In this document: positions 1-64,000 of the stretch, one piece after another
How positions within the stretch are numbered: position 1 is the stretch's first letter
How the letters are laid out: every line of letters begins with the position of its first letter
DNA from: an uncultured Pirellulaceae bacterium
GTDB taxonomy: Bacteria; Planctomycetota; Planctomycetia; Pirellulales; Pirellulaceae
DNA length: 64,000 bases
Reading direction: 5' to 3'
Assembly: GCA_964411445.1 (NCBI GenBank)
Contig: CAYPLE010000004.1
Location: 28,447 to 92,446 of the forward strand
Program-made: the position numbers and the translations under genes
The notes under the pieces: model-generated
The model's input: the letters and a program-made list of their open reading frames with translations, nothing else
Told to the model about the DNA's origin: nothing
The model's database searches: none

Positions 1-1017
1 CGCAACGAATCAGAGCTCAACAAGACTGGTGACCAATTCGACATCGATCGTCGCTACACCAGTTATGCAGACGTGTTGGCTGATCCCGACGTAGACTGCG
101 TCCATATTAATAGCCCCATTCCCGACCACGCCCCCATGTCGCTTGCTGCGCTCGATGCGGGCAAGCATGTGATGTGCACTGTACCGATGGCGACCACCAT
201 TGAGGAATGTCGCCAGATCGTTGAGAAAGTAAACCAAACTGGACTGCGGTACATGATGGCGGAAACGGTCGTTTACAGCCGCGAGTACTTGTTCATCAAG
301 CAGATGTACGACAGCGGTGAACTTGGCAAGATCCAACACCTTGCTGCATCGCACCCTCAAGACATGGATGGCTGGCCCGACTACTGGGAAAAGATGATTC
401 CCATGCACTACGCCACGCATGTCGTCAGTCCGTGTCTGGGGCTCGTCGATGGCTTGGCCGAATATGTCAGTTGCTTTGGCTCAGGTACCGTCCGGGACGA
501 CATCGCTGAAAAGTCTGGCAACAAGTTTGCAGTTGAGACCTGCCACATCAAGATTCAGGACACCGACTTGACCGCTCATATTTGGCGGTTTCTCTACGAT
601 GTCGCCCGTCAATATCGCGAGAGTTTTGACGTTTACGGAACGAAAAAGAGTTTCGAATGGACGTTGATCGAAAACGAACCTCATGTTCTGCACACCGCCA
701 AAAAACCAGAGCCGGAGATTCCTGAGAAGATTGAGGTCCCTGATTTTGCCCATCTGTTGCCAGAGGAGATACAGCGATTCACCTTGCCGCAGGAAATTCA
801 TGACGCCGAACACCTGTCATTCGTACAAGGTGGTGGCCACGGCGGCTCCCACCCACACCTAGTGCATGAGTTCGTTAGTGCCATTCGTGACGACAGAGAT
901 CCTCGGCCGGCCGCAGTCACATCTGCCAATTGGACCTGTGTCGGCATATGTGCTCACGAGTCCGCCAACAAGGGCGGCGAAATCGTTCGCTTGCCTGAGT
1001 TTACGCTGACCAAGTAG
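1..1017 (+). CDS. Gfo/Idh/MocA family oxidoreductase (5' partial)
   Basis: Frame is open from base 1 (RNESELNKTGDQFDIDRRYTSYADVLADPDVDCVHINSP...). 'DHAPMSLAALDAGKHVMCTVP' and 'GELGKIQH' match the Gfo/Idh/MocA pattern, with the usual CEKP site divergent (CTVP). The N-terminal nucleotide-binding motif lies outside the window. Confidence 0.85.
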   Translation, partial: RNESELNKTGDQFDIDRRYTSYADVLADPDVDCVHINSPIPDHAPMSLAALDAGKHVMCTVPMATTIEECRQIVEKVNQTGLRYMMAETVVYSREYLFIKQMYDSGELGKIQHLAASHPQDMDGWPDYWEKMIPMHYATHVVSPCLGLVDGLAEYVSCFGSGTVRDDIAEKSGNKFAVETCHIKIQDTDLTAHIWRFLYDVARQYRESFDVYGTKKSFEWTLIENEPHVLHTAKKPEPEIPEKIEVPDFAHLLPEEIQRFTLPQEIHDAEHLSFVQGGGHGGSHPHLVHEFVSAIRDDRDPRPAAVTSANWTCVGICAHESANKGGEIVRLPEFTLTK

Positions 1018-1049
1018 CCTCCCACCTTCCGATTCCCGCGAGATTCACG

Positions 1050-4000
1050 ATGCTTCACGTACTCAGTTTGTTGCTTAGTCGGACATTCCCATACCACACC
1101 GCGCTTATTGCATTGCTCTTAGCCTGCAGCCATTCGTCTGGCGCAGAGTTGAACGCTTTGTTTTTAGGTGACAACGGGGCGCACCAGCCACAGCGGCGGT
1201 TCGCAGAGCTGGCTCCGAAACTTGAGGGAAAGGGAATTCGCCTGGTCTATACCGACGACCTCAGCAATCTGACGGGCGAAACCCTCGGCCAGTATGACGC
1301 ATTGGTTGTCTACGCCAATATCGACCGAATCGATGACGCGTATGCGAAGGCGATCGTGAATTATGTCAAGCAAGGCGGAGGCTTTGTACCGCTGCACTGT
1401 GCATCTTTCTGCTTTCGAAACCAACCTGAATTGGTCGCCCTCATTGGCGCTCAGTTCCAACGCCACGGAACGGGCGTCTTCCAGCCAATTCCCTCGGGCG
1501 AGAATCATCCGATTATGGAAGGCTTTGGCGGATTCCGCAGTTGGGACGAAACCTACGTACACACGCTGCACAATGAGGAGAACCGAACCGTTCTAGAATA
1601 TCGCGTTGATGAAGAAGGCCGAGAACCGTGGACATGGGTGAAGCCCTTTGGTGCCGGCCGCGTCTTCTATACCGCTTCCGGTCACGATTCTCGCACTTGG
1701 AACCAACCCGGCTTTCAAAACCTCGTCGAGCGTGGCATCCGCTGGGCGGCCGGAAAAGATCCCGCCGCGGCCGGTGAGTACTTGGATGAGAAACTCTTCG
1801 ACGCTCCACCAATGACAGCAAAGCGCACGGATATCGCACAACTGCAGTACATCGACGTTGGCCCAAAGATCCCGAACTACACCCCAAGCCGCCAGTGGGG
1901 CACTCAGGGTGATCCGAAGACGCTCATGCAAGAACCACTTGCCGCGGAGGAATCCATCAAGCACTTTGTTACACCCAAGGGATTCCAGGTTCAACGTTAC
2001 GCCGACGAGCGAGATTTTGACTCCAAGCCAATCGCCATGACTTGGGACGAGCGGGGCCGCCTGTGGTTGTGTGAAACACTGGATTATCCCAATGAACTGG
2101 GAAAGAACCGCGATCGTATCCGCATCTGTGAAGACACCGATGGGGACGCGGTAGCAGACAAATTCACCGTCTTTGCCGAAGGATTGAGTATTCCGACCGC
2201 GATTGTCATCGTTCGTGGCGGAGCAATCGTCCAAAACGGAACCGACACAATCTTCCTGCAGGACACCGATGGCGATGATGTGGCCGATGAAACCACGACT
2301 CTCATTACCGGCTGGGCATTGGGAGACACCCACGGTGGCGTGAGCAATTTTCGCTATGGCTTAGACAACTGGATCTGGGCCATGCAAGGCTACAACAACA
2401 GTCGCCCTGAATACGATGGCAAAATCGCGCAGCGTTTTCGGCAGGGATTCTGGCGTTTCAAGTTGTCACACGAGACGCCGCCCCGCGTCACCGACTTGGA
2501 GTTTGTTCGTTCAAGCAACAATAACACTTGGGGACTAGGCATCAGCGAAGAAGGCTTGATCTTTGGTTCAACCGCCAACGGAAACCCCAGCATGTTTGTG
2601 CCAATTCCGAATCGCTACTACGAAAGCGTGCGCGGTTGGTCTCCAAGAACACTGGGCAGCATCGCCGATTCAGCTCGCTTCGAACCTGTGACCGATGCAG
2701 TACGCCAAGTAGATCACCACGGGCGATACACAGCAGGAGCTGGTCACGCACTCTACACCGCCAGGGCATTCCCTCAGCAATGGTGGAACAGCACCGCATT
2801 TGTGTGCGGGCCAACCGGGCACCTTGTCGGGACGTTTGTATTGCGCCGCGATGGGACAGATTACACATCGTCAAGCCCACTGAATCTACTGGCAAGCGAC
2901 GATGAGTGGAGCGCGCCCATTATGGCCGAGGTCGGTCCCGACGGAGCAGTCTGGGTTCTTGACTGGTACAACTACATTGTCCAGCACAATCCTACTCCGA
3001 ACGGGTTCAAGACCGGTAAAGGTGCTGCCTACGAGAGTGACCTACGCGACAAGCGGCGGGGGCGGATTTATCGCGTCCTGCCGGATGACACCACCAGACT
3101 GCATGCCTATGACAGCCTTGCCGATGCCAACAACGCGCAACTAGTTGATGCGCTTCGCCATCCGTCCATGCGATGGAGATTACACGCCCAACGGCTTCTT
3201 ATTGAACGAGCAGCAACCGATTCTGCCGAACAGCTACTTGCACTGATCGGTGACACGAGCGTTGATGCAATTGGATTGAACGTTGGCGCTATTCACGCAT
3301 TACACACTCTGTCAGGCCTGGGATGGATCGACGACGAGCAGATTCAAGCGAATCGGAGACTCAGCAGTGCGCTTTCACGAGCCCTCGAGCACGAGTCCGC
3401 TGGCGTCCGTCGAGCGGCAATATCGGTACTCCCACAAAGCGCCGCGGGACTCGAAATCCTGCTTCGTCATGACGAACTGCTGAGCGATTCCGACGCCCAA
3501 GTTCGCTTGCAAGCGATTCTTTCGTTGGCTGACATGCCAGAGTCGGACTCGGCCGCGCATTTGATTGTATCGCTGGCCTACCAAACACTGGACGACGTGA
3601 CAGTCGACGCACTCACAGCGGCGGCAGCCGCCCACTCAACTCCTTTTCTTCGGGCTGTAGCCCAAAGCTCGCCGGCAACCGTTGCCGTCGAACAAATCAC
3701 CTCGCGTGTCGCTGAACACACAGCCCGAGGTCGCCCTAACGCTGACCAACTGCAAAAAGTCCTGGCGTCGCTCGCTGGAGCCGATTCCAAATTGGCAATC
3801 ACTATCCTTGATGGACTCACCGCCGGCTTTCCGAACGACTTTGCAATCGCAGAGAACAAACTGCTGCATCACTCACTGCTCAAGGCGTTCCATTCCAGCG
3901 AAGGACCAATGCAGGTGAAACTATTGCGATTGGCTGGTCGAATCGGCAACCGCTCGCTGGATTCTGAAGCAGAAGCAATCGTCCAGTCGTTGATTGAAAC

Positions 4001-5447
4001 ACTTTCGGATACGGAGGCGACGGAAGAAGTGCGATTGAATGCGGCAGCGGATCTGATAGGCTTCCGTGCCAAAGACCCTGACGCTGCGAGGGAAATTCTC
4101 GACACCATTTCCCCTCAGACACCGCCCGATCTGGCGGCTTCACTTATCAGTATCATTCGCCGAAGTGCGGCGGAAGAAGTCGGAGAGTTGTTGGTTGAAA
4201 CGTTGGTTGACTTTTCGCCTTCGATAAAGGCTAACGCCATCACTGCCGTACTCAGCAAACCAGCTTGGGCGGGAGCACTACTCAATTCTGCCGAGTCACA
4301 GCAATTTGACTTGAGCGAACTGTCCTTGGAACAAAAGCAAGCGCTGCGTGAATTGCCCAGCGAACGCCTAAGGTCTAAGGCGGAAATGCTCCTTGCCAGA
4401 GACGGAGGCTTACCCGATGCAGACCGTGAGAAGGTCCTGCAATCGTTGCTACCAATCACCAAGCGCCGCGGTGACTCCGACGCAGGCTTGCTTGTCTTCA
4501 AAAAGGCCTGCGCTAATTGCCACCAGTACGGCGATCTCGGGCAGAAGATCGGCCCGAACTTGACCGGAATGGCAGTCCATCCCAAAGACGAACTGCTGAC
4601 TCACATTATTGATCCATCGCGTAGCGTCGAAGGAAACTTTCGCATGTACAAAGTACTCACTGTCGACGGCGTGGTCGTGAACGGGATGCTTGCTGGCGAA
4701 TCGAAGACGTCGATAACCATCGTGGATGCTCAAGCAAAAGAGATCGATGTCCAACGGGAAGACATCGAACAGTTGGTAGCATCCCGAAAGAGCGTCATGC
4801 CAGAAGGCTTTGAAAAACAGCTCAGCGAACAGGAACTCACCAACCTGCTCGAATTCTTGACTGACACAGGCCCATACGTCCCTCTGCCTCTTGACGATAT
4901 TGCAACGGCCATCAGCACCAAGGGATTGTTCAGCAACGGCGATAGCGGACCAGACAGGATGATTTTTGCCGACTGGGCCCCCAAGATGGTCGGTGACGTC
5001 CCGTTCTTGCTTACCGATCCAGAGGGCAAATCGAAAAAGAACATCATCCTCTTGAACGGACCTTTCGGACCGCTACCGCCCCAAATGCCCAAGAGCGTTG
5101 CGATCAATATTGGCGGATCCGTGAAAGCAATCCACATGCTTTCCGGAGTCGGCGGTTGGAGCCATCCTTACAGTCGCGAGAAGACGATCTCGATGATTGT
5201 TCGCCTGCGGTACTCCGACGGAAAAGTCGAGGATCACGAATTGCGCAATGCGATCCACTTTGCAGACTACATTCGACGAGTTGATGTTCCTGGCAGTGAA
5301 TTTGCATTCGCTCTCGGCAACCAACAAATCCGCTATCTCAGTGTCGCTCCCAAACGCGAGACTTCAATTGATGCCGTCGAATTCGTAAAGGGCTCCGACG
5401 ACACCGCTCCGATTATCATGGCCGTGACAGTCGAGCGCAACGACTAG
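1050..5447 (+). CDS. PVC-type heme-binding CxxCH membrane-bound dehydrogenase-like protein with N-terminal ThuA-like domain
   Basis: Signal peptide; ThuA-like region (GGGFVPLHCAS...GRVFYTASGH); sorbosone-dehydrogenase-type propeller (WDERGRLW...DTDGD...DTHGG...GPDGAVWVLDWYN); HEAT-like helical region; heme motif CANCH followed by IGPNLTG and 'I.DPSRSVE'. Confidence 0.9.
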   Translation: MLHVLSLLLSRTFPYHTALIALLLACSHSSGAELNALFLGDNGAHQPQRRFAELAPKLEGKGIRLVYTDDLSNLTGETLGQYDALVVYANIDRIDDAYAKAIVNYVKQGGGFVPLHCASFCFRNQPELVALIGAQFQRHGTGVFQPIPSGENHPIMEGFGGFRSWDETYVHTLHNEENRTVLEYRVDEEGREPWTWVKPFGAGRVFYTASGHDSRTWNQPGFQNLVERGIRWAAGKDPAAAGEYLDEKLFDAPPMTAKRTDIAQLQYIDVGPKIPNYTPSRQWGTQGDPKTLMQEPLAAEESIKHFVTPKGFQVQRYADERDFDSKPIAMTWDERGRLWLCETLDYPNELGKNRDRIRICEDTDGDAVADKFTVFAEGLSIPTAIVIVRGGAIVQNGTDTIFLQDTDGDDVADETTTLITGWALGDTHGGVSNFRYGLDNWIWAMQGYNNSRPEYDGKIAQRFRQGFWRFKLSHETPPRVTDLEFVRSSNNNTWGLGISEEGLIFGSTANGNPSMFVPIPNRYYESVRGWSPRTLGSIADSARFEPVTDAVRQVDHHGRYTAGAGHALYTARAFPQQWWNSTAFVCGPTGHLVGTFVLRRDGTDYTSSSPLNLLASDDEWSAPIMAEVGPDGAVWVLDWYNYIVQHNPTPNGFKTGKGAAYESDLRDKRRGRIYRVLPDDTTRLHAYDSLADANNAQLVDALRHPSMRWRLHAQRLLIERAATDSAEQLLALIGDTSVDAIGLNVGAIHALHTLSGLGWIDDEQIQANRRLSSALSRALEHESAGVRRAAISVLPQSAAGLEILLRHDELLSDSDAQVRLQAILSLADMPESDSAAHLIVSLAYQTLDDVTVDALTAAAAAHSTPFLRAVAQSSPATVAVEQITSRVAEHTARGRPNADQLQKVLASLAGADSKLAITILDGLTAGFPNDFAIAENKLLHHSLLKAFHSSEGPMQVKLLRLAGRIGNRSLDSEAEAIVQSLIETLSDTEATEEVRLNAAADLIGFRAKDPDAAREILDTISPQTPPDLAASLISIIRRSAAEEVGELLVETLVDFSPSIKANAITAVLSKPAWAGALLNSAESQQFDLSELSLEQKQALRELPSERLRSKAEMLLARDGGLPDADREKVLQSLLPITKRRGDSDAGLLVFKKACANCHQYGDLGQKIGPNLTGMAVHPKDELLTHIIDPSRSVEGNFRMYKVLTVDGVVVNGMLAGESKTSITIVDAQAKEIDVQREDIEQLVASRKSVMPEGFEKQLSEQELTNLLEFLTDTGPYVPLPLDDIATAISTKGLFSNGDSGPDRMIFADWAPKMVGDVPFLLTDPEGKSKKNIILLNGPFGPLPPQMPKSVAINIGGSVKAIHMLSGVGGWSHPYSREKTISMIVRLRYSDGKVEDHELRNAIHFADYIRRVDVPGSEFAFALGNQQIRYLSVAPKRETSIDAVEFVKGSDDTAPIIMAVTVERND

Positions 5448-5487
5448 CAGCGGAACTACCTGAAGCCGCTTTCGGATCATGGCCGCG

Positions 5488-8400
5488 CTATGAGCGCGTT
5501 GCTAACGAAGCCCGAAGCAAATTGGCGAGTCGCGACACCTGCGTCTTGGCAAGCATGTTTGCATGAGCACCGGGAACTTCGAGCACTGTCAGTTCGTTAT
5601 CGGCAAAATACTCACTCCAACCAGCAGTAGCATCGCCGCCGCTTCCTCCAGACGCACGTATTTGTGCTCGGTAAAGCGTTGCTGGTCCGAGTGACGCCTG
5701 CGGACAGTAGTCAACGAGGGCTTGCATATTGCTCGCCGCAACTCGGCCATAGTCGGCATCCAAGTCGATGATTCGGCGGATTTTCTCGTGCAGTGAAATC
5801 AAGCCCATTCGATGCAAAACCGCTAGGCGACCAGCGCGAATGCGTTCTTGCACGTACGGTAGCCACTCACGCCATGGAAGCGTTGACAGGTACTTGCCGT
5901 GAAAGGCAAGGCTCTGCAGAGTCGAAGCAGGGAGCGGCACCCCCGGCGTGGCGTCAATCATCGACAGTGAGACGGAACAACCAGCTCGCCATAGTTGCTG
6001 GGCCATTTCATAGGCTAGAACGCCTCCGAAGGAAAACCCGGCAATATGATAGGTGCCTGTCGGCTGAGCACTCAACAGTCTTGCAACCTGTTGTTCAGCA
6101 AGCTGCTCGAAAGAGCACGGCGAATCGTCATCGGGCAGAAGCCCAATTGGCTCCAGCCCGAAAACGTTACAGTCCTTTTCCAGTGCTGCGGCAAGGTCAC
6201 GGAAATTCAAGAAGTGCCCATCAATACCTGGCAAGCAGTAAATATTGGGCTTTGGCACTCTTTCACCATTGCTCGGTGAGCTTGCGAGCCGAATAACGCC
6301 CGTCGTAGCTTCAGCACTTGATTCACTGGGACGCACAGCACGAACAAACTGCTGCAATGTAGGATTTGCGACCAGAATGGACATCGAAACTTTGATATCC
6401 AGTGAAACCCTAAGTCGAGCGAACATGATTGCTGCCGCCAAAGAGTTGCCGCCACAGTCAAAAAAATTGCTGTTTGCAACAAGTGCGTCTTGACGGAGCA
6501 CCGTTCTCCAAATTGCTGAGACTGAAGCCGTCAACGGATCACTTGTACGAGTGGCGGGTTCTTGCGGAGAGACCGCAGTTTCCACCGGAGGAGCCGTGCA
6601 CAAGTGCTGATTCAATAGCCGTTGGCGGTCAATTTTTCCATTGACAGTCTTTGGCAGCGTTTCGCAAACAACAATTTGCGCCGGAACCATGTACTCCGGC
6701 AAGGCATTCATCATCTCCTGTCGCAGATTCCTACCAAGCGTTTCTGCGGCTGTCGCACCTTGCGAAAGTGATTTTGCCTGCACGAACGCAATCAAGTGTG
6801 TGGCATGGTATTGCTTATCTGTGACAACTGCGGCTTCCCGGATTTGCTCCTGATTGAGCAACCACGCTTCGACTTCGCCTGGCTCGACACGGTTTCCACG
6901 TACCTTCACCTGGTCGTCGTTCCTGGACACGAACTCCAGTTGGTCATCCCAATTGATAAAACACACGTCTCCAGAACGGTACCACCGCTGGCTTTCGAAG
7001 CCATCCAACTTGCGATCTACAAATTTTTCATTCGCCTCACGATGTCCACCTAAATAGCCTTTGGCAATGCAGGCTTGACCAATCCATAGCTCGCCTTGAA
7101 CACCTTGAGGCACCGGCACTCCGCAATCGTTGACGACAGCCAACTCGGCGTTCTGAATTGGGCGCCCGATTGGCGGCAACGATGGCCAATTGCGTGGTGA
7201 ATCAGGAAGAGAATAGGATGTCACTACGTGCGATTCGGTCGGACCATACTGATTGATCAATCGGCATTGTGAGTTGGCATCGAAGAAACGCTTCACAGAT
7301 TCCGAAATCACCAGTCGTTCCCCCGCGGTGATGACTTCCCGCAAATGGGACTTGGCGCCGCGTTGATCTGCAATGTCACACAGCCCCTTCAAAGCGACGA
7401 AAGGCAAGAACACTCGTTCGATGCGCTCTTGAACAATCGTATCCCAGAGGGCATTCAGATCGCGGTGCGTTGCCTGATCAACCAAATGAAGGGTCCCGCC
7501 GCCGGCGAGTGTTGTCAGAATTTCTTGGAACGACACATCGAACCCAAGCGAAGCGAACTGAAGCGTTCGCGTTTGGGCCCAATTTGAATTCTCAGCAAGT
7601 TGCCAATCTACCAAGTTTTCGATGACTCCGATGGGCATTTCCACGCCCTTTGGAATGCCCGTCGAACCTGATGTGAAAAGGACATAGATTAGATCGCTGG
7701 CGAGGTGTTCATGGATCATCGGCACCGGCAACGTGCGCCCAAATGCATCTGCAACGTCGATTTCGCGCACGCCTTGGATCTGACAAGGCGTATTGACGAG
7801 CACGCTGGTCACGTTCGCACATTCAACGATTTGTCGCTTGCGTTCCGAGGGCAAGACGGGGTCAATTGGCACACAAACCCCACCAATCTGAATCGTCCCC
7901 AGCACGGCAGCCAGCATCTCTGGAGAACGCGTCAAGTGGAGGCCCACCAAATCGCCAGCCTCGACGCCTGCTGCCTCAAGCTCGCCCGAGACGCAGTCCG
8001 CAGCAGCCCACAGCTCTTTGTAGTCGTAATCCCGTCCAGCAAAACAGACTGCTGCTTGCTCGCTGTGACGAGTTGCAATAGCTTTGATCCGCCGAACCAA
8101 CGAAGGCTGGTTGGTTTGGCTCGAGACCGGCAGATCACTATGGCAAGCGTCCCAAGCAGCGGGCTGCCGTTCTAGCCCAATCTCGGTCGCCAGCACGCCA
8201 GGATCACCGATTAGCAGATCAAGTACGGTTTGAAAATGCCTTGCAAATTGTGTGATGCGCGCTTCTGCAAATTGCGATGCATCATACTCCAATTCAATCC
8301 GAATCTGATCAATTGCCTGTGAAGCGGCCACCAGCAGGTCAAACTTCGCCGTACCGGTATGTAAATGCTTTGGCGTAACCTGCGATGCACCAAAGGTTGG

Positions 8401-11400
8401 AGGCGTCTGCTCATCTTCGAGGACAAACAGAACGTTGAAGAGATCTTGCTGCTTTGCTCCTGCGGCGTCGCATGCAGACTTCATACGTTCGTATGAAAAC
8501 TCTTGGTGCGACAGAGCCTCAACGGTCGCCTGATGCACCAAATCACAGTATTCCTCAATGGTCGTGGAGGGGCTCAACTGAGTGCGTATTGGCAGCACGC
8601 CAATGAAGTAGCCGATTGTCGCCTCAATTTCGGCTCGGTCGCGTGTTGAGACCGCGGTGCCAACAACAATGTCATCCTGGTTGCTGTAACGGTGCAAGAG
8701 GATCTTGAGCACGCTCAACAGCAGCACAAAAGGCGTCGTTTGCTGCTCAGTTGCTCTCTTCCGCAACTTCTCCAGCCGAGTACCATCGATGACGAAGTCG
8801 AACACCCTGCCGACGCTCGCTAAGGGAACGTCTTGCGAAAAGTCGCTTGGAAGCGTGACTGACGCGGGCATCTTGTCGAGCTTTCTCAGCCAGTACTCCT
8901 CGCAAGCAATCTGGTGCGCTGTCCCACCTTCGGAAACTTCGCGCGACTGACCAAGTGAGTAGTCGAGATACTGCATCGGAGGAATAGCAAGCTGGCATTC
9001 ACGACCTTCAGTGTAAGCTGCATAGTACTCCGACAGCTCGCGATTGAAGATACCGATAGAGTGTCCATCAACGGCAATATGGTGAAACACCAAGACCAGC
9101 AGTGCTTCTTCGTCGTCACCGACAAACAACGCGGCCCTGAACGGATTCTCACTACTCAGTTCAAACGGTTGTCGAACAAATTTCTGTACTGCGGACTGCT
9201 TAGCAAGTGCTTCGCCTGCCCCGTTCTGCAGATGCCTTACCGTCAACACGCCTTCCACAGACGGCTGAACGTGCTGCAAGAGCTCACCGCTGCCACTGGA
9301 TGCAAATCGATATTGTGTACGCAGTACTTCATGCCGCGCGATAATGCTGTCGATCGCAAACGTTAGTGCTGCTGAATCGATCTCGCCGTGAACAGCAAAC
9401 CCAAGTGGCACGTTGTAGCGTGAACCGTGGTGGTCAATCTGGTTCACCACCCACATTTGCTGCTGTTGATAGGAAAGCGGCGCACTCGTCGGCCTCGCCT
9501 CTACGCTTGCTACCCCACCGCTGTCGTTGGCGCCTGACGCTTTTTCGCATGCATTGGAAAGCCAATCTGCGATCCAACTTAGCGGACGATTTCTATCCAA
9601 CAATTGCTGGTAGGGCAACTGTGCACCAAACGCCTGCCGAATACGAGCAATTAGCGTCAGTGCCGTCAGAGAAGTACCCCCGACGCAATAAAATGTATCA
9701 TTCAGGTCAACCGTGCTCGTGTTCAACAATTCAGCCAGCGTTTTGCTGAGCCATTGATGATATTCGGATTCGCCAAGCAGATCGTTAGCATGCAACACGC
9801 CCGCAGTTTTCCGACGAGACGGCAGTGGAAGCTGCTTGTAATCCACTTTACCATTGGGTGTCAGTGGCCAAGCATTCAGAGCGATGATCTCTGAGGGTAC
9901 CATATACGCTGGCAACCGCTTCGATAGTTGCCGGACCAATTCGCCGACATCCAAATTGCCTTCGGCCGATTCGCCTGTGTTTTCCTCGGTCCGACGCACA
10001 TAGGCAATCAGTCGATCGCCCGCGTCACCGGAATCGATGGTTAGGACCGCGTCTGAAACACCAGGTTGCTTCGCGAGTTCGCTTTCGATTTCTCCTAGAC
10101 CGATGCGATAGCCACGTATCTTGACTTGACGATCGCGACGGCCCAAGAACTCTAAAACGCCGTCTTCTGTGTAGCGACACAGATCACCTGTCTTATACAG
10201 CAGCCCGGAGTCTTCGAAAGGATTGTCGACGAATTGTTCGGCTGTGCGATCGGGTTGATTGATGTACCCCAACGCCACCCCGACTCCAGCTATACACAGC
10301 TCTCCAGCCTCGCCACGGGGCGTCTGGCACATTGATTCATCGACTACGTAACATCGCTGGTTTAGCAGAGGACGCCCATAGGGAATGCTCTTCCAAGTCG
10401 CTTCAACAGAATCGATCTCATGGTAGACACTCCAAATAGAAGCCTCGGTGCTACCTCCCAGGGACCAAATCTCTGCATCTGGCAGGAACTCGCGGATCCG
10501 ACCAGGCAGGCTAAGTGGGATCCAATCACCACTCAGCATGACCGTCCGTAAACTTGAAAGCAAATGTGCGTTTTCGCAAGCTGTAACCAGGATGTCCATC
10601 AACGCCGGAACAGTGTTCCAAACGGTCACTTGATGTGCCTGGACGAGTTGTTGCCAGGCGAGCGGATTACGCGATTGCTCACGATTCGGCAAGACAACCG
10701 TTCCGCCAGCCGCGAACATGCCAAAGATGTCGTACACCGACAGATCAAACCCGAGGGCCGATAGACATAGCGTCGCGTCGGCGGCGGTGATTGAAAAGCG
10801 ATGGTTGACGTCCTGAATGGTATTGGCTGGTCCGCGATGGCCGAGCATCACCCCCTTGGGCTGTCCGGTTGACCCAGAGGTAAACAACACGTATGCCAGG
10901 CTATCCGCATCGGGAACGGGCAACTCCACTTCGCTATTGAGAGCACCTTCAACAGCGGTGATGACCTCCGGATTCACGAGCTCAACGGTGTGAACAAATT
11001 CGCACGGTAGACTGCGGCCGAGACAATAACGTGCCTGAGCGGTTTCTGCAAAATAGGCCAGTCTGTCTGCTGGAAGCTGCGTATCCAGCGGAAGGTAGGC
11101 CGCGCCAGCTTTGAGTACGGCAACGATGGACAGAATTGATTGCGCAGTGTGATCGGCGACGACGCAAACGACTTCGCCACGACGGACACCGTGTTTGACC
11201 AAGTGCCGCGCGATGATATCGGAACGCAAATCTAGTTCCGCGTAGCTAAGCGACTCCTTGCCACAGACAACGGCAGTCGAATTTGGGGTTCGTTGTGCAG
11301 AGCGTCGAACAAAGCAAGCTAACGTTGGATCGTCTTTCCAATCAAAATCGGTCGCGTTCCATTCTGGATCGGGCAGGGTGGTGGCAGACTTACTTTCTGC

Positions 11401-11553
11401 AGCGTGACCGATCGCGAATCCGCTGGCCAATTCATCGGCAGTGTCAGCATCACATGGCCCCATAAGATTTCGACACACTGCCTCTGTACCATCGTCTTGT
11501 TCAGGCGATGGAAGTCGCAATGCATCGAGTCGTGTTTGCGGAGATTGTGACAC
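5488..11553 (-). CDS. Bimodular non-ribosomal peptide synthetase, A-T-C-A-T-TE (predicted Cys then Pro-like)
   Basis: Two A-domain cores (YVLFTSGSTGQPKG, YVLFTSGSTGIPKG; YKTGD and YRSGD; NGKVD and NGKID). Two carrier motifs (GGTSL ~9670, GGNSL ~6450), C-domain HHIAVDG (~9070), TE GFSFG (~6035) and C-terminal His (GAHANM). GTG start at 11553 is the longest option. Confidence 0.95.
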   Translation of the reverse strand: MSQSPQTRLDALRLPSPEQDDGTEAVCRNLMGPCDADTADELASGFAIGHAAESKSATTLPDPEWNATDFDWKDDPTLACFVRRSAQRTPNSTAVVCGKESLSYAELDLRSDIIARHLVKHGVRRGEVVCVVADHTAQSILSIVAVLKAGAAYLPLDTQLPADRLAYFAETAQARYCLGRSLPCEFVHTVELVNPEVITAVEGALNSEVELPVPDADSLAYVLFTSGSTGQPKGVMLGHRGPANTIQDVNHRFSITAADATLCLSALGFDLSVYDIFGMFAAGGTVVLPNREQSRNPLAWQQLVQAHQVTVWNTVPALMDILVTACENAHLLSSLRTVMLSGDWIPLSLPGRIREFLPDAEIWSLGGSTEASIWSVYHEIDSVEATWKSIPYGRPLLNQRCYVVDESMCQTPRGEAGELCIAGVGVALGYINQPDRTAEQFVDNPFEDSGLLYKTGDLCRYTEDGVLEFLGRRDRQVKIRGYRIGLGEIESELAKQPGVSDAVLTIDSGDAGDRLIAYVRRTEENTGESAEGNLDVGELVRQLSKRLPAYMVPSEIIALNAWPLTPNGKVDYKQLPLPSRRKTAGVLHANDLLGESEYHQWLSKTLAELLNTSTVDLNDTFYCVGGTSLTALTLIARIRQAFGAQLPYQQLLDRNRPLSWIADWLSNACEKASGANDSGGVASVEARPTSAPLSYQQQQMWVVNQIDHHGSRYNVPLGFAVHGEIDSAALTFAIDSIIARHEVLRTQYRFASSGSGELLQHVQPSVEGVLTVRHLQNGAGEALAKQSAVQKFVRQPFELSSENPFRAALFVGDDEEALLVLVFHHIAVDGHSIGIFNRELSEYYAAYTEGRECQLAIPPMQYLDYSLGQSREVSEGGTAHQIACEEYWLRKLDKMPASVTLPSDFSQDVPLASVGRVFDFVIDGTRLEKLRKRATEQQTTPFVLLLSVLKILLHRYSNQDDIVVGTAVSTRDRAEIEATIGYFIGVLPIRTQLSPSTTIEEYCDLVHQATVEALSHQEFSYERMKSACDAAGAKQQDLFNVLFVLEDEQTPPTFGASQVTPKHLHTGTAKFDLLVAASQAIDQIRIELEYDASQFAEARITQFARHFQTVLDLLIGDPGVLATEIGLERQPAAWDACHSDLPVSSQTNQPSLVRRIKAIATRHSEQAAVCFAGRDYDYKELWAAADCVSGELEAAGVEAGDLVGLHLTRSPEMLAAVLGTIQIGGVCVPIDPVLPSERKRQIVECANVTSVLVNTPCQIQGVREIDVADAFGRTLPVPMIHEHLASDLIYVLFTSGSTGIPKGVEMPIGVIENLVDWQLAENSNWAQTRTLQFASLGFDVSFQEILTTLAGGGTLHLVDQATHRDLNALWDTIVQERIERVFLPFVALKGLCDIADQRGAKSHLREVITAGERLVISESVKRFFDANSQCRLINQYGPTESHVVTSYSLPDSPRNWPSLPPIGRPIQNAELAVVNDCGVPVPQGVQGELWIGQACIAKGYLGGHREANEKFVDRKLDGFESQRWYRSGDVCFINWDDQLEFVSRNDDQVKVRGNRVEPGEVEAWLLNQEQIREAAVVTDKQYHATHLIAFVQAKSLSQGATAAETLGRNLRQEMMNALPEYMVPAQIVVCETLPKTVNGKIDRQRLLNQHLCTAPPVETAVSPQEPATRTSDPLTASVSAIWRTVLRQDALVANSNFFDCGGNSLAAAIMFARLRVSLDIKVSMSILVANPTLQQFVRAVRPSESSAEATTGVIRLASSPSNGERVPKPNIYCLPGIDGHFLNFRDLAAALEKDCNVFGLEPIGLLPDDDSPCSFEQLAEQQVARLLSAQPTGTYHIAGFSFGGVLAYEMAQQLWRAGCSVSLSMIDATPGVPLPASTLQSLAFHGKYLSTLPWREWLPYVQERIRAGRLAVLHRMGLISLHEKIRRIIDLDADYGRVAASNMQALVDYCPQASLGPATLYRAQIRASGGSGGDATAGWSEYFADNELTVLEVPGAHANMLAKTQVSRLANLLRASLATRS

Positions 11554-11598
11554 AGTTGGGCGACAGTGTGATAGGCTGCGGTCGACTGTTCCAGGATG

Positions 11599-12306
11599 CT
11601 ATGGGGCCACGTGCCGGTACACGGTTCCCAGCACCGGAATTCCTAGTTTTGTGTATTTTGCGACCGCTTCATTTAGCTGGACCGAGGTTGTACGTTTTCC
11701 GTAGACAAGCACGATGATCCCGTCCAAACAGGCAGCGATGGCCGTGGTGCTGTGTTCTGACATGGGCGGCAAATCAATGATCAGCCAATTCGAGTCGTCT
11801 TGAATTTCAGAAAGCGCGGCCTCTAAAGCTAGGTCAGCAGAATCATCTAACTCGCGTGGTAGTTTGCCATTGCCCGCAGGAACTAGTGAGAGTCCTGCCG
11901 ATTTTGACGGACGCACCACCTTTTCAACGTCGCAGCGTCCCAAAATCGCATCGGCGAATCCGAGAGCTCGCTCGCCAGTGCTACCCCGCTTTCCTTCGGA
12001 GTCTCCTTGGAAGGCAAAGTCCGCTGCAAAACTTGCTTCCATCGAGGGGCTGGCTGTACCAGCTTCCACGAGGGTCGTGCTGCGGCGAACGATCTTGACA
12101 GCAGCCAAGGCTAAGTTGGACGCCAGCGTGCTGACTCCCGCGCCCCGATCCAAACTCGTCACGCCCAACCGGAATGCATTTCCCGTTCGTGAAGAAACAT
12201 ATTCTGCGCGTCGAGCTGCCGCTTCCAGGATGGGAACGTACTGATAAAGCAGCGGATGGATCGCTTTGGCAGGGGCAAGCTGTAGGTATTGTTCTCCAAC
12301 GATCAT
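11599..12306 (-). CDS. CpsD/CapB (Wzc C-terminal) BY-kinase-like P-loop protein, degenerate
   Basis: 'GVTSLDRGAGVSTLASNLA' at the Walker A position, 'LIIDLPP' Walker B, C-terminal 'LGIPVLGTV'. ATGA overlap with the upstream GumC-like gene. Walker A Lys and the C-terminal Tyr cluster are missing. Confidence 0.8.
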   Translation of the reverse strand: MIVGEQYLQLAPAKAIHPLLYQYVPILEAAARRAEYVSSRTGNAFRLGVTSLDRGAGVSTLASNLALAAVKIVRRSTTLVEAGTASPSMEASFAADFAFQGDSEGKRGSTGERALGFADAILGRCDVEKVVRPSKSAGLSLVPAGNGKLPRELDDSADLALEAALSEIQDDSNWLIIDLPPMSEHSTTAIAACLDGIIVLVYGKRTTSVQLNEAVAKYTKLGIPVLGTVYRHVAP

Positions 12307-13856
12307 CCGACGTCTGCCGTTTCCTCTGACTCCTCGCTGGCCAGAATTCGCTTCTTCGGTAGATGGGACACTTCGCCAAGATACGGTGTATCGAGTCGTT
12401 CCAAATGCGTCGGTGATTGTACGCGGCGGTCGCGCAGTTGGAATGCCACAGCCATGAGCATGCTGCTAAATACTGCCAGCGTGAAACCAGCAAACAAAAT
12501 CATTCCAAGCTTAGGACTACTTGGAATTTGTGACACGCTTGGCGGCTGCAAGATACTCAGGTTGGAAAGATTCTCTTCCCCTAGGGCGAGATCGATTCGA
12601 GCCTGTTCGCTGCGACGTGCGTAGTCCAAGTAGGTTGAGTTTGCGAGTTCCAATTTGCGAGTCAACTCAGCCAAGCGAATTCCGTTTTGATTGATTTCGT
12701 TGAGCTGCTCCTTCGCCTGTACGATCTGCTGCGTCAATATGTTATTGCGAGCCGCCAGCGATGATGCGATGGCAACTTGATTCATCAACGCGGACTCCAT
12801 AGATTGACGGTTCTGGTTCAGCCCGACAGTTCGCTGTGTCAGGGCGTCCTCATTTTGCATGGTTGTCTGCGCTGCTTCGATCTGCTCCTTGATTTGCTGC
12901 ACCCGTGGATGCGTGGGCTCGTAGCGGGTGAGCAGCTCTTTTTCGCGAATCTGAAGTGAAAAGAGCTGCTCACGCATCCCTTCGGCAGCACTGCTAGCCA
13001 AGCCTGTCGTTGCCTGCAACTGGACCTCATTGGGCTGAGAAGCCAACAATTCACGACGCGAATCAATCTCGCTTCGCACGCCTTCCAATTCGGAAAGTGC
13101 CGTGAGTTGAGCATTCTCTAGCTGCGAGATTCTTGCAATCTGAAGCTCCCGCTGCTTGTCCAGGTCCGCGACACCAGTCCTGTTCTTGAACTCGAGCATC
13201 TCCTTCTCAAGCCCTTCGACTTGTGCTTTTAGCTGATCTGACTGGGTGATGAAAAAGGAACTGGAGCCGAGCGACTGGTGCACGCGCACGTGTTCAGTGA
13301 TGGTTGCTGAGATGACATGTTCCAACACTTCAGCAGCCAACTCAGGGCTGATGGTCTCGTACCGCAGCCCAACAATCGCTGTGTTGCGAGGTGTATAGAT
13401 TTCGAGTCCCTTCTCGAGCGACTCAATCGCTTTGTCGCGTGGGCTGTCGACGTAGAGCGGGTTGAACGTTTTCACGTAGTCCAAATCGATTGGAAGCTTG
13501 GATTCGGTCTTCGGCTCCGATGATTCTTCTAAGATTTTACCGACGCCGACCGCATCAACGACTCTTTCCAAAACGTTGCGGCTTCGCATCAAGGATTGAA
13601 CCGAGTAGATCTCCTTTTCTCGCGATTCTTGAACTCCAATTGTCTGCCCAGTTGTTGCCGTCGGATCAAGCGCCACCGACTCCTTGCCAAGCCGAACAAA
13701 CACCTGCGCCTCTGAAGTATATTTGTGCTTCGCGACGAAGACGTACGCAATGGTTAGCCCCATAATGAGACTGGCCAAAAAGAGCATCTTCTTTTTATGA
13801 TTGCTGCAGGCGGCGAGCAGATCTAAGCCGTGATGGTGTTCAGTGATATGGCTCAT
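12303..13856 (-). CDS. GumC/Wzc-N family polysaccharide co-polymerase (chain-length determinant)
   Basis: N-terminal TM followed by 'KYTSEAQVFV', a long coiled-coil with 'YEPTHPRV', then 'NLSILQPP...SPK' and a C-terminal TM followed by 'RDRRVQSP'. Sits in a polysaccharide cluster. Confidence 0.88.
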   Translation of the reverse strand: MSHITEHHHGLDLLAACSNHKKKMLFLASLIMGLTIAYVFVAKHKYTSEAQVFVRLGKESVALDPTATTGQTIGVQESREKEIYSVQSLMRSRNVLERVVDAVGVGKILEESSEPKTESKLPIDLDYVKTFNPLYVDSPRDKAIESLEKGLEIYTPRNTAIVGLRYETISPELAAEVLEHVISATITEHVRVHQSLGSSSFFITQSDQLKAQVEGLEKEMLEFKNRTGVADLDKQRELQIARISQLENAQLTALSELEGVRSEIDSRRELLASQPNEVQLQATTGLASSAAEGMREQLFSLQIREKELLTRYEPTHPRVQQIKEQIEAAQTTMQNEDALTQRTVGLNQNRQSMESALMNQVAIASSLAARNNILTQQIVQAKEQLNEINQNGIRLAELTRKLELANSTYLDYARRSEQARIDLALGEENLSNLSILQPPSVSQIPSSPKLGMILFAGFTLAVFSSMLMAVAFQLRDRRVQSPTHLERLDTPYLGEVSHLPKKRILASEESEETADVG

Positions 13857-13920
13857 GATTCAACTTTCAATATTCATTTTCAGTGTCGGTCGCAGGAGAA
13901 CCCCGGTTGAACCTCACTGA

Positions 13921-15123
13921 TCAAATGGCAACTGCCCCGGATGAGGCGTGGTTTAGTATGCTTTTGTTTGCGTCGGAAGTTTCAAAGTGCCCGTTTCCAT
14001 GCAATCGTCCGGCTTGGAATGAATCCCATGCCTTGTCAATAGCTTGCGAGAGCTCTTCCTTGAATCGTTCGGGTCGAAAGTACTCTGATCGCTGGCGAAT
14101 GTAGCCCAGATCCAAGCCTTTCGTAGGCCGCTCAAACTCCTCGACTGCCTCAACAAGCGACTCAGGTGATTGTTCGCGGAAGAAGTAGCCTGTTGCACCT
14201 TCTTGGACCGTTTCCAAACTACCACCGCGTCCGTAGGCAATGACTGGCGTCGCACAGGCTTGAGCTTCCACCGGCATGATCCCAAAGTCTTCCTCGGCTG
14301 CGAACACGAAGGCTTTCGCGTTCTGCATCAGGCTCACAAGTTCCGAGTGAGGACGATAGCCCAACAGTTCAACATTTCCGGGACACGTCGCAGACAATTG
14401 CTTATGCATCGGGCCGTCCCCAACGACAAGCAGTTTTCTGTCGGGCATTTTGCGGAACGCTTCAACAATCAAATCAACGCGTTTGTACGGAACCAATCGT
14501 GAAGCCGCGATGTAATAGTCTGATTTTTCGTAGCACGCAGGAAAAGCATCGATGTCTACCGGTGGATAAACAACGTCTGCCGTCCGTCGGTAGCATTTTT
14601 CAATCCGCCGGGCGATGAAATTGCTGTTGGCCACAAAGTGGTCGACGCGACTGGCGGATGCGTGATCCCAGTTGCGAATGTAGTGCAGCATGGATCGGAT
14701 CATCATGCTGCGGAGCCCCCAAGAGAGGTTCGATTCCCGCAAGTACTGCGCCTGGAATTCCCAAGCGTAACGAATTGGCGTGTGGACGTAGCTGACGTGC
14801 AATTGGTCTGGACCTGTAATGACACCTTTGGCGACAGCATGGTTCGATGACAGAACAACGTCGTACTCCGCAAGATCCCACTGCTCAACAGCCGTTGGCA
14901 TAAATGGAAGGTAGTGTCGTAAGAATCGCTTTGCAAAAGGTAACCGTTGCACGAAAGAAGTTGTCACTTCCTTGCCAGACAAGAAGGCCCGATCCTCATC
15001 GGAGAGAAAGTCTGCGACAGCGAACAGATCGCTCTCTGGGAACATGTTGAGCATCTGCTCAACGACTCGCTCAGAGCCAGCGTAAGTGGTCAACCACTCG
15101 TGAATCACCGCAACTCGATTCAT
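13921..15123 (-). CDS. Glycosyltransferase family 4, WbaZ-like (probable mannosyltransferase)
   Basis: N-terminus 'RVAVIHEWLTTYAGSERV', 'YVHTPIRYAW', and GT4 'EEDFGIMPVEAQACATPVIAY' motif. Confidence 0.9.
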   Translation of the reverse strand: MNRVAVIHEWLTTYAGSERVVEQMLNMFPESDLFAVADFLSDEDRAFLSGKEVTTSFVQRLPFAKRFLRHYLPFMPTAVEQWDLAEYDVVLSSNHAVAKGVITGPDQLHVSYVHTPIRYAWEFQAQYLRESNLSWGLRSMMIRSMLHYIRNWDHASASRVDHFVANSNFIARRIEKCYRRTADVVYPPVDIDAFPACYEKSDYYIAASRLVPYKRVDLIVEAFRKMPDRKLLVVGDGPMHKQLSATCPGNVELLGYRPHSELVSLMQNAKAFVFAAEEDFGIMPVEAQACATPVIAYGRGGSLETVQEGATGYFFREQSPESLVEAVEEFERPTKGLDLGYIRQRSEYFRPERFKEELSQAIDKAWDSFQAGRLHGNGHFETSDANKSILNHASSGAVAI

Positions 15124-16157
15124 GATCCGGTTCCTTCAGAAGAGTGGCTTAGGCCGAGACGCAAATCATCAAGAACCGCTTGAACTAACGACGCAGTGCG
15201 CTGCCAAGAAAACGCTGTACTGCGTTGGAGTCCGTTTTCGATCAACTGTTGTCTGCGTGCCTCATCGCCCAAGACGTGAATGACGCCCGCGGCGATAGCT
15301 TCGCAGTTTGGATCAACCAACTCCGCAGCGTCGCCAGCAATCTCCGGCAGAGCCGTTGCGTTGCTTGAAACAACTGGGGTACCGCAAGCCATGGATTCAA
15401 CCAAAGGAAGTCCAAACCCTTCGTACTCAGACGGCATCACCGTGGCCAATGCGCCGCGGTACGCGGTGGCAAGTTTTTCGTCACCCACAGACCCCAGGAA
15501 AGAAACGTGTTCGGCAACGCCAAATTCGTCGATCGCGCGAGTTGTGGATTCAGCCGCTTGACCGGATAAGATCAAATCAACATCATGATGCTTCCGAACA
15601 AGAGCCAACGCGGCAATCAAGCTGGGCACATTCTTGTGCGGTTTTTGATTTCCGACATACAACAAATATGGCTTGCGTCTGTCGAGCCTATCACCCTGCT
15701 GTGTGAAGGCTTGCCCCACACCGTTGTAGACGACTCTCACACGATCGGGAGCGATTCCTGCCCAACGGACAATTTCGTCTTTGGAGTACTCTGAAACCGT
15801 TAGAACGGCGAATGCCCTGCGAGCGGCAGCGCGAACAACCGTGGCGTAGTAGAGCCGCTTGGCCAATGAAGCTTCAGCCGAATGATGAACGTGGATGAGA
15901 TCGTGGATTGAGAAGACGTAGTTCCGCTTCGAAGCCAATGGCAACGGCAACGGTGCGTTGAAACCAGGCGAAAAGTAACTCAAATTGCTTCGCCAAAGCT
16001 TAACGCCTAGCCGAAGTGCATCCAACGGACTTGTCGGGCTGCCACCCAACGCCTGAGTTTGAACGCCCGACAATCGCGATTGTAATTCCGAAGCGAAGCG
16101 ACCAATGCCATGCTGACCAATCCAACGCTGGTCGAATAGTACGTTCTGGTTCACCAT
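15120..16157 (-). CDS. Glycosyltransferase family 4 (MtfB/WbaW-like)
   Basis: 'LFDQRWIGQHGIGRF', 'YVGNQKPHKN' and 'EGFGLPLVESMACGTPVV'. I chose ATG 16157 because it overlaps the upstream wzy stop (ATGGTGA). Its stop overlaps the next ATG (ATGA). Confidence 0.88.
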   Translation of the reverse strand: MVNQNVLFDQRWIGQHGIGRFASELQSRLSGVQTQALGGSPTSPLDALRLGVKLWRSNLSYFSPGFNAPLPLPLASKRNYVFSIHDLIHVHHSAEASLAKRLYYATVVRAAARRAFAVLTVSEYSKDEIVRWAGIAPDRVRVVYNGVGQAFTQQGDRLDRRKPYLLYVGNQKPHKNVPSLIAALALVRKHHDVDLILSGQAAESTTRAIDEFGVAEHVSFLGSVGDEKLATAYRGALATVMPSEYEGFGLPLVESMACGTPVVSSNATALPEIAGDAAELVDPNCEAIAAGVIHVLGDEARRQQLIENGLQRSTAFSWQRTASLVQAVLDDLRLGLSHSSEGTGS

Positions 16158-17425
16158 GCCCGACTCCTTGGCGTTTGTAGCAACAGTCCGCCAGTCGCGG
16201 CGACACAAACTGCAAGGATCAAGAACGTGAACGAACCGGCTGAGAAGTAGTAAGTTCGCCAGAGCTCAAAGAATCCGTACAACACAATGCATCCGATCAT
16301 GCACAGCAAATTCTCAGCTCGCCAAAAATAGCTGCCGATGGTCGACATACAGAAGCTTACCCAGGCGATCACCGGGAAGGCTAGGAAGCCGAGATCGCCG
16401 TACATTTCAACCCAAGCTGAGTTGGTGGTCAGTGTTTGGTCGACGTCAACTTGATCCAAATACCACTGCTCGCCAACTCCACCAGAGTTGTCAGACACCT
16501 TCTGCGAAGCTGGATGAAGGAAAGTTGGCGTTAGGTACTTGATCAAATTCCGAGCCGTTCCACGCTGAGGTTTTTCTGCAGCAATTCTTGCAACTCCCAC
16601 ACTAGCTTGGACCGGGGCGCCCAGATAGCGTTGAACCTCAAGATACGTGATTGCGATCGGACTGCGGACGCCAAAGTACTCCCGATAGCTCCCTGCGCTT
16701 CGTACCCAAGTGAATGCGACCAGACAAACGGCCAGAGCGGCAGCAGCACAACCAATCGCCCTAGTCGACACTCGAGAGAAAGCACCAAAGCGAACAGCAA
16801 TGCCTCCGCTAAACACAACTGCTTGTACCAGCAGAATCCTCGCAGAGATTGCGGCGGCGGCAACGAGAAGCACTAGATTGAGGACGTCCAGCCAACTCAT
16901 TTGGCGCAAGAAAACGATTCGGTAGATCGCATATCCGCCAGCGAGAGAAGCCGTGTAACGCAATGAATAGAGATGGTTGTAGTTTTCGTAGAGGGCTTCT
17001 TTCACCAAGTTGAACTGCTGTGTTTTGACCAGTTCGACGATGGATACACCACCGCGAATTGCAGCCAACCAGGCCAAGGCAACACCAGCGGCGGCAACGG
17101 CCGAAAGCACTTTGTAGAACTGTTCGCTCGACAGGCGTCCCTGCTTCATAACGCCAAGCTGGGGAAGGCTGCGAGCCAAGAATTGCCCAGCCGCCGCGCT
17201 CGCTGCGATCGTTCCGTACCAAACGACTAAGATGGTCAAACTTGCCAAACTCAGGTGCTCGCGAACGTGATAGCCGGCGGCGCCTTCCATCGACGGACTC
17301 AACCAGAGAAAGAAACCAACTATGACGAATGGGCCAAAAACCACACTGGGTTGCCAAACGACCGCCGCCAGACTTGACAACCAAGCTGGGCCGCTAGTTT
17401 CAACGTTTGGACTAATGGAGGCCAT
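16151..17425 (-). CDS. Probable Wzy-type oligosaccharide repeat-unit polymerase
   Basis: About 10 hydrophobic segments, a late periplasmic loop followed by 'TTNSAWVEMYGDLG', and position between flippase and GTs. Start is uncertain: ATG 17425 chosen, but the ORF extends to 17872 into the flippase. Confidence 0.7.
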   Translation of the reverse strand: MASISPNVETSGPAWLSSLAAVVWQPSVVFGPFVIVGFFLWLSPSMEGAAGYHVREHLSLASLTILVVWYGTIAASAAAGQFLARSLPQLGVMKQGRLSSEQFYKVLSAVAAAGVALAWLAAIRGGVSIVELVKTQQFNLVKEALYENYNHLYSLRYTASLAGGYAIYRIVFLRQMSWLDVLNLVLLVAAAAISARILLVQAVVFSGGIAVRFGAFSRVSTRAIGCAAAALAVCLVAFTWVRSAGSYREYFGVRSPIAITYLEVQRYLGAPVQASVGVARIAAEKPQRGTARNLIKYLTPTFLHPASQKVSDNSGGVGEQWYLDQVDVDQTLTTNSAWVEMYGDLGFLAFPVIAWVSFCMSTIGSYFWRAENLLCMIGCIVLYGFFELWRTYYFSAGSFTFLILAVCVAATGGLLLQTPRSRAW

Positions 17426-17553
17426 GCTGCTGAGACGTTCCGGCAATGGAATGTGGAGCGAGAAAGGGGCAACGGGCGAACAACTCGACTGCTCGTGTTG
17501 AACGAAACTCAGTCTAGTCAGAATGTTGGGCAACTCGCGAAAGCCGTCGGCGA

Positions 17554-19086
17554 CTAGGCACTTTTCCCAAGCTTCGCTTTTACCGTAGTCAGCAATTCCG
17601 GAAACTTCAGCAGCAGCCGGACATCGCAAATAGTCCATACGCGAATCATTTTCCGCGCCATCAGGCTGAACAGTATGCACTGGAGGGAAACCACTGTAGA
17701 CCAAGCAATTGCCAGCCCCACAGCTCCGAATCGTTGGGTTAAGAACATGCCGCAGCACAACAGCAAAACGGAAGTGATGCAGTTTACAGCCAAGGCCGAA
17801 CGCTGGTTCCCAGACATCATCAGAGTCAGCTCGGCCGCTCCGACGAACACGAAGATGACTTGGCCAATGCACAGAATCCGCAAAATCGTTGCAGACTGCC
17901 CGTAGAATTCTCCGAACAGCAACGCGAGGATTTGTTCAGGGAACACTGCCAGCGGCAACCACACCAACACGGCTGGAATCGCAGCCATCGTCGCCGCCGA
18001 GCGCAAGATCTTCTGTAGCTCGGGCAGACGCCCCTGGGCGCGAAGCTCTGCAATGGAAGCAACCACAGTCAGATTGACGAGCTGCATTGGCATGCCAATC
18101 AACAACATTAGCCGCCGTGCTGCTCCGTAAAGCGCCAAGTCCGCATGTTCAATGGTGGCCCCAGCGATCCACACATCGGCTTGACCGGTGACGTATGAAA
18201 GGGCTTGAGTCAGTACGAGCGGAAACGCTACGGCCAGCAAGGTTACGAGCCGCAGATTCGCTTCCGCGTGCTGCTCGGGCGAAGAATGCTGGCTCAGCCG
18301 CTGTTGGTGACTCAGCTCCGCCAGCCGACGTTGGCTAATTCGGTGAACGGAAGCTACCGCGATGGGTACAACAATCAACATACTCAGACTGCTGAAAATC
18401 ATCACACTCATCAGGGAAGGCTGAAAGAGCACGTGCAACAGAATCGCCGATAGGATGAACAACAGATTGCATATGGGCCCGCCGAATTGCCCGGTTAGCA
18501 AGATCGATAGTCTAGAATCGTGAAACGACCGCAGGAGACTACCGCTCAGTTGCAAAATTGCTGAGGCAACAACGCCGACCGCAACGATCGGACCGAGAGT
18601 TATCGCGTCAGCTATTCCGAAAAGCGACTCGCCAAAGAGCATCAAGAACGCCGCGCACACACCGCCTCCGGCTAGGATGGCAACGGTGGCAACTACGGCT
18701 CCAATGCGTAACGATCGCTGGGCTTGGCCGAATTGCCCCAGCCCAATTTGTTCAGAAATGAAACGCACGAGAGCAGCGTTTAAGCCGAACATTGCCAGGA
18801 TGGATGCAAACGTCAGAATCGTGGCCAACAGAAAAAATACGCCGACGTCCTCAGGCGGCAATATGCGTGCCAGCAGCACGTTGATGCCGATCGCGGTGGC
18901 AATTCCAAGAAGTCTTCCGCCAACGACCCAGATCGCTTCGCTGGCCAAACGCTTCCCCGTGCCGACGTCGTGCGATGCGGTAATTGGCTTTGCAGCATCA
19001 TCTTCACTGCGCGGCAATTCAGCGCGACCGGTGACGGTTGCGACTGAAGATGTCGGGCTTGATGGAAGACCAGTCAAACTGCTCAT
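17554..19086 (-). CDS. Wzx-type polysaccharide flippase (MOP superfamily)
   Basis: About 12-14 TM segments with 'LLARILPPEDVGVF', 'FGLNAALVRF', 'ALYGAARR', 'LFGEFY' and 'FGAVGLAIA'. Start taken at ATG 19086. Confidence 0.88.
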   Translation of the reverse strand: MSSLTGLPSSPTSSVATVTGRAELPRSEDDAAKPITASHDVGTGKRLASEAIWVVGGRLLGIATAIGINVLLARILPPEDVGVFFLLATILTFASILAMFGLNAALVRFISEQIGLGQFGQAQRSLRIGAVVATVAILAGGGVCAAFLMLFGESLFGIADAITLGPIVAVGVVASAILQLSGSLLRSFHDSRLSILLTGQFGGPICNLLFILSAILLHVLFQPSLMSVMIFSSLSMLIVVPIAVASVHRISQRRLAELSHQQRLSQHSSPEQHAEANLRLVTLLAVAFPLVLTQALSYVTGQADVWIAGATIEHADLALYGAARRLMLLIGMPMQLVNLTVVASIAELRAQGRLPELQKILRSAATMAAIPAVLVWLPLAVFPEQILALLFGEFYGQSATILRILCIGQVIFVFVGAAELTLMMSGNQRSALAVNCITSVLLLCCGMFLTQRFGAVGLAIAWSTVVSLQCILFSLMARKMIRVWTICDVRLLLKFPELLTTVKAKLGKSA

Positions 19087-19166
19087 GGGCGAGGAGTATT
19101 TCTTGTCCGTGAGTGGAGAAATTGTGCAGAATGCAGATCGTGTTAGCGGTCCCGGACAGCGACTGC

Positions 19167-20609
19167 TCAGTAAGCTCCCTCTCTCAGCAGTACGACACGA
19201 ATGGTGACCACCAAGATGCATATGTCGAGCCACAGGGACCAATTGCGGACATAGTAGCTATCCAGTTCAACACGTTGATCGTAGGTCGTATTGTTGCGTC
19301 CAGACACTTGCCACAGTCCGGTAACGCCAGGGGTGACCCTTAGATATAAATCCAAGGCATTTCCATACTTATCAGCCTCGGCTTGCACGATTGGCCGAGG
19401 TCCCACAAGACTCATTTCGCCCACGATTACGTTCCATATCTGCGGTAGCTCGTCCAGGCTCGTCTTTCGCAGCAAGCTGCCAATCCAAGTGACTCGGGGA
19501 TCATTCTTTAGCTTGTGATCTGCTTCCCACTCGCGACGCATCTCTTCGTTTTCATTCAAATACTGCTTGAGCACCTGATCTGCGTTCGGAACCATCGTTC
19601 GGAACTTCCACGCTCGGAAGACTCTGCCGTGTTTGCCGATCCGTTCTTGACCGTAGAAAATCGGCCCCCTGGACGTGAACCGAACCAGAGCGCACAGGCA
19701 CAGAAAGAGCGGTGACAATAAGAGCATCACCATCACGGCGACTGCGACGTCCGTGGCTCGCTTCATCGCAAGCAACCACCCCGAAGCAACGATCCCCTTG
19801 TACTGAATTCCAGATATACCAACAGTGTCAAACACGCTCGCGTGCTGCGTTGGCAGGGTTAGCGCGTCCTGGACGACGAGCGTATTGGGTACTCGGCGGG
19901 AAACATAGGATGCTAGCTCGCGAACTTCTCCGCGATGCTCTTCGGCCGCGAAGACAAACCAACTGACTTTGTTCGAACGAATCAACGACTGAATACTGTC
20001 ACGCTTCGCTTCTTCGAAAATGCAGATCGGGTTCAACCCAAGGCTAGGCTTAGACTTCAGCCGTCGGAAAACGTTCAGTGCCAGTTCGCCATCGCCGAAG
20101 ACAATGGTCGGCGCTGGCCACCAATTCGTCTTACTCAGAACTCCGCGAAGTGCTGCCCTGGCTACGGGAAGGCAAAACGTAAGAGCGATCCACAGACTAG
20201 CAAGCCCGAGAAACACCAGGGGACTTGAGTCGCCCATGAATTTGGAAACGCCAAAAGCGAGCACCAAAATCGAGATCACAATCGTGCTCAGGCGGACTTC
20301 TTCCGTAGAATTCCAGACTGCACCGGAGTGGAGGCCAACGATACTATTGCTGAGCAGCAGCACCAGGGCTACAACCGGAATCTCTAAACCGGTCAACACG
20401 GGATGAATTGCGTTGGCAATAGCCGTGATGGCAAAGAAACACGCCAAGTCGAGTGCGCCGAAGCACAGGCGATTGAGGATTCGACGCGTCGCATCGCTAA
20501 CCGTAGAATGCTTGAGCGCCGTTCGCGATGCGGGCTCACGAGCTGAGACTTGCTCGCCAACAGACGGCGAAACCGCGTATTCTTGCGGCATCAGATCTTG
20601 GGAATTCAT
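19167..20609 (-). CDS. wbaP: Undecaprenyl-phosphate hexose-1-phosphate transferase, WbaP-like (initiating enzyme)
   Basis: N-terminal TMs and a C-terminal bacterial sugar transferase domain: 'KRATD', '[11 protein letters not shown]', 'KFRTM', 'KNDPRVT', '[11 protein letters not shown]', '[12 protein letters not shown]'. Start at 20609 or 20591; sugar specificity is inferred. Confidence 0.85.
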
Positions 20610-20917
20610 TAAAAAGTGGTCCAGCTTGGGGCTATCTGGAAAGTGCGGACTACGAACACGGACTACCCAAAATCTGTGGACGAATGACGTATTGCTGCCG
20701 CTTCGCTCCTCGCTGAAGATTCTCATGGGGGCTGAACAACGGCTACGTAGAGTCAAGCTAATTAGCAAGATTTCAACATCAATAGTCAGCTTCGGTGTTG
20801 CCACAATTTGCCGAGGGTTTACCGACCAACTTCCACTTGAGAGTGCAACTTTGCGGCTTCTACGGCCTTTGCTGTTCCTTCAGCGCGACCCAAGAGGTAT
20901 TGCTCGCCGCCCATTTC

Positions 20918-20967
20918 GGGGGCTTCCCATTGACCTTTCCCGTAAGGTCTACTTGCCGCGAGCCCCC
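20918..20967. other. Two-stem GC-rich hairpin upstream of the polysaccharide/NRPS operon
   Basis: GGGGGCT (20918-20924) pairs with AGCCCCC (20961-20967), enclosing GACCTT (20932-20937) / AAGGTC (20944-20949). Function unknown. Confidence 0.4.
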
Positions 20968-21168
20968 CGGAAAATTTGAAGGGCGGCTGTTCCGGCAGAG
21001 CCTCCCTGCGAGGGCGAATCAGAATTTGAGAGGCGCACGTCACGTCAGCTTTTGATCACGGATGCCCGAGCGTTAAACTCTGATTGCCCGGCCTCGCTGC
21101 CAGGATCGAACCCCATCCTTCTATCACTGTCTCAAATATCTGCCCGACATACTGGGTTGGAAGTCATC

Positions 21169-21636
21169 ATGAAACGAAAACGCTGGCTGATCCCAGTCGC
21201 TTTGCTGCTGACCGCTTACTTAGGAGTTCAAGTCATGAATGCGACGTCCAAGCCGCTGCTCGCCCTGGGAGTAACGAACGGCAAGTTGGCAGCTTGCCCC
21301 GATAAGCCGAATTGTGTTTCTTCGCAAGCGACCGCGAATGAACACAAGATTGCTCCGCTTCAGTTCGAAGGCGAAGCTAATGCGGCCTGGACGGCGCTGA
21401 AAAGCGTCGTTGCAGCCTATCCGAGAGCCAAGGTTGTCAGCGAGCAGGACAACTACCTGCGCTGTGAATTCCGAACCTGGATCATGCGTTACGTCGACGA
21501 CGTAGAATTTTTGATGGACGCGGACCAATCCGTCATTCACGTTCGCTCCGCGTCGCGCATTGGCTATTCCGACTTAGGCGCCAATCGAAAACGCATCGAA
21601 CAACTTCGCACCGCCTTTGACAGCACGCTGGACTGA
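21169..21636 (+). CDS. DUF1499 domain-containing protein
   Basis: N-terminal TM, 'LAACPDKPNCVSSQ', 'YVDDVEF' and 'HVRSASRIGYSDLGANRKRIEQLR'. ATG at 21169. Confidence 0.9.
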   Translation: MKRKRWLIPVALLLTAYLGVQVMNATSKPLLALGVTNGKLAACPDKPNCVSSQATANEHKIAPLQFEGEANAAWTALKSVVAAYPRAKVVSEQDNYLRCEFRTWIMRYVDDVEFLMDADQSVIHVRSASRIGYSDLGANRKRIEQLRTAFDSTLD

Positions 21637-21757
21637 TGACAACTTCGAGTGGCCTGAATCCGTTGACGACACTCCACAGAGGGGCTACCATCTACACCCC
21701 ATGTCGATGACGTAAGGTGATCAGAACGAAAGCGCTCAAGAGGATTCAGACTGATGT
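21623..21757. repeat. 135-bp direct repeat, copy 1
   Basis: Matches 23469-23603 by manual alignment: 127 bp identical, one mismatch (A21750 vs G23596), then 7 more matches. Includes the last 14 nt of the DUF1499 gene. Confidence 0.97.
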
Positions 21758-21962
21758 TAAGAAGCTGAAGGTCCCTACTCCCCGGCCTGGAGCGGAATCA
21801 ACCTGACGCTCCAGCTCAGTCCAATTGCTGGATACGCTGGAGGTGAAGAAGCACCATTGTATTAAGATCCTGTTCATTTCTCGGTCAGTTGAGTGCATTG
21901 CTGCGAGAACGGCTTCAAATACGGATATCTTCAGCTTCATCTACACCGGTGCGGTGCAGAAC

Positions 21963-22859
21963 ATGACCAATTCTCGCTCAAAGCTGGATCCTACCACCGT
22001 GGCCAACAGGAAACTTCGCTTCGGCTTCACTCTACTTGAGTTGCTGACCGTCATTGCCATCATTGGCATCTTGCTAGCGCTCCTTTCGATGGGCATCCAA
22101 GCTGTTCGAGGTGCTTCGAGAAAGATGAGTTGTTCAAACAACCTTCGGCAAATTGGGCTCGGGCTAACAAACTACGATGCAGTTCATGGTTGTTTCCCCG
22201 CAGGGGCGGGGCCAATGGGACATAGTCCCTTGGTGTCGATACTCCCCTACGTAGAGGAGTCGAATCTGTATTTACGACTCGATCTGACTAAGGACGTTAC
22301 CGAGAACTTCGCAGTGATGGAGTCACCGATTTCGACATTTCGTTGTCCGTCGATCGTTGATGATAGAATCTACCGTACCGACTATATGCTCAATCGAGGT
22401 GTGACGTTGGGGGATACTCGGAACGGCCCTTGGTTCTTCCAAGAACCGACATTTCCCCGGCCCGGTAACTATTCGAACGGTGCTACAGAAACCGCTCTAT
22501 TTGCAGAAGGAAGCCCCAACACGACTAAGTATGGACGGCTTTACGAGCTCCCGCGAAGATCAATAGATACAACCCAGGACTCAGATCGTTTCGTGAGTGA
22601 TTGCCTGGCAGTCTCGACGGGCCGATTTTCGCAGCTAGAAAACGGCGAGTGTTGGTATGGGGCAGGAACGATGAACTATTACCATGCATTGCAGCCAAAC
22701 AGCCGCTCATGCTCCAACGGTACGTCCATCCAAACGAGCCTATTTACAGGCAACAGCCTTCACGGTTCTGGAATAAATGTGCTCTACGCAGATGCACACG
22801 TAGAGTTTGTCGCCAACAAAATTGATCTCAAGATTTGGCAAAAATCCGGTAAGCGATAG
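21963..22859 (+). CDS. DUF1559 domain protein with prepilin-type N-terminal cleavage/methylation motif
   Basis: 'GFTLLELLTVIAIIGILLALL', 'CSNNLRQIGLGL.NY', 'FRCPS', and C-terminal 'HGSGINVLYADAHV' (H-X9-DG motif with DA in place of DG). ATG at 21963. Confidence 0.9.
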   Translation: MTNSRSKLDPTTVANRKLRFGFTLLELLTVIAIIGILLALLSMGIQAVRGASRKMSCSNNLRQIGLGLTNYDAVHGCFPAGAGPMGHSPLVSILPYVEESNLYLRLDLTKDVTENFAVMESPISTFRCPSIVDDRIYRTDYMLNRGVTLGDTRNGPWFFQEPTFPRPGNYSNGATETALFAEGSPNTTKYGRLYELPRRSIDTTQDSDRFVSDCLAVSTGRFSQLENGECWYGAGTMNYYHALQPNSRSCSNGTSIQTSLFTGNSLHGSGINVLYADAHVEFVANKIDLKIWQKSGKR

Positions 22860-22890
22860 ATCAGTGACTCTTATCGGTGCGGGCAGTTGA

Positions 22891-23367
22891 TTAAGGCAGA
22901 ACACTGCAGTTAACCTTGGCAAAAATTCCATGTCTGTCTTTGAGCACGAGCAGAGCATTGTCGTGGCTTAGATTCGGCAGATCGGCGGTAAAAGAGATTT
23001 CGAGAATCCCCCGTCTGAGCCGGATCGCGTTTGTAGAACCGCTCTGTAAATTGAATGCCTCATCGGACTTCCAAAAGTTGAAGGTAACCCTCTTTGGTAG
23101 ACTTATACCCTCCGGCCTCTCCACGAAAACGACTAGGTCGTGCTGCTCGCCTGCTTGGAAAACATAAGGCTCGTCAGCCTCCACGCCATCGATCATTATT
23201 TTGAGTACTTCGCCTTCAAATTCCGGGGTCTTCTCCGCTGAAAAGATCGGTGGCGGTTGCGGGGCCGACTTCCAAAACGGAAGAAACGCGATGATCCCCG
23301 CAATCAGAATGAAGACGATCGAAGAGAGAATCAAACGCTTGGCGGATGCAACCATGGCCAAAATCAA
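22891..23367 (-). CDS. Hypothetical protein with N-terminal membrane anchor
   Basis: 158-aa ORF with one hydrophobic segment, a Pro-rich linker and a beta-rich soluble domain. It fills the space between the DUF1559 gene and repeat copy 2. No family recognised. Confidence 0.6.
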   Translation of the reverse strand: MILAMVASAKRLILSSIVFILIAGIIAFLPFWKSAPQPPPIFSAEKTPEFEGEVLKIMIDGVEADEPYVFQAGEQHDLVVFVERPEGISLPKRVTFNFWKSDEAFNLQSGSTNAIRLRRGILEISFTADLPNLSHDNALLVLKDRHGIFAKVNCSVLP

Positions 23368-23468
23368 TCTGACAATGTGGTGTAACTGTTGAAGGCTTCG
23401 GTTCTTTCGGAGGCGGGATGCCGCTATCTCTTGGCCGTGAACGTCGAACTCGCTTTAAAGATTGGCCT

Positions 23469-23603
23469 GCACGCTGGACTGATGACAACTTCGAGTGGCC
23501 TGAATCCGTTGACGACACTCCACAGAGGGGCTACCATCTACACCCCATGTCGATGACGTAAGGTGATCAGAACGAAAGCGCTCAAGAGGATTCAGGCTGA
23601 TGT
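23469..23603. repeat. 135-bp direct repeat, copy 2
   Basis: Offset 1846 bp from copy 1. Contains the ATG (23600) of the downstream gene and an internal inverted repeat GCCTGAATCC (23498-23507) / GGATTCAGGC (23588-23597). Confidence 0.97.
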
Positions 23604-23971
23604 CCAAACCACGAAAAGGTCTTGTTGTTCTCGCCGGAGTTTCCTCGATCCTCTTCGCGGTCATCATGCTCGCGATGGCGGGACTCATGTTTGCTCTGGA
23701 GAGCCCGGTGGGATTGTGCATCCTGTTCGGTTCATTCTCAATTCTTCCCATACTGATCGCGGTCGCCTGCTTTGCTCCACGAATGCGATCCGTGGCACTT
23801 CGGATTCTCGGCGGGATTGCCTGCCTCGTTTGTTGCCTGGTTCTTATTCAGAGCATCGTTGCTCGCGTGAACGGCGAGCCAACAGAAGTGAGGCGATTGG
23901 GATTCGTGGGCGTGGCCATGGTCGGTTCGGGAATTATGGCTTGGAAAGGAAAATGGCCAGGAGCCGAATAG
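23600..23971 (+). CDS. Hypothetical membrane protein (about 4 TM)
   Basis: 123 aa, almost entirely hydrophobic helices. No family recognised. Confidence 0.65.
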   Translation: MSKPRKGLVVLAGVSSILFAVIMLAMAGLMFALESPVGLCILFGSFSILPILIAVACFAPRMRSVALRILGGIACLVCCLVLIQSIVARVNGEPTEVRRLGFVGVAMVGSGIMAWKGKWPGAE

Positions 23972-24318
23972 GAGTCGCCACCGACTCCAAATTGAGCACT
24001 ATTGCATTCTAATTCGTCGACACAGCGGCGTTTGGTTATTTCGGTCCACAACAATTCGAACATCGGAAACTTTTTGACACGCAGCAAGCATGGTGGACCT
24101 GTCTTCGTCAGAGCCGTTTGTTAATTTCTCGCTGTCTGAGCGAAGCAAGCGGCTTCGCTGCCGAGCCTGATTCGCTAAGCTCCCTTTGCTAGTTACCTTT
24201 CTTAATTGGATGACGCCCCTGTCCACTTTTGGGGTGTATCACGATGCCCCCAGAGCACTAGATTGATGCAGTGCTTGAGGAGTTTTTGCGTAGTCGTCCC
24301 ACAGAATGCGGCCGTTCC

Positions 24319-24812
24319 TTATTGGATTCGTTTCAGGTGCATATAGCCGCAACCCCCGATCGTTGCATCGTCGAAACCGTTGGGGGCAGGCTCATTGGCG
24401 CTCGTTGCCTCAATGATCTCAACCTCGTCTGTACGAAGAAAACGCAGCAGGCCATTTCTTGGACCTGCCCCGCCCATTGAAACAAGGTCTTCACTCCCTG
24501 CAATTTGGAACGGAATAGACCCGTCCGCGTTTGAATTCATGATTTGGAATTCAACAGGTTCCGAGCCCTGGCCCTTTGGCCCTTTGGCCATTCAGCCATC
24601 CCATCATTGCCAATCTTGACAGTGCATCCTTCGCGGTCCGTATCCTGTTCTCCATAAAGCGTCGCTTTGACAACCTCCCAGTTCCCGTAAATCGCCTCAC
24701 GATTCGGTATGAACTCCTCCATCTCAGGTTGTGGTGCGCTGGTTTCGAGTTTTGCGTTTCCTGAGCAGCCTGCCAAATAGAGCAGACAGATGCAGACAAA
24801 AATCCTTGCCAT
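24319..24812 (-). pseudogene. Frameshifted lipoprotein gene (resembles the planctomycete TIGR03067-type domain)
   Basis: GAGG RBS then ATG 24812, lipobox LAGC, 'GNWEVV'. ORFs 24537-24812 and 24319-24591 join into one 161-aa frame if one 8-bp unit at 24572-24587 is removed. The domain call is a loose resemblance. Confidence 0.75.
24572..24587. repeat. 8-bp tandem duplication (CCCTTTGG)x2 causing a frameshift
   Basis: Read directly: ccctgg-ccctttgg-ccctttgg-cc at 24566-24589. Confidence 0.9.
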
Positions 24813-24894
24813 AGTTATTTCCTCACTTAGTTGTCTTAAGGCTCAATTTCCCATAACCGCAACGTTCGCTTATTGGGCTTGCATCCCAAATTTG

Positions 24895-26232
24895 TTAGGA
24901 GCCGGTTGGGCTAATCTGCCAGACTCGAATTCTGCGGACAAGCGATGCGATGCCGTAGCCATACTCAATCGTGAGCACCAGAAAACCGGATTCTGTGGGG
25001 ACCACGTCAGCTATGGCTGTCGCTCCCTTCGTGTTATCCAAGTACCAGATTGGCTGTGGATTGCGAGGATCGTTGGAGATCAGCATCCGATCGCCCAGGG
25101 TGGACATGTGCTCCTCCAATGTCCCGTACTTGTGGTAGGACGAATAGAAAGTTGGATCCACTTGCATGCGTTCAACGAGCCTATCCAAGTCACCGGGTGC
25201 GGGTCCACCTCGAAAACGAAAAACGCGATTGCCTTGCTTCTGCGGAAAATAGTGACTTCGGAAAGGAGCATCGGCAATTGGATTAATACGGTGCTCGTCT
25301 ACGCTGTTGGATTTCGCAACCTTGGGGTGGAAGAGGGTCCTCAGTCTTGCGAAACTGATAACGCATGCATTCATTTCGTGATCCAGGCTGTGCGTTTTCA
25401 GGTTCACAGTCGCTCGACGGACAGTGAACTCGCCGTCTCCTTTACCGCGACTTGCATATACCAGGAATAGTTGGTCGTTTACCCACTCGAGACCGCCCAC
25501 CAGTCCGTCAACTTGGATGCGGATTTCCGGTGGGTTACTACTATCGGCGGCTAGCTTACTACGATCAATCAAACGCATTATTGTCTGGGGCTTAGTGAAT
25601 CTGTTGTTTCTTGGAATACCTTTCTTATTCAATACCGGTCGCTCACGCTCCAGAACAACCAGATGGTTTGACTCTTCCAAGAATTGCGTTCCCAAACCGT
25701 CACCATAGAACACCGGTAGCGACCATGTGACTTCCCAAGCAAGCCAATCCTTGGGTTCCGCCAAATAGTCCAATCGCCCATGGGCGCCGCCGGGAATGTG
25801 CAGGGAGCCAATTCTGCCTCCATTTGGGCTCTCTATCGGGAATGAAACCACAAATAAACCACCAGTTTGTGGGCATGTCCAGCACGACATAAAGCCAGTG
25901 TGCTCATAAACAACTTGATGCTTCTTGGTCTTTGTGTTCACTACAAATATTTTCTTGCCATCTCGCACCACGGCATGGCTACCGTCGAAGCTCAGTGCAG
26001 CATCCCAGAAATATGCCTCGTCGCGGTGTGACGCTTCCCACTCATACAGAGGCTCAGGCGCGGGAATCACCCGCTGCCCGACCACTTGCCTAGGAGTGCT
26101 AGTGGCACTTACAACAACCAGGAGTACCAACGCCCAATATATTGGACGACCAAGTAGTAGAGCTTCACGCAACATAGCTTTCCCTACAAGTCTCAAACGG
26201 AATGGTTCGGGCCTCGGATTGACGTCAGCCAA
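24895..26232 (-). CDS. Hypothetical exported protein, possible beta-propeller
   Basis: 445-aa ORF with an N-terminal hydrophobic segment and WD40-like strands ('ALSFDGSHAVV', 'GGLEWVND', terminal 'IRVWQI'). Start may be downstream (MLREALL). Confidence 0.65.
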   Translation of the reverse strand: MADVNPRPEPFRLRLVGKAMLREALLLGRPIYWALVLLVVVSATSTPRQVVGQRVIPAPEPLYEWEASHRDEAYFWDAALSFDGSHAVVRDGKKIFVVNTKTKKHQVVYEHTGFMSCWTCPQTGGLFVVSFPIESPNGGRIGSLHIPGGAHGRLDYLAEPKDWLAWEVTWSLPVFYGDGLGTQFLEESNHLVVLERERPVLNKKGIPRNNRFTKPQTIMRLIDRSKLAADSSNPPEIRIQVDGLVGGLEWVNDQLFLVYASRGKGDGEFTVRRATVNLKTHSLDHEMNACVISFARLRTLFHPKVAKSNSVDEHRINPIADAPFRSHYFPQKQGNRVFRFRGGPAPGDLDRLVERMQVDPTFYSSYHKYGTLEEHMSTLGDRMLISNDPRNPQPIWYLDNTKGATAIADVVPTESGFLVLTIEYGYGIASLVRRIRVWQISPTGS

Positions 26233-26584
26233 CGTGATTTACGATTCAAGATACATAGCTAAACGAAGGCCACGTGCCACGCCTGATCGTATAGCGTCTG
26301 AGCGTGCAATTGAGTGTCTCCGGGCCAAGACGTAATACGCAGTAAGAAGGGACGCCTATCCATTTCTCGGTGAATCGTCTTGAACAGGCAGAAGTTTTTA
26401 ACAAATCCTAGCGGCGAAGTCAAACAAATTGTTCTGGAATTTCGACGCAACACCCACTGCCCCCCAGAAGAGCGTTTTAACGGGGGAAGGGAAATTCGAA
26501 AGCAAATGCATTTGCGTCTATTCGCGTTGGCGATTCGCTGGGTCGTAACAACCCACCACATCTGTGCGACTTGCGCGAGTAGCG

Positions 26585-27910
26585 TTAGCTGAGCTGATCG
26601 AGGGTGTCGTTGGAATCCCCGAAGCTATCTGCCCGTGTTCCGTGTTGCCGAAGCAGCCATAAGTAAAGGTTGCAGAGTGGCGTTTGCCGCTTGTACTCGA
26701 CATGACGGCCTTGCTTTACGCGTGAAGTACCGCCTGCCAAAATGATGGGTAAGTCGTCGTGATTGTGTCGGTCGCCATCGCTGATGCCGCTACCGTAGAC
26801 AACCAACGTATTGTCTAGCAGTGTTTCGCCGGATTCCGAAACGCTGTCCAGGGCGGTGAGCAGATAGTCCAATTGCTCGATGTGATAGCGATTGATTTTT
26901 GCAATCTTCTGCTGCTTCTCTGGGCTCTTACCGTGATGCGAAAGCCCGTGATGTGCTTCCTGAATGCCTAGGTTCGGATAATTCCAGTTGCTCCCCTCTT
27001 TGGCGAACATCATCGTGGAGATTCGCGTGCTATCGGTTCGGAGTGCCAGGACCATCATGTCCAAGATCAATCGGCAGTGCTCGGTTCGGTCCTTCGGAAC
27101 GCCGGAGGGCTTGGGATAGTTTGGAACGCCACCTTCACCGACGGACAGTTTCTCGGAATTCACCAGACGGTTTTCGATCTCGCGAACCGCGTACAAGTAC
27201 TCATCCAGTTTGCGACGATCTGAGGCTCCAAGTCGTTGGTTGAGCGACTTTGCGTCCTCCAAGGCAAAATCTAGGACGCTGCGACGTGAGGACCGGCGAC
27301 TCTGCTTCGAACTTTCCGTTTCACCTTTTACCGATGAGAAGAGTCGTTCAAAGACCGCCGCAGGATCGCGTTCCAGTGCAACAGGGCTGGTCGCATTGCG
27401 CCACGAAAGGTTGTACTGGTACGCGCAACTGTAACCACTGTCACATCCACCGGACTGCTTAGCAGCTTCCAACCCGAGTTCCAAAGATGGGAAGCGCGTT
27501 TTTCCTCCCATCGTTTGGGCGATGGCTTGATCGATGGAAACGCCATTGCGAATATCTGCACCGTCCGTTTTCTTCGGATGGGCTCCGGTTAGAAACGCCG
27601 CACAGCTACGTGCGTGGTCACCTGGGCCATCTCCGTGCGATTTCGCGCCGTCGAGCGCCAGATTGGTGAGCACACTGAGTTTGTTGCGGTGCTTTTCTAG
27701 TTGAGCAAGCGTTTTGGGCATTTCGAAGTTGCGTCCAACGCTGCTAGGCCGCCAATCGGGCATGTGCACACCATTGGGAACGTAGAAAAATACCGTCCGC
27801 AGCGGAGCGGATTCCGCTGCCGCACGAGCCGGAGCCATCGCTTCTAACATGGGCAAAGCGATGGCAGTACCTGCCCCGCGAAGCACGGTTCTTCTGCTGA
27901 GCTTCTTCAT
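26585..27910 (-). CDS. DUF1552 domain-containing protein
   Basis: Tat-like 'LSRRTVLRGAGTAIALPMLEAM', 'FFYVPNGV', 'GDHAR', 'SIDQ', 'RFPSLELG', 'DSGYSCAY' and 'HNHDDLPIILAGG'. Confidence 0.92.
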   Translation of the reverse strand: MKKLSRRTVLRGAGTAIALPMLEAMAPARAAAESAPLRTVFFYVPNGVHMPDWRPSSVGRNFEMPKTLAQLEKHRNKLSVLTNLALDGAKSHGDGPGDHARSCAAFLTGAHPKKTDGADIRNGVSIDQAIAQTMGGKTRFPSLELGLEAAKQSGGCDSGYSCAYQYNLSWRNATSPVALERDPAAVFERLFSSVKGETESSKQSRRSSRRSVLDFALEDAKSLNQRLGASDRRKLDEYLYAVREIENRLVNSEKLSVGEGGVPNYPKPSGVPKDRTEHCRLILDMMVLALRTDSTRISTMMFAKEGSNWNYPNLGIQEAHHGLSHHGKSPEKQQKIAKINRYHIEQLDYLLTALDSVSESGETLLDNTLVVYGSGISDGDRHNHDDLPIILAGGTSRVKQGRHVEYKRQTPLCNLYLWLLRQHGTRADSFGDSNDTLDQLS

Positions 27911-30255
27911 TCTATTTCCCGTTGGCCTTTCTTTTGGAAGGGATCGCTGCGAACGATTCCAACCAAGAGCGAACTGAATTTGTAATCAGAGTTCTCGAGC
28001 GATGCCATGATCTGGTCAACCGCACATTTGTCGTAGTACTCGAGTCCACGCCCGAGGGCATATGTCATGACCTTTTCGACGAAACAGCGTACGAATTTCT
28101 CTTGGTGCTGTTTCACCAAGACGTCGCGTAAGTCACGGGCGCCTTCGACACGACTTCCGTCCGGCAAGATGCCTGAGGCATCAATGGGCACGCCGTTGTC
28201 TCGCTCTCGGAAGGCACCTACGGCATCAAAATTCTCAAGTGCAAAACCGAGCGGGTCCATCAACTTATGGCAACTGGCACACCCCGGATCCGCGCGGTGT
28301 TGTTCCAATTGCTCCCGCATCGTCCCGACCAATTGCCCTTTGTCCTTCAGTTCAGGAACACCCGCTGGCGCCGGTGGAGGCGGTGAGTTGAGTAGGTTTT
28401 CGAGTATCCATTGCCCACGCTTTACTGGACTGGTTCGAGTTGGGTGGCTGGTAACGGCCAGCACACTTGCTTGCGTCAGCAATCCTGCTCGCTGGCTCCC
28501 CTTGAGCGAAACAGGTTGGAATGCATCACCATCGACGCCTGGAATACCGTAATAACGGGCCAGTTTTTCGTTCAAGTAAGTGAACTCACCGTCGAGGAGC
28601 CGGAGTACGCTCATGTTTCTCCGCATGACAGCAGAAAAGAACGTGTATGTCTCACGTTCGGCCAGCTTTCGAATCTCGTCGTTCCATCGCGGGAACTCCC
28701 TTGGACTGGGACGAAATTCTTCCAACGCCCGCAGCTTGAGCCACTGACTTACAAAGTTTCGCACGAAAGCATTGGAATGCGGGTGGCGCAGCATTCTAGC
28801 AATCTGCCGCTCTAGATTGTTCCCCTCACGCAGTTTGCCTTGCACCGCATACGCCAGCAATTCGTCGTCGGGCATGGAGCTCCAAAGAAAATACGACAGC
28901 CGCGTCGCCAACTCGAACTCGTCCAGTTCACGGTAGTCGCTAAATTCGATGTCGCTGGAAGGTGGCTCGACTCGGAACAAAAACTTGGGACTAATGAGGA
29001 CAGCCTGAACGGCAACTTGAATGCCTTCCTCAAACGAACCTCCTTGTTCGCGAATATTCTCTGCCAGTGAGACGAGCCGCCCGAGGTCTGCCGTGTCGAC
29101 CGGGCGGCGATAAGCACGGCTGGCAAAGCGTTGAAGGATTTTGCGGCTAGCATCATCGTACTCGGCAGGGCTTCGCGGCTGCACGAAGAAAATCCGCTTG
29201 TGCTGAGGCGAGATTTTGGAAGGGTCCAACTTTGGAATGCCCGATGCAACTTCTTGCAGCCGAACATGATGGATGGTCAAGTTGCGGTCCTGAGCGGGAT
29301 TGCCGCCTTGAGCTTTGATGTACAGATCATTGACGAAGCTCAAGCCGATGCGACGACTGCCGGCGCGAAGCCGTGTCCGCAGCCTAAATTCTCCAGCATC
29401 GGTGTGTTCGTTGGGAACTGCGATTCGACGAATCTGCTTGTCATCAACCGACACAGCCATCAAACATGGCTCCCTTCCCACCTGATCACCCGATGCTGTC
29501 ACGATCACTTCGTAACTGGCCGCTCGCGGGATTTGTGCAACTAGCGTCGCCGTGCCTGAGGATGCGAGGGTGAGATGCCCGTCGCCGTTGGACGAATTGG
29601 CCTCTATTTCCAGTTGGCTACCGGCTGCATCGATCGACATCAACGCTGGCATGTCAGGCGTCTGTATCGCTCGACGGCTAATTTTCTCAGCAGCGATCAG
29701 ATACTTTTCCATCAAGATCGGCGGCAAGGTAAGCACATCGCCGATATTATCGAATCCGTAGCCGGTATCATCACCTGGAAAATCGCTCGCCGGCGTGTAG
29801 ACAAGGCCCACGAGATCGCGAATCGTGTTTTGGTACTCCGTGGCGTTCAGCCGTCGAAGCGTAACTTGCCCTGGATTAGGCGTCAGCCCACACTCATAGT
29901 CGTCGATCGCGGCCCTCAACCAACTGGTAATTTGTTCGCGCTGTGCATCGGTCAACTCATTGACGTCGGGAGGAGGCATTTCGCCAATCTGGAGTTTTTG
30001 AATGGCCATTTCCCAGATACGCCTGCCTTTGAGCACCGCCAGCGGCGTATCAAAATGGTCCAGCGCCAGGCCTGCGTCCGCTTCAGCACCACTGTGACAA
30101 TCGTAGCAATGAGTCGTCAGCAGCGGCGCAATCTTTGTTCGCCACTCCTGCTCAAGTTGATCTGAATCGGCTGCATCAGCGGACAAGCTATTCGCAACAG
30201 CGATTAGTAGGGCAGCAATAATAGAAGAGGTCTTGAGCATGGTCACATATGCCAT
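27907..30255 (-). CDS. DUF1592-family protein (DUF1587/1595/1592/1588/1585 domains) with planctomycete cytochrome c domain
   Basis: CYDCH near the N-terminus, 'LRRLNATEYQNTIRDL', 'GFDNIGD', 'ELATRLSYFLWSSMPDDEL', 'TSPVKRG' and CASCH. 4-nt overlap with the DUF1552 gene. Start at 30255 or 30240. Confidence 0.92.
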   Translation of the reverse strand: MAYVTMLKTSSIIAALLIAVANSLSADAADSDQLEQEWRTKIAPLLTTHCYDCHSGAEADAGLALDHFDTPLAVLKGRRIWEMAIQKLQIGEMPPPDVNELTDAQREQITSWLRAAIDDYECGLTPNPGQVTLRRLNATEYQNTIRDLVGLVYTPASDFPGDDTGYGFDNIGDVLTLPPILMEKYLIAAEKISRRAIQTPDMPALMSIDAAGSQLEIEANSSNGDGHLTLASSGTATLVAQIPRAASYEVIVTASGDQVGREPCLMAVSVDDKQIRRIAVPNEHTDAGEFRLRTRLRAGSRRIGLSFVNDLYIKAQGGNPAQDRNLTIHHVRLQEVASGIPKLDPSKISPQHKRIFFVQPRSPAEYDDASRKILQRFASRAYRRPVDTADLGRLVSLAENIREQGGSFEEGIQVAVQAVLISPKFLFRVEPPSSDIEFSDYRELDEFELATRLSYFLWSSMPDDELLAYAVQGKLREGNNLERQIARMLRHPHSNAFVRNFVSQWLKLRALEEFRPSPREFPRWNDEIRKLAERETYTFFSAVMRRNMSVLRLLDGEFTYLNEKLARYYGIPGVDGDAFQPVSLKGSQRAGLLTQASVLAVTSHPTRTSPVKRGQWILENLLNSPPPPAPAGVPELKDKGQLVGTMREQLEQHRADPGCASCHKLMDPLGFALENFDAVGAFRERDNGVPIDASGILPDGSRVEGARDLRDVLVKQHQEKFVRCFVEKVMTYALGRGLEYYDKCAVDQIMASLENSDYKFSSLLVGIVRSDPFQKKGQREIE

Positions 30256-30482
30256 TCGTGTGTCAGGCTCGAGGAAAAATAGATCGATATCAGCGATACA
30301 CCTTCACTGTACGATGGGCGAATCGCTAGTGTTAGAGTCTCTCCTAGTCATTATAGCTCAACGCGACACTTTCGGCGCATCGCACATTCGGCTCGCTTTG
30401 ACGCGCAGGTCTGCAAAAACGATGCATGGGCACACAAAAAAACAACGCGCCGCGGCTAGCACTCAGCTCAACCTGCTTGCAT

Positions 30483-31109
30483 CTAAGCTGCAATCGGTCG
30501 GGCCAGTGGATCTGGGGCTATGGGAGACACATCGACGATCACTTGAAAACGCCCGCCCTCGGCACAGTGCAGATCGACCTTCACACGTTGATTCTTGTGT
30601 AAACGTTGTATTGCAAGGTGTTCGCGGTCATTTCGTGTTGAACCTCGCTCTGCGACTGGCATATATAGATGTCCGTCGATGATCGAAGTTGATGTTGGAC
30701 CGAGCGTGACGGGAAAATCGTTGATGTGCTCACCGCCCGGTTGCTGAAGCAAGCGAAAATGCGCGTGTTCCCATCTTCCGTCCGAGCACGAAAGCTGAAC
30801 TCGCATAGCCACAATGGAATTGGGCAGAATGCTCTGATTGCACACTACGAATCGGCAGAAATATCTGGCCCAATGTCCGTCCGGCAATTCGACCAAATTT
30901 TGAAATGGGTACCCATCCTCTTGAGGCATGAGTACAGCTCCGGAAATTGGTTTCGGGCAATAGACGGAAACGCTGGGACGTTCCTGATTGCTGCGGACAA
31001 ACCAGAAATAGCCGGTGGAGCCAAGAGCCAAGATGGAGCAGGCAACGCTCACGATCGAATCGAGTTCTGAGAACACTGTTGGTATTTCCCGAATGTGTTC
31101 GGCGTGCAC
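30483..31109 (-). CDS. Hypothetical protein with N-terminal TM
   Basis: 208-aa ORF with one TM (SIVSVACSILALGSTGYFWF) and a beta-rich domain. GTG 31076 is an alternative start. Confidence 0.6.
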   Translation of the reverse strand: MHAEHIREIPTVFSELDSIVSVACSILALGSTGYFWFVRSNQERPSVSVYCPKPISGAVLMPQEDGYPFQNLVELPDGHWARYFCRFVVCNQSILPNSIVAMRVQLSCSDGRWEHAHFRLLQQPGGEHINDFPVTLGPTSTSIIDGHLYMPVAERGSTRNDREHLAIQRLHKNQRVKVDLHCAEGGRFQVIVDVSPIAPDPLARPIAA

Positions 31110-31391
31110 GAGGCGAAGCCGCCTGAATCCTTGTCGTCGACTGTAGCAAGTTGTTATACGATAAAGAACGTTTTGGCGCTAAGCTCGATTCTGAGATTAG
31201 CTTTGCACTCGCAGCCCAAAAGGACTAATCCCCCATCCTGCGAGAGGACGTTGACTTCTTCGAGCTGGCTGTGTGAGCTGAGATAATCCGACGTTTCACG
31301 GCACTCCTTAAATTGCGATTCTGGCCAGGGCCTGCTATGTTAGACCGGCAACGATTTTACCGTTTCTGCTGTTTATGCTGAGAAGATTGCC

Positions 31392-34300
31392 ATGCTCCGA
31401 CCCAGTCGAAAACTCCGACTAGAGGGCCTCGAAGACCGTCGTTTGCTCGCTGCCTATATCAATGAAATTCATTACGACCCATTGTTCAGCCAAGACAACA
31501 CGGATCAATACCTAGAGCTCCGCGGTGCACCGAATGAGACTCTGCCTGCTGGAACTTACTTCTTGGGTATCGAGAGCGCGGATGGAGTCAACGAACTGGG
31601 CGACATTCACACAATTATTGACCTGAGCGGCAAACAGTTTGGCGCCAACGGGCTGATGGTCTTTGCTCAAAGCGGCAACGGCTTCTCGATATCTAGCGAG
31701 GCGACCGCATTCGTTGGCTCCAATGGCTTCTTGGGTATCCCCGGTTTTTCGGCTGACGGCACAGCCAACTCGATTCACGCGGGAAGTAGCACGTACCTGT
31801 TGGTGCAAGCGTCTGTCGCCCCAACGTTAGACATGGATATTGACGGCGATGATGATGGCCTGCCTGACGGCGCGGCGCTTGGCTGGACGCTCTTGGACGG
31901 CGTCAGCGTTTTTCCATGGGTCGAGAACAGTTGGCCACAACATGCCTATGCACCAATCTTGTTCACGGAAGACAACGTGGGGAGTTCGCATCCCGGCACA
32001 GTACGTGTGATCACCGAACAACTTGCCTATGTAGGGCGTATCGGCGCGTCCGATGGCTATGATCCCGGTGAGTGGGTTGCTGGTAATACAGTCGAAACAG
32101 ATCGCCCGAACAGCAACTTCGAATTCGAATTGCAACACGGCGTTTTTGGCACAGTTGTCCCACCCGCGTACAGCAGCCGAATTCTTGATCATGTCGGACA
32201 GCCAAATTGGTACGCTTCTGTTCATGGGGCAGTCTTCCAAGACAGCAATTTGAACGCTCAGCAAGACGACGGTGAAATAGGCTTGTCCGGTGTGAATGTC
32301 TTCTTGGATTCCGATGGTTTCTTTGGAGATGGCAAGCATCGCGAATTTGTCGACGCGGACGACTACACCGAAGATACGGTCGTCAACAACGTTTCCAGCA
32401 ACGTCACACTTACGACTGCCGGAACCAGCAACCAACACTTGGGTTTTGATATCACCATCGATAACAAAGTGTTCCAAGACCCATCCCAGGGGCAACAATT
32501 TGCGCATGCGGGCGTAGGCTTTTTTGGTGAGACGCGACGACTGCGGATGGATTTTTACCGTCCTGCTTCACAAGTCAGCGCGAATTTCCTGGGCGCGTCG
32601 ACGCTGTCGGACGTTTACGGGCGGCTCGAAATGTTCAATGCTGACGGACAGTCCTTAGGATTCACGCGGACCAGAGCACTCCGCTTAAATGACCAACAGA
32701 GCCTGACGCTCAACGCCCCAGGTGAGCTCATCGCCTACGCCGTTGCGTATTCAAACGATTCCTATTTAGATTCTTCGCCTTTTGGCAGAATTGATTGGAT
32801 TGGCTTTGAATTGCCTCAGCAGTCAACGGCCACCGATTCCGATGGACGCTATGAATTTAATCGCGTTCCAATCGGCAGCCAACATATCACCATCGAATCC
32901 CCAGACGGCTATCGAATCCAAACACCTGTCTCAGGAATGTACGACTTCACCGTCGCTGACGAAGTTGAGTTTCCAAACCAAGACTTTGCACTTGCGGGCG
33001 GCGAGCCACCACGGTTTGACGATACGACTCTTTCGGTCAGTGAAGCTCACGCAGTCGATACAGCCATCGGCGGACTCAACTTGGAATTAGGCTATCCGCA
33101 CCAGCGGCTTGAGGCTGAATTCGTTTCAGGCAATGAAGCTGGGCTGTTCGAATTCGATTTTGCGAACCGTCGACTGATTCTGAAAAGCGGCCTGGACTAT
33201 GAGACCCAGACAACTCACGAAGTTGTTATGAAGTTGGTCGACACCTTCAACAGCGAGCTGACGGCTCAAGCCACAGTGACTGTGAATGTTGGCGATGCAA
33301 ACGATGCACCAAAAGTGGATTCATTTGAAGAAACGATCGTCGAAAACGCAGCAGTGGGCACCATCGTCGGAACGGTCACGGCCTCCGACGAAGACTCGGG
33401 AGAAAACGGCGAGTTCGTTTTCTCGTTGGCGACTGGTAACGAATCCGGAGCTTTCGCGGTCGACGCCGAGTCAGGGGAGGTTAGCGTTGCTGATTCTCTG
33501 CCGGTGAATTTTGAAGCATCGCCAACGTTCATCCTTGGACTTCGCGCCTCCGACAAACGCGACTCTACGGTGTACGGGCAACGGAACATCACGATTCATC
33601 TCGAAGATGTGAATGAACCGCCAGCAATCCCCGAACAGACAATCCGCAGTTCTGAAGCGTTGCTCGCAGGAGCGACGATCGGTTTTGTGACGCATTCAGA
33701 TCCCGACGCAAATCAAACGCTCTCGTGGAGCATCATTGAGCCCGCCGAACCAGCCTTTACGATTCACCCTGGCGGCGAGCTGCGATTGCTTCCTGGTACT
33801 CGCCTGAATTTTGAAGACACGCCGAGCTACGAGATGTTGATTCGAGTAGCCGATTCTGGAGATCCTGCCCTGGTCGCAGAACAAACGGTCACCGTGCAAG
33901 TCGTTGATGCGAACGATCCACCTGTCATGCCAAATCAATCGGCTGATGTTTCTGAAGCTGCGGCCGCAGGAACAGTTCTCGCGCAAGTCGAGGCGACCGA
34001 CGAAGACGCTGGGCAACAGCTCACGTTCCAATGGGTCAGTGGTGCAGAAGAGCTCTTCACGTTGAGTTCTTCCGGGGAGCTAATGCTCAAAGAGGATGCT
34101 GGTCTGGATTTTGAAGTGCTCGACACCTATCAAGTTGTTGTCCGCGTGGTCGACTCTTTCGCTCCTCCAGCGTCAACAGAAGCAACTCTAACGCTCCGAA
34201 TCCAAGACGCAAACGATGCACCTGCACTCGTCGATGCCACCATTGACGTTCCTGAGAATAGCCCCGCCGGTTTATCGGTTGCTACGATTGGAGTCGAAGA

Positions 34301-35153
34301 TCAGGATGCTGGCGACTCGCACACCTTCTCGATCCTGTCTCAGTCATCGCCCTGGTTCGAATTCGGTGACGGTGGACAATTGTTGATCCGCGATGGAGCT
34401 GACGTCAATTACGAGACAACACAAACGGCCGAAGTGGTCGTTCAGGTCGAAGATTCAGCAGGCGCCACGGACGTGCACACCTTCGCTGTCATGGTGACAG
34501 ATTTGAACGATGCTCCGAAGCTCGTGAGCGAAATTTCAGATCAGTCTGCGGCTGTTGGTGAGGGGTTTTCTTTCGCCATCCCTGCGGGGACATTTATTGA
34601 CGAAGACGAAGGGGACACGTTGCAGTTCAGGGCTGTCGGCGGAGACGGATTTTCTCTGCCATCCTGGATCGATTTTGACCGCGAAACCCAGACTCTCACT
34701 GGGACTCCTACATCCAACGATGTCGGCCAACTAGAAGTCCGCATCTCCGCGTTTGACAACGATTTAGCCTTCGTTTCAGACACATTCATGATCGACATCG
34801 AAGACAATCGCTTTCCGTGGCACAACACAGAGAACGCGATGGACGCGAACAATGACACCTTCGTGACCCCAAGCGACGCACTGGCAATCATCAACTACAT
34901 CAATGCAGGCAGCGACGCCGAAGTTCCTGCCGGCTCTGCTCCCAGCCGCGGGTGGTTGGACGTGAACGGCGACAATTACGTTACACCGTCGGATGTATTG
35001 ATCGTGATTAATCACCTCAATTCAGCACCCGAAGGCGAAGCCGCTCGCGACGCTTTCTTTGGCGATTTGAGCATACAGAATGACCACGATGATGACGAGA
35101 AACTCTTGCAATTGATGCTGGACGCTTACAATTTGGCAGAAGATCTCACATAA
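31392..35153 (+). CDS. Large extracellular adhesin-like protein: planctomycete leader, lamin-tail-like domain, SdrD-B-like domain, 5 cadherin repeats, CADG/Ig domain, dockerin-like C-terminus
   Basis: 'RKLRLEGLEDRRLLA', 'INEIHYDP', five DxND[AP]P/NEPP cadherin linkers, 'LPSWIDFD...LTGTP', and paired 'DANNDTFVTPSDAL' / 'DVNGDNYVTPSDVL'. Confidence 0.9.
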   Translation: MLRPSRKLRLEGLEDRRLLAAYINEIHYDPLFSQDNTDQYLELRGAPNETLPAGTYFLGIESADGVNELGDIHTIIDLSGKQFGANGLMVFAQSGNGFSISSEATAFVGSNGFLGIPGFSADGTANSIHAGSSTYLLVQASVAPTLDMDIDGDDDGLPDGAALGWTLLDGVSVFPWVENSWPQHAYAPILFTEDNVGSSHPGTVRVITEQLAYVGRIGASDGYDPGEWVAGNTVETDRPNSNFEFELQHGVFGTVVPPAYSSRILDHVGQPNWYASVHGAVFQDSNLNAQQDDGEIGLSGVNVFLDSDGFFGDGKHREFVDADDYTEDTVVNNVSSNVTLTTAGTSNQHLGFDITIDNKVFQDPSQGQQFAHAGVGFFGETRRLRMDFYRPASQVSANFLGASTLSDVYGRLEMFNADGQSLGFTRTRALRLNDQQSLTLNAPGELIAYAVAYSNDSYLDSSPFGRIDWIGFELPQQSTATDSDGRYEFNRVPIGSQHITIESPDGYRIQTPVSGMYDFTVADEVEFPNQDFALAGGEPPRFDDTTLSVSEAHAVDTAIGGLNLELGYPHQRLEAEFVSGNEAGLFEFDFANRRLILKSGLDYETQTTHEVVMKLVDTFNSELTAQATVTVNVGDANDAPKVDSFEETIVENAAVGTIVGTVTASDEDSGENGEFVFSLATGNESGAFAVDAESGEVSVADSLPVNFEASPTFILGLRASDKRDSTVYGQRNITIHLEDVNEPPAIPEQTIRSSEALLAGATIGFVTHSDPDANQTLSWSIIEPAEPAFTIHPGGELRLLPGTRLNFEDTPSYEMLIRVADSGDPALVAEQTVTVQVVDANDPPVMPNQSADVSEAAAAGTVLAQVEATDEDAGQQLTFQWVSGAEELFTLSSSGELMLKEDAGLDFEVLDTYQVVVRVVDSFAPPASTEATLTLRIQDANDAPALVDATIDVPENSPAGLSVATIGVEDQDAGDSHTFSILSQSSPWFEFGDGGQLLIRDGADVNYETTQTAEVVVQVEDSAGATDVHTFAVMVTDLNDAPKLVSEISDQSAAVGEGFSFAIPAGTFIDEDEGDTLQFRAVGGDGFSLPSWIDFDRETQTLTGTPTSNDVGQLEVRISAFDNDLAFVSDTFMIDIEDNRFPWHNTENAMDANNDTFVTPSDALAIINYINAGSDAEVPAGSAPSRGWLDVNGDNYVTPSDVLIVINHLNSAPEGEAARDAFFGDLSIQNDHDDDEKLLQLMLDAYNLAEDLT

Positions 35154-35542
35154 GCCATCCCGCTGCACCTGTGGATTTGATAGGGTTGGCCTTCCGCCCT
35201 CCCACAGCCCGCTGCTCAGTTGAGTTTTCGGCATACGCAGTGTTTCCGTGTTCAAACGGACGGTGCATTGCAACAAGGTCGTGGTCTGCCGCAGGCTCCC
35301 CGCCTCTTGCGCGGCTCAGCCTGTGCATGAACCCATCAACCGGCAGATTCCAAAACCCGGCCGAGGGTTTGTCTTCCGTCCTGTAGCGTGGCTCGCTAGT
35401 CCGGACGGTGCCGAAATCCTGCCGATACTTGAGCGAATATCCTCTCGCGGACGCACATTGCTGCGGCAGCGATTGTGATGAAGTAGAATGTGCGGCGATG
35501 ATGAACATTCTTTGATTGTGCACCCATGATTGGCGGAGAAAC

Positions 35543-37066
35543 ATGACGCAACGGCTCACCACTCTTTCCAAGCTAGCTCTGTTTTGTCCGAGCCTGCTAT
35601 CAAGTCGGCTAATCGCCGTCGCTGTTTGCGTCGTTTTGCATTGGCCAATAGTCCCCCGCGCTCTTGCCCAAGCCGACCCGCGACCGAATATTGTGTTGTT
35701 TGTGACCGACGATCAAAGCCAGGATATTGGTGCGTATGGGAATGACGCGATTCGTACGCCGAACATGGATCGCCTCGCACAAGAAGGGGTGATCTTTCGA
35801 AACGCATTCTGCACAACCGCTAGCTGCAGTGCTTCTCGTTCGGTGATACTGACGGGTCTGCACAACCATTTAAACGGTCATTACGGACACCAGCACAGCT
35901 ATCATCACTTTAGTGCTTTCGACCGTGTCCGTAGCCTGCCAGTTCGTTTGACCGAGGCGGGGTACGCGACGATTCGAATTGGAAAGTACCATGTTGCACC
36001 CGAGGAGGTCTTCAAATTTGAAACCACACTGAATGGCAACGCGCGAAATCCCGTTCAAATGGCAAATCAGGTCCGAGCGCATCTCCAGGAAGTCGATCGC
36101 GCACAACCGTTCTTCCTCTACTTTTGCACATCCGATCCGCACCGCAGCGGTGGCCGCCGGGAAGACCTTCCGCATCGCCCCAATCCCTTTGGCAACCGCC
36201 CGGAGGGCTACGAAGGCGTTGCCAGCGAATACTACGATCCGGCGAAGGTGGTCGTCCCCAACTTTTTGCCCGACACGCCAGTAAGTCGTGCCGAACTGGC
36301 CATGTACTACGAAAGTATCTCGCGCATTGATGCCGGGCTCGGCCAACTCGTTGACAATTTGAAAGCAATGGGCGAATACGATAATACGGTCATCATTTTC
36401 ACCAGCGACCATGGCATGGCTTTTCCTGGCGCGAAAACCACGCTTTACGAACCAGGGATGCGAGTGCCGATGATTGTCAAAACGCCCGAGACCGCTCAAA
36501 CGACGCCAGCAGAGGCTACCAACGCAGCACAGCGCGAAAATGGTGCCTACTTAAGCCACGTTGATCTCGCACCCACGATCCTTGATTTTGCTCAAGCTTA
36601 TGGGCAACCCAACAACGCTCGGAAGGACTTTCATGGCCGAAGCTGGGCCAAGGTCCTGAACGCGAAACAGGTTCCAAAAGAGTGGAATACGGTTTATGCG
36701 TCACACACGTTTCACGAAATCCAGATGTATTACCCGATGCGAGTGGTCCACACGGATCGGTATAAATTGATTTGGAATATTGCGTACCAGTTGCCGTACC
36801 CCTTCGCCTCTGATCTATGGGCTGCACCGACGTGGCAAGATCGCTACGAGAAGGGTGACGACACGTTGTATGGCAAGCGAACTGTGAATCAGTACATCCA
36901 CCGGGCTCAATTCGAGCTGTTTGATCTCGCCAACGATCCCGATGAAACTCGAAATCTGGCCTTGGAGGAAGACTACGCAGACTTGCTTAACAACATGAAG
37001 GCTGATTTGAAACAGTTCCAGCGTCAGACCAAGGACCCCTGGATCAGCAAATGGGAATACGAGTAA
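35543..37066 (+). CDS. Sulfatase (N-sulfoglucosamine sulfohydrolase-like)
   Basis: Signal peptide, 'RPNIVLFVTDD', formylglycine motif 'CSASRSVILTG', 'GKYH', 'DPH' and 'FTSDHG'. ATG 35543 follows GGAG. Confidence 0.92.
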   Translation: MTQRLTTLSKLALFCPSLLSSRLIAVAVCVVLHWPIVPRALAQADPRPNIVLFVTDDQSQDIGAYGNDAIRTPNMDRLAQEGVIFRNAFCTTASCSASRSVILTGLHNHLNGHYGHQHSYHHFSAFDRVRSLPVRLTEAGYATIRIGKYHVAPEEVFKFETTLNGNARNPVQMANQVRAHLQEVDRAQPFFLYFCTSDPHRSGGRREDLPHRPNPFGNRPEGYEGVASEYYDPAKVVVPNFLPDTPVSRAELAMYYESISRIDAGLGQLVDNLKAMGEYDNTVIIFTSDHGMAFPGAKTTLYEPGMRVPMIVKTPETAQTTPAEATNAAQRENGAYLSHVDLAPTILDFAQAYGQPNNARKDFHGRSWAKVLNAKQVPKEWNTVYASHTFHEIQMYYPMRVVHTDRYKLIWNIAYQLPYPFASDLWAAPTWQDRYEKGDDTLYGKRTVNQYIHRAQFELFDLANDPDETRNLALEEDYADLLNNMKADLKQFQRQTKDPWISKWEYE

Positions 37067-37084
37067 CAGTCGGAACGCAAAGCA

Positions 37085-37984
37085 ATGAAGACAGAAAGTC
37101 CACGTTTGCCAATACGGCTTGGCTGTCCAGTCTTCAGTTGTGCGAACTGGGCCGGAAGCGTATATCCCCAGCGCACGCCGCAACGAGAGTTCTTGCGGCA
37201 CTATTCGCGAATGTTCAATACGGTGGAGGGGAACAGCAGCTTTTACGCGATCCCAACACCAGAGCAGACGAAACGTTGGTGCGACATTTCGGCAAACGGC
37301 TTTGCGTTCTGCATGAAATTCCCGCGTGAGGTCTCGCACGAGCGTCAACTTGTCTCCGCAGAATCAGCTACTCGGCGTTTCTTAGATGCGATTGAAGTGC
37401 TTGCAGACGCCGGCCGCCTCGGAAGCACCTTTTTGCAATTGGGGCCGGATTTTTCGCCACGTCAATTCAGTACTCTAGAAAAGTTCCTGGACAGTTTGCC
37501 CACCAATTTCCCTTGGGCTGTCGAATTGAGACACATGGATTGGTACGACCAAGGCGAAAACGAAGCAGCCATCAACGCGTTGTTGAGTGACAGGCGAATT
37601 GACAAAGTCCTATTCGACTCTCGTGCTTTGTTCAGTCGTGAACCTGAAGATGAGGCGGAGCGTAAATCGCAGCAGCGAAAACCCAAGACGCCGGTCCGGC
37701 AAACGGTAACCGGAACAAGGCCAATGCTGAGACTCATCGGCCGAAACAATGTTGAACAAGGGGTGCCTCAGATCCGACAATGGGCCAAAATCGTCGCACG
37801 CTGGCTTTCCGAAGGCTTGGAGCCTACCATCTTCACTCACACGCCCGATGACACATTTGCACCGGAGATGGCACGACTATTCTATCATGAACTGGCTTGT
37901 GCATTGAAGCCAGATGCGCCCGAGGAAGCCTTACCTACTTTACCCGCTCCCCCACGCAAGCTGAAGCAGCTAGACCTCCTGTAG
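37085..37984 (+). CDS. DUF72 domain-containing protein (YecE-like)
   Basis: 'RLGCPVF', 'YSRMFNTVEGNSSFY', 'FCMKFPREVSH', 'FLQLGP' and 'AVELRH'. Confidence 0.9.
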   Translation: MKTESPRLPIRLGCPVFSCANWAGSVYPQRTPQREFLRHYSRMFNTVEGNSSFYAIPTPEQTKRWCDISANGFAFCMKFPREVSHERQLVSAESATRRFLDAIEVLADAGRLGSTFLQLGPDFSPRQFSTLEKFLDSLPTNFPWAVELRHMDWYDQGENEAAINALLSDRRIDKVLFDSRALFSREPEDEAERKSQQRKPKTPVRQTVTGTRPMLRLIGRNNVEQGVPQIRQWAKIVARWLSEGLEPTIFTHTPDDTFAPEMARLFYHELACALKPDAPEEALPTLPAPPRKLKQLDLL

Positions 37985-38157
37985 ATTGCCATCTTGCAAC
38001 CACACCTGACTAGATGGAACCTGCCGGTTGATGCTCAACTGTGGTGCCTAAGATGCTGTGCTTGCGTATACAATGCAACAGCGTTTCGAAATTGCAGTCG
38101 GTCCTGCTTTGCATGCAGCCGACTTTGGATCGTTCATTCTGTTTACCTTCCCCGAGC

Positions 38158-39687
38158 ATGACCATGAATCTGCCCTGCCCGCATACGAAATCTCTCATCG
38201 TCGCACTCCTTTTGAGTCTCTCATTTGCGGCAGATCGAGTCGATGCAACCGAATTCGTTGCCAAGTACGAGCATTGGCCCGAGAAACATCGGATCAACGG
38301 CCGAGTTCTGCTGGGAGCTGACACGGAGTCGGCGCTTCGTGTATTTCGGGAAATTGCTCTAGATAAAGATGACGACGCCGTTGTGCTTCATCTGTCGCCA
38401 AGAGCAGAAATGCCAACAGCTCTTCACGGTTTCGAGCAACTCTCAAGCGAAGAGTTCCTCAGTCGCGCAGCACAACTTCGAGACTCTCAAACTTCGGTCA
38501 TCATTTGGAGCAAGGTGAAAGAAGTCAGTGAGAACGCCAAGGCGCGTCTGCGTAAACAACTGCAACTCTGCCTCGATGCGGGACTTTCGATTTGCTGCGT
38601 CGAATCAGCCGTAGGCTTGGCAGGCGGTAATGACCTGGGCCTGATTTTCGATACCGAAGTTCGTGTGCTCAAGCAGAATGCCCCTGAAACAGGCGGAACA
38701 CCTGCGCTTCTTTCGCTCGAGGTTGCCCCCGATGCAGTCGTTCTCCTATCGCGTCGCAAGATGCTTTGCTACGGAGATGGTAACTTTGAATTGGCAATCA
38801 ACGGGTCAGACAAAGCCAAGACAATTAAGCCACGCACATCTCGTTCTATGCCAATCACGGACTGGTTGATCGATCTGACTCAATGGCGACGGATGGCAAT
38901 GGAACATAGCTTGGAAGCTTTCCCTGCCGAGAAACCTGCGCCGCCAGTCGTTGAAAATGGAAAACTGTACATCGTCGGTGGAGGAGGAATGCCAAGTGGA
39001 TTGATGGATCAATTTGTTGAAGACGCGGGCGGAAGTGAAGCTCGTTTGGTCTATGTCCCTTGCACTGAAGAAGCCGAGGTTTCCCCCAACTCGAGCATGG
39101 TACGCACCTGGAAACGCATGGGCGTCGCCGACGCACAGGTCTTGCACACTAAGGATCGCATACGCGCCAATACCGACAAAGATTTTTACCAGCCGCTTAA
39201 AAACGCAACGGGTATCTGGTTTGGCGGTGGCAGGCAATGGAACTTCGCCGATTCTTATTACGGCACCGAAACGCACCGGCAAATGGTCGAAGTGCTCAAC
39301 CGCGGGGGTGTCATCGGTGGTTCTTCTGCCGGCGCATCCATCCAAGCTCGGTATCTTGCACGAGCAACTCCGATCGAGAATTTTGACATCATCGCCCCTG
39401 GATATGAACGTGGTGGCTTGGGATTCTTGCCGGGCGTAGCGATCGACCAACATTTTAGCCAGCGTGGACGGCACCCGGACCAAGAACAGCTTGTTGCGAC
39501 GTATCCACAGCTCTTGGGGATTGGCATCGATGAAGCAACCGCCATCGTCGTGACGGGGAGTTCAGCAGAAGTCACCGGACGTGGGGCGGTCTATTTCTTC
39601 GATCGCCGCAACAAGGAAGCCACTGTCAAGACGAAGGTCGAACCTGGAGAAGTTTACGACCTGGTCAGTCGATTAAGAGTTGAGTGA
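38158..39687 (+). CDS. Exported cyanophycinase-like serine peptidase (family S51) with extra N-terminal domain
   Basis: Signal peptide. C-terminal half has 'LYIVGGG', 'GIWFGGGRQW', catalytic 'GGSSAGA', 'IDQHF' and 'GIGIDEATA'. Start is uncertain. Confidence 0.85.
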   Translation: MTMNLPCPHTKSLIVALLLSLSFAADRVDATEFVAKYEHWPEKHRINGRVLLGADTESALRVFREIALDKDDDAVVLHLSPRAEMPTALHGFEQLSSEEFLSRAAQLRDSQTSVIIWSKVKEVSENAKARLRKQLQLCLDAGLSICCVESAVGLAGGNDLGLIFDTEVRVLKQNAPETGGTPALLSLEVAPDAVVLLSRRKMLCYGDGNFELAINGSDKAKTIKPRTSRSMPITDWLIDLTQWRRMAMEHSLEAFPAEKPAPPVVENGKLYIVGGGGMPSGLMDQFVEDAGGSEARLVYVPCTEEAEVSPNSSMVRTWKRMGVADAQVLHTKDRIRANTDKDFYQPLKNATGIWFGGGRQWNFADSYYGTETHRQMVEVLNRGGVIGGSSAGASIQARYLARATPIENFDIIAPGYERGGLGFLPGVAIDQHFSQRGRHPDQEQLVATYPQLLGIGIDEATAIVVTGSSAEVTGRGAVYFFDRRNKEATVKTKVEPGEVYDLVSRLRVE

Positions 39688-39701
39688 TGGTCGCGGATTG
39701 C

Positions 39702-40262
39702 TCAATATCCTGGTCGATCGGCGAAGGCATCCAGTGCTTGGGGATGCACCCCTCGAATGGTCAGAAAATCGTCCGTGAAAGAAACCACTTTGACACGAAC
39801 TGGCTGCCGACTCGAAAGGACGAATCCGACGACGCCTGCGACCAAAGCCACCCCGACAAGCGGCACTGAATCCATGTTGATTCCACCCATCAAGCCGACG
39901 AATGCGGCGAGACAAAGCAACATCCCTAGGTGTACGAGCTTGCGATGTCGTGCATAAACACGGGGTGCAATTGGGACCGTCAACTCGGCAGATTTCACGG
40001 TTAAGCCACGAGCGATCAAGTAGGGTATGACGCACAGCAGAACGAGCAGGTATACCCAAGGCGGTGTATGCTGCAGGCTAAAGGTGATGTGTCGAACCGT
40101 GGTAACGCCGGTTACAAAACAACGCTCCCCCAAGATGGCGTCTCGCCCGATGACGAGCGTGTCATTTTCTCGCCAAGCCTGACCCGTTGGCCTCAAATCG
40201 GCTGAGTGGGCAACGTCTGTTGTGGGTGGCGCGTACGGATTGTGCACTCCCAAGCCTTCCAA
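39702..40262 (-). CDS. Hypothetical membrane protein
   Basis: N-terminal 'NPYAPP' motif (common in planctomycete membrane proteins) and three hydrophobic segments. TTG start is uncertain. Confidence 0.7.
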   Translation of the reverse strand: MEGLGVHNPYAPPTTDVAHSADLRPTGQAWRENDTLVIGRDAILGERCFVTGVTTVRHITFSLQHTPPWVYLLVLLCVIPYLIARGLTVKSAELTVPIAPRVYARHRKLVHLGMLLCLAAFVGLMGGINMDSVPLVGVALVAGVVGFVLSSRQPVRVKVVSFTDDFLTIRGVHPQALDAFADRPGY

Positions 40263-40355
40263 AATGCATCACGAACCCCTTCGTGACTGAAAATTCTTCA
40301 AAGAGCCGCTTTGCAATGGGCCAGTTTCTGCAATCACCCAAGTTCATTGTTCTGT

Positions 40356-41825
40356 TCAGTATCCGGGTTCATCTGAATCATCGCCAGCGCTCAACTCGGA
40401 CTGGTCGTCGGGCTTCTTATCGCTCTTTTTGTCACCAAGTCCCAGAGCTTCGATGCGTCTAAGGAGTCGAGGGCGGCTAATTCCGAGTAAACGAGCCGCC
40501 CCCGCGCGATTGCGCGGCGAAGCGGCCAAGGCGCGGCGAATAACTTCCCGTTCAACTTCCTCGAGAACATCGTCTAGACGAATCGCTTCGACCGATACAC
40601 TATCCGCCTGATGCACTGTACCAGGGAAGGCGCGAATGCCCGCTGGCAAATGGTTCACACTGATCGCCTCGCCACCAATACTGTGAAGCACTGCATGCCT
40701 GAGGACTTCATTCAATTCTGCGAAATTCCTCGGCCAATTGTAAGCCAGAAACAACTCCATTGCATCGGGACGAATCGGTGGTGGCGTACGCCCCGCTTCC
40801 TGAGCAATCCGAGCCACGCAATTGTTTACAAGGACTGGAATGTCTTCTCTGCGGGCCGCTAGTGATTCAATCGTCAATTCCAAAGCACTCAATTTTGCGA
40901 AGGACTCGCCCCAAACGGAGCTGCGTGTCTCGCGTTTCCGTCTTCCTTCAGCCGTCACACTTGCAAAAAACGTGCACCGCTCGGATTGCGAATTCACGAA
41001 GTTCATCACTTGGCTCATAGCCAGATCGTCCATGAGATCCATTCGACGCACGAATAGAGCACACGCGACCTTTGTCAACTCCGGACGCAGGCGAGAATGG
41101 AGCGTTTCTAACTGTCCGGCAACTTGTTCAAACCCAGCAACTTCACCGTCGATGGTGATAAATGCACCTGTCATCGCGCGGACGTTGTGCTTGGCAAGGC
41201 GGCCATTGTAAATTGCCTGTGCGACCGTTGACTTCCCAATACGGCTTGGGCCCGTAATCAAGACACTCAGGTTGGCTTGAATTGCCAATTGCGCTCGAGA
41301 CAGAGAAAGCCGGGATGTGTGACTAGTGCCTAGCAAGGCGTCCAGACCGTCGAGCGAGTCATTCTTAGCACGCAACTGCACCAGAGCCGAGCGAATATCG
41401 TTGCTCGTACTGGCGGAATCTTGTTGCGGCATCTGTCGGCTGATTTCTTGCCAACGCCCCATGACGACAATGATGAGCGAAACATGACCATCAGCATCGA
41501 TCAGAGGGACGAACAGTTCCGCATCGATGTCTGAGCCGAAAATTGGTGGGGTTGTAAATTTACGAGCCGCGATGGCACCTTCCCGCGCGCTTTCTGGTGG
41601 GGCCAGAGCGCTCAACAGCAGACCAGCCGGTTCGCGATCCTGAGGGATATGCCACGTACAGCGTTTCCCGACCAGGACAGTTGAATCCAGTTGCACAAGT
41701 TCGCAAAGTTTACCGTTGACGTAAACAACAGCGCCCGATTCATCGAGAACGGCCATCGGCAGCATCTTCTGCTCAAGGGCTCGGGTTAGCAGGCGACTAT
41801 TTCCGCCTCGGTAATCAGCGTTCAT
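40356..41825 (-). CDS. PAS + degenerate AAA+ + Fis-type HTH transcriptional regulator (NtrC-like architecture)
   Basis: PAS-like N-terminus, Walker A GPSRIGKS, 'LAARREDIP', 'YNWPRNFAEL' and HTH 'NRAGAARLLGISRPRL'. No GAFTGA motif. Confidence 0.82.
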   Translation of the reverse strand: MNADYRGGNSRLLTRALEQKMLPMAVLDESGAVVYVNGKLCELVQLDSTVLVGKRCTWHIPQDREPAGLLLSALAPPESAREGAIAARKFTTPPIFGSDIDAELFVPLIDADGHVSLIIVVMGRWQEISRQMPQQDSASTSNDIRSALVQLRAKNDSLDGLDALLGTSHTSRLSLSRAQLAIQANLSVLITGPSRIGKSTVAQAIYNGRLAKHNVRAMTGAFITIDGEVAGFEQVAGQLETLHSRLRPELTKVACALFVRRMDLMDDLAMSQVMNFVNSQSERCTFFASVTAEGRRKRETRSSVWGESFAKLSALELTIESLAARREDIPVLVNNCVARIAQEAGRTPPPIRPDAMELFLAYNWPRNFAELNEVLRHAVLHSIGGEAISVNHLPAGIRAFPGTVHQADSVSVEAIRLDDVLEEVEREVIRRALAASPRNRAGAARLLGISRPRLLRRIEALGLGDKKSDKKPDDQSELSAGDDSDEPGY

Positions 41826-42191
41826 CGTTCGCCGCAAGCGGCACAGCTTTCAATTGGGTTCAGCGATTCGAGTGCCTCGGATGTCCGAGCTTCGACAGTT
41901 TAACCGATTTGATTCGTCGCTTCATTGCTTGCCTGGACCGTGTCCGGGCAAATCGCTGGGCAGAGCCATCGTTACCTCTCTGAATCGAGCTCAACTAGTT
42001 TCGGAACTGCCGATCATTCGGCTAGTGCATTCCCAGGCTCGGTGGCGAGTGGTTGCCGAAATGCTGGTCTGGCGGTAGTCTCTTCGAAGGCAAAGTGCTG
42101 GGCTTGGGGTAGTTGCCGAACTCGCCGCGAAACTAGAATTTTGCTTAACCACATTATCCAACGGACAAATAAATTCGCGAGTAGACAGACG

Positions 42192-43436
42192 ATGAGCACG
42201 GCTACAGCAGACCCATACTTTCAGCAGCTTTTCGCAGAACGAATCGGCGGTTCCGGGTACGGCAAGGGCACCGCAATCTACAAGTTTGAGAAGATCAAGC
42301 GAGCAAAGCGGAAAGCGCTCGCGGACTACCCGGATCGTCAGTTGATCGACTTTGGCATTGGCGAAAACGACTCCATGGCAGCCGAAACCGTACGTCAGTC
42401 GATGGCGTCGGAAGTGAACGATCCTGGCAACCGCGGGTATGCGGATAATGGAATTCAAGCCTTCAAGGATGCAGCAGCTCGGTTCATGCAACGTCGCCTT
42501 GGCGTGACGCTCGACGCAGAAACAGAGATCAACCACTGTATCGGCAGCAAGACTGCACTTGCAATGATCCCGGGATGCTTTATCAATCCTGGAGATGTGA
42601 CGATGATGACGGTGCCTGGCTATCCTGTTGCTGGGACCCACACAAAGTACTACGGCGGTGAAGTCCTCCCATTGCCGTTGTTGGAAGAAAACAACTTCTT
42701 CCCAGACTTTTCATCGGTCAGCGATGAGAGCTGGCAGCGTACCAAGCTCCTAGTCCTCAACTATCCCAACAGTCCCACCGGCAAGACGGCTACGCGCGAG
42801 TTCTATGCCGAAGTCGTTGAACTTGCAAAGAAGCATCAGTTTGTCGTCGTTCAGGATGCTGCCCATATCGTATTGTCTTTCGATTCCGAGCCGCTGAGTT
42901 TCCTTTCCGTCGACGGTGCAAAGGACGTCGGCGTTGAGGTTCACTCGCTCAGCAAGGGCTTCGACATGATCGGCTGGCGGATTGGCTGGGTTTGCGGCAA
43001 CCCCTTGGTGGTCCGAGCGTTTGCCGACGTCAAAGACAATTGCGACAGCGGCCAATTCCCCGCAATTCAAAAAGCGGCCGCAACTGCTCTGGACGATGAC
43101 TCAATTCCAAATTCGATTCACGCCAAGTACAAGCGGCGTCTTGAAAAGCTTGTCACAATGCTGAAGGATGTCGGATTCCAATGCAGCATGCCCGGCGGCA
43201 CTTACTTTTTGTATACGAAAGCACCGGTGGGTACGGAATCGGGACTTACGTTTGCGGATTCCGAAGAGGCCAGTCAGCATTTGATTACGGAACAGTCGAT
43301 CATTACCGTACCATGGAGTGAAGCAGGGCCATTCCTTCGTTTTTCGGTCACTTACGAAGCACCAACCGAAGCGGACGAAGACACGCTCATGGCCGAGACC
43401 GCTCGCCGCCTCAAGTCGCTGGGACTCAAGTTCTAG
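42192..43436 (+). CDS. dapL: LL-diaminopimelate aminotransferase (class I/II PLP aminotransferase)
   Basis: 'LFAERIGG..YGK..AIYKFEKIK', 'IGSKTAL', 'LNYPNSPTG', 'QDAAH' and PLP lysine 'HSLSKGFDMIGWRIG'. ATG at 42192. Confidence 0.82.
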   Translation: MSTATADPYFQQLFAERIGGSGYGKGTAIYKFEKIKRAKRKALADYPDRQLIDFGIGENDSMAAETVRQSMASEVNDPGNRGYADNGIQAFKDAAARFMQRRLGVTLDAETEINHCIGSKTALAMIPGCFINPGDVTMMTVPGYPVAGTHTKYYGGEVLPLPLLEENNFFPDFSSVSDESWQRTKLLVLNYPNSPTGKTATREFYAEVVELAKKHQFVVVQDAAHIVLSFDSEPLSFLSVDGAKDVGVEVHSLSKGFDMIGWRIGWVCGNPLVVRAFADVKDNCDSGQFPAIQKAAATALDDDSIPNSIHAKYKRRLEKLVTMLKDVGFQCSMPGGTYFLYTKAPVGTESGLTFADSEEASQHLITEQSIITVPWSEAGPFLRFSVTYEAPTEADEDTLMAETARRLKSLGLKF

Positions 43437-43597
43437 AAGCCATCGGCTCGCTCCCACCATAACCGCCGGCCGCGAATCTGGTATTGGAACTGATTACAGA
43501 TCCCAAATTCCGGTGGATCCGCAAGTACTTTTAGGTGATGGAACTGGCTTGACTTCTCTGCCACCAGAGACGCCAATGAGCCGCCTTCGACAAACCT

Positions 43598-43680
43598 CCG
43601 CTGAGCGGAAGCTCAGCGGTTCACATGATTCCAGACGCCACGCGTTTCTCACGGAAAACCGTGAGCTAACGCTCTACGGC
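43598..43680. repeat. REP-like palindrome cluster
   Basis: CCGCTGAGC-GGAA-GCTCAGCGG (43598-43619); CTCACGG-AAAA-CCGTGAG (43648-43665), overlapping CCGTGAGC-TAAC-GCTCTACGG (43659-43679). Intergenic. Confidence 0.6.
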
Positions 43681-43855
43681 TGATCACCTAGATTCAAATT
43701 CTCTTTCGCCGTACGAGAGGCTGCTGAAGCAATACATGACGCCCTGAATTGTTGGTATCCTAAGACCAATGTCAGCAGATGTTTTCAGCAGGTGGGCGAG
43801 CAACTTGACGGGATTTTTAACCAGCGTAATTCGAATCGCGAGGGGGCGTCCGGGG

Positions 43856-44839
43856 ATGCTCTGGCTGGTCGCTGCCAGCCTGACTTGCTGTTTTCCGCTG
43901 GAGGCCGGATTCGCCCAGGACGCAGGTGAGCCTGCTCCGCGAACAGCAAAGCCTGAGAGGCCATCCCAGCCGAATCCAAATACGGACAAATCAGAGCCTC
44001 ACAAGTTCGCCGCGCTTCCATGGCGCAAGACAGCTCCTGAAATTTCCGGGATCGCAAATCTATTGGTCGTCACGCCCCGCATTTACAGTGGCGGCGAGCC
44101 AACATCCGAAGAGGCGTTTAAGTCGCTCAGCAAGCTTGGCGTTCAGTCCATAATCAGTGTGGATGGGATGCCGCCGAACGTAAAGCTGGCGGCAGGGTTC
44201 GGCATCCGATACATCCACATTCCGGTTCAGTATCGAGGAATTCCGGATTCAGCGCAAGCACAACTGAACAAGGCGTTGACGACAACAAACGGACGGTTAT
44301 TCATCCATTGTCATCATGGAAAGCATCGAGGACCTGCGGCGGCGGCCATCCTGGCAGCCATAGACGGAAGCGTGTCGGCGTCAGAAGCGTTGGACCTACT
44401 GAAGGTTGCAGGAACGGCTGAAAAGTACAACGGATTGTGGCGGAGTGTTCGCGAGCTTGAAGCTTCCACAATACCAGCTTGGGATTTGCCGCTCTCGCCT
44501 TCCGTTGATTTGCCATCGACAGCAACGATCATGGCGGAAATCGCTCGGGACTTCGAAGAGCTCGAAAATGCGACCAAGCTTACGGCAAGAGATCGACGCG
44601 AAAGCCCCCTGAATCAAGAGCAGCTCCTTAATCGAGCCGTCAGCTTGGAAGAGGCGTTTAGGGAGTTGTCCCGTCGGAACGGCCAGAGGGAAGGAATGCG
44701 AGGAGATTACTTGCACATCGCTAAGCAATTCTCGCAGCTAACGGGCAAGTCGCTCGAGATTTCAGCGAAGGAGCGTTCGGTGTTGCTGCATCAAATCCAA
44801 GAACGCTGCGATGCTTGCCATGATGCGCACCGCAACTGA
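43856..44839 (+). CDS. Exported CX5R phosphatase/sulfurtransferase-like domain fused to a C-terminal cytochrome c'-like heme domain
   Basis: Signal peptide, 'RIYSGGEP', 'YIHIP', P-loop 'IHCHHGKHRG' (CX5R), and a helical C-terminus ending CDACH. Start 43856 chosen over 43769. Confidence 0.75.
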   Translation: MLWLVAASLTCCFPLEAGFAQDAGEPAPRTAKPERPSQPNPNTDKSEPHKFAALPWRKTAPEISGIANLLVVTPRIYSGGEPTSEEAFKSLSKLGVQSIISVDGMPPNVKLAAGFGIRYIHIPVQYRGIPDSAQAQLNKALTTTNGRLFIHCHHGKHRGPAAAAILAAIDGSVSASEALDLLKVAGTAEKYNGLWRSVRELEASTIPAWDLPLSPSVDLPSTATIMAEIARDFEELENATKLTARDRRESPLNQEQLLNRAVSLEEAFRELSRRNGQREGMRGDYLHIAKQFSQLTGKSLEISAKERSVLLHQIQERCDACHDAHRN

Positions 44840-44904
44840 AATTGGCTAGTCGCGGCAAGAGTTTCCAACCTCGAAGCGAACGCGCAGTTCTACCAAAGTT
44901 AGGC

Positions 44905-46545
44905 TTAATTGCCGTCGCCAGGTTGGCCTGGATCGCCTGGGCCGACGCTTCCAGGCCCTTCATTGCTGGGGCCACCTGCATTTGGTTCACCTGGCCCAGC
45001 GTCTCCTTCCGGAGCTCCATCACCAGATGGCGCTGAACCATCACCGGCTTGGCCGTTTCCAGCGTTGTCTTCCTCTACCGTATCCAGCCCTTCTTCTTCA
45101 GCAATTTCTGGGTAGCGTTGAATGAATCCGGGTACTTCCAGGACGTGCAGCATAATTTCCTCGATCGGAGCCTCACAAGCCTTGAGCAGTCCCTTCACGT
45201 CGGTAACGACCGTTGCATCGTTGACAGATGTCTGCAGTGCTTCGACGAGCTCAAGAAGCTCGACTGCGCTTGCCTGTTCTGCATCGGCTAGTTGCGGAAT
45301 AAGTGGTGACATGACAGCCCGAGACCGGTCTCCATCGGCAACTGCTTTACCGTCGAGTGCAAGGTGAACCGCTTGAGTGATCATATTCGCCGCTCGACGA
45401 GCCGCAATCGTTTCCCAGGATTGAGTTTCCACAGGTTTGGTGCGTCGGCCCGAGCCTTCGCCACCGTAGCCGCCGCCGCCGCCGTAGCCTCCGTCACCGT
45501 AGCCGCCACCGCCCATGCCACCGGGACCTCCCATTCCGCCAGGTCCCATTCCTCCGGGGCCACCATATCCACCACCATCGCCTTCTCCGCCATAGCCGCC
45601 GCCGCCCCCATATCCGCCACCTGTAGAAGCGGCGCCACTGACGATCTTTTGACGGTTATCCTCAGCTTCGTACCAACCGACCATGTGGTTGCGGATAATG
45701 TTGCATAGGCCAAGCAGGTACTCTGTCTTTTCCGCGGGAGTCATCTCTGCTTTGAGGTGGTACAGGTATCTCAGGGCAGAAAGTCTGAGAGTGGGCGAAG
45801 CATTGCTGTCCGCTACATGCTTCACACCAATAGCTTTGGCGGCTTCAATGCGGCCAGCAGCCAAGCAATCATAGGCGCGGCGTTTCAGCCACAGATCCGC
45901 CGAGGCATCCACTGCTGAAGCGGGTTCGGTTTCGAGGATCTTGACCAATGCAGTGGAAATTTGTGTCTTGGCCGCATCGGGCCATCGCGTTGATCCGAAA
46001 TAGATGCCGATGTGGCGTTCCAGTCCGTAAAGTGCAACAGCTCGGAGGTACGCCGGCTTGTCCGCCCCAGCAGAGAATTCAAGCAGTGTTCGAATCGCCG
46101 CTGCGTAAGGAGCGGGAGCTCCTTCGTTGGTTTGGTAGGAATCAAGATCTGCAATAATAGCCATCGCGCTTAAACGTACTGCGGAGTTAATTTGATTGTT
46201 GCCGACGAGTGCCTTGCAATACTTGAATGCGGCCGCATTGGCAGAATCGCGGCCAGCAACTGCGGCCGCATCCGATTGTCTCGGGCTTCCGTTGAGATAG
46301 CTACTCTTCACCAAGGTGCGAATCTTGCTGACTGATTCCCAATCCTTGGCCTGTGACATGGCGAGGAATTGATCACGCATGACTGCGTCCATGGCTGCAT
46401 CAGCCTCGGCAGTTCTACCAGTTTTGCCACGAACCAGATCCCTCACTATGGACTTCTGCTTGGCGGTTGCGGTCTGAGCAACAAGCGGCCCAGCACAAGC
46501 CAACAGCAGCAAAAATGCAGCGATGGAACACATTTTCCGTGACAT
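44905..46545 (-). CDS. Hypothetical exported helical protein with Gly/Tyr-rich low-complexity insert
   Basis: Signal peptide, Ala-rich helical body, GGGYGG repeats (~45450-45625) and an acidic Gly/Pro tail. Confidence 0.75.
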   Translation of the reverse strand: MSRKMCSIAAFLLLLACAGPLVAQTATAKQKSIVRDLVRGKTGRTAEADAAMDAVMRDQFLAMSQAKDWESVSKIRTLVKSSYLNGSPRQSDAAAVAGRDSANAAAFKYCKALVGNNQINSAVRLSAMAIIADLDSYQTNEGAPAPYAAAIRTLLEFSAGADKPAYLRAVALYGLERHIGIYFGSTRWPDAAKTQISTALVKILETEPASAVDASADLWLKRRAYDCLAAGRIEAAKAIGVKHVADSNASPTLRLSALRYLYHLKAEMTPAEKTEYLLGLCNIIRNHMVGWYEAEDNRQKIVSGAASTGGGYGGGGGYGGEGDGGGYGGPGGMGPGGMGGPGGMGGGGYGDGGYGGGGGYGGEGSGRRTKPVETQSWETIAARRAANMITQAVHLALDGKAVADGDRSRAVMSPLIPQLADAEQASAVELLELVEALQTSVNDATVVTDVKGLLKACEAPIEEIMLHVLEVPGFIQRYPEIAEEEGLDTVEEDNAGNGQAGDGSAPSGDGAPEGDAGPGEPNAGGPSNEGPGSVGPGDPGQPGDGN

Positions 46546-47005
46546 CAGTCTCTCCCCAGTAGGTCAAATAGGGCACGTTCAAGAACGGCCGTGACCAGAT
46601 AGACAAGCATTGGTTGGCGAAACGCCGAATCGTCGTTGGATAAGGCCTTAAGTGCGCAGTCTTCCCATACTGCAGACGATTCTTACACCTTATAAATTAG
46701 CCGAACTGAGGAGCGATTGTCAAATTTTTCATGCTTGCCGTGCGATTAATGGACGAATTAGCCAAGTTGAGCTGTGACAAGAAGCACCTACCGGACCATG
46801 CCCCAGCATCATTCAGTCTTCCAAGACGTCACTATGCGGGAATGACATTTGCGTCGTTAAAGTTTGGCTCTTCTCCGCTCAGCGGCCATGCTGGAGACCA
46901 CCGGCAGCTTGAACTTGATTCTTAGAGCTCATAAGTCACTATCGCAAAACGACTTAAGCACCACATTGCCTTCCAAGAGCAACGCACACAATCGACGCAG
47001 ATGAC

Positions 47006-47839
47006 TCAAGGGTGGTGTTGGCCGGTGATGGCTAGCGCGCTTTGATGAAGGAAAGCATTACTTGCCAGGATGCTTGAAGTCTCGAGCTTGAGCGGCTTGC
47101 CCCTGGCGTCGGTAATTTTCCCGCCCGCCCGTTCGAGAATGAGTCGCGCCGCGGCGAAATCCCAAGGCGCGAGCTTATACTCGAAAAAGACCCCAAACTG
47201 GCCCGCCGCAACTTGGCAAATATCCAGCGCCGCCGTGCCAAAACGGCGAATACCATGAATCTCTTTCGAAAAGAACGATTCCACTGCCGCTAGCGTGGCC
47301 TGCATCATCGCCCCGCGGTCGTAGTAGAAGCCGCAGCCAACCATCACTTCGCGTAGATTTTCGCTATTGCGCACGCGGATTTCGGTATCACCGTGGTAGG
47401 CCCGCGACGTTTCGGTCGCAAAATACCAGTCTTTCCGCATTGGATTGACAACCAAGGCACCGCGACAAACGCCCTCTCGATAGTATCCGATCGAGATGGC
47501 AAAGTGAGGAATGCCGTGAGCGAAGTTGTTGGTTCCGTCAAGCGGATCGATTATCCATAGGTGCTCAGCAGAAATGCTCCCGTCGTTCAATTCCTCGCCC
47601 AGGATCTCGTGCGTGGGAAAGGCCTTCAGGATTTCCGCAGCGATAGCCTGCTCGCTTTGCACATCCGCGTCGCTGACCAGATTGTAGGGCGCCTCTCCTT
47701 CTTTGCTGCGAATCTCGACACCCTGTTCAAATGCTTCGGTCAATACTTGGGCACCGCGACTGGCGGCTGCAGCGGCAATTCTCAGCTCCTTACTGTCTAG
47801 AGCCAGGAGAGCCGCGGGGATGGAAAGTTGGGCAGGCAT
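47006..47839 (-). CDS. Inositol monophosphatase family protein (SuhB-like)
   Basis: 'NLVSDADVQSE', 'ILGEE', 'WIIDPLDGTNNF', 'RRFGTAALD' and 'PWDFAAA'. ATG at 47839. Confidence 0.92.
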   Translation of the reverse strand: MPAQLSIPAALLALDSKELRIAAAAASRGAQVLTEAFEQGVEIRSKEGEAPYNLVSDADVQSEQAIAAEILKAFPTHEILGEELNDGSISAEHLWIIDPLDGTNNFAHGIPHFAISIGYYREGVCRGALVVNPMRKDWYFATETSRAYHGDTEIRVRNSENLREVMVGCGFYYDRGAMMQATLAAVESFFSKEIHGIRRFGTAALDICQVAAGQFGVFFEYKLAPWDFAAARLILERAGGKITDARGKPLKLETSSILASNAFLHQSALAITGQHHP

Positions 47840-47962
47840 CTTGGGTTCCGAAGAAATTCGTCGCAGCGAGTATAAGCAAGGCCAGTTGAGATGAGCAGCA
47901 TCGCTCAAGACGCTCAAACGATATCGCATGAAACAAAGGCAGAATAGCCGCCGCAGCTAGAA

Positions 47963-48373
47963 TTAGCGTTTGCGTTTCTTCCTCCTTCGCTGTCGCGGAG
48001 CAGGCTGTTGGCCAAGGCCCGCAGGTAAGAACCACATCAAGAGTCCCACCATCCCCGCGATCACCAGCGGGAAGACGATCGGAACGGTGATGAATTCGTC
48101 ACTAGCGTTGGAATCGTCACCATCGGCCAAAGCGATGCGGCCTGCTTCTTTTTCTCGCGACTGCACCAGAGAACCACCGGGCGCGGCCGGCTCACCAGCA
48201 GGCAGCGGCGTTGGTTCCGATGCATCTTTAAGATCGCCCTGCACAGCAGGACTGCCACCTCGATGCATAGGGTTTCGCACTTGAATTGCAACGGTTTGCG
48301 TAATTGCTGCCGCCATCCCCAAAAATGCAGCAGTAATGAATAGTACTAAACCTAATAGCCTGAGTTGTGGCAA
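47963..48373 (-). CDS. Hypothetical small membrane protein (2 TM, basic C-terminus)
   Basis: TTG 48373 is preceded by AAGGAGG. Two hydrophobic helices flank a Pro/Ala linker; ends RQRRRKKRKR. Confidence 0.6.
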   Translation of the reverse strand: MPQLRLLGLVLFITAAFLGMAAAITQTVAIQVRNPMHRGGSPAVQGDLKDASEPTPLPAGEPAAPGGSLVQSREKEAGRIALADGDDSNASDEFITVPIVFPLVIAGMVGLLMWFLPAGLGQQPAPRQRRRKKRKR

Positions 48374-48759
48374 ACCGAAGCCCTCCTTGCATGTCAACGC
48401 GTCTTCACACACGGCCGCGATGATCCTGACGTAGTTTGAACAACCGCCCCAAAATGGGCCGCGACGACGCACCTCTTCGGCTGGCGAACCTGCGCCAAAG
48501 CTTGCAATCGCTGGCTAGGTTTTATCGATTAGATGCTACACTAGCTAGCCTCTCCTGCAGGTCCTTCGTCAAGAAGACTCGCAGTGACCGGGGACAAGTC
48601 AGGAGAAGCCGGGTTGCAACCATGTTGCCGGGTGACTCCATAAGATATGCAGCACCCCGTAACAGCTTAATTGCAGCTCGGGAATCGAGCACCGCATGAG
48701 CGGAGTTGGGTTCGAACCTACTTGAGCTACCACAAAGAGCTGATGACAGGAGGTCAAGA

Positions 48760-49173
48760 ATGTCCGCGCCCAAACATGCGACGCCAAGCAGCTCGGCTTG
48801 CAACCGCTTTCTTGTCGTAGATGACGACCCGCTGCTGCGCACGACAGTCAAGATTTTGCTCAACATCGCTGGCTACGAAGCCGTCGAGGCAGCCAACGGA
48901 GTCGAAGCTGTTTCGGCAGTCGAAAATGCGGACAAACCATTCACCGGAATTTTGCTGGATTTGAACATGCCTATCATGGATGGTCACAAGGCGCTGGTCG
49001 AGATCCGCAAACGCGACAAAACCGTTCCCATCATCGTCGTCTCATCGCTTGCCGATCGGCTCTCCTCGCAAGAGCGCCTTGTGGTAAGCGGGGCAATTCA
49101 AAAGCCGTTCGCCGCAGAAGACTTTCTATCTGAAGTCAACGACGCAATGACCACTGGCATGGCAGCCTGCTAG
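48760..49173 (+). CDS. Single-domain response regulator (CheY-like receiver)
   Basis: 'FLVVDDD', phospho-acceptor 'LLDLNMPIMDG', 'IIVVSS' and 'QKPF'. AGGAGG RBS before ATG 48760. Confidence 0.92.
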   Translation: MSAPKHATPSSSACNRFLVVDDDPLLRTTVKILLNIAGYEAVEAANGVEAVSAVENADKPFTGILLDLNMPIMDGHKALVEIRKRDKTVPIIVVSSLADRLSSQERLVVSGAIQKPFAAEDFLSEVNDAMTTGMAAC

Positions 49174-49354
49174 CGCGCTGGTCTTGAAAACCGCCGATCT
49201 CTTGCGGCTGTTGACCAAACGGCCCCAGACACTTCAGAGCAGGATAGCTTCACGCTGAGCACCGCTCACACCTTTCTCGCTGACTATCCAGCTTGGCGAC
49301 TGCTGGCCTTTTAGGGAGGTTAACGTCGAAGCGTTTCGTTTGTACGCTTAGGCG

Positions 49355-50506
49355 ATGAAAAGACGTCGCCACAGCATCCTGTTTCTCAACCCCTTCGGCG
49401 GACAAAGTCACGCTGCTTTCCAGCGGGGTTGGGCAAAGCACAGTCGGCACGATTTCGAAGTACTCAGTCTTCCTGCCGTACACTGGAAGTGGCGAGCGCG
49501 ACATGCGGCCCTCACGTTTGCTCAACAAGCTAATGCACTCAACAGCGAAGGGCAGAATTTTAGCTGCGTCGTCTGCACATCGATGCTAGACTTGGCCGCC
49601 TGGAAAGGACTCGTTGGCCCACCGCTGAGCCATCTGCCCGCCATTGCATACTTTCACGAAAACCAGTTCAGTTATCCGGTGGTGGATCCAGTCACTGCAC
49701 AACGCGATGCACATCTCGCATATAGCAACTTTCTCACTGCCGTTTCAGCCGATGCCGTCCTGTTCAATTCGCAATACCACTTGGACGCGATGATCTCCGA
49801 TGCAGCATCCTGGCTTTCTCGGATGCCCGACTATAGCCACGCCGATCAGTTGCAGGCGATCCGAGAAAAGAGCTTCGTTGAGCCACCAGGTATCGGCGTG
49901 ATCTCGGATACCAAAGAGCCCCACAGCGAACAGCCACGACAAACGGATTCTGCGCCGACAGTCGGGTGGGTCATGCGCTGGGAGCATGATAAAGCACCCG
50001 AGTTATTCGCGGACGCAATCGCGCAGCTTGTGCGAAACAAAGTACCGTTTCGTTTGTGTCTGCTAGGCGAACGCTTCGCCAAGCAGCACGAAAGCCTGGA
50101 ACGGGTTCGCTCGGTAGCCGGCGACAGGATCATTTACGACGCTTACGCGCCAACATCCCAGGAGTACCTAGAGCAGTTGCGGAACATCGACATTGTCGTC
50201 TCCACTGCCAAGCACGAGTTTTTTGGAATTGCTATCGCCGAGGCAATCTTGGCCGGAGCCCAACCACTGTTGCCCAATCGGCTTGCCTATCCAGAAATTT
50301 TAGAATTAGAACGCTTTACGTCGCGCAGCGAACTGTTCTACGAAAGCGACAGTGATTTTTATCCAGCGTTGAAGCAGTCGATCGATTCGTTTTCTCAGTT
50401 CGGTCCTAGCAAAGAGCTCGTCAAGCTACGTGCACGCTTGAAGAAGCATCACTGGCCGCAGCGCGCCAAGTCGCTCGACGATCGGGTTTCGCAAGTTTGC
50501 GACTGA
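49355..50506 (+). CDS. DUF3524 / GT4-fold glycosyltransferase (homologue of tRNA-queuosine alpha-mannosyltransferase GTDC1/QTMAN)
   Basis: 'FGGQSH', 'LPAVHWKWRARHAAL', 'YFHENQFSYP', 'RWEHDKAPE', 'STAKHEFFGIA' and 'PNRLAYPE'. Confidence 0.82.
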   Translation: MKRRRHSILFLNPFGGQSHAAFQRGWAKHSRHDFEVLSLPAVHWKWRARHAALTFAQQANALNSEGQNFSCVVCTSMLDLAAWKGLVGPPLSHLPAIAYFHENQFSYPVVDPVTAQRDAHLAYSNFLTAVSADAVLFNSQYHLDAMISDAASWLSRMPDYSHADQLQAIREKSFVEPPGIGVISDTKEPHSEQPRQTDSAPTVGWVMRWEHDKAPELFADAIAQLVRNKVPFRLCLLGERFAKQHESLERVRSVAGDRIIYDAYAPTSQEYLEQLRNIDIVVSTAKHEFFGIAIAEAILAGAQPLLPNRLAYPEILELERFTSRSELFYESDSDFYPALKQSIDSFSQFGPSKELVKLRARLKKHHWPQRAKSLDDRVSQVCD

Positions 50507-50658
50507 CGCCGCAGAAGCGCACTGGCCGAGACTTCCCGTTGGAGATCAGCTCGAAATTCCTGCACGCGTGAGAATGAAAGCTGATAGAGTAGTCGTGGGT
50601 AGCCAAGCTTAAGGTACAAGCGAACAACACCAGCAACTTCAATACAACAGGACGAATT

Positions 50659-52740
50659 ATGCTAGGGCCCCGCTTCGTTTTCACTCCGCTTGCATTTCTT
50701 CTGGTCGCAATCTGCGGCTGTGACGTCAAGCGGACTCCCGCCACAAGTAGCCTCGGCAAAAAGCCGAACGTGCTGGTCACTGAGACGCAACAGCCAATCG
50801 TTGACGAGGACTATCAATTCCGAATCGATTCACCAGGGCGTACTTGGAAAATCATGGGCGAGGCCGAGTTTAGCTCTTTCCTTCCCGACGCTTGTGCCGG
50901 AGCCGCTTCAAGCTCAGGAACGTACGGGGCTATCATTGCCGAACCTCTGTCCGGCGCGAGCCTTGAAGGCTACACAAATTTGATTCGCGATTCGCTACCC
51001 ACAATGCTAGTCGATTGCGAGATGTCCGAGCCCAGCTCGATCACCTACCAAGGCTATCCCGCATCGCAGTTTACGACCACCGGTTCGGTTAACGGCGCCA
51101 ACATATTTTACCTCCACACCATATTGCTCCGGGGTGACTTTGCCATGCAGTTGATCTCATGGTCAATGAAAGGGCAAAGCCCAGAAATGCGACAATTTCT
51201 GGACATGGTCACACTCACTGAAGGCGAAATGCAGATCCGCGCGATTGACACGCACGTGGCAGACTTCGACGGCCCAGGGCAGCAGATTCGCGACGGCAAC
51301 TTCATCAGTCCCGTCTATGGGATAGTTTTCCCATCACAGCCAGAATGGAAAACACTCGTCGGAAATTCTCTGCAAGCCATGACGGAGGATGCAATCGTCG
51401 GCTTTGAATCAGCGCAAGGTCTAGGCTACGGGGCGGTCATCGCGGAGACCATGTACGTGGATGACCTGGAGACACTATCTGAAGAGCTGCGGACTGAATT
51501 GGCGTATTCGTTAGGTGCAGAGCTCAGTGAAGATGCCCCCAGATCAATTACCGCTTTCGGCCGAGAGATTCCGGTGTATCAGTTAGTCACTCAAGGGCAA
51601 CCCCAATACACATTTTTCTTTGGGGTAACCGAAATAGATCGAAGTAGTGGACCACCTTTGTTGCTACAGATCCAACTATGGTCGGCCCTGGAGCCAGACA
51701 AGGCTTTTGAGATGCTGAAAGCTCCTGCGGAAAGCATGAGTTTGTTGTCCGAAACTGAGACGAGCAAGTTGCGCGAGCAGTCGTACGCGTTGCCAGACAT
51801 GCAGAACGTTGTTGGTCCTGAGTTTAGCCTCCGACGCGGCATCTTCCGCGACTTTAACAACGGAGTACGTTGGAGGAAACCCGGTAGGGGAACCTGGAAA
51901 ATCTCAGTCGGCGACGAAGCCGCTGCACAGTCGGCAGCTCTATATGTCGAAGAAATTGAGACCGGCATGCAAGGCATGCTTATCGTCGAACCTGCGGAGC
52001 AGACACAGCTTGAGGATTTCCACAATCAGGTGCTCGCCGCTTATGAACTCGAGCAAACACCTGCAATTACCAGGGTCAAAATCAACGGAGTCGACTGCCT
52101 GAGCTCTGAATTTGAAATTGACTACGGTGATGCCTCGCCGTGGAGCTATCGGATTGCAACGGCGATTCAAGCTGGAAGAGCAATGCAGCTTCTCGCGTTC
52201 GGTCAGTCGGAGAATGTCCAGGCCAGCAACCAAGACTCCTTCATCAACGGCTTTGAATTCCCAGGTGCAGACATGCGAAAAATCTCCCAGTCGGGAAATA
52301 TATACCGCGACGAACGACTTGGAATCGAACTTACCGCCCCCGATCAGCGGTGGAAGTTTCGTGAAATCACACAGCCTCAGATTCGACCGATGGGTGGAAT
52401 CTACAATTTGACGCTCGGCAAATCCAAAGCCATCACCGTGGCTGCGATTTACCAGCCATCGGAAAACGTAGACCTTGAAGATTCGTTTGTCGCACAAATG
52501 ATGGCAAGCAGTTTGCAGGCTACGCTCGGGGATTCCTTTGAATTAGGTGCCCCGTCGGTGGAGCGTTTGCAAATCAGCGGCGTCCCTGTAGAAGTCAAGT
52601 CTTGGGACACCGGAAAAGAAACGGTCTGCACCATGATCGGCCAACGAGACTCAACGACCTTCTTCGCTCTGGCAATCGCCAAAGGACGTGACAACTTGCT
52701 CACAAAGCAAGTCAAAGAAGGGCTCAAGTTGTTCGACTGA
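50659..52740 (+). CDS. Hypothetical lipoprotein with four tandem ~150-170-aa modules
   Basis: Lipobox-like 'LVAICGC' and four repeats of a '(Y/L)G(I/V)..P...WK' start motif. No family recognised with certainty. Confidence 0.75.
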   Translation: MLGPRFVFTPLAFLLVAICGCDVKRTPATSSLGKKPNVLVTETQQPIVDEDYQFRIDSPGRTWKIMGEAEFSSFLPDACAGAASSSGTYGAIIAEPLSGASLEGYTNLIRDSLPTMLVDCEMSEPSSITYQGYPASQFTTTGSVNGANIFYLHTILLRGDFAMQLISWSMKGQSPEMRQFLDMVTLTEGEMQIRAIDTHVADFDGPGQQIRDGNFISPVYGIVFPSQPEWKTLVGNSLQAMTEDAIVGFESAQGLGYGAVIAETMYVDDLETLSEELRTELAYSLGAELSEDAPRSITAFGREIPVYQLVTQGQPQYTFFFGVTEIDRSSGPPLLLQIQLWSALEPDKAFEMLKAPAESMSLLSETETSKLREQSYALPDMQNVVGPEFSLRRGIFRDFNNGVRWRKPGRGTWKISVGDEAAAQSAALYVEEIETGMQGMLIVEPAEQTQLEDFHNQVLAAYELEQTPAITRVKINGVDCLSSEFEIDYGDASPWSYRIATAIQAGRAMQLLAFGQSENVQASNQDSFINGFEFPGADMRKISQSGNIYRDERLGIELTAPDQRWKFREITQPQIRPMGGIYNLTLGKSKAITVAAIYQPSENVDLEDSFVAQMMASSLQATLGDSFELGAPSVERLQISGVPVEVKSWDTGKETVCTMIGQRDSTTFFALAIAKGRDNLLTKQVKEGLKLFD

Positions 52741-52890
52741 ACTTGCCTGACTCCAAGACAGGCGGCTGGAAGGCAAAAAACGTAAACCTCGATTGAGCAA
52801 CAACTTATGAACTGCTCATGCTTTTCAGCCGTTCCTGCGGGGGGCGACGCAAGTTGGTCCCCCACGCTGGGCTGTGCCGCCGTCCCACTA

Positions 52891-52912
52891 TTGTTAACAC
52901 GTTCTTAACGCG
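52891..52912 (+). promoter_or_regulatory. Candidate PHO-box-like 11-bp tandem repeat
   Basis: TTGTTAACACG / TTCTTAACGCG (9/11 identical, 11-bp period), about 140 bp upstream of pstS. Confidence 0.5.
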
Positions 52913-53049
52913 ATTGGGTTTCCAATCCGCTTGCAGCAGTGAGATGCTAAGTCAAAAATCGTTGGGAACTGGATATTCTGGGTGGACGTGGAAATCCTTC
53001 GCCTTAGCTCCGGGGCCATTCGCTTTCGACTATTTTCTTTAGGCGTGAA

Positions 53050-54015
53050 ATGATGAAAAAGCTTGTCGCGATCACACTTGTGATGCTCTTTGCCGGACAA
53101 ACGACCGCTCAGGACAAGGTCACCGTCGATGACAAATTGCCTGAATACAAGGCAATCTCTGGAATCGCAGGTGCGAACCTCGAAACTGTCGGCTCGGACA
53201 CCATGAATAACATGATGGGTCTGTGGACCGAAGAATTCAAGAAAATGTATCCTAGCGTCAAGCCCGCCGTGGATGGCAAAGGCTCCTCGAACGCGATTCC
53301 CGCTCTGATCGAAGGCAAAGCCACCTTCGGGCCGATGAGCCGCGAGCCGAAAGCTGCGGAGATCAAGAAGTTTAAAGACAAATACGGCTACGAGCCAACA
53401 ATCCTGCCGACCAGCATCGACATGCTGGCCGTCTACGTGAACAAAGACAATCCAATCGAAGCCCTCAGCTTTGAACAGATTGACGCGATCTTTTCCAGCA
53501 CGCGAAAGATGGGCGGAAAGCAACGTTTGGATAGCTGGAAGACGTTCTTTTCGAACGGTCCAGCCATCACTTGCTACGGCCGCAACGCGGCCAGCGGCAC
53601 CTACGGCTACTTCAAAGATGTAGTGCTTGGCGATGGGGACTACGGCAAGTGGGTGAGCGAACTTCCTGGCTCTGCTGGCGTAGTTCAAGCCGTTGGTGGC
53701 AACCGGGGCGGAATTGGCTATAGCGGAATTGGTTACAAGACGGCGGACGTTCGCGCTATCGCAGTCTCCGAGGGCGATGTCAAAGACGCCGTGGCTCCCG
53801 TGCCTGAGAACGCATACAGCGGCGACTATCCACTTTCCCGCTTCCTCTACCTAGCGGTCAACTACAACCCAACGCAGCCGCTGGATCCAATGCGTGCTGA
53901 GTTTATCAAGTACGTTTACAGCAAGCAGGGTCAGGCTCAAGTCGTCAAAGATGGCTACTTGCCTGTGTCTGCCGAAATCGCTGAAGAAGCCCTGGCTTCA
54001 GTAGGCATCAAGTAA
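53050..54015 (+). CDS. pstS: Phosphate ABC transporter substrate-binding protein
   Basis: Signal peptide, 'VGSDTM', 'GKGSSNA', 'GPMSRE', 'GRNAASGTY', 'GIGYSGIGY' and 'YPLSRFLY'. Confidence 0.95.
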   Translation: MMKKLVAITLVMLFAGQTTAQDKVTVDDKLPEYKAISGIAGANLETVGSDTMNNMMGLWTEEFKKMYPSVKPAVDGKGSSNAIPALIEGKATFGPMSREPKAAEIKKFKDKYGYEPTILPTSIDMLAVYVNKDNPIEALSFEQIDAIFSSTRKMGGKQRLDSWKTFFSNGPAITCYGRNAASGTYGYFKDVVLGDGDYGKWVSELPGSAGVVQAVGGNRGGIGYSGIGYKTADVRAIAVSEGDVKDAVAPVPENAYSGDYPLSRFLYLAVNYNPTQPLDPMRAEFIKYVYSKQGQAQVVKDGYLPVSAEIAEEALASVGIK

Positions 54016-54030
54016 GAAACGGATTCAATC

Positions 54031-54143
54031 GCGCAGGCCCTCCGTTGGGGCGACGTTGGACCGTCGCTCCGAGGCCCGCGCAGAGGCGTTTCAAGTCGAA
54101 GAAGTCGTCCAAGTAACGCTGGACTGAGCGGTTTGGCGTTACT
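54031..54143 (+). other. Stem-loops in the pstS-pstC intergenic region
   Basis: GGGGCGACG/CGTCGCTCC stem (54047-54070) inside a larger GC-rich hairpin (54031-54081), and an AGTAACGC/GCGTTACT stem (54112-54143). No U-tract, so mRNA stabiliser or attenuator by inference. Confidence 0.45.
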
Positions 54144-54395
54144 CGTCGCGTTCTGACGACTTTGCAGCTTGTGCTTGGTTTCTGCTTAAGACAGTCTTCG
54201 CACTTTTTGCAACGACCACATTCTCGTCATCAGGTGGTTTAAACCCATAGCCCAAATGCTATCATCTCGCTTCACGGCTGAAATCGAAGAAGAACCTCCT
54301 ACTACCGTGAATCATGTTCGACTGACACGAGCTAGCTAACGGCTCAGAAATGTCAGTGCGAAACGCACTAGCATCGCCAAAAGCGGAAATAAGTT

Positions 54396-56993
54396 GTGGC
54401 CGGAAAATCGTACGCCGGACAAAGTCGCAGGAAACAAACGCCTTGGAGCGTTAAGTTTGGTGATGCTGTTGCTTCTCGAGTCATCGCCGTGGGCGGCATC
54501 GGGACAATCGTTGCCATTCTATTGGTCGTACTCGTTCTTGTGGGGACCGCACTTCCGCTACTGAAGGGGCCAGAGTTCGCCCAGTCGACCACCATCAACG
54601 CACCTGAGTATGCTGCCGTAGGCGTCGATGCCGACGGCGTACTGACATGGGGATTAACTGCCGACGGGACAATCGAAGTCCGCGAAACGCTGGGCGGAGA
54701 TTTACTGGCCAGCCACGAACTCGAAAGTGAAGACGGAGTCGTAGTCACTTCCTCATTCGTGTCCATCGACCGCGAAACAGTAGCCCTCGGATTCTCCGAC
54801 GGAACGATGCGAGTTGCCAAGCTGGAATTCGAGGACGCGTTGATATCGAATGATGAACTACCTGAATCGGAGTTTGTGACTGAAGAAGCCAAAATCGCGC
54901 ACGACGATGATACTGTTTACCAGTGGTTTGATTCGAACACCGCACGCAAGACGCAGCTCATTGCACCTGAGTGGTCAAGCCCCTACGAAGTGGCTGAAGA
55001 GGCCATCTTGGCGCTCGACTTCTTGCCTAGTTCCTCTTCCAACAAGTTTGCGCGATCCTCTGTAGACCACGCGGTGGCCATGACGCAGAGCAAGTTGATT
55101 CACGTCACGATCACCAAATCCAAACGCCTTGGCCGCGTCCGCGAGTCTACAGACTTGCTGGACTGCGAGCTAACGCCCCGCAGTGAAGACGGTCGACCGC
55201 TGGCTCTGGTTGCCATGAATAGCGGGGGGCAAGCCGTTGTCGTTTGGCCCAATGGAACTTTGGATCGTTTCGAGATTGGTGATGAAGCAATCACCGCCAT
55301 GGAAAGTCAAAGTACGACTGCTGATGGCAGCAGCCTACGAAGCGCAGGAATGCTTCTAGCCCGTCAAACGCTGCTTTGCGGAACTGAATCGGGCGAGCTT
55401 CAGGGCTGGGCGATTGTTCGCGATGAAACGGAGTCAGCCGCCAATCCAGACGGGCTACTGCTCGCCAAGACCCACTCTATCGCATTGTCAGACAACCCGA
55501 TCGTTGCAGTCGCTTCCAGCAAGCAGTCACATGTCGCTGTGGCCGCAGACTCCAGCGGCAACGCTTTGCTAGCTTACGTCACCAACGACACCTACTTGTC
55601 ATCGTTTACTACCTCACTTGGGCAGGACCTGAACACGGTTTGCCTTGGCCCGGATGGCAACATGTTGGTTGCAACATCGGGCGACACCATTGAATTGGCC
55701 AGCTTCGACGTTGGTCACCCCGAGGCATCCGTGCAGGGGTATTTTGGTCGGATTTGGTACGAAGCCCACGATGCACCGAAGTATATCTGGCAATCCTCCG
55801 CGGCTACTGAAGAAGCAGAGATTAAGCTCAGCCTAATGCCACTGGTGTTCGGGACGATGAAAGCTACCGTCTATGCGATGCTGATCAGTGTACCACTTGC
55901 CGTTTTGGCGGCCATCTATACAAGCGAATTCCTGAGTTCGGAAATGCGAGGCCGCGTCAAACCGTTGGTCGAATTGATGGCCAGCCTTCCCAGCGTAGTG
56001 CTTGGTTATGTCGCGGCGCTCGTGGTTGCACCTTATCTGCAAGAACATCTCATGCCGGTGCTCGCGGCACTAGTGCTGGTGCCTGTCACATTTGTCCTGG
56101 CTGGCCATTTGTGGAGTCTTCTACCCGTCGACTTGTTGGTTCGACTGCAGCCATTTCGCTTGCCGCTGATGTGCGTTTGTTTCCCTTTGGGCTGCCTGTT
56201 CGCCTATTGGCTTGGCAACGGATTTGAATGGTGGATGTTCTCCGGTGATCTCGTTAGTTGGCTAAGCGATGATGCGGCGTCAAGCACCGGGGGGTGGATG
56301 CTGATCCTGATTCCAGCACTCACCTTGGGCGCCGTTTTACTCACCGGCGGCCCGCTTTCGCCTGCCATCCGACACTATGCAACGGGAAAAAGCCCTCGCG
56401 GATTTGCGGTCTTCTCAATTAGCCGCTTTTTCGTCACCTGCATCGCCGTCGTTGGTGTTGCTTGGTGCATCTCATTCCTATTTTCGCAAGTTGGACTGGA
56501 CCTTCGCGGCAGTGTCGTCGGGGACTATCAAGACAAGAATGCTCTGCTGGTCGGCGGAGCCCTTGGATTCTGCGTTATCCCTATTATCTACACCATCAGT
56601 GACGATGCTTTGCAAGCTGTACCAAAGCAACTGCGAAGCGCATCACTTGGTTGCGGCGCGACACCTTGGCAAACGACCGTGCGAGTGGTCGTGCCCAGTG
56701 CGATGAGCGGTTTGTTTAGCGCTATCATGATCGGTCTCGGCCGAGCCGTCGGCGAGACGATGGTCGTGCTATGTGCCGCCGGAAATACGCCTTTGATGGA
56801 GTGGAATGTTTTTAACGGTTTCAAGACATTGAGTGCTGCACTTGCAACCGAACTGCCTGAAGCGGCTAAGGGGAGCACCCACTTTCGCACGCTGTTCCTG
56901 GCCGCTTTGCTGCTGTTCTTCATTACGCTAATTGCCAATACCCTGGCCGAATTCGTTCGTATCCGCTTCCGCAAGAGAGCGAGCCAGCTATGA
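54396..56993 (+). CDS. pstC: Phosphate ABC transporter permease PstC with large periplasmic beta-rich domain
   Basis: C-terminal ABC permease: 'PLVFGTMKA', 'KPLVELMASLPSVVLG', 'DDALQAVP..LRSASLGCGAT.WQT' and 'RAVGETM'. About 430-aa insert after the first TM. Confidence 0.9.
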   Translation: MAGKSYAGQSRRKQTPWSVKFGDAVASRVIAVGGIGTIVAILLVVLVLVGTALPLLKGPEFAQSTTINAPEYAAVGVDADGVLTWGLTADGTIEVRETLGGDLLASHELESEDGVVVTSSFVSIDRETVALGFSDGTMRVAKLEFEDALISNDELPESEFVTEEAKIAHDDDTVYQWFDSNTARKTQLIAPEWSSPYEVAEEAILALDFLPSSSSNKFARSSVDHAVAMTQSKLIHVTITKSKRLGRVRESTDLLDCELTPRSEDGRPLALVAMNSGGQAVVVWPNGTLDRFEIGDEAITAMESQSTTADGSSLRSAGMLLARQTLLCGTESGELQGWAIVRDETESAANPDGLLLAKTHSIALSDNPIVAVASSKQSHVAVAADSSGNALLAYVTNDTYLSSFTTSLGQDLNTVCLGPDGNMLVATSGDTIELASFDVGHPEASVQGYFGRIWYEAHDAPKYIWQSSAATEEAEIKLSLMPLVFGTMKATVYAMLISVPLAVLAAIYTSEFLSSEMRGRVKPLVELMASLPSVVLGYVAALVVAPYLQEHLMPVLAALVLVPVTFVLAGHLWSLLPVDLLVRLQPFRLPLMCVCFPLGCLFAYWLGNGFEWWMFSGDLVSWLSDDAASSTGGWMLILIPALTLGAVLLTGGPLSPAIRHYATGKSPRGFAVFSISRFFVTCIAVVGVAWCISFLFSQVGLDLRGSVVGDYQDKNALLVGGALGFCVIPIIYTISDDALQAVPKQLRSASLGCGATPWQTTVRVVVPSAMSGLFSAIMIGLGRAVGETMVVLCAAGNTPLMEWNVFNGFKTLSAALATELPEAAKGSTHFRTLFLAALLLFFITLIANTLAEFVRIRFRKRASQL

Positions 56994-59869
56994 CCGACGA
57001 CGCCAACAATGCTCGTCCCGCTGAGGACGGCCAAATAGCGGCTGAACCGTCTGCCCCCGCACCGCGTCACCGCCGCCGGGCGCTGCAGAGCGGTTACTCG
57101 CTACTGGCTCGCGGTGAACCACAGATTTGGTTGATCGGTGGAATGCTGGTCGTTTGCCTGGCGATGATCATTAGCCTTCTCACACTCGTGCTGTATCGCG
57201 GCCTTCCGTCGTTTTGGCCCAAACAGGTCGATTGGTTGGTCTTGAGCGATGGCACCCAAGAGATTGGTCAGCCGCAAGCCCGCCGTAAAGGCGATGCGAA
57301 CAAAATGGTTTTGCAAATGGCCGCACCTGACGAAGGTGCTGACTCCGAAAATGCTGACTCCGAAAATTCGCAGCGCCAGGCTACAGAAGCGTCCCCTGCT
57401 AGTGAAAATGAATCTGCGGCTTCAACGGCAAGCGACGACGATACGTACAGCTCCTATTACCGAACCGGCAACTATCGCCTTTCCCAAGTGCACTATCGTT
57501 GGATGGATTCTGAGTTGCTGCAGGACAACAGCGTCTCCACGCCACCTTGGGCGGCCGTTGTCGAACGACTGGAGTGGGGCAGATTCTACGGCATACCGCT
57601 GCTGGCATCCCGGAAGCTTGCTCTGCCGGAAGAAGATGCAGCCAAGTTGGAACGCCTAAAGGAACTGCAGTCCGCGCTTCAAACGGCCAACTCCAACGCC
57701 GAGGGCGAGGTCATTGCTCAGGCACTGACCGCTCTTGACACTGCCCTGAACATCGAACTGCGTCGCTCTGTTGAAGCAGCGGTCGCGGAAGCCAACGGTA
57801 AACTCGCTGACAATGAATTCATTCAGGTCGCGTCAAGCGAAGATGGCCCTTGGTCGCTAACGAAGAGCGCAGCGGCCCAGCCCGACGAGGATCAAGACGC
57901 TGCTTCTGCCGCAAAAGCTGACGCGTTCACGGCGGCAAGAATCGTTCGTCGCGGTAGAGCGGCAACGACAAAATGGTTGCAGTCCGTACTCCCAACTGTT
58001 GTGGCAGCCCGCCGTGAGCTGGAGGACTTGCGTTTTAAAGTCAGCCGCATGGACTTGAGAATTTCAGAATTGCGAGTCGACATTCGCCGTGCCGAATTGG
58101 CCACGGTTTCGCGTTCAACGCAACAACCCGACGCCATCCATTTTCAGCTCGAAGAACGCGTGAGAGTTCAAAAGCAAATCGAATTGCTTGAAGAGTTCTT
58201 GGCTTCGCAAGACACTGCCTCAGAAGAATCTGGCTTCGAAGTGGAAGGTCTTCAGTCGGCCGCAGAACTGGCAGCAAAAGAGGCACTCCCAACCACGCTT
58301 GAAAACATCAATGCCGAAATCGATGATTGGTTGAAGCTTTCATCCGCGGCAGCACAACCAATTCAAGACGCACTGCGTGACTACTGCGACGGATACTCAG
58401 CCGTCTTCGAATCGAAGATCCCGTTGCAATCGCGGATTGAGCAACTGGAACGTGAGCTGGCGGAAATCGACGCTGTTTTTTCCGTTCCCAATGGTGCAAC
58501 GGCCCTGGACGGCTCGCTTGCAGCCGTTGCGGAGGAGATTGCCAGTGGGAGCATCAGCCAAGCTTCGTTGGACGCCCTGGCCGAAGCTGGAATTCAACTC
58601 CAAACGGGTTCGGAGGAGATTACCGTCATCTCCGATACGCTCGCCATGCTCGACGCAATCGACTCCACTGGCGCTGCAATTTCGCTCTCCAGCGCCCTCG
58701 CGAGCGATGCTCAGCAGCGGTCGCTGATCAACAATACAACGGAGACGATTGCAGCCGAGCAAATTGTTCGGTTGGTTTCCGTGAATCAGCTCGGTCTGGG
58801 ACAAAAATGGTCGGTCTACCTGGACCGTTGGTGGGAGTTCTTGACCGAGAATCCGCGTGAAGCCAACTCCGAGGGCGGTGTGTTCCCCGTCATTTGGGGC
58901 ACCATTGTCATGACCTTGCTGATGACCATTGCGGTGGTTCCATTTGGTGTCATGGCGGCCCTGTATTTAAGAGAATATGCGGGAAGTGGTCCCCTGGTAT
59001 CGGTCATCCGAATCTCGATCAATAACCTGGCCGGAGTACCGTCGATTGTTTACGGCGTTTTCGGGTTTTCGTTCTTCTGCTACACCATTGGGGCCTACGT
59101 CGATGGCGGCCCGAAGAATGCAGACATTACACCTTGGCCGTCGAATTTGTGGTTCGTTTGCTTGGCCCTGACCGCTTGCACCGGAACGGCCGCCTTCTTC
59201 TTCAGCTTTTTCTACACAGGTTCGCCGCAACAATCGCCAAAGATAAAACGCTTCATCGGCCGATTCTGCCTCGCACTGTGGCTAGTCAGCATCGCCCTGA
59301 TTGCTGCTTTGATCCTCAAGAGTCCATTCTTTGATGGCTTCTATCAAGCCTATCTGCCGAACCCAACGTTTGGCAAAGGCGGGTTACTGTGGGGAGCCCT
59401 GACACTTGCACTACTGACGCTTCCAGTTGTTATTGTCGCAACAGAAGAAGCCCTGGCGGCGGTGCCGAATTCACTTCGCGAGGGATCACTCGCTTGCGGT
59501 GCCAGTAAGTGGCAGACGATCCGCCGAATCATTCTGCCTCACGCACGTCCCGGAATTTTGACCGGAGCCATCCTTGCGATGGCTCGTGGCGCTGGCGAAG
59601 TCGCCCCGTTGATGCTGGTCGGTGCCTTGCCATCAGCGCCCGACTTGCCCGTTGATACGGAGTTTCCGTTCTTCCACCTTTCGCGCAGCTTTATGCACCT
59701 GGGATACCAAATCTATGTGATGGGTTTCCAGAGTCAGAATAGTGATGCGGCCGTTCCGCTGGTGTTTACTTGCACCTTATTGTTAATTTCAATTGTTGCG
59801 GCCCTAAATTTGGTGGCAATATTCCTGCGATCTCGACTGAAACGTCGCTTCCAAGGCAATCAATTCTAA
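56990..59869 (+). CDS. pstA: Phosphate ABC transporter permease PstA with very large extramembrane domain
   Basis: ATGA overlap with pstC. '[10 protein letters not shown]', '[17 protein letters not shown]', '[14 protein letters not shown]', '[18 protein letters not shown]' and 'RGAGEVAPL'. Confidence 0.92.
57337..57366 (+). repeat. In-frame 15-bp tandem duplication within pstA
   Basis: (TGCTGACTCCGAAAA)x2, encoding [10 protein letters not shown] in a low-complexity linker. Confidence 0.9.
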
Positions 59870-59928
59870 AACGAATTGATGCTTCGAATCGACAACAGCC
59901 GCACCGCACGCACATTGGTGAAACAACT

Positions 59929-60786
59929 ATGACCGGCGAAAACGAAACACAGGCTACCGAGCAGAATCGTCTGGAGGCAATCGCTTCAGGCAAGGCTGTG
60001 GATGCGGTCATCCACTCGAAAGTGTACGAGGCCGACGCGGCACTTGAGGTGAAGGACTTCAGCCTTTGGTACGGCAAGAAACAGGCGCTTTACAACATCT
60101 CTATGCCGATTCCTCGTGGGGAAGTAACCGCCCTGATCGGCCCCAGTGGCTGTGGGAAATCGACGCTTCTCAGAAGCGTGAACCGCATGAACGACCTCAT
60201 CGACGGTCTAACAACACGCGGAGACATTCGTCTGGCCGATGAATCGATTTTTGCGCCCGGTGTCGATGTCATCGAATTGCGAAAGCGGATGGGCATGGTG
60301 TTTCAAAAGCCCAACCCGTTTCCAATGTCGATATTTGAAAATGTGGTTTACCCGCTTCGCATCGACGGACAGCGCGACAAAAAAGTCCTCAGCCAAGTCT
60401 GCGAGCAAAGCTTGAAGGGCGCCGCTCTGTGGGACGAAGTACGCACGCGGCAGAACGAGAGTGGGCTGGGGCTTTCCGGCGGACAGCAACAGCGGCTGTG
60501 CATTGCTCGAGCCATTGCCAGCGATCCGGAAGTACTCTTGCTGGACGAACCCTGCTCAGCATTGGACCCGTTGGCAACCGGCAAGATTGAAGATCTCATT
60601 GACGATTTGCGTGGTGAGTACACCGTTCTGATCGTGACGCACAATATGCAACAGGCCTCACGAATCAGCGACTACACGGCATTCATGTACCTGGGCCGAT
60701 TGATTGAGTATGGCCCGACCAGCCAGATTTTCACCAACCCACGTTTGAAAGAAACCGAGGACTACGTGACCGGACGATTTGGATAG
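59929..60786 (+). CDS. pstB: Phosphate ABC transporter ATP-binding protein
   Basis: Walker A GPSGCGKS, '[10 protein letters not shown]', signature LSGGQQQRL, '[12 protein letters not shown]', 'VTHNMQQA' and C-terminal 'YVTGRFG'. ATG at 59929. Confidence 0.96.
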
Positions 60787-61745
60787 GACCCGGTAGCGGC
60801 TCCCGATGCCGTGAGCTTCGACGGCGCAACGCCGTAGACACGCTTGAATGCCCGAGAGAATTGGAACGCATCTGAGTAAGAAAGTTCTTGGGCAACTTCT
60901 TTGACCAGCATTCCATGCTCCATCAGCAACTCCGCAGCATGGTTCATTCGCAGTCGCAACAGGAAACGATACGCGCCTGTCTTTCCATAGCGTTGAAACA
61001 GTCGCGAAAGATAGACTGGTGAAATTTGGTGTTCCTTCGCAACATCATCCACGGTTCGATACTTGAGAAAATCCTGTTCCATAGCTTGCCGAATGGTCTC
61101 GTACCGTCGAAACGAAGTTGCGCCGTCGCCCTGGGAATCAAAGCGCTGTGAATCGAAACGCTGCTGTTCGACCTTGCGCAAGAAGACTCTCAACAACGAA
61201 GTGCAAATCTCGCCTGAGAACCTAGCATTCTCCCGCGTCTCCTGAGCAAGCAGATTCCACAACTCGACTAGCTCAACCGTTCGACTGACGGCAACAGACT
61301 GCTGATCGAGCAAACCAATACGCCTGAGCAGGGTTTCCGCATGACGGCCTGAGATGTCCAAATAATATTTACGCATGTTGGCGGATGGGTCATTGCGGAT
61401 GGTATGAGGCATCCCTGGTCCGTATGCAAACAGCACTCCCGGGTGGAGTGAATACTGCTGCTGCCCATATTCGATTGTGCCACGTCCTTCGGTCACCCAC
61501 TCAATGGCGTAGAACGGAAAGTCTTTTCGGTCCACCAAGTAGTTCGATCTCATCCGTTCCACGCCGCCGCACACCAGCACGAGATCTGAATCTTCGGCGG
61601 GTCTCAGGTTGAGGTAGAAGCGACGCGTTTCATAGGTCTGCCGCGAGACAAAATCCGGTTCCTCAACGCCCAGCGATGAAGTTGGATGACTCGGATTGGA
61701 TTCCCAGCTCAATTGACGATCCTCGACAGCGATTGAAGGCCGCAC
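60762..61745 (-). CDS. AraC family transcriptional regulator
   Basis: Cupin-like N-terminal domain and C-terminal HTH 'SPVYLSRLF...[10 protein letters not shown]...[29 protein letters not shown]'. The GTG start is uncertain. Confidence 0.92.
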
Positions 61746-61850
61746 CCATCGGGTTAAGAATAGACATGCGAAAGTCTAAATCGGCTATGGAGTTTAACAC
61801 GCCCAGGCTAGACAATTGGGCTGAAAATCATGCAAATTGACGGAGAAACC

Positions 61851-63098
61851 ATGAAACTTGACAAATTTACCTTTGGCGTCGGTGACCGTTTCGCTCATCA
61901 GGCAAGTGCGCAACTTCGCGCATTTCAGGAACTGGAAAAACTGGGGGTAGCAGTCACACCTGTCTGGAATAAGTCGAACCGCGAGCATGGATTCGTTGGC
62001 TCGGAGCCGCCCAGCGTGAAAGCTGCTGCGGAAGTTGCCGTCGACGCTCTGGGCTGGAGTCGATCGTGGCACGTTGACGCGGACCACATTCAAATGTCGA
62101 CCGTTGGAGCGTACCTCACCTGCTCAGATTTCTTCACGATCGACGTGGCTGACGCAATCGGAACCAGCGTCGCCGAAACTGAGATTGAGAAGTTCGCCGA
62201 TGCACACCCAGAGCTCTTCGGGACGCTTGAACTAGAAGGCACTGGCACAAGCTACGAAATCGACCGAGACTTCGTCGTCAAAGTTGCTCGACAATTCTTG
62301 GGTGCTTGCCAAGCGGCGGGTGAAATCTACCGTCACATCGCATCCGAAAAGGGCGAAGACAATTTCGTCGCCGAAGTGTCGATGGACGAAACGGACTCGC
62401 CGCAGACTCCGCCCGAACTGTTGGTAATACTGGCAGCACTGGCTGACGAGAAAATCAAACTGCAAACGATTGCACCAAAGTTCACGGGGCGTTTCAACAA
62501 AGGCGTCGACTACGTTGGTGATGTGGAGCAGTTTGCGCGCGAATTCAACGAAGACATCGCTGTCATTGATGTTGCCGTCAAACGTTACGGACTGCCTGAA
62601 ACTCTGAAGTTGAGCGTACACTCTGGTAGCGACAAGTTCAGCATCTATCCAGCTATCCGCGAAGCACTCCAAAAAACCGGCGCAGGAGTCCACGTGAAGA
62701 CAGCCGGAACCACTTGGCTCGAAGAATTGATTGGCTTGTCCGAGGCTGGCGGTGATGGACTCGCACTGGCGAAAGAGATTTACGTCTACGCGTTTGAACA
62801 CGTCGAAGAACTCTGTGCTCCTTACGCCAGTGTGATTGACATCGACACCAACAAACTGCCAACACCAGAAACAGTTGCCGCCTGGGATGGTGAGACCATG
62901 GCAGCCACCATTCGCCACATCCCGGGGGATGAACGTTTCAACGCCCACGTCCGACAACTGCTGCACGTATCGTTCAAGATTGCTGCCAAGGCTGGCGATC
63001 GCTACCTGGACATGCTTAAAGCGAACGAGGAAATCGTTGGACAGCAGGTGACCAAGAATATCCTGGACCGGCACTTGAAGCCGCTTTTCATCGGATAA
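61851..63098 (+). CDS. uxaE: Tagaturonate/fructuronate epimerase UxaE family
   Basis: 'FTFGVGDRF', 'VDADH', 'EVSMDET', 'KLSVHSGSDKF' and 'HVKTAGTTWLEE'. GGAG RBS before ATG 61851. Confidence 0.88.
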   Translation: MKLDKFTFGVGDRFAHQASAQLRAFQELEKLGVAVTPVWNKSNREHGFVGSEPPSVKAAAEVAVDALGWSRSWHVDADHIQMSTVGAYLTCSDFFTIDVADAIGTSVAETEIEKFADAHPELFGTLELEGTGTSYEIDRDFVVKVARQFLGACQAAGEIYRHIASEKGEDNFVAEVSMDETDSPQTPPELLVILAALADEKIKLQTIAPKFTGRFNKGVDYVGDVEQFAREFNEDIAVIDVAVKRYGLPETLKLSVHSGSDKFSIYPAIREALQKTGAGVHVKTAGTTWLEELIGLSEAGGDGLALAKEIYVYAFEHVEELCAPYASVIDIDTNKLPTPETVAAWDGETMAATIRHIPGDERFNAHVRQLLHVSFKIAAKAGDRYLDMLKANEEIVGQQVTKNILDRHLKPLFIG

Positions 63099-63165
63099 AT
63101 CCCCCTAGCGACACACCTGTTATCTTTTTTGCCCCCAAGCAGTGACTTTCAATCAGGAATCATCC

Positions 63166-64000
63166 ATGAGCATCCCAACTCGCAAACTTGGCAACACGGA
63201 TTTGGAACTGCCCATCCTTAGCTTTGGAGCTTCGTCGCTGGGCGCTGAATTTCGAGATGTCAACCTCGACGAAGTTTTCGCAAGCGTCCGCCTGGCACTT
63301 GAGCTCGGGATGAATCTGATTGATACCTCGCCTTATTATGGACGAGGCATGTCGGAAGTCCTGCTAGGCGTAGAACTAAAGAACGTGCCGCGTGACGACT
63401 ATCTTCTTTGCACCAAGCTCGGGCGGTTTGACGCGAATCACTTTGATTTTTCCGCAAAGCGTGTTGCTGAAAGCGTTGACGTTAGTCTGCACCGGCTAAA
63501 GACAGACCACCTAGACATCATTCTCTGTCACGATATCGAATTCGTGCCGCTGGATCAGATTATCAACGAAACCTTGCCAGCACTGCGAAAAATCCAAGAG
63601 TCGGGCAAAGTACGTTACGTTGGAATCAGTGGCTACCCCATGAAGATTTTCACGGAAGTGGCGCGTCAGGCGGAATTGGATTGCATCCTGAGCTACAACC
63701 AGTACACGCTGCAAAACACGCGATTGGTGGATGACGTCTTGCCATCAATGCAGGAGAAGGGGATTGGCGTCATGAACGCTGGTCCATTCGCAGCTCGCTT
63801 GCTAACCAATGCACCGCTACCAAGTTGGCACCGCGATTCACCGGCGGTACAAGCAACGGCAAAGCAAGCCGCCGAGCACTGCAATAAACAAGGCGTCGAC
63901 ATTGCCCAGTTGGCATTGCAGTTCTCGTGCGAGCACCCCGATCTTGCAACAACCATTACCGGCAGCGCCAACCCAGATAACATCCGCAAATGGGCAAAGT
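63166..64000 (+). CDS. Aldo/keto reductase (L-galactose dehydrogenase-like), 3' partial
   Basis: Absent from the ORF track because it has no stop in the window. Translated manually from ATG 63166: MSIPTRKLGNTDLELPILSFGASSLG...IDTSPYYGRGMSEVLLG...TKLGR...SLHRLKTDHLDIILCHDIE. Confidence 0.9.
   Translation, partial: MSIPTRKLGNTDLELPILSFGASSLGAEFRDVNLDEVFASVRLALELGMNLIDTSPYYGRGMSEVLLGVELKNVPRDDYLLCTKLGRFDANHFDFSAKRVAESVDVSLHRLKTDHLDIILCHDIEFVPLDQIINETLPALRKIQESGKVRYVGISGYPMKIFTEVARQAELDCILSYNQYTLQNTRLVDDVLPSMQEKGIGVMNAGPFAARLLTNAPLPSWHRDSPAVQATAKQAAEHCNKQGVDIAQLALQFSCEHPDLATTITGSANPDNIRKWAK

Follow-up and report, generated by a model that had tools for sequence, protein, structure and literature searches.

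The window, a stretch of 64,000 nucleotides, contains eight genes on the minus strand that encode a WbaP-type initiating transferase, a Wzx-type flippase, a Wzy-like membrane protein, two GT4 glycosyltransferases, a Wzz-type co-polymerase, a BY-kinase-like protein and a dimodular non-ribosomal peptide synthetase (NRPS). The coordinates of all features are summarized in Table 1. This gene order agrees with an earlier sequence-only reading, and the gaps recomputed from the ORF coordinates (80, 128, -7, -4, 64, -4 and 45 nt) are identical to those reported there. Two further claims of that reading, that the NRPS gene closes the unit and that no minus-strand terminator-like site separates it from the kinase-like gene (11553-11599), also hold. 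The neighbour beyond the NRPS (1050-5447, +) is convergent, with its stop codon 40 nt from that of the NRPS gene. Terminator-like and promoter-like sites occur in the region at a frequency not above that in shuffled sequence. The start codon is ATG in seven of the genes and GTG in the NRPS gene; residues 1-63 of the NRPS are not conserved among orthologues, and if translation began at an in-frame ATG that lies 90 nt further downstream, the gap to the kinase-like gene would grow to 135 nt. The non-coding stretch upstream of the WbaP gene is likely the promoter region of the unit, and no sigma-70-like site was found on its minus strand.

Table 1. Features of the polysaccharide-NRPS unit in the window, listed in the direction of transcription.
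Feature	Position	Strand	Basis
Non-coding, 442 nt, between a divergent DUF1499 gene and the WbaP gene; likely promoter region	20610..21051	.	
WbaP-type initiating polyprenyl-phosphate hexose-1-phosphate transferase, 480 aa	19167..20609	-	PF02397, TIGR03022
Wzx-type flippase, 510 aa	17554..19086	-	PF01943; also MatE and MurJ matches
Polytopic membrane protein, 424 aa, putative Wzy polymerase	16151..17425	-	Position (between wzx and GT genes) and topology
GT4 glycosyltransferase a, 345 aa	15120..16157	-	PF00534, 119.6 bits
GT4 glycosyltransferase b, 400 aa	13921..15123	-	PF00534, 99.4 bits
Wzz/PCP-type co-polymerase, 517 aa, without kinase domain	12303..13856	-	PF02706
Degenerate BY-kinase-like P-loop protein, 235 aa	11599..12306	-	TIGR03018 and TIGR01007, both below cut-off
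Dimodular NRPS A1-T1-C-A2-T2-TE, 2021 aa	5488..11553	-	Pfam
A1 adenylation domain, aa 64-580, predicted Cys	9814..11364	-	Code DLYNMSLIWK
T1 carrier domain, aa 590-665	9559..9786	-	Motif GGTSL
Condensation domain, aa 691-1121	8191..9483	-	PF00668, 270 bits; motif HHIAVDGHS
A2 adenylation domain, aa 1150-1650, predicted Pro or close analogue	6604..8106	-	Code DVQFIAQVVK
T2 carrier domain, aa 1670-1745	6319..6546	-	Motif GGNSL
Type I TE, aa 1765-2021	5491..6261	-	PF00975; nucleophile elbow GFSFGG; C-terminal GAHANM

Most of the glycan genes can be assigned by family models. The WbaP protein scores 222 bits against PF02397 and 431.5 bits against TIGR03022 (WbaP_sugtrans, cut-off 403), which identifies it as an initiating transferase; it is 44-49% identical to its counterparts in orthologous cassettes, and in the Rosistilla loci its gene does not adjoin the others. 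Wzx belongs to the MOP-superfamily flippases (PF01943, 53.8 bits, cut-off 28.2; 52-57% identity), and Wzz to the PCP/Wzz proteins (PF02706, 32.2 bits, cut-off 25.5). GT4a is 54-58% identical to its counterparts in orthologous cassettes, and GT4b exceeds all other cassette proteins in conservation (68-73% identity, dN/dS 0.035-0.046). An OPX (Wza) exporter gene is absent from the cassette, and nine PF02563 (Poly_export) matches lie elsewhere in the genome. The 'wzy' label of the sequence-only reading stands in part: the position and topology of the 424-aa protein fit a polymerase, but the protein has no match in Pfam or NCBIfam up to E = 10, and its all-helical AF2 model (mean pLDDT 61) gave nothing significant in a Foldseek search of the PDB (best E = 0.07; TM just 0.26 for WaaL, 7TPG). 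The protein is 61-68% identical between genera and was used as the marker for this type of cassette.

The claim of a BY-kinase-like gene between Wzz and the NRPS is likewise correct as to position, but the encoded protein is degenerate and specific to the window. Its matches to TIGR03018 (4e-11) and TIGR01007 (2.5e-9) are far under the cut-offs. In an alignment with the kinase domain of a fused Wzc, the Walker A sequence GDGKST is replaced by GAGVST, with valine in place of the lysine, and DAD by EAG; the C-terminus (VYRHVAP) has one tyrosine and no tyrosine cluster. We therefore rejected a functional BY-kinase of the Wzc/CpsD type on Walker A, Walker A', the tyrosine cluster and the scores. 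The gene is unique to the copy in the window, and is missing from all orthologous cassettes in which the Wzz/NRPS junction was seen. Judged by its motifs, the protein is a catalytically dead add-on, outside the conserved unit and the mechanism considered below.

The NRPS gene is intact, and Pfam identifies two AMP-binding, two PP-binding, one Condensation and one Thioesterase domain in the product. The histidine motif of the C domain, both carrier serines and the GxSxG of the TE are kept in 13 orthologues, and domains, motifs and TE fold together define a type I modular, dimodular, TE-terminated NRPS. Two matches to the PPTase family (PF01648) above cut-off are present in the genome, on contigs C72 and C51. 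The ten-residue code of A1, extracted by motif position and conserved in 13 orthologues, is identical to a catalogued Cys signature sequence (PMC12283262) and falls in the class DLYN[LM]SLIWK, which indicates a predicted substrate only; the closest solved relatives of the domain (LgrA-A2, BmdB and PchE) belong to the Gly/Cys clade, the nearest being Gly-activating. The A2 code across orthologues, DVQF[IVM]A[HQ]V[AV]K, is of the Pro type, and Val236 with Gln239 marks 59 of 71 Pro-activating domains (PMC12283262). On the basis of these codes, the two specificities are predicted to be Cys and Pro-type. HHxxxDG is conserved in the C domain, which has the C domains of Txo1/Txo2 and TycC as closest solved relatives. 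A heterocyclisation (Cy) domain in a thiazoline-forming Cy-A-T module was considered and rejected, because the sole condensation-type domain carries HHIAVDGHS and not DxxxxD.

Sequence matches of the TE in the PDB include the TEs of AB3403, NocB, EntF and Pks13, and its AF2 model (pLDDT 75) has the TEs of AB3403, NocB and Pks13 as top fold matches (TM about 0.6). Among orthologues, the TE core is conserved with an identity of 0.61-0.64 and the lid with 0.55-0.58, compared to 0.50 for the C domain; the conservation of the lid matches that of the A-domain cores. The TE is equally near to hydrolysing, cyclising and transferring TEs, and carries no sugar-acceptor mark in sequence or model.

Among the outcomes that would speak against its proposal, the sequence-only reading had listed a lack of conserved linkage between the NRPS and the glycan genes in related genomes; this linkage is conserved. 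An NRPS orthologue is located directly after Wzz in 17 of the 17 other loci examined, which puts the arrangement far beyond chance. The Wzz/NRPS junctions in orthologous loci (-8, -1, -1, 13, 13, 14, 48 and 51 nt) are typical of operons. When the Wzy-like protein was used as a probe that is independent of the NRPS, all seven loci recovered in genome_contigs had the NRPS directly after Wzz. A Wzy orthologue (E < 1e-237) was found in 11 of 401 Pirellulaceae genomes, from 4 GTDB genera, with the NRPS adjacent in each of the 11. Conversely, a search of 5.8 billion proteins yielded 12 full-length NRPS orthologues (40-42% identity, about 2000 aa), all 12 of them in such loci and directly after Wzz. 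No NRPS orthologue was found outside the cassette among the 5.8 billion proteins, and no cassette of this type without the NRPS among the loci found with the Wzy-like probe, including those of the 401 family genomes. The genes that flank the cassette vary by locus. Of the known copies of this Pirellulaceae cassette, (WbaP)-Wzx-Wzy-like-GT4-GT4-Wzz-NRPS, the one in the window is the most divergent, and the NRPS is the sole non-core gene of the cassette. The carriers of the cassette are marine Pirellulaceae.

The NRPS also evolves largely with its neighbours. Pairwise identities of the glycan genes and the NRPS are correlated (r = 0.93 over 78 pairs, which are not independent), and the NRPS and glycan-gene trees have the same major clades. 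In two Rosistilla species, however, dS is 0.28 for the NRPS against 1.25-2.2 for the glycan genes. The NRPS segment has therefore been exchanged independently of the glycan genes in these species, and has some evolutionary autonomy.

Linkage of this kind could arise if the NRPS had no functional meaning and merely hitch-hiked with a mobile polysaccharide island, and the distribution is indeed patchy: besides its occurrence in 11 of the 401 family genomes, the cassette is present only in the window's genome within its genus, where synteny with the nearest same-genus genome breaks off precisely at the cassette boundary on the NRPS side. The other members of this GTDB genus show no such linkage, but only because they lack the entire cassette; wherever there is a cassette, the NRPS is linked to it. 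The 6-kb NRPS gene is intact with every catalytic motif in all 18 loci, evolves with a dN/dS of 0.10-0.18 and co-diverges with the glycan genes, whereas a neutral passenger of this size would be expected to be lost or to decay across such divergence. We consider hitch-hiking very improbable. The NRPS is an integral, selected part of the cassette. Its functional membership in the polysaccharide unit, as opposed to a chance neighbourhood, was at the core of the earlier reading and is strongly supported by adjacency, co-divergence, purifying selection and the near-zero or overlapping Wzz/NRPS junctions.

Since the NRPS is fixed and selected in the cassette, a thiol-bearing dipeptide may well be grafted onto the sugar polymer. 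From the genomic context, we tentatively propose as the leading reading, with somewhat less than an even chance of being right, that the TE acts as a transferase, with the lipid-linked repeat unit as the acceptor of Cys-Pro. Domain order and codes suggest that T1 would carry L-Cys and T2 L-Pro or a near analogue, and that the ordinary C domain would join the two residues to give Cys-Pro-S-T2. In parallel, WbaP and the two GT4 enzymes may assemble an undecaprenyl-PP-linked repeat of about three sugars on the cytoplasmic membrane face. The serine of the type I TE would take over the dipeptide, and a hydroxyl (or amine) of the repeat unit would accept it, so that the TE would stand in place of the acetyl-, pyruvyl-, sulfo- or methyltransferases of ordinary Wzx/Wzy loci. 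The peptidylated unit would then be flipped by Wzx, polymerised by the Wzy-like protein together with Wzz, and exported via OPX proteins encoded elsewhere in the genome. If this is correct, every modified repeat of the resulting surface polysaccharide would bear an N-terminal cysteine with its thiol and amine free. We found no literature report of such dipeptide-on-polysaccharide chemistry.

Several observations count against transfer to the repeat unit. The TE lacks a sugar-acceptor mark, the polymerase role of the 424-aa protein is putative, the codes are predictions, and the exchange seen in Rosistilla involved the NRPS without the glycan genes. Genes for amino-sugar formation or deacetylation are missing from the cassette, so that the attachment would be a labile O-ester, or the amine would have to come from elsewhere. 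Furthermore, X-Pro dipeptidyl thioesters readily self-release as diketopiperazines, which makes free cyclo(Cys-Pro) a natural product of this NRPS architecture.

The main alternative is a free product of low molecular weight, either the linear dipeptide Cys-Pro or the diketopiperazine cyclo(Cys-Pro), possibly as a disulfide, that is co-expressed with the polysaccharide and not bound to it; it could possibly serve in signalling, in redox chemistry or metal binding, or as a metabolite associated with the matrix. With the complete domain order A-T-C-A-T-TE, the NRPS is self-sufficient and equipped for release, and its canonical type I TE has hydrolysing and cyclising enzymes among its nearest relatives; the C-terminal proline favours diketopiperazine release, and the separate recombination of the NRPS segment in Rosistilla points the same way. 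The cassette is free of the exporter, regulator, MbtH and tailoring genes that accompany small-molecule synthesis, although a small neutral diketopiperazine requires no exporter, and the missing exporter is therefore not decisive. On the other hand, co-regulation alone rarely fixes a gene in one slot with overlapping or 13-nt Wzz junctions. Here, the slot has been kept down to about 42% protein identity, in at least 4 genera and in differing surroundings, with no NRPS orthologue found off-cassette and no such cassette found without the NRPS. We regard a free product as possible, though unlikely; of the two outcomes named in the sequence-only reading, the evidence leans towards transfer of the dipeptide to the repeat unit and away from release of a co-expressed peptide.

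The position of the NRPS gene next to Wzz, and not next to the GT genes, in every locus, often with overlapping stop and start codons, could also point to another acceptor: a cap or primer at the polymer end, the lipid carrier, some other lipid of the envelope, or a partner protein, for example Wzz. The modification would then tune chain length or anchoring rather than decorate the whole chain, and carrier-dependent aminoacylation of a lipid is known from AlmEFG, which acts on lipid A. Polymerisation and chain-length control take place on the periplasmic face, however, while the NRPS, which lacks both a signal peptide and a membrane segment, depends on a PPTase and on ATP from the cytoplasm. 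The cassette also lacks a lipid acyltransferase of the MBOAT or LPLAT type, and a cap has no specific support. Such an acceptor appears distinctly improbable.

Transfer to the repeat unit would follow the same logic as two known systems, DltABCD, which D-alanylates teichoic acids, and AlmEFG, which attaches glycine to Vibrio cholerae lipid A: adenylation, a phosphopantetheinyl carrier and an ester on an envelope polymer or lipid. These systems use stand-alone A and carrier proteins for one residue and a membrane acyltransferase (the MBOAT protein DltB, or AlmG), whereas the 2021-aa dimodular NRPS of the locus is a fusion that includes a C domain and a TE of its own. No cassette protein has an MBOAT or LPLAT family match, and together with the fused A/T domains, the C domain and the TE this led us to reject membership in the Dlt/AlmEFG group. 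Matches of the NRPS to DltA models are generic A-domain matches: the equivalog TIGR01734 gives 504 bits (cut-off 559.85), and the score of 519 for the less stringent subfamily model NF003417 is above its cut-off of 476.

Acyl transfer to a sugar by a thiotemplate enzyme has a precedent in mycobacteria, where the TE of Pks13 works as an acyltransferase and delivers the finished acyl chain to a hydroxyl group of the sugar trehalose (PMC11649247). Like the TE in the window, it is the C-terminal type I TE of a megasynthase and a fold neighbour (TM about 0.6, E about 5e-13), but Pks13 is a PKS, transfers a mycolate acyl group and uses a free disaccharide as acceptor. The identity to Pks13-TE (20-23%) is not above that to hydrolysing or cyclising TEs, and we therefore take it as a mechanistic precedent and not as evidence. 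In lincosamide synthetase (LmbC/LmbN-CP/LmbD and partners), a proline derivative held on a carrier protein is coupled to an amino sugar (PMC4351081). This system similarly delivers a prolyl unit to a sugar by means of a proline-type A domain and a carrier, but makes a small-molecule antibiotic on a thio-octose amino-sugar acceptor with mycothiol/ergothioneine chemistry, and has neither a TE nor Wzx/Wzy machinery. The best full-length match of the TE in both sequence and fold, AB3403 from Acinetobacter baumannii (PDB 4ZXH), is free-standing and consists of one C-A-T-TE termination module, with a different genomic context and 22% TE identity; its product and acceptor are uninformative on a glycan.

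Curated annotation also connects an adenylate-forming family (TIGR03098, 'acyl-CoA ligase, exosortase A system-associated') with the EPS loci of the XrtA/PEP-CTERM set, and the best-scoring models for the Wzz and kinase-like proteins are XrtA-associated. The scores are nevertheless far below the cut-offs (TIGR03098, 414 vs 592.35; TIGR03007, 111 vs 278.85; TIGR03018, 42.6 vs 230.65 bits), and the NRPS is a true multidomain synthetase in contrast to the lone ligase of that set, which we rejected as an assignment. The remainder of the cassette resembles ordinary Wzx/Wzy EPS loci, with an initiating PGT, Wzx, a polytopic polymerase candidate, GT4 enzymes and a PCP. A distant sister cassette in Pirellulaceae (L064) encodes homologous Wzy, GT4a and GT4b proteins (30-45% identity), but differs in having no NRPS and, instead, a sulfotransferase, an FkbM methyltransferase and a fused Wzc with an intact P-loop.

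The eight consecutive genes on the minus strand that the sequence-only reading had described are borne out by an ORF map, by Pfam and NCBIfam scans and by inspection of the first and last codons of each gene (start and stop). The intergenic gaps that it gave (80, 128, -7, -4, 64, -4 and 45 nt) are identical on recomputation. No terminator-like hairpin is seen between the kinase-like gene and the NRPS gene, as had been claimed, and terminator-like sites are not commoner across the region than in shuffles. The next gene (1050-5447), which encodes a ThuA-DUF7133-cytochrome c fusion, is indeed convergent.

Genes of the Wzx/Wzy-NRPS unit in the window
Product	Position	Strand	Basis
WbaP-type phosphoglycosyl transferase	19167-20609	-	TIGR03022 431.5 bits, cut-off 403
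Wzx	17554-19086	-	PF01943
Polytopic membrane protein, 424 aa (Wzy-like)	16151-17425	-	Position and topology
GT4 glycosyltransferase (GT4a)	15120-16157	-	
GT4 glycosyltransferase (GT4b)	13921-15123	-	
Wzz/PCP protein	12303-13856	-	PF02706
P-loop protein, 235 aa (kinase-like)	11599-12306	-	
NRPS, 2021 aa, A-T-C-A-T-TE	5488-11553	-	Pfam and NCBIfam scans

Two of the gene labels carry caveats. The assignment as wzy is based only on the position and topology of the encoded protein; there is no family match at E <= 10, and the AF2 model (pLDDT 61) has no significant PDB neighbour. The product of the gene labelled BY-kinase-like does align to the kinase domain of a fused Wzc, but it is catalytically degenerate. 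In the alignment, its Walker A motif reads GAGVST where that Wzc has GDGKST, with the Walker A Lys replaced by Val, and its Walker A' motif reads EAG instead of DAD. Among the loci compared, no cassette but the window's carries this gene, which resembles a dead BY-kinase domain captured between Wzz and the NRPS.

Residues 1-63 of the NRPS are unconserved, and an in-frame ATG located 90 nt downstream is an alternative start. An N-terminal extension of about 60 aa (11364-11553) precedes the first adenylation domain, A1, and is present in all orthologues at 11-25% identity. It closes with the motif WN.T...W.DD.CLH, which we take to be of a type found ahead of A domains that come after a condensation (C) domain. 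The extension may be what is left of an upstream domain since lost, or may act as a docking segment.

The 24 species of the window's GTDB genus have no orthologue of the NRPS (best match 33% identity) and no close orthologue of Wzz (at most 34%). Since the genus is without the whole cassette, the test of linkage was moved to other genera. Searching 5.8 billion proteins gave 12 full-length NRPS orthologues of about 2000 aa, 40-42% identical and with the same architecture. Most of those with a name belong to Pirellulaceae (Rosistilla oblonga, R. carotiformis, Rhodopirellula sallentina, Aporhodopirellula aestuarii and strain SH139), and the others are metagenomic. The gene order (WbaP)-Wzx-unknown protein of 420-440 aa-GT4-GT4-Wzz-NRPS is found in 12/12 contexts, as far as the contig extends. 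To avoid circularity, the Wzy-like protein (61-68% identity between genera) served as an NRPS-independent probe. Among genome contigs it identified 7 loci, with the NRPS directly after Wzz in every one; among 401 Pirellulaceae genomes it identified 11 strong orthologues in four GTDB genera, and the NRPS is present in all 11. The set amounts to 18 loci, the window included, with no exception in either direction, and the linkage noted in the window is thus kept in all 17 others.

The junctions between Wzz and the NRPS in the orthologous loci measure -8, -1, -1, 13, 13, 14, 48 and 51 nt. Flanking genes vary by locus (for example sulfatases, rhamnosidases, Tad pilus genes, PNPOx and GDPD), which identifies the cassette as the conserved unit. 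In the Rosistilla loci (L046, L055, L058 and L062) the cassette begins at Wzx, and a methyltransferase and an FAD oxidoreductase take the place of WbaP upstream. The three Rosistilla species have no adjacent WbaP, and their initiating transferase must be encoded elsewhere. A phylum-wide search with the thioesterase (TE) domain returned three weak matches only (31-35% identity), in NRPSs that do not adjoin EPS genes. Linkage to EPS genes is thus a trait of this particular family, which planctomycetal NRPSs in general do not share. Judged by these searches, the TE family is confined to the cassette.

The NRPS has diverged together with the glycan genes. Pairwise identities of the concatenated glycan proteins correlate with those of the NRPS (r = 0.93 for 13 loci, the 78 pairs being non-independent). 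FastTree trees of the two contain the same major clades, and the window's copy is the most divergent in both, its glycan proteins showing about 60% identity and its NRPS 42%. Across five locus pairs dN/dS is 0.10-0.18 for the NRPS, compared with 0.03-0.13 for the glycan genes, and all catalytic motifs are kept in 13 NRPS orthologues. These data mark the NRPS as an old, selected component of the cassette rather than a passenger. Meaningless hitch-hiking of the NRPS with its neighbours is contradicted by both the selection and the co-divergence data, and we regard it as highly improbable. Between Rosistilla carotiformis (L058) and Rosistilla sp. (L062), dS is 0.28 for the NRPS and 1.25-2.2 for five neighbouring glycan genes, and protein identity is 91% for the NRPS and 81% for the glycan proteins. 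Apparently, from these sequence distances, the NRPS segment was recently exchanged between the two species within the same slot, separately from the other cassette genes.

Distant cassettes in two other genera (Wzy 30-34%, GT4a 42-45% and GT4b 38-39% identical) do not contain an NRPS. In one of these sister cassettes (L064; G185:C1:388100-408000) the order is fused Wzc with an intact P-loop, WbaP, GT4b, Wzx, a sulfotransferase, Wzy, GT4a and an FkbM methyltransferase. Unlike the NRPS cassette, which differs in gene order, it relies on ordinary glycan-modifying enzymes for tailoring, and its gene content suggests that the EPS made with it, in Pirellulaceae genera other than those above, is sulfated and methylated. 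Further loci of the sister EPS cassette are L063 and L065. The NRPS-bearing cassette has no non-core gene besides the NRPS itself; set against the modifying enzymes of the sister cassette, this fits a tailoring role for the NRPS.

Specificity codes of the adenylation domains were taken by motif position, with code positions in GrsA numbering. The code of A1 is DLYNMSLIWK, and one orthologue has the canonical DLYNLSLIWK; both are among the Cys signature sequences (PMC12283262). The code of A2 is DVQFIAQVVK, or DVQF[IVM]A[HQ]V[AV]K over the orthologues, and the combination of Val236 and Gln239 marks 59/71 Pro-activating domains in the same survey (PMC12283262). Among solved structures, A1 is closest to LgrA-A2 (Gly), BmdB (Cys) and PchE (Cys), which places it in the Gly/Cys clade. 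The code for Gly is DILQLGLIWK. Gly as the substrate of A1, in keeping with the top PDB match to LgrA-A2, is less likely, since compared with this code the A1 residues at positions 236, 239, 278 and 301 fit Cys and not Gly. The single condensation domain (HHIAVDGHS) resembles ordinary elongation C domains. Thiazoline-type chemistry is not expected, because the NRPS has no Cy domain; there is no E domain in the NRPS either. The predicted enzyme-bound product is L-Cys-L-Pro-S-T2, held on the second carrier domain.

The TE, which has a GFSFGG elbow and a C-terminal GAHANM, belongs to the canonical type I class by sequence as well as by fold. Identity among orthologues is 0.55-0.64 for its core and lid, compared with 0.50 for the C domain. 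The best fold matches of the AF2 model (pLDDT 75) are the TEs of AB3403, NocB and Pks13, with a TM of about 0.6. As a clue to the acceptor the fold was discarded: it is equally near the AB3403, NocB, Pks13 and FAS TEs, and therefore does not discriminate between acceptors. Two PPTase-family genes and nine Poly_export matches are present elsewhere in the genome.

We propose, with confidence just short of evenly balanced, that the TE passes Cys-Pro to the lipid-linked repeat unit, which is then flipped and polymerised. WbaP and the two GT4 enzymes would assemble the lipid-linked repeat unit on the cytoplasmic face, while the NRPS would form Cys-Pro-S-T2. The TE would then attach the dipeptide to this unit at a hydroxyl (or amine). 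Once flipped by Wzx, the modified product would be polymerised by the Wzy-like protein together with Wzz. The TE of Pks13 puts mycolate on trehalose (PMC11649247), and lincosamide synthetase couples a carrier-bound prolyl unit with an amino sugar (PMC4351081). Both are precedents for the central transfer step proposed here. Dlt and AlmEFG follow the same activate-carry-transfer logic as that proposed for the NRPS. In contrast to these systems, the cassette contains neither stand-alone A and carrier proteins nor an acyltransferase of the MBOAT or AlmG kind, and its NRPS comprises two modules.

X-Pro thioesters cyclise readily, which speaks for the main alternative, a free Cys-Pro or cyclo(Cys-Pro) co-expressed with the polymer, as does the fact that no feature of the TE points to a sugar acceptor. 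We consider this outcome rather unlikely. Transfer of the dipeptide to an acceptor other than the repeat unit (chain end, lipid or protein, for example) appears improbable.

Known tailoring of Wzx/Wzy polysaccharides is the work of small dedicated enzymes, which attach acetyl, pyruvyl, succinyl, sulfate, methyl or single amino-acid groups. A full-text literature search for an NRPS operating in a Wzx/Wzy locus, in planctomycetes or elsewhere, found no described example, in agreement with the sequence-only reading. The ligase/carrier set is not mentioned in Haft 2006 (PMC1569441). If transfer to the repeat unit takes place, carriers of the cassette may make a Wzy-dependent surface polysaccharide with NRPS-made Cys-Pro grafts on its repeat units, displaying free thiols and amines, a possibility that we raise with considerable reserve. 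Such a 'polymeric thiol' could cross-link by disulfides into an adhesive or holdfast-like gel, capture soft metals, or serve as an oxidant buffer at the cell surface, with a possible bearing on planctomycete attachment to algal surfaces and on aggregate formation. Carrier-dependent decoration of envelope polymers would thereby extend to the Wzx/Wzy pathway. It would, once demonstrated, be the first case of a multimodular NRPS that tailors a glycan, with a lipid-linked oligosaccharide as TE acceptor; NRPS enzymology would gain an off-loading acceptor of a new kind, and glycobiology a new decoration, a thiol-bearing dipeptide. If the product were instead the free Cys-Pro diketopiperazine, it would still rank among the first NRPS products of planctomycetes to be linked with a defined physiological module. 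The case is directly testable, as the cassette comprises seven genes, its predicted product (Cys, Pro and polymer-bound thiol) is easily assayed, and cultured carriers exist (Rosistilla oblonga, R. carotiformis, Rhodopirellula sallentina SM41, Aporhodopirellula rubra, A. aestuarii and strain SH139).

Positions 1-5447 of the window encode a GFO/IDH/MocA oxidoreductase and the ThuA-DUF7133-cytochrome c fusion of 1465 aa. Both lie in synteny with a locus (L069) in the nearest same-genus genome, at 91% and 66% identity respectively. The synteny breaks off exactly at the end of the NRPS gene, and the cassette therefore sits in a variable region. Nothing from 5.4-36 kb of the window is present in 20 kb of that genome. 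A clean insertion site was considered and set aside: synteny stops at the NRPS end, and no empty site is definable in the 20 kb compared. There is no tRNA within 1-30 kb of the window, and GC content shows no anomaly. About 1 kb upstream of the promoter side of the cassette, two direct repeats of 142 nt (21616-21757 and 23462-23603; 97% identical, 1846 nt apart) flank a DUF1559 prepilin-type gene and a small convergent ORF.

Follow-up and report, generated by a model that had tools for sequence, protein, structure and literature searches.

A nonribosomal peptide synthetase (NRPS) gene of an uncultured Pirellulaceae bacterium closes a surface-polysaccharide operon, and it closes the same operon in every relative found. 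Because of this fixed last place, its predicted dipeptide product probably belongs to the biology of the sugar polymer. In the window (the whole 64,000-nt stretch of DNA that was analyzed), the operon reads as follows.

19167..20804 (-), WbaP-type initiating polyprenyl-phosphate hexose-1-phosphate transferase (Pfam Bac_transf; NCBIfam WbaP, 431.5 bits against a cut-off of 403 bits)
17554..19242 (-), Wzx-type flippase (Pfam Polysacc_synt/MatE/MurJ)
16151..17398 (-), Wzy-like polytopic membrane protein, 415 aa counted from Met159 of a long ORF, about 8 hydrophobic segments (hydropathy)
15120..16208 (-), GT4 glycosyltransferase a (Pfam; orthologs about 57% identical)
13921..15123 (-), GT4 glycosyltransferase b (Pfam; orthologs 68-72% identical)
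12303..13856 (-), Wzz/PCP-type chain-length determinant with 2 TM helices (Pfam Wzz; hydropathy; orthologs 53-58% identical)
11599..12306 (-), P-loop (BY-kinase/BcsQ-like) ORF, 235 aa, with a degenerate Walker A motif, GAGVST (weak NCBIfam/Pfam matches)
5488..11553 (-), NRPS gene, 2021 aa, A1-T1-C-A2-T2-TE (ORF, Pfam domains, motifs, 13 full-length orthologs)

The WbaP-type transferase, Wzx, two GT4 enzymes, Wzy-like protein, and PCP/Wzz protein with two TM helices resemble those of Wzx/Wzy-dependent O-antigen and EPS loci. Unlike in those loci, the window yielded no Wza/OPX export gene, and the polymerase candidate had no Pfam or NCBIfam match; some members of its family are named "Oligosaccharide repeat unit polymerase" in UniRef. 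The NCBIfam chain-length families scored below cut-off for Wzz. The P-loop ORF of the window shares 4 nt with Wzz and is separated by a 45-nt gap from the NRPS gene that follows, and in two other loci (L003 and L019) Wzz and NRPS share one base. The P-loop ORF is an optional operon member: an ortholog in locus L021 has 41% identity, the same GAGVST motif, and the same position, and the other loci lack it.

We compared 14 distinct loci from several Pirellulaceae genera and metagenomes. In all 14, NRPS came directly after Wzx, Wzy-like, GT4, GT4, and Wzz, usually with the WbaP-type transferase preceding them. The same gene order was found in 7 of 7 loci fetched via Wzz alone and in 2 of 2 fetched via close Wzy-like orthologs. 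The adjacency was kept in at least five genera, with different outer neighbors in each. Among 150 other Pirellulaceae genomes, a Wzz match of at least 55% identity occurred only in G010 and G133, which are exactly the genomes with an NRPS ortholog, and NRPS adjoins Wzz in both. A genome of the same genus (G043) lacked the whole block of operon and NRPS. Pairwise identities of NRPS correlated with those of each operon gene (r = 0.90 to 0.95). The described Wzx/Wzy pathway has no NRPS as a fixed terminal cistron, as this operon does, and a literature search found no paper pairing an NRPS with a Wzx/Wzy glycan operon in this way. NRPS was also the fastest-evolving gene of the block, with a mean identity of 57% versus 66 to 77% for its operon partners, a difference that counts against a co-produced dipeptide.

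The NRPS frame is uninterrupted across its 2021 aa, and Pfam recognized two AMP-binding, two AMP-binding_C, two PP-binding, one Condensation (residues 691-1121), and one Thioesterase domain. The protein was divided as follows.

11365..11553 (-), unconserved N-terminal leader, residues 1-63
9799..11364 (-), A1 adenylation domain, residues 64-585, Cys-type code DLYNMSLIWK
9574..9786 (-), T1 carrier (Pfam PP-binding in 2 stretches), serine 628 in GGTSL (motif from 625)
8185..9498 (-), C domain, residues 686-1123, ordinary condensation type, not Cy (Pfam and tree)
6589..8106 (-), A2 adenylation domain, residues 1150-1655, Pro-type, code DVQLIAQVVK from the GrsB1 alignment, Gln in place of His322
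6334..6522 (-), T2 carrier (Pfam 1678-1740), serine 1704 in GGNSL (motif from 1701)
5491..6261 (-), type I thioesterase (TE) domain, GFSFGG serine and GAHANM histidine (Pfam Thioesterase)

An earlier note on this DNA had described the open frame and quoted its motifs. All quoted motifs were located, a motif scan found every catalytic motif intact, and domain order and motifs were conserved across the 13 orthologs, which span 1956 to 2035 aa. The A10 lysines were present in both A domains (PNGKVD and VNGKID). T1 was only 26% identical to its orthologs, and its carrier motif was kept in all of them. The residues before A1 are no truncated domain, a possibility that the note considered. Mean identity of residues 1-63 to the orthologs was 11%, every tblastn alignment started at residue 64-65, a Pfam search of the leader gave no domain match, and the earliest ATG lies at residue 31. 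These results support a complete stand-alone dimodular line.

The pocket motifs of A1 (FDLSVY, WNTVP, MLSGDW, and LGGSTEASIW) start at residues 269, 312, 339, and 365. The A1 code had previously been extracted by hand and was confirmed: an alignment to the Cys-activating domain of BmdB put the same residues in matching columns. Among all solved structures, the pocket core was most similar to the Cys-activating domains of BmdB (bacillamide; 3.8e-35) and PchE (pyochelin/dihydroaeruginoate; 1.2e-34), with LgrA at 1e-12. The specificity residues read DLYNMSLIW in A1, DLYNLSLIW in BmdB, and DLFNLSLIW in PchE. The code was nearly invariant in the orthologs, varying between Y and F at 239 and between M and L at 299, and the 18 nearest non-orthologous cores all had Cys-type or closely related DL(Y/W)(N/D)-type codes. 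The A1 code is among those listed for Cys (PMC12283262). The earlier note considered a Cys-type A domain without Cy to be unusual logic. This was overstated: among 120 homologs, 17 non-orthologous A domains had Cys-type codes, 10 of them following Cy and 7 an ordinary HHxxxDG C domain. The enzyme logic is fairly ordinary.

Pfam agreed that the protein has no Cy and no starter C domain, finding a single Condensation domain between T1 and A2, and its HHxxxDG motif was indeed normal (HHIAVDG at residue 824). In a tree, the C domains of the orthologs were monophyletic and adjoined a 277-tip clade in which neither Cy nor E domains occurred; the tree's 11 Cy and 2 E domains all lay outside that clade, and no clustering with Cy was seen. 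In BmdB and PchE, the Cys domain follows a Cy domain and cysteine becomes a thiazoline. A1, by contrast, is an N-terminal starter, and the sole C-type domain, with its HHxxxDG motif, lies apart from Cy domains in the tree; the thiol is therefore expected to stay free. The lack of starter C, Cy, and E domains supports a predicted Cys-Pro chain with both a free N-terminal amine and a free thiol.

In A2, the motifs FDVSFQ, VFLPF, ITAGE, and NQYGPTESHVV start at residues 1338, 1381, 1408, and 1434. The Pro-type assignment made earlier stood, but the code given with it, DVQFIAQVVK, had its F off by one position. In the alignment to GrsB module 1 (PDB 8p5o), with which an HMM alignment agreed, the L of VFLPF falls opposite the F that GrsB1 has at position 278. 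The pocket core was closest to the Pro-activating GrsB module 1 (2.7e-21), and TycB, whose module 1 is likewise Pro-activating, also matched (1.1e-15); the A2 code differed from that of GrsB1 at 2 of 9 readable positions. Unlike GrsB1 and TycB1, A2 has Gln rather than His at 322. The earlier note singled this residue out, but the position is polymorphic within the family (8 His and 5 Gln among the 13 orthologs), and Gln322 is common among neighboring DVQ-type domains. A2 of ortholog P0043 reads DVQLIAHVV, reportedly the consensus Pro code of Stachelhaus and colleagues from 1999. Pro codes are characterized by Val236 and Gln239 (PMC12283262). Specificity codes predict substrates rather than prove them, and activation of Cys by A1 and loading of Pro after it by A2 are the best sequence-based readings.

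The TE motifs GFSFGG and GAHANM start at residues 1839 and 1995 and were invariant or nearly so in the 13 orthologs. The best solved relative was the TE of AB3403 (4zxh, 5e-11); the others were weaker, all of them distant, and comparison with them revealed nothing in the TE sequence that marks a transferase. In agreement with the earlier note, none of the scanned window ORFs of at least 150 aa codes for a PPTase, MbtH, methyltransferase, or tailoring oxidase. The genome, which is 93% complete, contains no MbtH gene and two PPTase genes, both on contigs other than that of NRPS; an Sfp-type PPTase lies on one of these other contigs.

In the pathway that we propose, the carriers would be primed by an Sfp-type PPTase whose gene lies elsewhere in the genome; T1 would then receive L-Cys from A1, and T2 L-Pro from A2. 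The non-cyclizing C domain would form L-Cys-L-Pro-S-T2 with its amine and thiol free, and the TE would take the dipeptide on its serine and then release it. The most likely product would be the diketopiperazine (DKP) cyclo(L-Cys-L-Pro), favored because of the Xaa-Pro cis amide; the alternative would be the linear dipeptide. Since NRPS appears to be inherited with the WbaP-type/Wzx/Wzy-like/two GT4/Wzz operon as one unit, the dipeptide would be made together with the glycan. We put the chances that the line makes L-Cys-L-Pro, released in either form and co-produced with the glycan, at about even. Our data show the architecture with its motifs and codes, the closest characterized A domains, and the conservation, synteny, and co-divergence of the family; that Cys and Pro are loaded, in which configuration, how the chain is released, and how it relates functionally to the glycan are inferred. 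The operon contains no free-peptide exporter, which counts against a free dipeptide.

DKPs classically arise from an Xaa-Pro thioester whose amine is free, and the GrsA/GrsB1 and TycA/TycB1 pairs form the D-Phe-L-Pro DKP as a shunt product. There the dipeptide is an intermediate, whereas the present line stops at Pro, followed by a TE of its own, and the dipeptide would be the final chain. Fungal DKP-forming dimodular NRPSs have a terminal C/T pair in place of a TE and are clustered with tailoring genes; the present enzyme is bacterial, TE-ended, without tailoring genes, and inside a glycan operon. It nevertheless shares two modules, a Pro-type second module, and a predicted cyclic dipeptide with the fungal cyclo(L-Trp-L-Pro) synthetase of the brevianamide F type (PMC4519757). 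In the lugdunin synthetase of Staphylococcus lugdunensis, which has no Cy, the N-terminal Cys keeps its amine and thiol, and the aminothiol is then used chemically (PMC8210680). That system is a multi-protein heptapeptide line that ends in a reductase and is not glycan-linked, unlike the dipeptide TE line described here.

Covalent decoration of the glycan is a possible, more tentative alternative. At the cytoplasmic face, the TE would transfer Cys-Pro from T2 to a hydroxyl or amine on the repeat unit carried by undecaprenyl diphosphate, Wzx would flip this unit, and the Wzy-like protein would polymerize a peptide-bearing, thiol-rich glycan. The strict adjacency and co-divergence of NRPS with the glycan genes at every locus fit this route. 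So does the Wzy-like family, with only 22 proteins in 5.8 billion: its close members with readable surroundings all sit beside NRPS, and a 37% homolog sits in an EPS locus without one. Polymerases are specific for their repeat unit, and a family found almost only with NRPS hints at a chemically unusual one. Because no peptide exporter and no separate transferase are present, the hand-over could fall only to the fused TE; its weak solved relatives include the TE of Pks13, which transfers an acyl chain to trehalose. However, the operon has no acceptor-making genes (aminotransferase or deacetylase), its primer is WbaP-type, i.e., hexose-1-phosphate, and the TE lacks a transferase mark. A functional analogy exists in the carrier-protein-dependent systems DltABCD, which adds D-Ala to teichoic acids, and Vibrio AlmEFG, which adds Gly to lipid A, where adenylation and carrier chemistry serves a surface glycopolymer or glycolipid. 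Those systems add single residues with a stand-alone A protein, a small carrier protein, and dedicated membrane transferases, in contrast to a fused dimodular NRPS with C and TE in an operon without a membrane transferase gene. An H-Cys-Pro ester with a free amine would also tend to cleave itself to the DKP, as Xaa-Pro is prone to DKP formation (PMC4519757).

It is unlikely that the building blocks differ from Cys and Pro, with A2 loading methylproline, pipecolate, or azetidine-2-carboxylate, or A1 a serine-type residue. The Gln for the consensus His at 322 would fit such a product, as would the variation of orthologs at positions 278, 299, 322, and 331. FmoA3 (PDB 6lta), the alpha-methylserine-activating A domain, equaled PchE in score against the A1 core, but its code, DAYNVSSCW, is four positions off A1, and that of BmdB is off by M/L only. 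Moreover, His and Gln alternate at 322 among clear orthologs in the same operon, no unusual-amino-acid biosynthesis gene was found in the operon or among the scanned window ORFs, and the azetidine codes DVQCLSEVTK and DMQLVSQQVK are far from the A2 code (PMC12283262).

We consider it improbable that the line works iteratively, its TE gathering two or three Cys-Pro units and releasing a cyclic tetra- or hexapeptide. Thioesterases of the enterobactin, gramicidin S, and valinomycin lines oligomerize and cyclize their own units, a short line plus a TE is compatible with this, and the EntF and Vlm2 TEs are among the weak solved relatives. Nonetheless, oligomerizing TEs matched no better than ordinary ones, and a Pro-ended dipeptidyl-O-TE with a free amine should cyclize to the DKP before a second unit is added. 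That NRPS is only a broken-off or decaying part of a larger assembly line, adjoining the glycan genes without functional meaning, could be suggested by its fast evolution, the divergent T1, and the missing block in G043, but this highly improbable reading is largely refuted already by the open frame, the intact motifs in orthologs of the same length, the leader without a domain remnant, the adjacency that persists while outer neighbors change, and the genome's single other C domain, which is part of a PKS plus C-A-T-TE pair, separate from this line, on a different contig.

The strictly conserved end position in a Wzx/Wzy-type glycan operon, which was missing from the earlier note, is the strongest functional clue to this NRPS. 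Rather than the product of an independent "antibiotic" cluster, the co-produced dipeptide would be a thiol-bearing small-molecule partner of a surface or matrix polymer.

What is new in this locus is the conserved union of a glycan operon with an assembly line for a dipeptide; the NRPS enzyme itself is of a familiar type. The features that define the line and its junction with the operon are as follows.

Window 5488-11553, (-) strand: NRPS open reading frame, a single open frame of 2021 codons
NRPS residues 691-1121: Condensation domain, the sole such match in Pfam
NRPS from residue 1770: Thioesterase domain (Pfam)
Window 11599-12306, (-) strand: P-loop (BY-kinase/BcsQ-like) open reading frame of 235 aa between Wzz and the NRPS, with a Walker A motif, GAGVST, that has no lysine

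The operon encodes a WbaP-type initiating transferase (431.5 against the NCBIfam WbaP model, cut-off 403), a Wzx flippase (Pfam Polysacc_synt), and a Wzz protein with two transmembrane helices (Pfam Wzz). The place expected for the Wzy polymerase is taken by a polytopic Wzy-like protein that matched no Pfam or NCBIfam model. Its family comprises 22 proteins among 5.8 billion, some of which are named 'Oligosaccharide repeat unit polymerase' in UniRef; an AlphaFold (AF2) model built from 21 sequences had a mean pLDDT of 46.9 and was unusable. The longest Wzy-like and Wzx reading frames (window 16151-19242, (-) strand) overlap by about 320 bp because upstream in-frame start codons extend them, and the orthologues place the true starts at Met159 (window 17398) for the Wzy-like protein and around reading-frame residue 45-95 for Wzx. 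Both GT4 glycosyltransferases (window 13921-16208, (-) strand) matched BshA and MshA in NCBIfam weakly and far below threshold; these enzymes transfer GlcNAc in the synthesis of bacillithiol and mycothiol, thiols that are cysteine-aminosugar conjugates. The likeness is probably generic to GT4 enzymes. No Wza/OPX protein (Poly_export) was found among the window reading frames scanned; such a gene may lie elsewhere in the genome. A scan of the operon for promoters and terminators was uninformative, since sites were no more numerous than in shuffled sequence.

Wzz and the NRPS genes share one base in L003 and L019, two of the fetched loci. In the window, Wzz overlaps the P-loop reading frame by 4 nt, and 45 nt lie between that frame and the NRPS. 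A P-loop orthologue of 41% identity occupies the same place in a third locus (L021 15107-15769) and is absent from the other operon copies. It carries the same GAGVST, so the altered Walker A motif is conserved and does not reflect recent decay. On its other side, the NRPS converges with a gene for a 1465-aa ThuA/DUF7133/HEAT/c-type cytochrome fusion (window 1050-5447, (+) strand); the stop codons are 40 bp apart, and no terminator-like hairpin was found in this gap. About 10 kb from the glycan operon, a (+)-strand gene (window 31392-35153) encodes a likely surface adhesin of 1253 aa, in which five cadherin repeats occur together with a He_PIG Ig domain, a dockerin domain and a 'Planctomycete extracellular' N-terminal motif.

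We next compared the block across genomes. Orthologues of like length and architecture, 40-42% identical to the NRPS, were found in strain SH139, Rosistilla oblonga, R. carotiformis, Aporhodopirellula aestuarii, Rhodopirellula sallentina and several metagenomes. Every readable locus had the same gene order, namely Wzx, the polytopic Wzy-like protein, two GT4 glycosyltransferases and Wzz/PCP followed directly by the NRPS, and in most loci the WbaP-type initiating transferase stood at the head of the block. The outer neighbours varied between genera. The NRPS was present in all seven loci fetched by the Wzz protein alone and in both loci fetched by close Wzy-like orthologues. Among 150 other Pirellulaceae genomes (126 genera), a Wzz match of at least 55% identity occurred in two, and the same two had an adjacent NRPS orthologue. 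These surveys show that the way in which loci were retrieved does not account for the link to the NRPS. Distant homologues were considered as NRPS-less versions of the operon and rejected: Wzz homologues that are 36-38% identical, from other Pirellulaceae (L014-L016), and a 37% identical Wzy homologue (L020) all belong to unrelated EPS loci that have no NRPS.

Across the 14 loci, namely window 5488-20804 and 13 related ones, pairwise identity of the NRPS was correlated with the identity of every operon gene (r = 0.90-0.95), which indicates that the block has been passed down as one piece. No gene in it evolves faster than the NRPS, whose mean pairwise identity is 57% as opposed to 66-77% among the glycan genes; for every block gene, the most divergent lineage is that of the window. 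A genome of the window's own genus had neither a Wzz match of at least 55% identity nor an NRPS orthologue. Immediately upstream of the operon in L021 (3681-6379) are genes for a phage-type integrase and a sulfotransferase. Together with the patchy distribution (absence within the genus, two of 150 genomes in the family), this hints that the block moves horizontally.

The NRPS has the domain order A1-T1-C-A2-T2-TE. Pfam returned two matches each to AMP-binding, AMP-binding_C and PP-binding, with single Condensation and Thioesterase matches, and TIGR01733 scored 729 bits (cut-off 317). Both A domains have the A10 lysine (PNGKVD and VNGKID), and both carrier domains have the phosphopantetheine serine motif (GGTSL and GGNSL). 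The C-domain motif HHIAVDG, at residue 824, is conserved in 13 of 13 full-length orthologues; in the thioesterase, GFSFGG is invariant and GAH is kept across all 13 (GAHANM in the window copy). The motifs quoted in an earlier note, made from the sequence alone, were each recovered from the NRPS at the position assigned to them. Within the protein, identity to the orthologues is 26% in T1 and 36% in C, far below the 53% of A1.

The earlier note had also claimed that A1 is preceded by neither a Cy nor a starter C domain. This holds, as only 63 unconserved residues precede A1 and Pfam gives one Condensation match. A Cy domain of the pyochelin/yersiniabactin type, in which DxxxxDxxS replaces HHxxxDG, was not found upstream of A1, the sole C-type domain having HHIAVDG, and a Pfam search of the whole NRPS found no lipopeptide-type starter C domain N-terminal to A1. 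Nor are the first residues a truncated domain, a case which the note had raised against itself: residues 1-63 were 11% identical to the orthologues, with no Pfam match, and all tblastn alignments to the NRPS began at residue 64-65, where the WNxT motif usual at the beginning of A domains lies. Because this stretch is no domain remnant and the only other C domain of the genome belongs to a separate system, the line is complete as it stands.

That other system was found in the same draft genome (6.2 Mb, 93% complete, Pirellulaceae, Planctomycetota), of which the window is part as contig C4. It pairs a KS-AT-DH-ER-KR-ACP polyketide synthase with a C-A-T-TE protein.

Contig C13, locus L013 4508-15625, (-) strand: second thiotemplate system, a 2297-aa PKS followed directly by a 1406-aa C-A-T-TE NRPS

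The pair resembles a line for fatty-acyl or polyketide-amino-acid products and has no relation to the window NRPS. No PPTase, MbtH, methyltransferase or tailoring oxidase was present among the scanned window reading frames of at least 150 aa, as had been noted before. PPTases are encoded elsewhere in the genome (contig C51 has the gene for a 275-aa protein of Sfp type, and contig C72 has one of AcpS type), and no MbtH gene was found in the 93%-complete assembly.

The A1 code proposed earlier, DLYNMSLIWK, was confirmed, and it appears among the Cys codes in PMC12283262. With only the pocket (residues 255-391) as query against solved structures, the best matches were BmdB of bacillamide synthesis (3.8e-35), FmoA3 (1.1e-34) and PchE of dihydroaeruginoate/pyochelin synthesis (1.2e-34), with LgrA at about 1e-12. 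The code columns of these alignments read DLYNLSLIW in BmdB and DLFNLSLIW in PchE; the FmoA3 code, DAYNVSSCW, is unlike A1 at four positions. LgrA (module 2, Gly) ranked top in whole-domain PDB searches for both A domains. We dropped it as a clue to specificity, since its rank is an artefact of a score that adds up its two A-domain stretches, and the pocket-only queries favoured BmdB and PchE for A1 and GrsB module 1 for A2.

For A2 (pocket residues 1324-1460), GrsB module 1 was the best match (8p5o, 2.7e-21) and TycB also matched (1.1e-15); both GrsB module 1 and TycB module 1 activate Pro. At position 278, the F of GrsB1 (in SFP) aligned with the L of VFLPF in A2, and an HMM alignment of 262 A-domain cores gave the same pairing. 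The homology-based A2 code is therefore DVQLIAQVVK. The earlier reading, DVQFIAQVVK, was right as to the Pro-type class, but its F at position 278, a product of ungapped counting, should be L. The corrected code agrees with the Pro consensus at 9 of 10 positions and differs by His322Gln. That consensus, reportedly DVQLIAHVV in the work of Stachelhaus and co-workers in 1999, is reproduced by the A2 domain of an orthologue (P0043, DVQLIAHVV) at all nine positions read, Lys517 not having been extracted. A2 has both Val236 and Gln239, the hallmark of Pro codes (PMC12283262). Gln322, which had been singled out as a special feature, is a polymorphism: eight of the 13 orthologues have His and five have Gln, and both residues are common in the nearest DVQ-type domains. 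A literature search for the exact A2 codes gave no match. All the sequence evidence points to Cys and Pro as the substrates of A1 and A2.

A tree was built from 328 domains of the C superfamily, and in it the C domain does not cluster with Cy domains. Together with its orthologues it was monophyletic (13 domains, support 1.0), next to a 277-tip clade without Cy or E domains; all 11 Cy and both E domains fell outside that clade. The tree excludes Cy only, as its two E domains are too few E/DCL references to separate LCL from DCL.

The logic of the enzyme proved less unusual than the earlier note had it. Codes and upstream domain types were extracted from the 120 best database homologues, and Cys-type codes occurred in 17 A domains outside the orthologue family, 10 of them after a Cy domain (DxxxxDxxS) and 7 after an ordinary HHxxxDG C domain. 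A Cys code without Cy is common in this sample, and the closest non-orthologous relatives of the A1 core mixed both kinds. Among these homologues, the N-terminal starter position was the only feature peculiar to the NRPS family. FK228 DepA was ruled out as a precedent for a Cys starter, as the preprint gives AL-CP-C-A-CP with a Cy-related C domain; lugdunin keeps a free N-terminal Cys aminothiol (PMC8210680). The observations of the earlier note stand with one letter of a code corrected, and its interpretation stands in part.

In the proposed mechanism, T1 would be charged with L-Cys and T2 with L-Pro, the C domain would join them as L-Cys-L-Pro-S-T2, and the TE serine would then take the chain. 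The product would be L,L, because there is no E domain, and its amine and thiol would remain free, because there is neither a Cy nor a starter C domain. Xaa-Pro acyl-enzymes whose amine is free tend to close to the diketopiperazine (PMC4519757). For this reason, release as cyclo(L-Cys-L-Pro) or as the linear dipeptide, made together with the glycan, is rated the most likely outcome, with about an even chance of being right.

It is possible, though rather unlikely, that the TE instead hands the dipeptide to the lipid-linked repeat unit. Such a transfer would suit the polymerase-like protein specific to the operon and the lack of any exporter in it. However, the operon has no acceptor-making genes, a sugar ester of H-Cys-Pro is expected to be unstable, and a membrane transferase is missing. 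Dlt and AlmEFG systems have a dedicated one beside their A and carrier proteins, whereas none of this type (DltB/DltD, AlmG) was found in the operon in any locus listed. Slightly less likely still is the full form of this idea, in which some Pirellulaceae make a polysaccharide, for the surface or the matrix, with NRPS-made Cys-Pro on its repeat unit. The enzyme's own TE would transfer the dipeptide to the lipid-linked oligosaccharide before Wzx flipping, and the Wzy-like polymerase, specific to the operon, would recognise the decorated unit. If this is true, the free 1,2-aminothiol would equip the polymer for redox chemistry, metal binding or cross-linking, for example in cell-cell or cell-surface adhesion.

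Loading of other substrates by the A domains is improbable, and iterative oligomerisation by the NRPS is very unlikely. That the gene is a meaningless remnant is scarcely credible.

Reviews and species descriptions only counted planctomycete NRPS clusters, with no product found for this family, and our literature search turned up no account of an NRPS that belongs constantly to a Wzx/Wzy operon. On its own, the enzyme would be another orphan dimodular NRPS with little to teach, since Cys-code A domains without Cy are common and Gln322 varies within the family. What gives it value is the combination: a complete dipeptide line is consistently the last cistron of a Wzx/Wzy glycan operon and has been inherited jointly with it in several planctomycete genera, beside a polymerase-like protein nearly absent elsewhere. 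Little is known of either the natural products or the surface polymers of planctomycetes, and this small seven-gene block could show whether thiotemplate chemistry feeds polysaccharide biology, through covalent peptide decoration or a co-secreted thiol compound.

What the first reader, a model, noticed from the sequence alone, without database searches (positions are those of the whole stretch)
21623..23603. Two-gene cassette bracketed by near-perfect 135-bp direct repeats with no recombinase
Seen: 21623-21757 and 23469-23603 differ at one base. Between them lie 1711 bp holding a DUF1559 prepilin-type gene and a convergent orphan gene. Copy 1 contains the DUF1499 stop codon; copy 2 contains the ATG of the 123-aa membrane gene, while the equivalent ATG in copy 1 opens only MLRS-stop. 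Removing one repeat plus the insert (1846 bp) restores a simple DUF1499-spacer-membrane gene arrangement. No integrase or transposase is in the window. Inference: a recent Campbell-type integration of a small circle, or a recombination-excisable cassette. This could be one route by which planctomycetes shuffle their many DUF1559 genes.
Basis: partly seen in the sequence, partly recalled or inferred. Interest (0 to 1): 0.62.

Follow-up and report, generated by a model that had tools for sequence, protein, structure and literature searches.

The report
Repeat-flanked two-gene islet, no recombinase
A 1.7-kb piece of foreign-looking DNA with a pilin-like gene and its small membrane partner sits between two near-identical copies of one 135-base intergenic spacer in a marine planctomycete draft genome; this is a familiar footprint of gene gain, and it could not be checked against reads or sister strains.

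Summary
Window 21623-21757 and 23469-23603 are 134/135 identical: 127 exact bases, one A/G mismatch, then 7 bases. Their edges are sharp, and the repeat occurs nowhere else in the genome or in the public collections searched. The repeat is the whole DUF1499-to-membrane-gene spacer and carries a sigma-70-like promoter match.

The 1711-bp insert has unusually low GC (0.4th percentile). It carries a DUF1559/H-X9-DG prepilin-like gene and a membrane-anchored Ig-like protein. The only detectable homologue of that protein also sits beside a DUF1559 gene of the same subfamily, so the cargo is a real gene pair.

The scaffold has no recombinase, no terminal inverted repeats, no attC-like fold and no tRNA.

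New here: the first 23 nt of the insert are identical to part of a decayed tyrosine-integrase gene elsewhere in the genome.

I found no sister genome or empty site. The assembly is metaSPAdes-like with k=55, so the repeat had to be resolved from reads.

Only 1 of 30 DUF1559 loci is bracketed this way, so a general shuffling route is not supported.

Verdict: probably a recent insertion with spacer duplication that host recombination could remove. It is a new member of a known kind, of modest interest.

The parts
21169..21636 (+). DUF1499 gene (155 aa from ATG 21169; longest ORF starts at 21052). Its last 11 nt and its stop codon lie inside repeat copy 1.
   Evidence: Pfam PF07386, E 7e-41, domain complete at residue 189 of 194; sequence.
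21623..21757 (+). Repeat copy 1 (R1). It runs from 11 nt before the DUF1499 stop, through the 117-nt spacer, to ATGT.
   Evidence: 134/135 identical to copy 2, and only two copies in the genome.
21663..21691 (+). Sigma-70-like promoter match TTGACG-17-TACCAT in R1, facing the DUF1559 gene.
   Evidence: This is a consensus match only: 3 sites were found against 1.7 expected.
21758..23468 (.). Insert Z, 1711 nt. GC is 50.6% against 54.5% for the genome. It has no terminal inverted repeats.
   Evidence: GC at the 0.44th percentile and tetranucleotide distance at the 92nd percentile; no inverted repeat at its ends; unique in the genome; no match in plasmids or phages.
21759..21781 (+). 23-nt patch AAGAAGCTGAAGGTCCCTACTCC, identical to part of the coding sequence of a decayed tyrosine-recombinase gene on scaffold C13 (47112-47134).
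   Evidence: There is no similarity on either side. The 23-mer is absent from 185,579 species genomes and from IMG/VR.
21963..22859 (+). DUF1559 / H-X9-DG prepilin-like gene (298 aa from ATG 21963; the ORF is open from 21825).
   Evidence: PF07596 E 1e-31 and PF07963; TIGR02532 and TIGR04294 above their cut-offs; closest relatives 46-51%; in-genome paralogues at most 32%.
22891..23367 (-). orphan158: N-terminal membrane helix plus an Ig-like beta-sandwich (154 aa from ATG 23355).
   Evidence: One distant homologue, P0125 (32%, E 1e-9), lies next to a DUF1559 gene that is 49% identical to ours. AlphaFold model pLDDT 78. PDB matches are only generic sandwich folds.
23469..23603 (+). Repeat copy 2 (R2). 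It ends with ATGT, the start of the 123-aa gene.
   Evidence: The homologues of the 123-aa gene all begin ATGTCC(A/C)AACCA, so the ATGT is native to that gene.
23509..23537 (+). The same promoter-like site in R2, 63 nt upstream of the memb123 ATG.
23600..23971 (+). memb123, a 123-aa multi-pass membrane protein with no known family.
   Evidence: Best homologues are 54-63% identical, and none is next to a DUF1499 gene.
23972..26560 (.). The rest of a low-GC accessory islet (lipo91, p445 and a 100-aa ORF), all without a family. Together with Z it forms a 4.8-kb stretch of 51.3% GC.
   Evidence: GC percentile 0.24 for 21758-26560; no Pfam family.

Best explanation
As assembled, a foreign 1711-bp module was inserted into the 117-nt spacer between the DUF1499 gene and the 123-aa membrane gene. 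The module is a DUF1559/H-X9-DG prepilin-like gene plus a small membrane-anchored Ig-like partner. The event left the whole spacer, plus 14 nt of the upstream gene end and 4 nt of the downstream gene start, duplicated on both sides.

The simplest process that gives this product is one crossover between the chromosomal spacer and a circular DNA of 1846 bp carrying a copy of that spacer (Campbell-type). Either the host's homologous recombination or a recombinase acting in trans could have done it.

Both outer genes stay intact. Each spacer copy carries the same promoter-like site, so the incoming DUF1559 gene and the resident membrane gene are both preceded by it.

The islet has no recombinase of its own. 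Host recombination between the 135-nt repeats can remove it. The single mismatch suggests a recent event, or later gene conversion between the copies.

Shown: the anatomy, the uniqueness of the repeat, the odd composition of the insert, the pairing of the two cargo genes, and the absence of a recombinase. Inferred: that insert and duplication arose together, the circular intermediate, the enzyme, and the excisability.
For: - The repeat is 134/135 identical with sharp edges. It has two copies in the genome and none in metagenome, genome, viral, plasmid or phage collections.
- The outer flank of each copy runs straight into an intact gene. The ATGT at the repeat's 3' end is native to the membrane gene.
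- The insert's GC is at the 0.44th percentile, and it lies at the edge of a 4.8-kb low-GC stretch of orphan genes next to DUF1499.
- The two cargo genes are also neighbours in an unrelated metagenome contig, so the insert is a functional module and not random DNA.
- The cargo DUF1559 gene is at most 32% identical to any paralogue, so the insert is not a local duplication.
- No inverted repeats, no attC-like fold (z = -0.05), no Rfam family and no tRNA.
- No tyrosine or serine recombinase and no rve transposase on the scaffold.
- The region has no N gaps.
Against: - No empty site, circle junction or sister strain could be examined.
- DUF1499 next to the membrane gene is seen in no other genome, so the 'ancestral' arrangement is an assumption.
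- A circle that already carries the spacer must itself come from such a locus, so Campbell integration explains spread but not first origin.
- The repeat matches the spacer almost exactly. An insertion model does not predict this; a model of promoter or spacer copying does.
- The 23-nt integrase-derived patch at the left junction is not explained by a simple crossover.
- The repeat (127 exact nt) is longer than the assembler's k of 55, so the order rests on read information I could not see.
Confidence: 0.4

Rival explanations
1. Only the spacer was copied. The DUF1559/orphan pair was already at this locus, and a 135-nt promoter-bearing segment was copied about 1.8 kb away by template switching or ectopic repair. 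It now stands in front of two unrelated genes (promoter reuse). In the version that fits best, the segment upstream of memb123 was copied to the end of DUF1499 together with 23 nt templated from the C13 integrase remnant.
For: - The repeat coincides almost exactly with a functional unit running from stop codon to start codon, and it contains a promoter-like site.
- The 23-nt patch is private to this genome and sits 1 nt from the repeat's end, as expected for a templated filler made in the same repair event.
- The ATGT at the boundary could be junction microhomology.
- Pairs of near-identical upstream regions before unrelated genes are common in prokaryotes (PMC3575422).
Against: - It needs a precise, in-frame junction 11 nt before the DUF1499 stop, or a junction exactly at the memb123 ATG.
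- There is no microhomology at the left junction.
- In copy 1 the repeat lies 206-341 nt upstream of the DUF1559 ATG, outside the window used to define mobile promoters.
- It does not use the insert's very low GC.
Confidence: 0.2
2. This is the decayed remnant of an integrase-borne integrative islet. The 135-nt repeats are attL and attR, an identity block that rebuilds the 3' end of DUF1499 and the upstream region of memb123. The element's own tyrosine integrase lay next to attL and has been deleted, leaving 23 nt.
For: - The 23 nt at the left edge are identical to the codons for KKLKVPTP in a tyrosine-recombinase remnant.
- That remnant lies at the left end of a 3474-bp segment flanked by exact 24-nt direct repeats on scaffold C13. 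So integrase-type islets do exist and decay in this genome.
- The identity block begins inside the 3' end of the upstream gene, as in classical islands.
- In relative G063 the memb123 homologue lies directly beside an integrase/IS91-like gene pair, inside a 7.3-kb segment flanked by 71-nt repeats.
Against: - Neither side of the 23-mer shows any integrase similarity in any frame. Two separate deletions would have to leave exactly this piece.
- There is no third, older repeat copy.
- 7.8% of random 1.7-kb segments share some 23-mer with another part of the genome, so the link is suggestive, not proven.
Confidence: 0.12
3. The assembled order is not what most cells carry. In a k=55 de Bruijn graph the 127-nt exact repeat is one shared edge. 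A chromosome with an empty site plus a free 1846-bp circle, a mixed population, or a tandem array would all give the same loop, which the assembler walks once.
For: - The assembly has 55-nt overlaps at 82 contig-end pairings and flanking many 100-N gaps, which marks a multi-k SPAdes-type assembly ending at k=55.
- The genome is a 206-scaffold draft that is 93% complete.
- The same assembly holds a perfect 2306-bp tandem duplication on C49, and another repeat-bracketed cassette sits at the very start of scaffold C25.
Against: - An assembler cannot invent the two junctions R-to-insert and insert-to-R. Both must exist in reads, so the insert is flanked by the repeat on both sides in some molecule.
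- The scaffold runs through both copies with no gap. Elsewhere this assembler broke the sequence or left Ns at unresolved repeats. That suggests read support for this path.
Confidence: 0.15

Closest known systems
Microcin H47 genomic island of Escherichia coli (PMC3191183)
   Same: A small island flanked by extensive direct repeats and carrying no integrase or excisionase of its own. Its mobility is thought to depend on functions supplied by the host genome.
   Different: - The H47 island is 13 kb and its repeats are imperfect.
- Its excision and integration were shown by experiment and occur without homologous recombination.
- Its attachment sites are widespread among strains.
- Here the insert is 1.7 kb, the repeats are near-perfect and private to one locus, and nothing was shown by experiment.
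Campbell-type single-crossover integration and RecA-dependent deletion between direct repeats (textbook recombination)
   Same: The product has the same form: one homology segment duplicated as direct repeats around the inserted DNA. Recombination between the repeats reverses it.
   Different: No circular partner, empty site or excision product was observed. The origin of a circle that already carries the host spacer is unexplained.
Genomic islands integrated by tyrosine recombinases at the 3' end of a gene, and their integrase-less derivatives such as cis-mobilizable elements (from my own knowledge)
   Same: The direct repeats start inside the 3' end of a conserved gene and rebuild it. The cargo has atypical composition. 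An integrase-derived fragment sits at the attL-side junction.
   Different: There is no integrase gene, only 23 nt of one. The target is not a tRNA. The identity block of 135 nt is at the long end of what is usual.
Putative mobile promoters / promoter reuse (Nijveen, Matus-Garcia and van Passel, PMC3575422)
   Same: A non-coding upstream segment of at least 50 nt and at least 80% identity precedes two unrelated genes in one genome, with no known mobile element attached.
   Different: The two copies are 1.8 kb apart and bracket a cassette. Copy 1 lies 206-341 nt upstream of the DUF1559 start codon, outside the -150 to -50 window of that definition.

Membership tests
Integron gene cassette (attC) | The recombination site folds as an imperfect palindrome (attC bottom-strand hairpin) | tested here: not met
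   The repeat folds no better than shuffles, z = -0.05. No inverted repeat lies in or around it.
Integron gene cassette (attC) | An integron integrase (tyrosine recombinase) and attI lie next to the array | tested here: not met
   PF00589 has no match on the 126-kb scaffold C4.
Transposon / IS / MITE | Terminal inverted repeats and a short target-site duplication | tested here: not met
   The insert has no inverted repeats at its ends. The duplication is 135 nt.
Transposon / IS / MITE | A transposase in the element, or multiple dispersed copies | tested here: not met
   No rve match anywhere in the genome. Insert and repeat are unique. The two ORFs are DUF1559 and an Ig-like orphan. Other transposase families were checked only through Pfam scans of 27 window ORFs.
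Integrase-borne genomic island | Direct repeats (attL/attR) flank the element and one overlaps the 3' end of the target gene | tested here: met
   Copy 1 begins 11 nt before the DUF1499 stop codon. Copy 2 is 134/135 identical.
Integrase-borne genomic island | An integrase gene lies inside the element | tested here: not met
   Only a 23-nt integrase-identical patch is present at 21759-21781. No frame of 21758-21962 matches PF00589.
Recombinase-less island with extensive direct repeats (MccH47-type) | Extensive direct repeats and no recombination genes in the island | tested here: met
Recombinase-less island with extensive direct repeats (MccH47-type) | Attachment sites are present in other strains or genomes | tested here: not met
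   A 24-mer from the repeat has no exact match in the metagenome, genome or viral collections. No close strain was available, so this test is weak.
Recombinase-less island with extensive direct repeats (MccH47-type) | Excision and integration are observed | not testable with these tools
Putative mobile promoter | At least 50 nt at 80% identity or more within -150 to -50 of two non-paralogous genes | tested here: inconclusive
   Met for memb123, where the repeat covers -131 to +4. For DUF1559 the repeat lies at -341 to -206 from ATG 21963, or at -203 to -68 if the upstream TTG at 21825 is the start.
Tandem or segmental duplication | The DNA between or within the repeats is a copy of local sequence | tested here: not met
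   The insert is unique in the genome and its genes have no paralogue above 32%.
Assembly loop artefact | The repeat is longer than the assembler's k, so the order depends on read support | tested here: inconclusive
   k = 55 inferred from contig-end overlaps, against an exact repeat of 127 nt. Reads were not available.

The most novel reading that the evidence does not exclude
The unit 'one spacer copy plus cargo' (1846 bp) is a recombinase-free mobile circle. It would use a copy of a host intergenic spacer as a portable homology anchor. It would enter and leave chromosomes of related strains through the host's general recombination, bringing a ready-made promoter for its cargo. With like cases noted elsewhere in this scan for PVC-group bacteria, this would be a recurrent way of adding small surface-protein modules, including DUF1559 genes, without any dedicated enzyme.
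Probability: 0.1. Interest if true: 0.6.

Novelty: new member of a known kind. Interest (0 to 1): 0.3.

Why it matters
Planctomycetes carry dozens of DUF1559 pilin-like genes each; this genome has 30 loci. How these genes come and go is not known. A verified repeat-flanked islet with no recombinase would give one concrete and testable way of gaining and losing such a gene together with its partner and a promoter. On the present evidence it is a single, private case in one draft genome, of a broadly familiar kind. Its value is as a candidate for read-level or strain-level checking, not as a new mechanism. One small by-product may help studies of the family's function: this DUF1559 subfamily travels with a membrane-anchored Ig-like partner in two unrelated contexts.

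Tried and rejected
- **Empty site in relatives.**
  - A DNA search of 40 relatives found only short paralogous pieces.
  - Protein searches across 49 genus genomes gave at best 52% identity for DUF1499, 63% for memb123 and 61% for the neighbouring sugar transferase. Synteny was not conserved (ORFs).
  - Exact-protein look-ups found nothing.
  - In the 5.8-billion-protein search the best memb123 hits were 61% and 54%, on contigs under 1 kb whose upstream DNA does not align with the repeat.
  - A metagenome scan with DUF1499 returned 58 loci, all at 54% identity or less and none with memb123 or this DUF1559 nearby.
- **Repeat elsewhere.** Exact 24-mer scans of metagenome, genome and viral collections found nothing. 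blastn against plasmids and phages found nothing.
- **k=127 artefact.** The exact run is 127 nt, which is the largest SPAdes k. I rejected this idea because contig-end overlaps show k = 55.
- **attC or structured RNA.** Rejected.
- **tRNA target.** There is no tRNA in the window.
- **End-joining capture of DNA.** Disfavoured, because no Ku gene was found in the 93%-complete assembly.
- **Homology beyond the repeat edges.** None found.
- **More integrase sequence next to the 23-nt patch.** None found in any frame.
- **Other DUF1559 loci bracketed by repeats.** None of the other 29, and none in the two closest orthologue contigs.
- **Function of the orphan.** The fold search gave only generic Ig-like, ML or UNC119-like sandwiches with TM about 0.45.
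Full report
**Observation.** The reported repeat is real.
- Window 21623-21757 and 23469-23603 are 135 nt each and lie 1846 nt apart start to start, with 1711 nt between them.
- They differ at one base, A at 21750 against G at 23596. That gives a 127-nt exact run, the mismatch, then CTGATGT.
- The 60 nt outside each boundary align no better than shuffled sequence (p = 0.22-0.60), so the edges are sharp and not decaying.
- Copy 1 starts 11 nt before the DUF1499 stop codon (TGA 21634-21636). Copy 2 ends with ATGT, the start of the 123-aa gene (ATG 23600). In copy 1 the same ATG opens only MLRS-stop.
- The repeat is therefore the whole 117-nt spacer plus 14 nt of the upstream gene end and 4 nt of the downstream gene start.
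- blastn with a 9-nt word finds exactly two copies in the 6.24-Mb assembly.

**The genes.**
- Pfam confirms DUF1499 (E 7e-41) and DUF1559 plus the N-terminal methylation motif.
- NCBIfam adds the prepilin cleavage domain and the H-X9-DG C-terminal domain, both above their cut-offs. The likely start of the DUF1559 gene is ATG 21963 (298 aa).
- The convergent 158-aa ORF is a real gene. A full HMMER scan of 1.8 billion representatives found one homologue, P0125 (32% identity, E 1e-9, same length and layout).
- On its 1.8-kb contig that homologue lies immediately upstream, on the same strand, of a DUF1559 gene that is 49% identical to ours. The two cargo genes are therefore a conserved pair, although their relative orientation differs here.
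- The AlphaFold model has mean pLDDT 78. It shows an N-terminal membrane helix and an Ig-like beta-sandwich. PDB matches are only generic sandwich folds.
- The closest relatives of the cargo DUF1559 are 46-51% identical. Paralogues within the genome reach at most 32%, so this is not a local duplication.

**Composition and context.**
- The insert has 50.6% GC against 54.5% for the genome. That is the 0.44th percentile of 1711-nt windows. Its tetranucleotide distance is at the 92nd percentile.
- The insert forms the left edge of a 4.8-kb stretch (21758-26560) with 51.3% GC, the 0.24th percentile. This stretch is made of genes without families. Within it the 123-aa gene itself has ordinary GC.
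- On the left lie DUF1499 and a polysaccharide operon. On the right lie typical planctomycete genes: a DUF1552/DUF1592 pair, a cadherin-dockerin protein and a sulfatase.
- No tyrosine recombinase, serine recombinase or rve transposase is present on the 126-kb scaffold.
- The window has no tRNA. The region has no Rfam family.
- The repeat does not fold better than shuffles (z = -0.05).
- Each repeat copy carries a sigma-70-like TTGACG-17-TACCAT match. This is weak evidence on its own.

**The assembly.**
- Contig ends overlap by exactly 55 nt in 82 pairings, and dozens of 100-N gaps are flanked by 55-nt duplicates. This marks a SPAdes-type multi-k assembly ending at k = 55. That the exact run is 127 nt long, the largest SPAdes k, is therefore a coincidence.
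- The repeat is longer than k, so the graph holds a loop and the order DUF1499-R-insert-R-memb123 was chosen from read information.
- The two inner junctions cannot be invented by the assembler. The insert is truly flanked by the repeat on both sides in some molecule.
- An empty chromosome plus a free 1846-bp circle, a mixed population, or a tandem array would give the same graph.
- The scaffold has no N gap near the region.

**Search for an empty site.** None could be found, because no close relative is available.
- Across 49 genomes of the genus the best identities are 52% for DUF1499 and 63% for memb123. The neighbours of these genes differ in every genome inspected.
- The 5.8-billion-protein search and a metagenome scan found nothing closer.
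- None of 69 DUF1499 loci has memb123 or this DUF1559 gene beside it, and no memb123 locus has DUF1499.
- The 'restored' arrangement is thus arithmetic, not an observed ancestral state.
- One directional clue exists. All memb123 homologues begin ATGTCC(A/C)AACCA, so the ATGT that closes the repeat belongs natively to memb123.

**A new detail at the left junction.**
- Window 21759-21781 starts 1 nt after copy 1 ends. It is 23/23 identical to scaffold C13:47112-47134.
- There the 23 nt encode KKLKVPTP inside a 5'-truncated, frameshifted tyrosine-recombinase remnant.
- That remnant sits at the left end of a 3474-bp segment flanked by exact 24-nt direct repeats.
- There is no similarity on either side of the 23-mer.
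- The 23-mer is absent from 185,579 species genomes and from IMG/VR.
- As background, 7.8% of random 1.7-kb segments share some 23-mer with another place in the genome. The match itself is therefore not extraordinary. Its position at the junction is.
- It may be a templated filler from a repair event, the last trace of an integrase that once lay next to attL, or a coincidence. I leave it unexplained.

**How general is this?**
- Of 30 DUF1559-like loci in this genome, only this one is bracketed by direct repeats of at least 30 nt within 6 kb.
- The two closest orthologue contigs show no such repeats.
- The genome does hold other local repeat structures: a 118-nt repeat pair around an HNH-endonuclease cassette at the start of scaffold C25, a perfect 2306-bp tandem duplication on C49, and two tandem paralogues with a 277-nt identical 5' end on C60.
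- Notes from this scan describe similar recombinase-less, repeat-flanked insertions in other PVC-group genomes. These are unchecked leads, not evidence.

**Interpretation.**
- The most economical reading (about 0.4) is an insertion of the two-gene module into the spacer that duplicated the spacer. This is the product of a single crossover with a circle carrying a spacer copy. The islet now has no recombinase and can be lost by host recombination between the 135-nt repeats.
- The rivals are copying of the spacer alone by template switching, which is promoter reuse (0.2; PMC3575422), a decayed integrase-borne islet (0.12), and an assembly or population mixture (0.15).
- End-joining capture is disfavoured because no Ku gene was found.
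- The closest documented system is the microcin H47 island: small, flanked by extensive repeats, without its own recombinase (PMC3191183). That island's mobility was shown by experiment and its attachment sites are widespread. Neither holds here.

**Verdict.** This is a new member of a known kind, of modest interest. The decisive test is read-level or strain-level evidence.

Noticed in passing
own genome, scaffold C13:46940-50437 (outside the window): A 3474-bp segment is flanked by exact 24-nt direct repeats (GCTTTCCGAATGCTCGACCTGAGC). It starts with a 5'-truncated, frameshifted tyrosine-recombinase remnant, followed by four small ORFs. It looks like a decayed integrative islet. 23 nt of its integrase are identical to the left edge of the insert studied here.
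   Followed up: partly
own genome, scaffold C25:85-1972 (outside the window): A second repeat-bracketed cassette. 118-nt direct repeats with 3 mismatches surround 1652 nt holding a 162-aa ORF and an HNH endonuclease (PF01844). The scaffold begins only 84 nt upstream. Those 84 nt are partly an inverted copy of the insert's end.
   Followed up: partly
own genome, scaffold C49:34319-38933: A perfect (100%) tandem duplication of 2306 bp covers the 3' end of a glycosyltransferase gene, a Ser/Thr-kinase-like gene and the 5' part of a third gene. It is either a very recent duplication or an assembly loop walked twice.
   Followed up: no
own genome, scaffold C60:13303-15888: Two tandem paralogous genes share a 277-nt stretch at 99.6% identity at their 5' ends, while the rest has diverged. 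This looks like gene conversion.
   Followed up: no
own genome, C4:106956-107115 and at least 10 other scaffolds: A dispersed repeat family of about 160 nt at 90-98% identity, possibly a MITE or a REP-like element. It is unrelated to the repeat studied here.
   Followed up: no
L016 (G063:C30:6000-18000), 1378-8761: In the closest genome that has a memb123 homologue (63%), that gene lies directly downstream of a tyrosine integrase and an IS91-like gene pair. All of this sits inside a 7.3-kb segment flanked by 71-nt direct repeats at 79% identity. memb123 may itself be island cargo.
   Followed up: partly
window 21758-26560: A 4.8-kb stretch of 51.3% GC, the 0.24th percentile for the genome. It is made of genes without families: the cargo pair, a 91-aa lipoprotein-like ORF, a 445-aa ORF and a 100-aa ORF. 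It sits between DUF1499 and a DUF1552/DUF1592 gene pair and looks like a small accessory islet.
   Followed up: partly
L035 (Logan contig SRR26831616_81707), 588-1762: The only homologue of the 158-aa orphan sits next to a DUF1559 gene of the same subfamily, overlapping it by 1 nt. The two probably form a functional pair: a pilin-like protein with a membrane-anchored Ig-like partner.
   Followed up: partly
whole assembly: Exact 55-nt duplicates flank most 100-N gaps, and 82 contig-end pairings overlap by 55 nt. These are a scaffolding signature and should not be read as biological repeats in other windows of this genome.
   Followed up: yes
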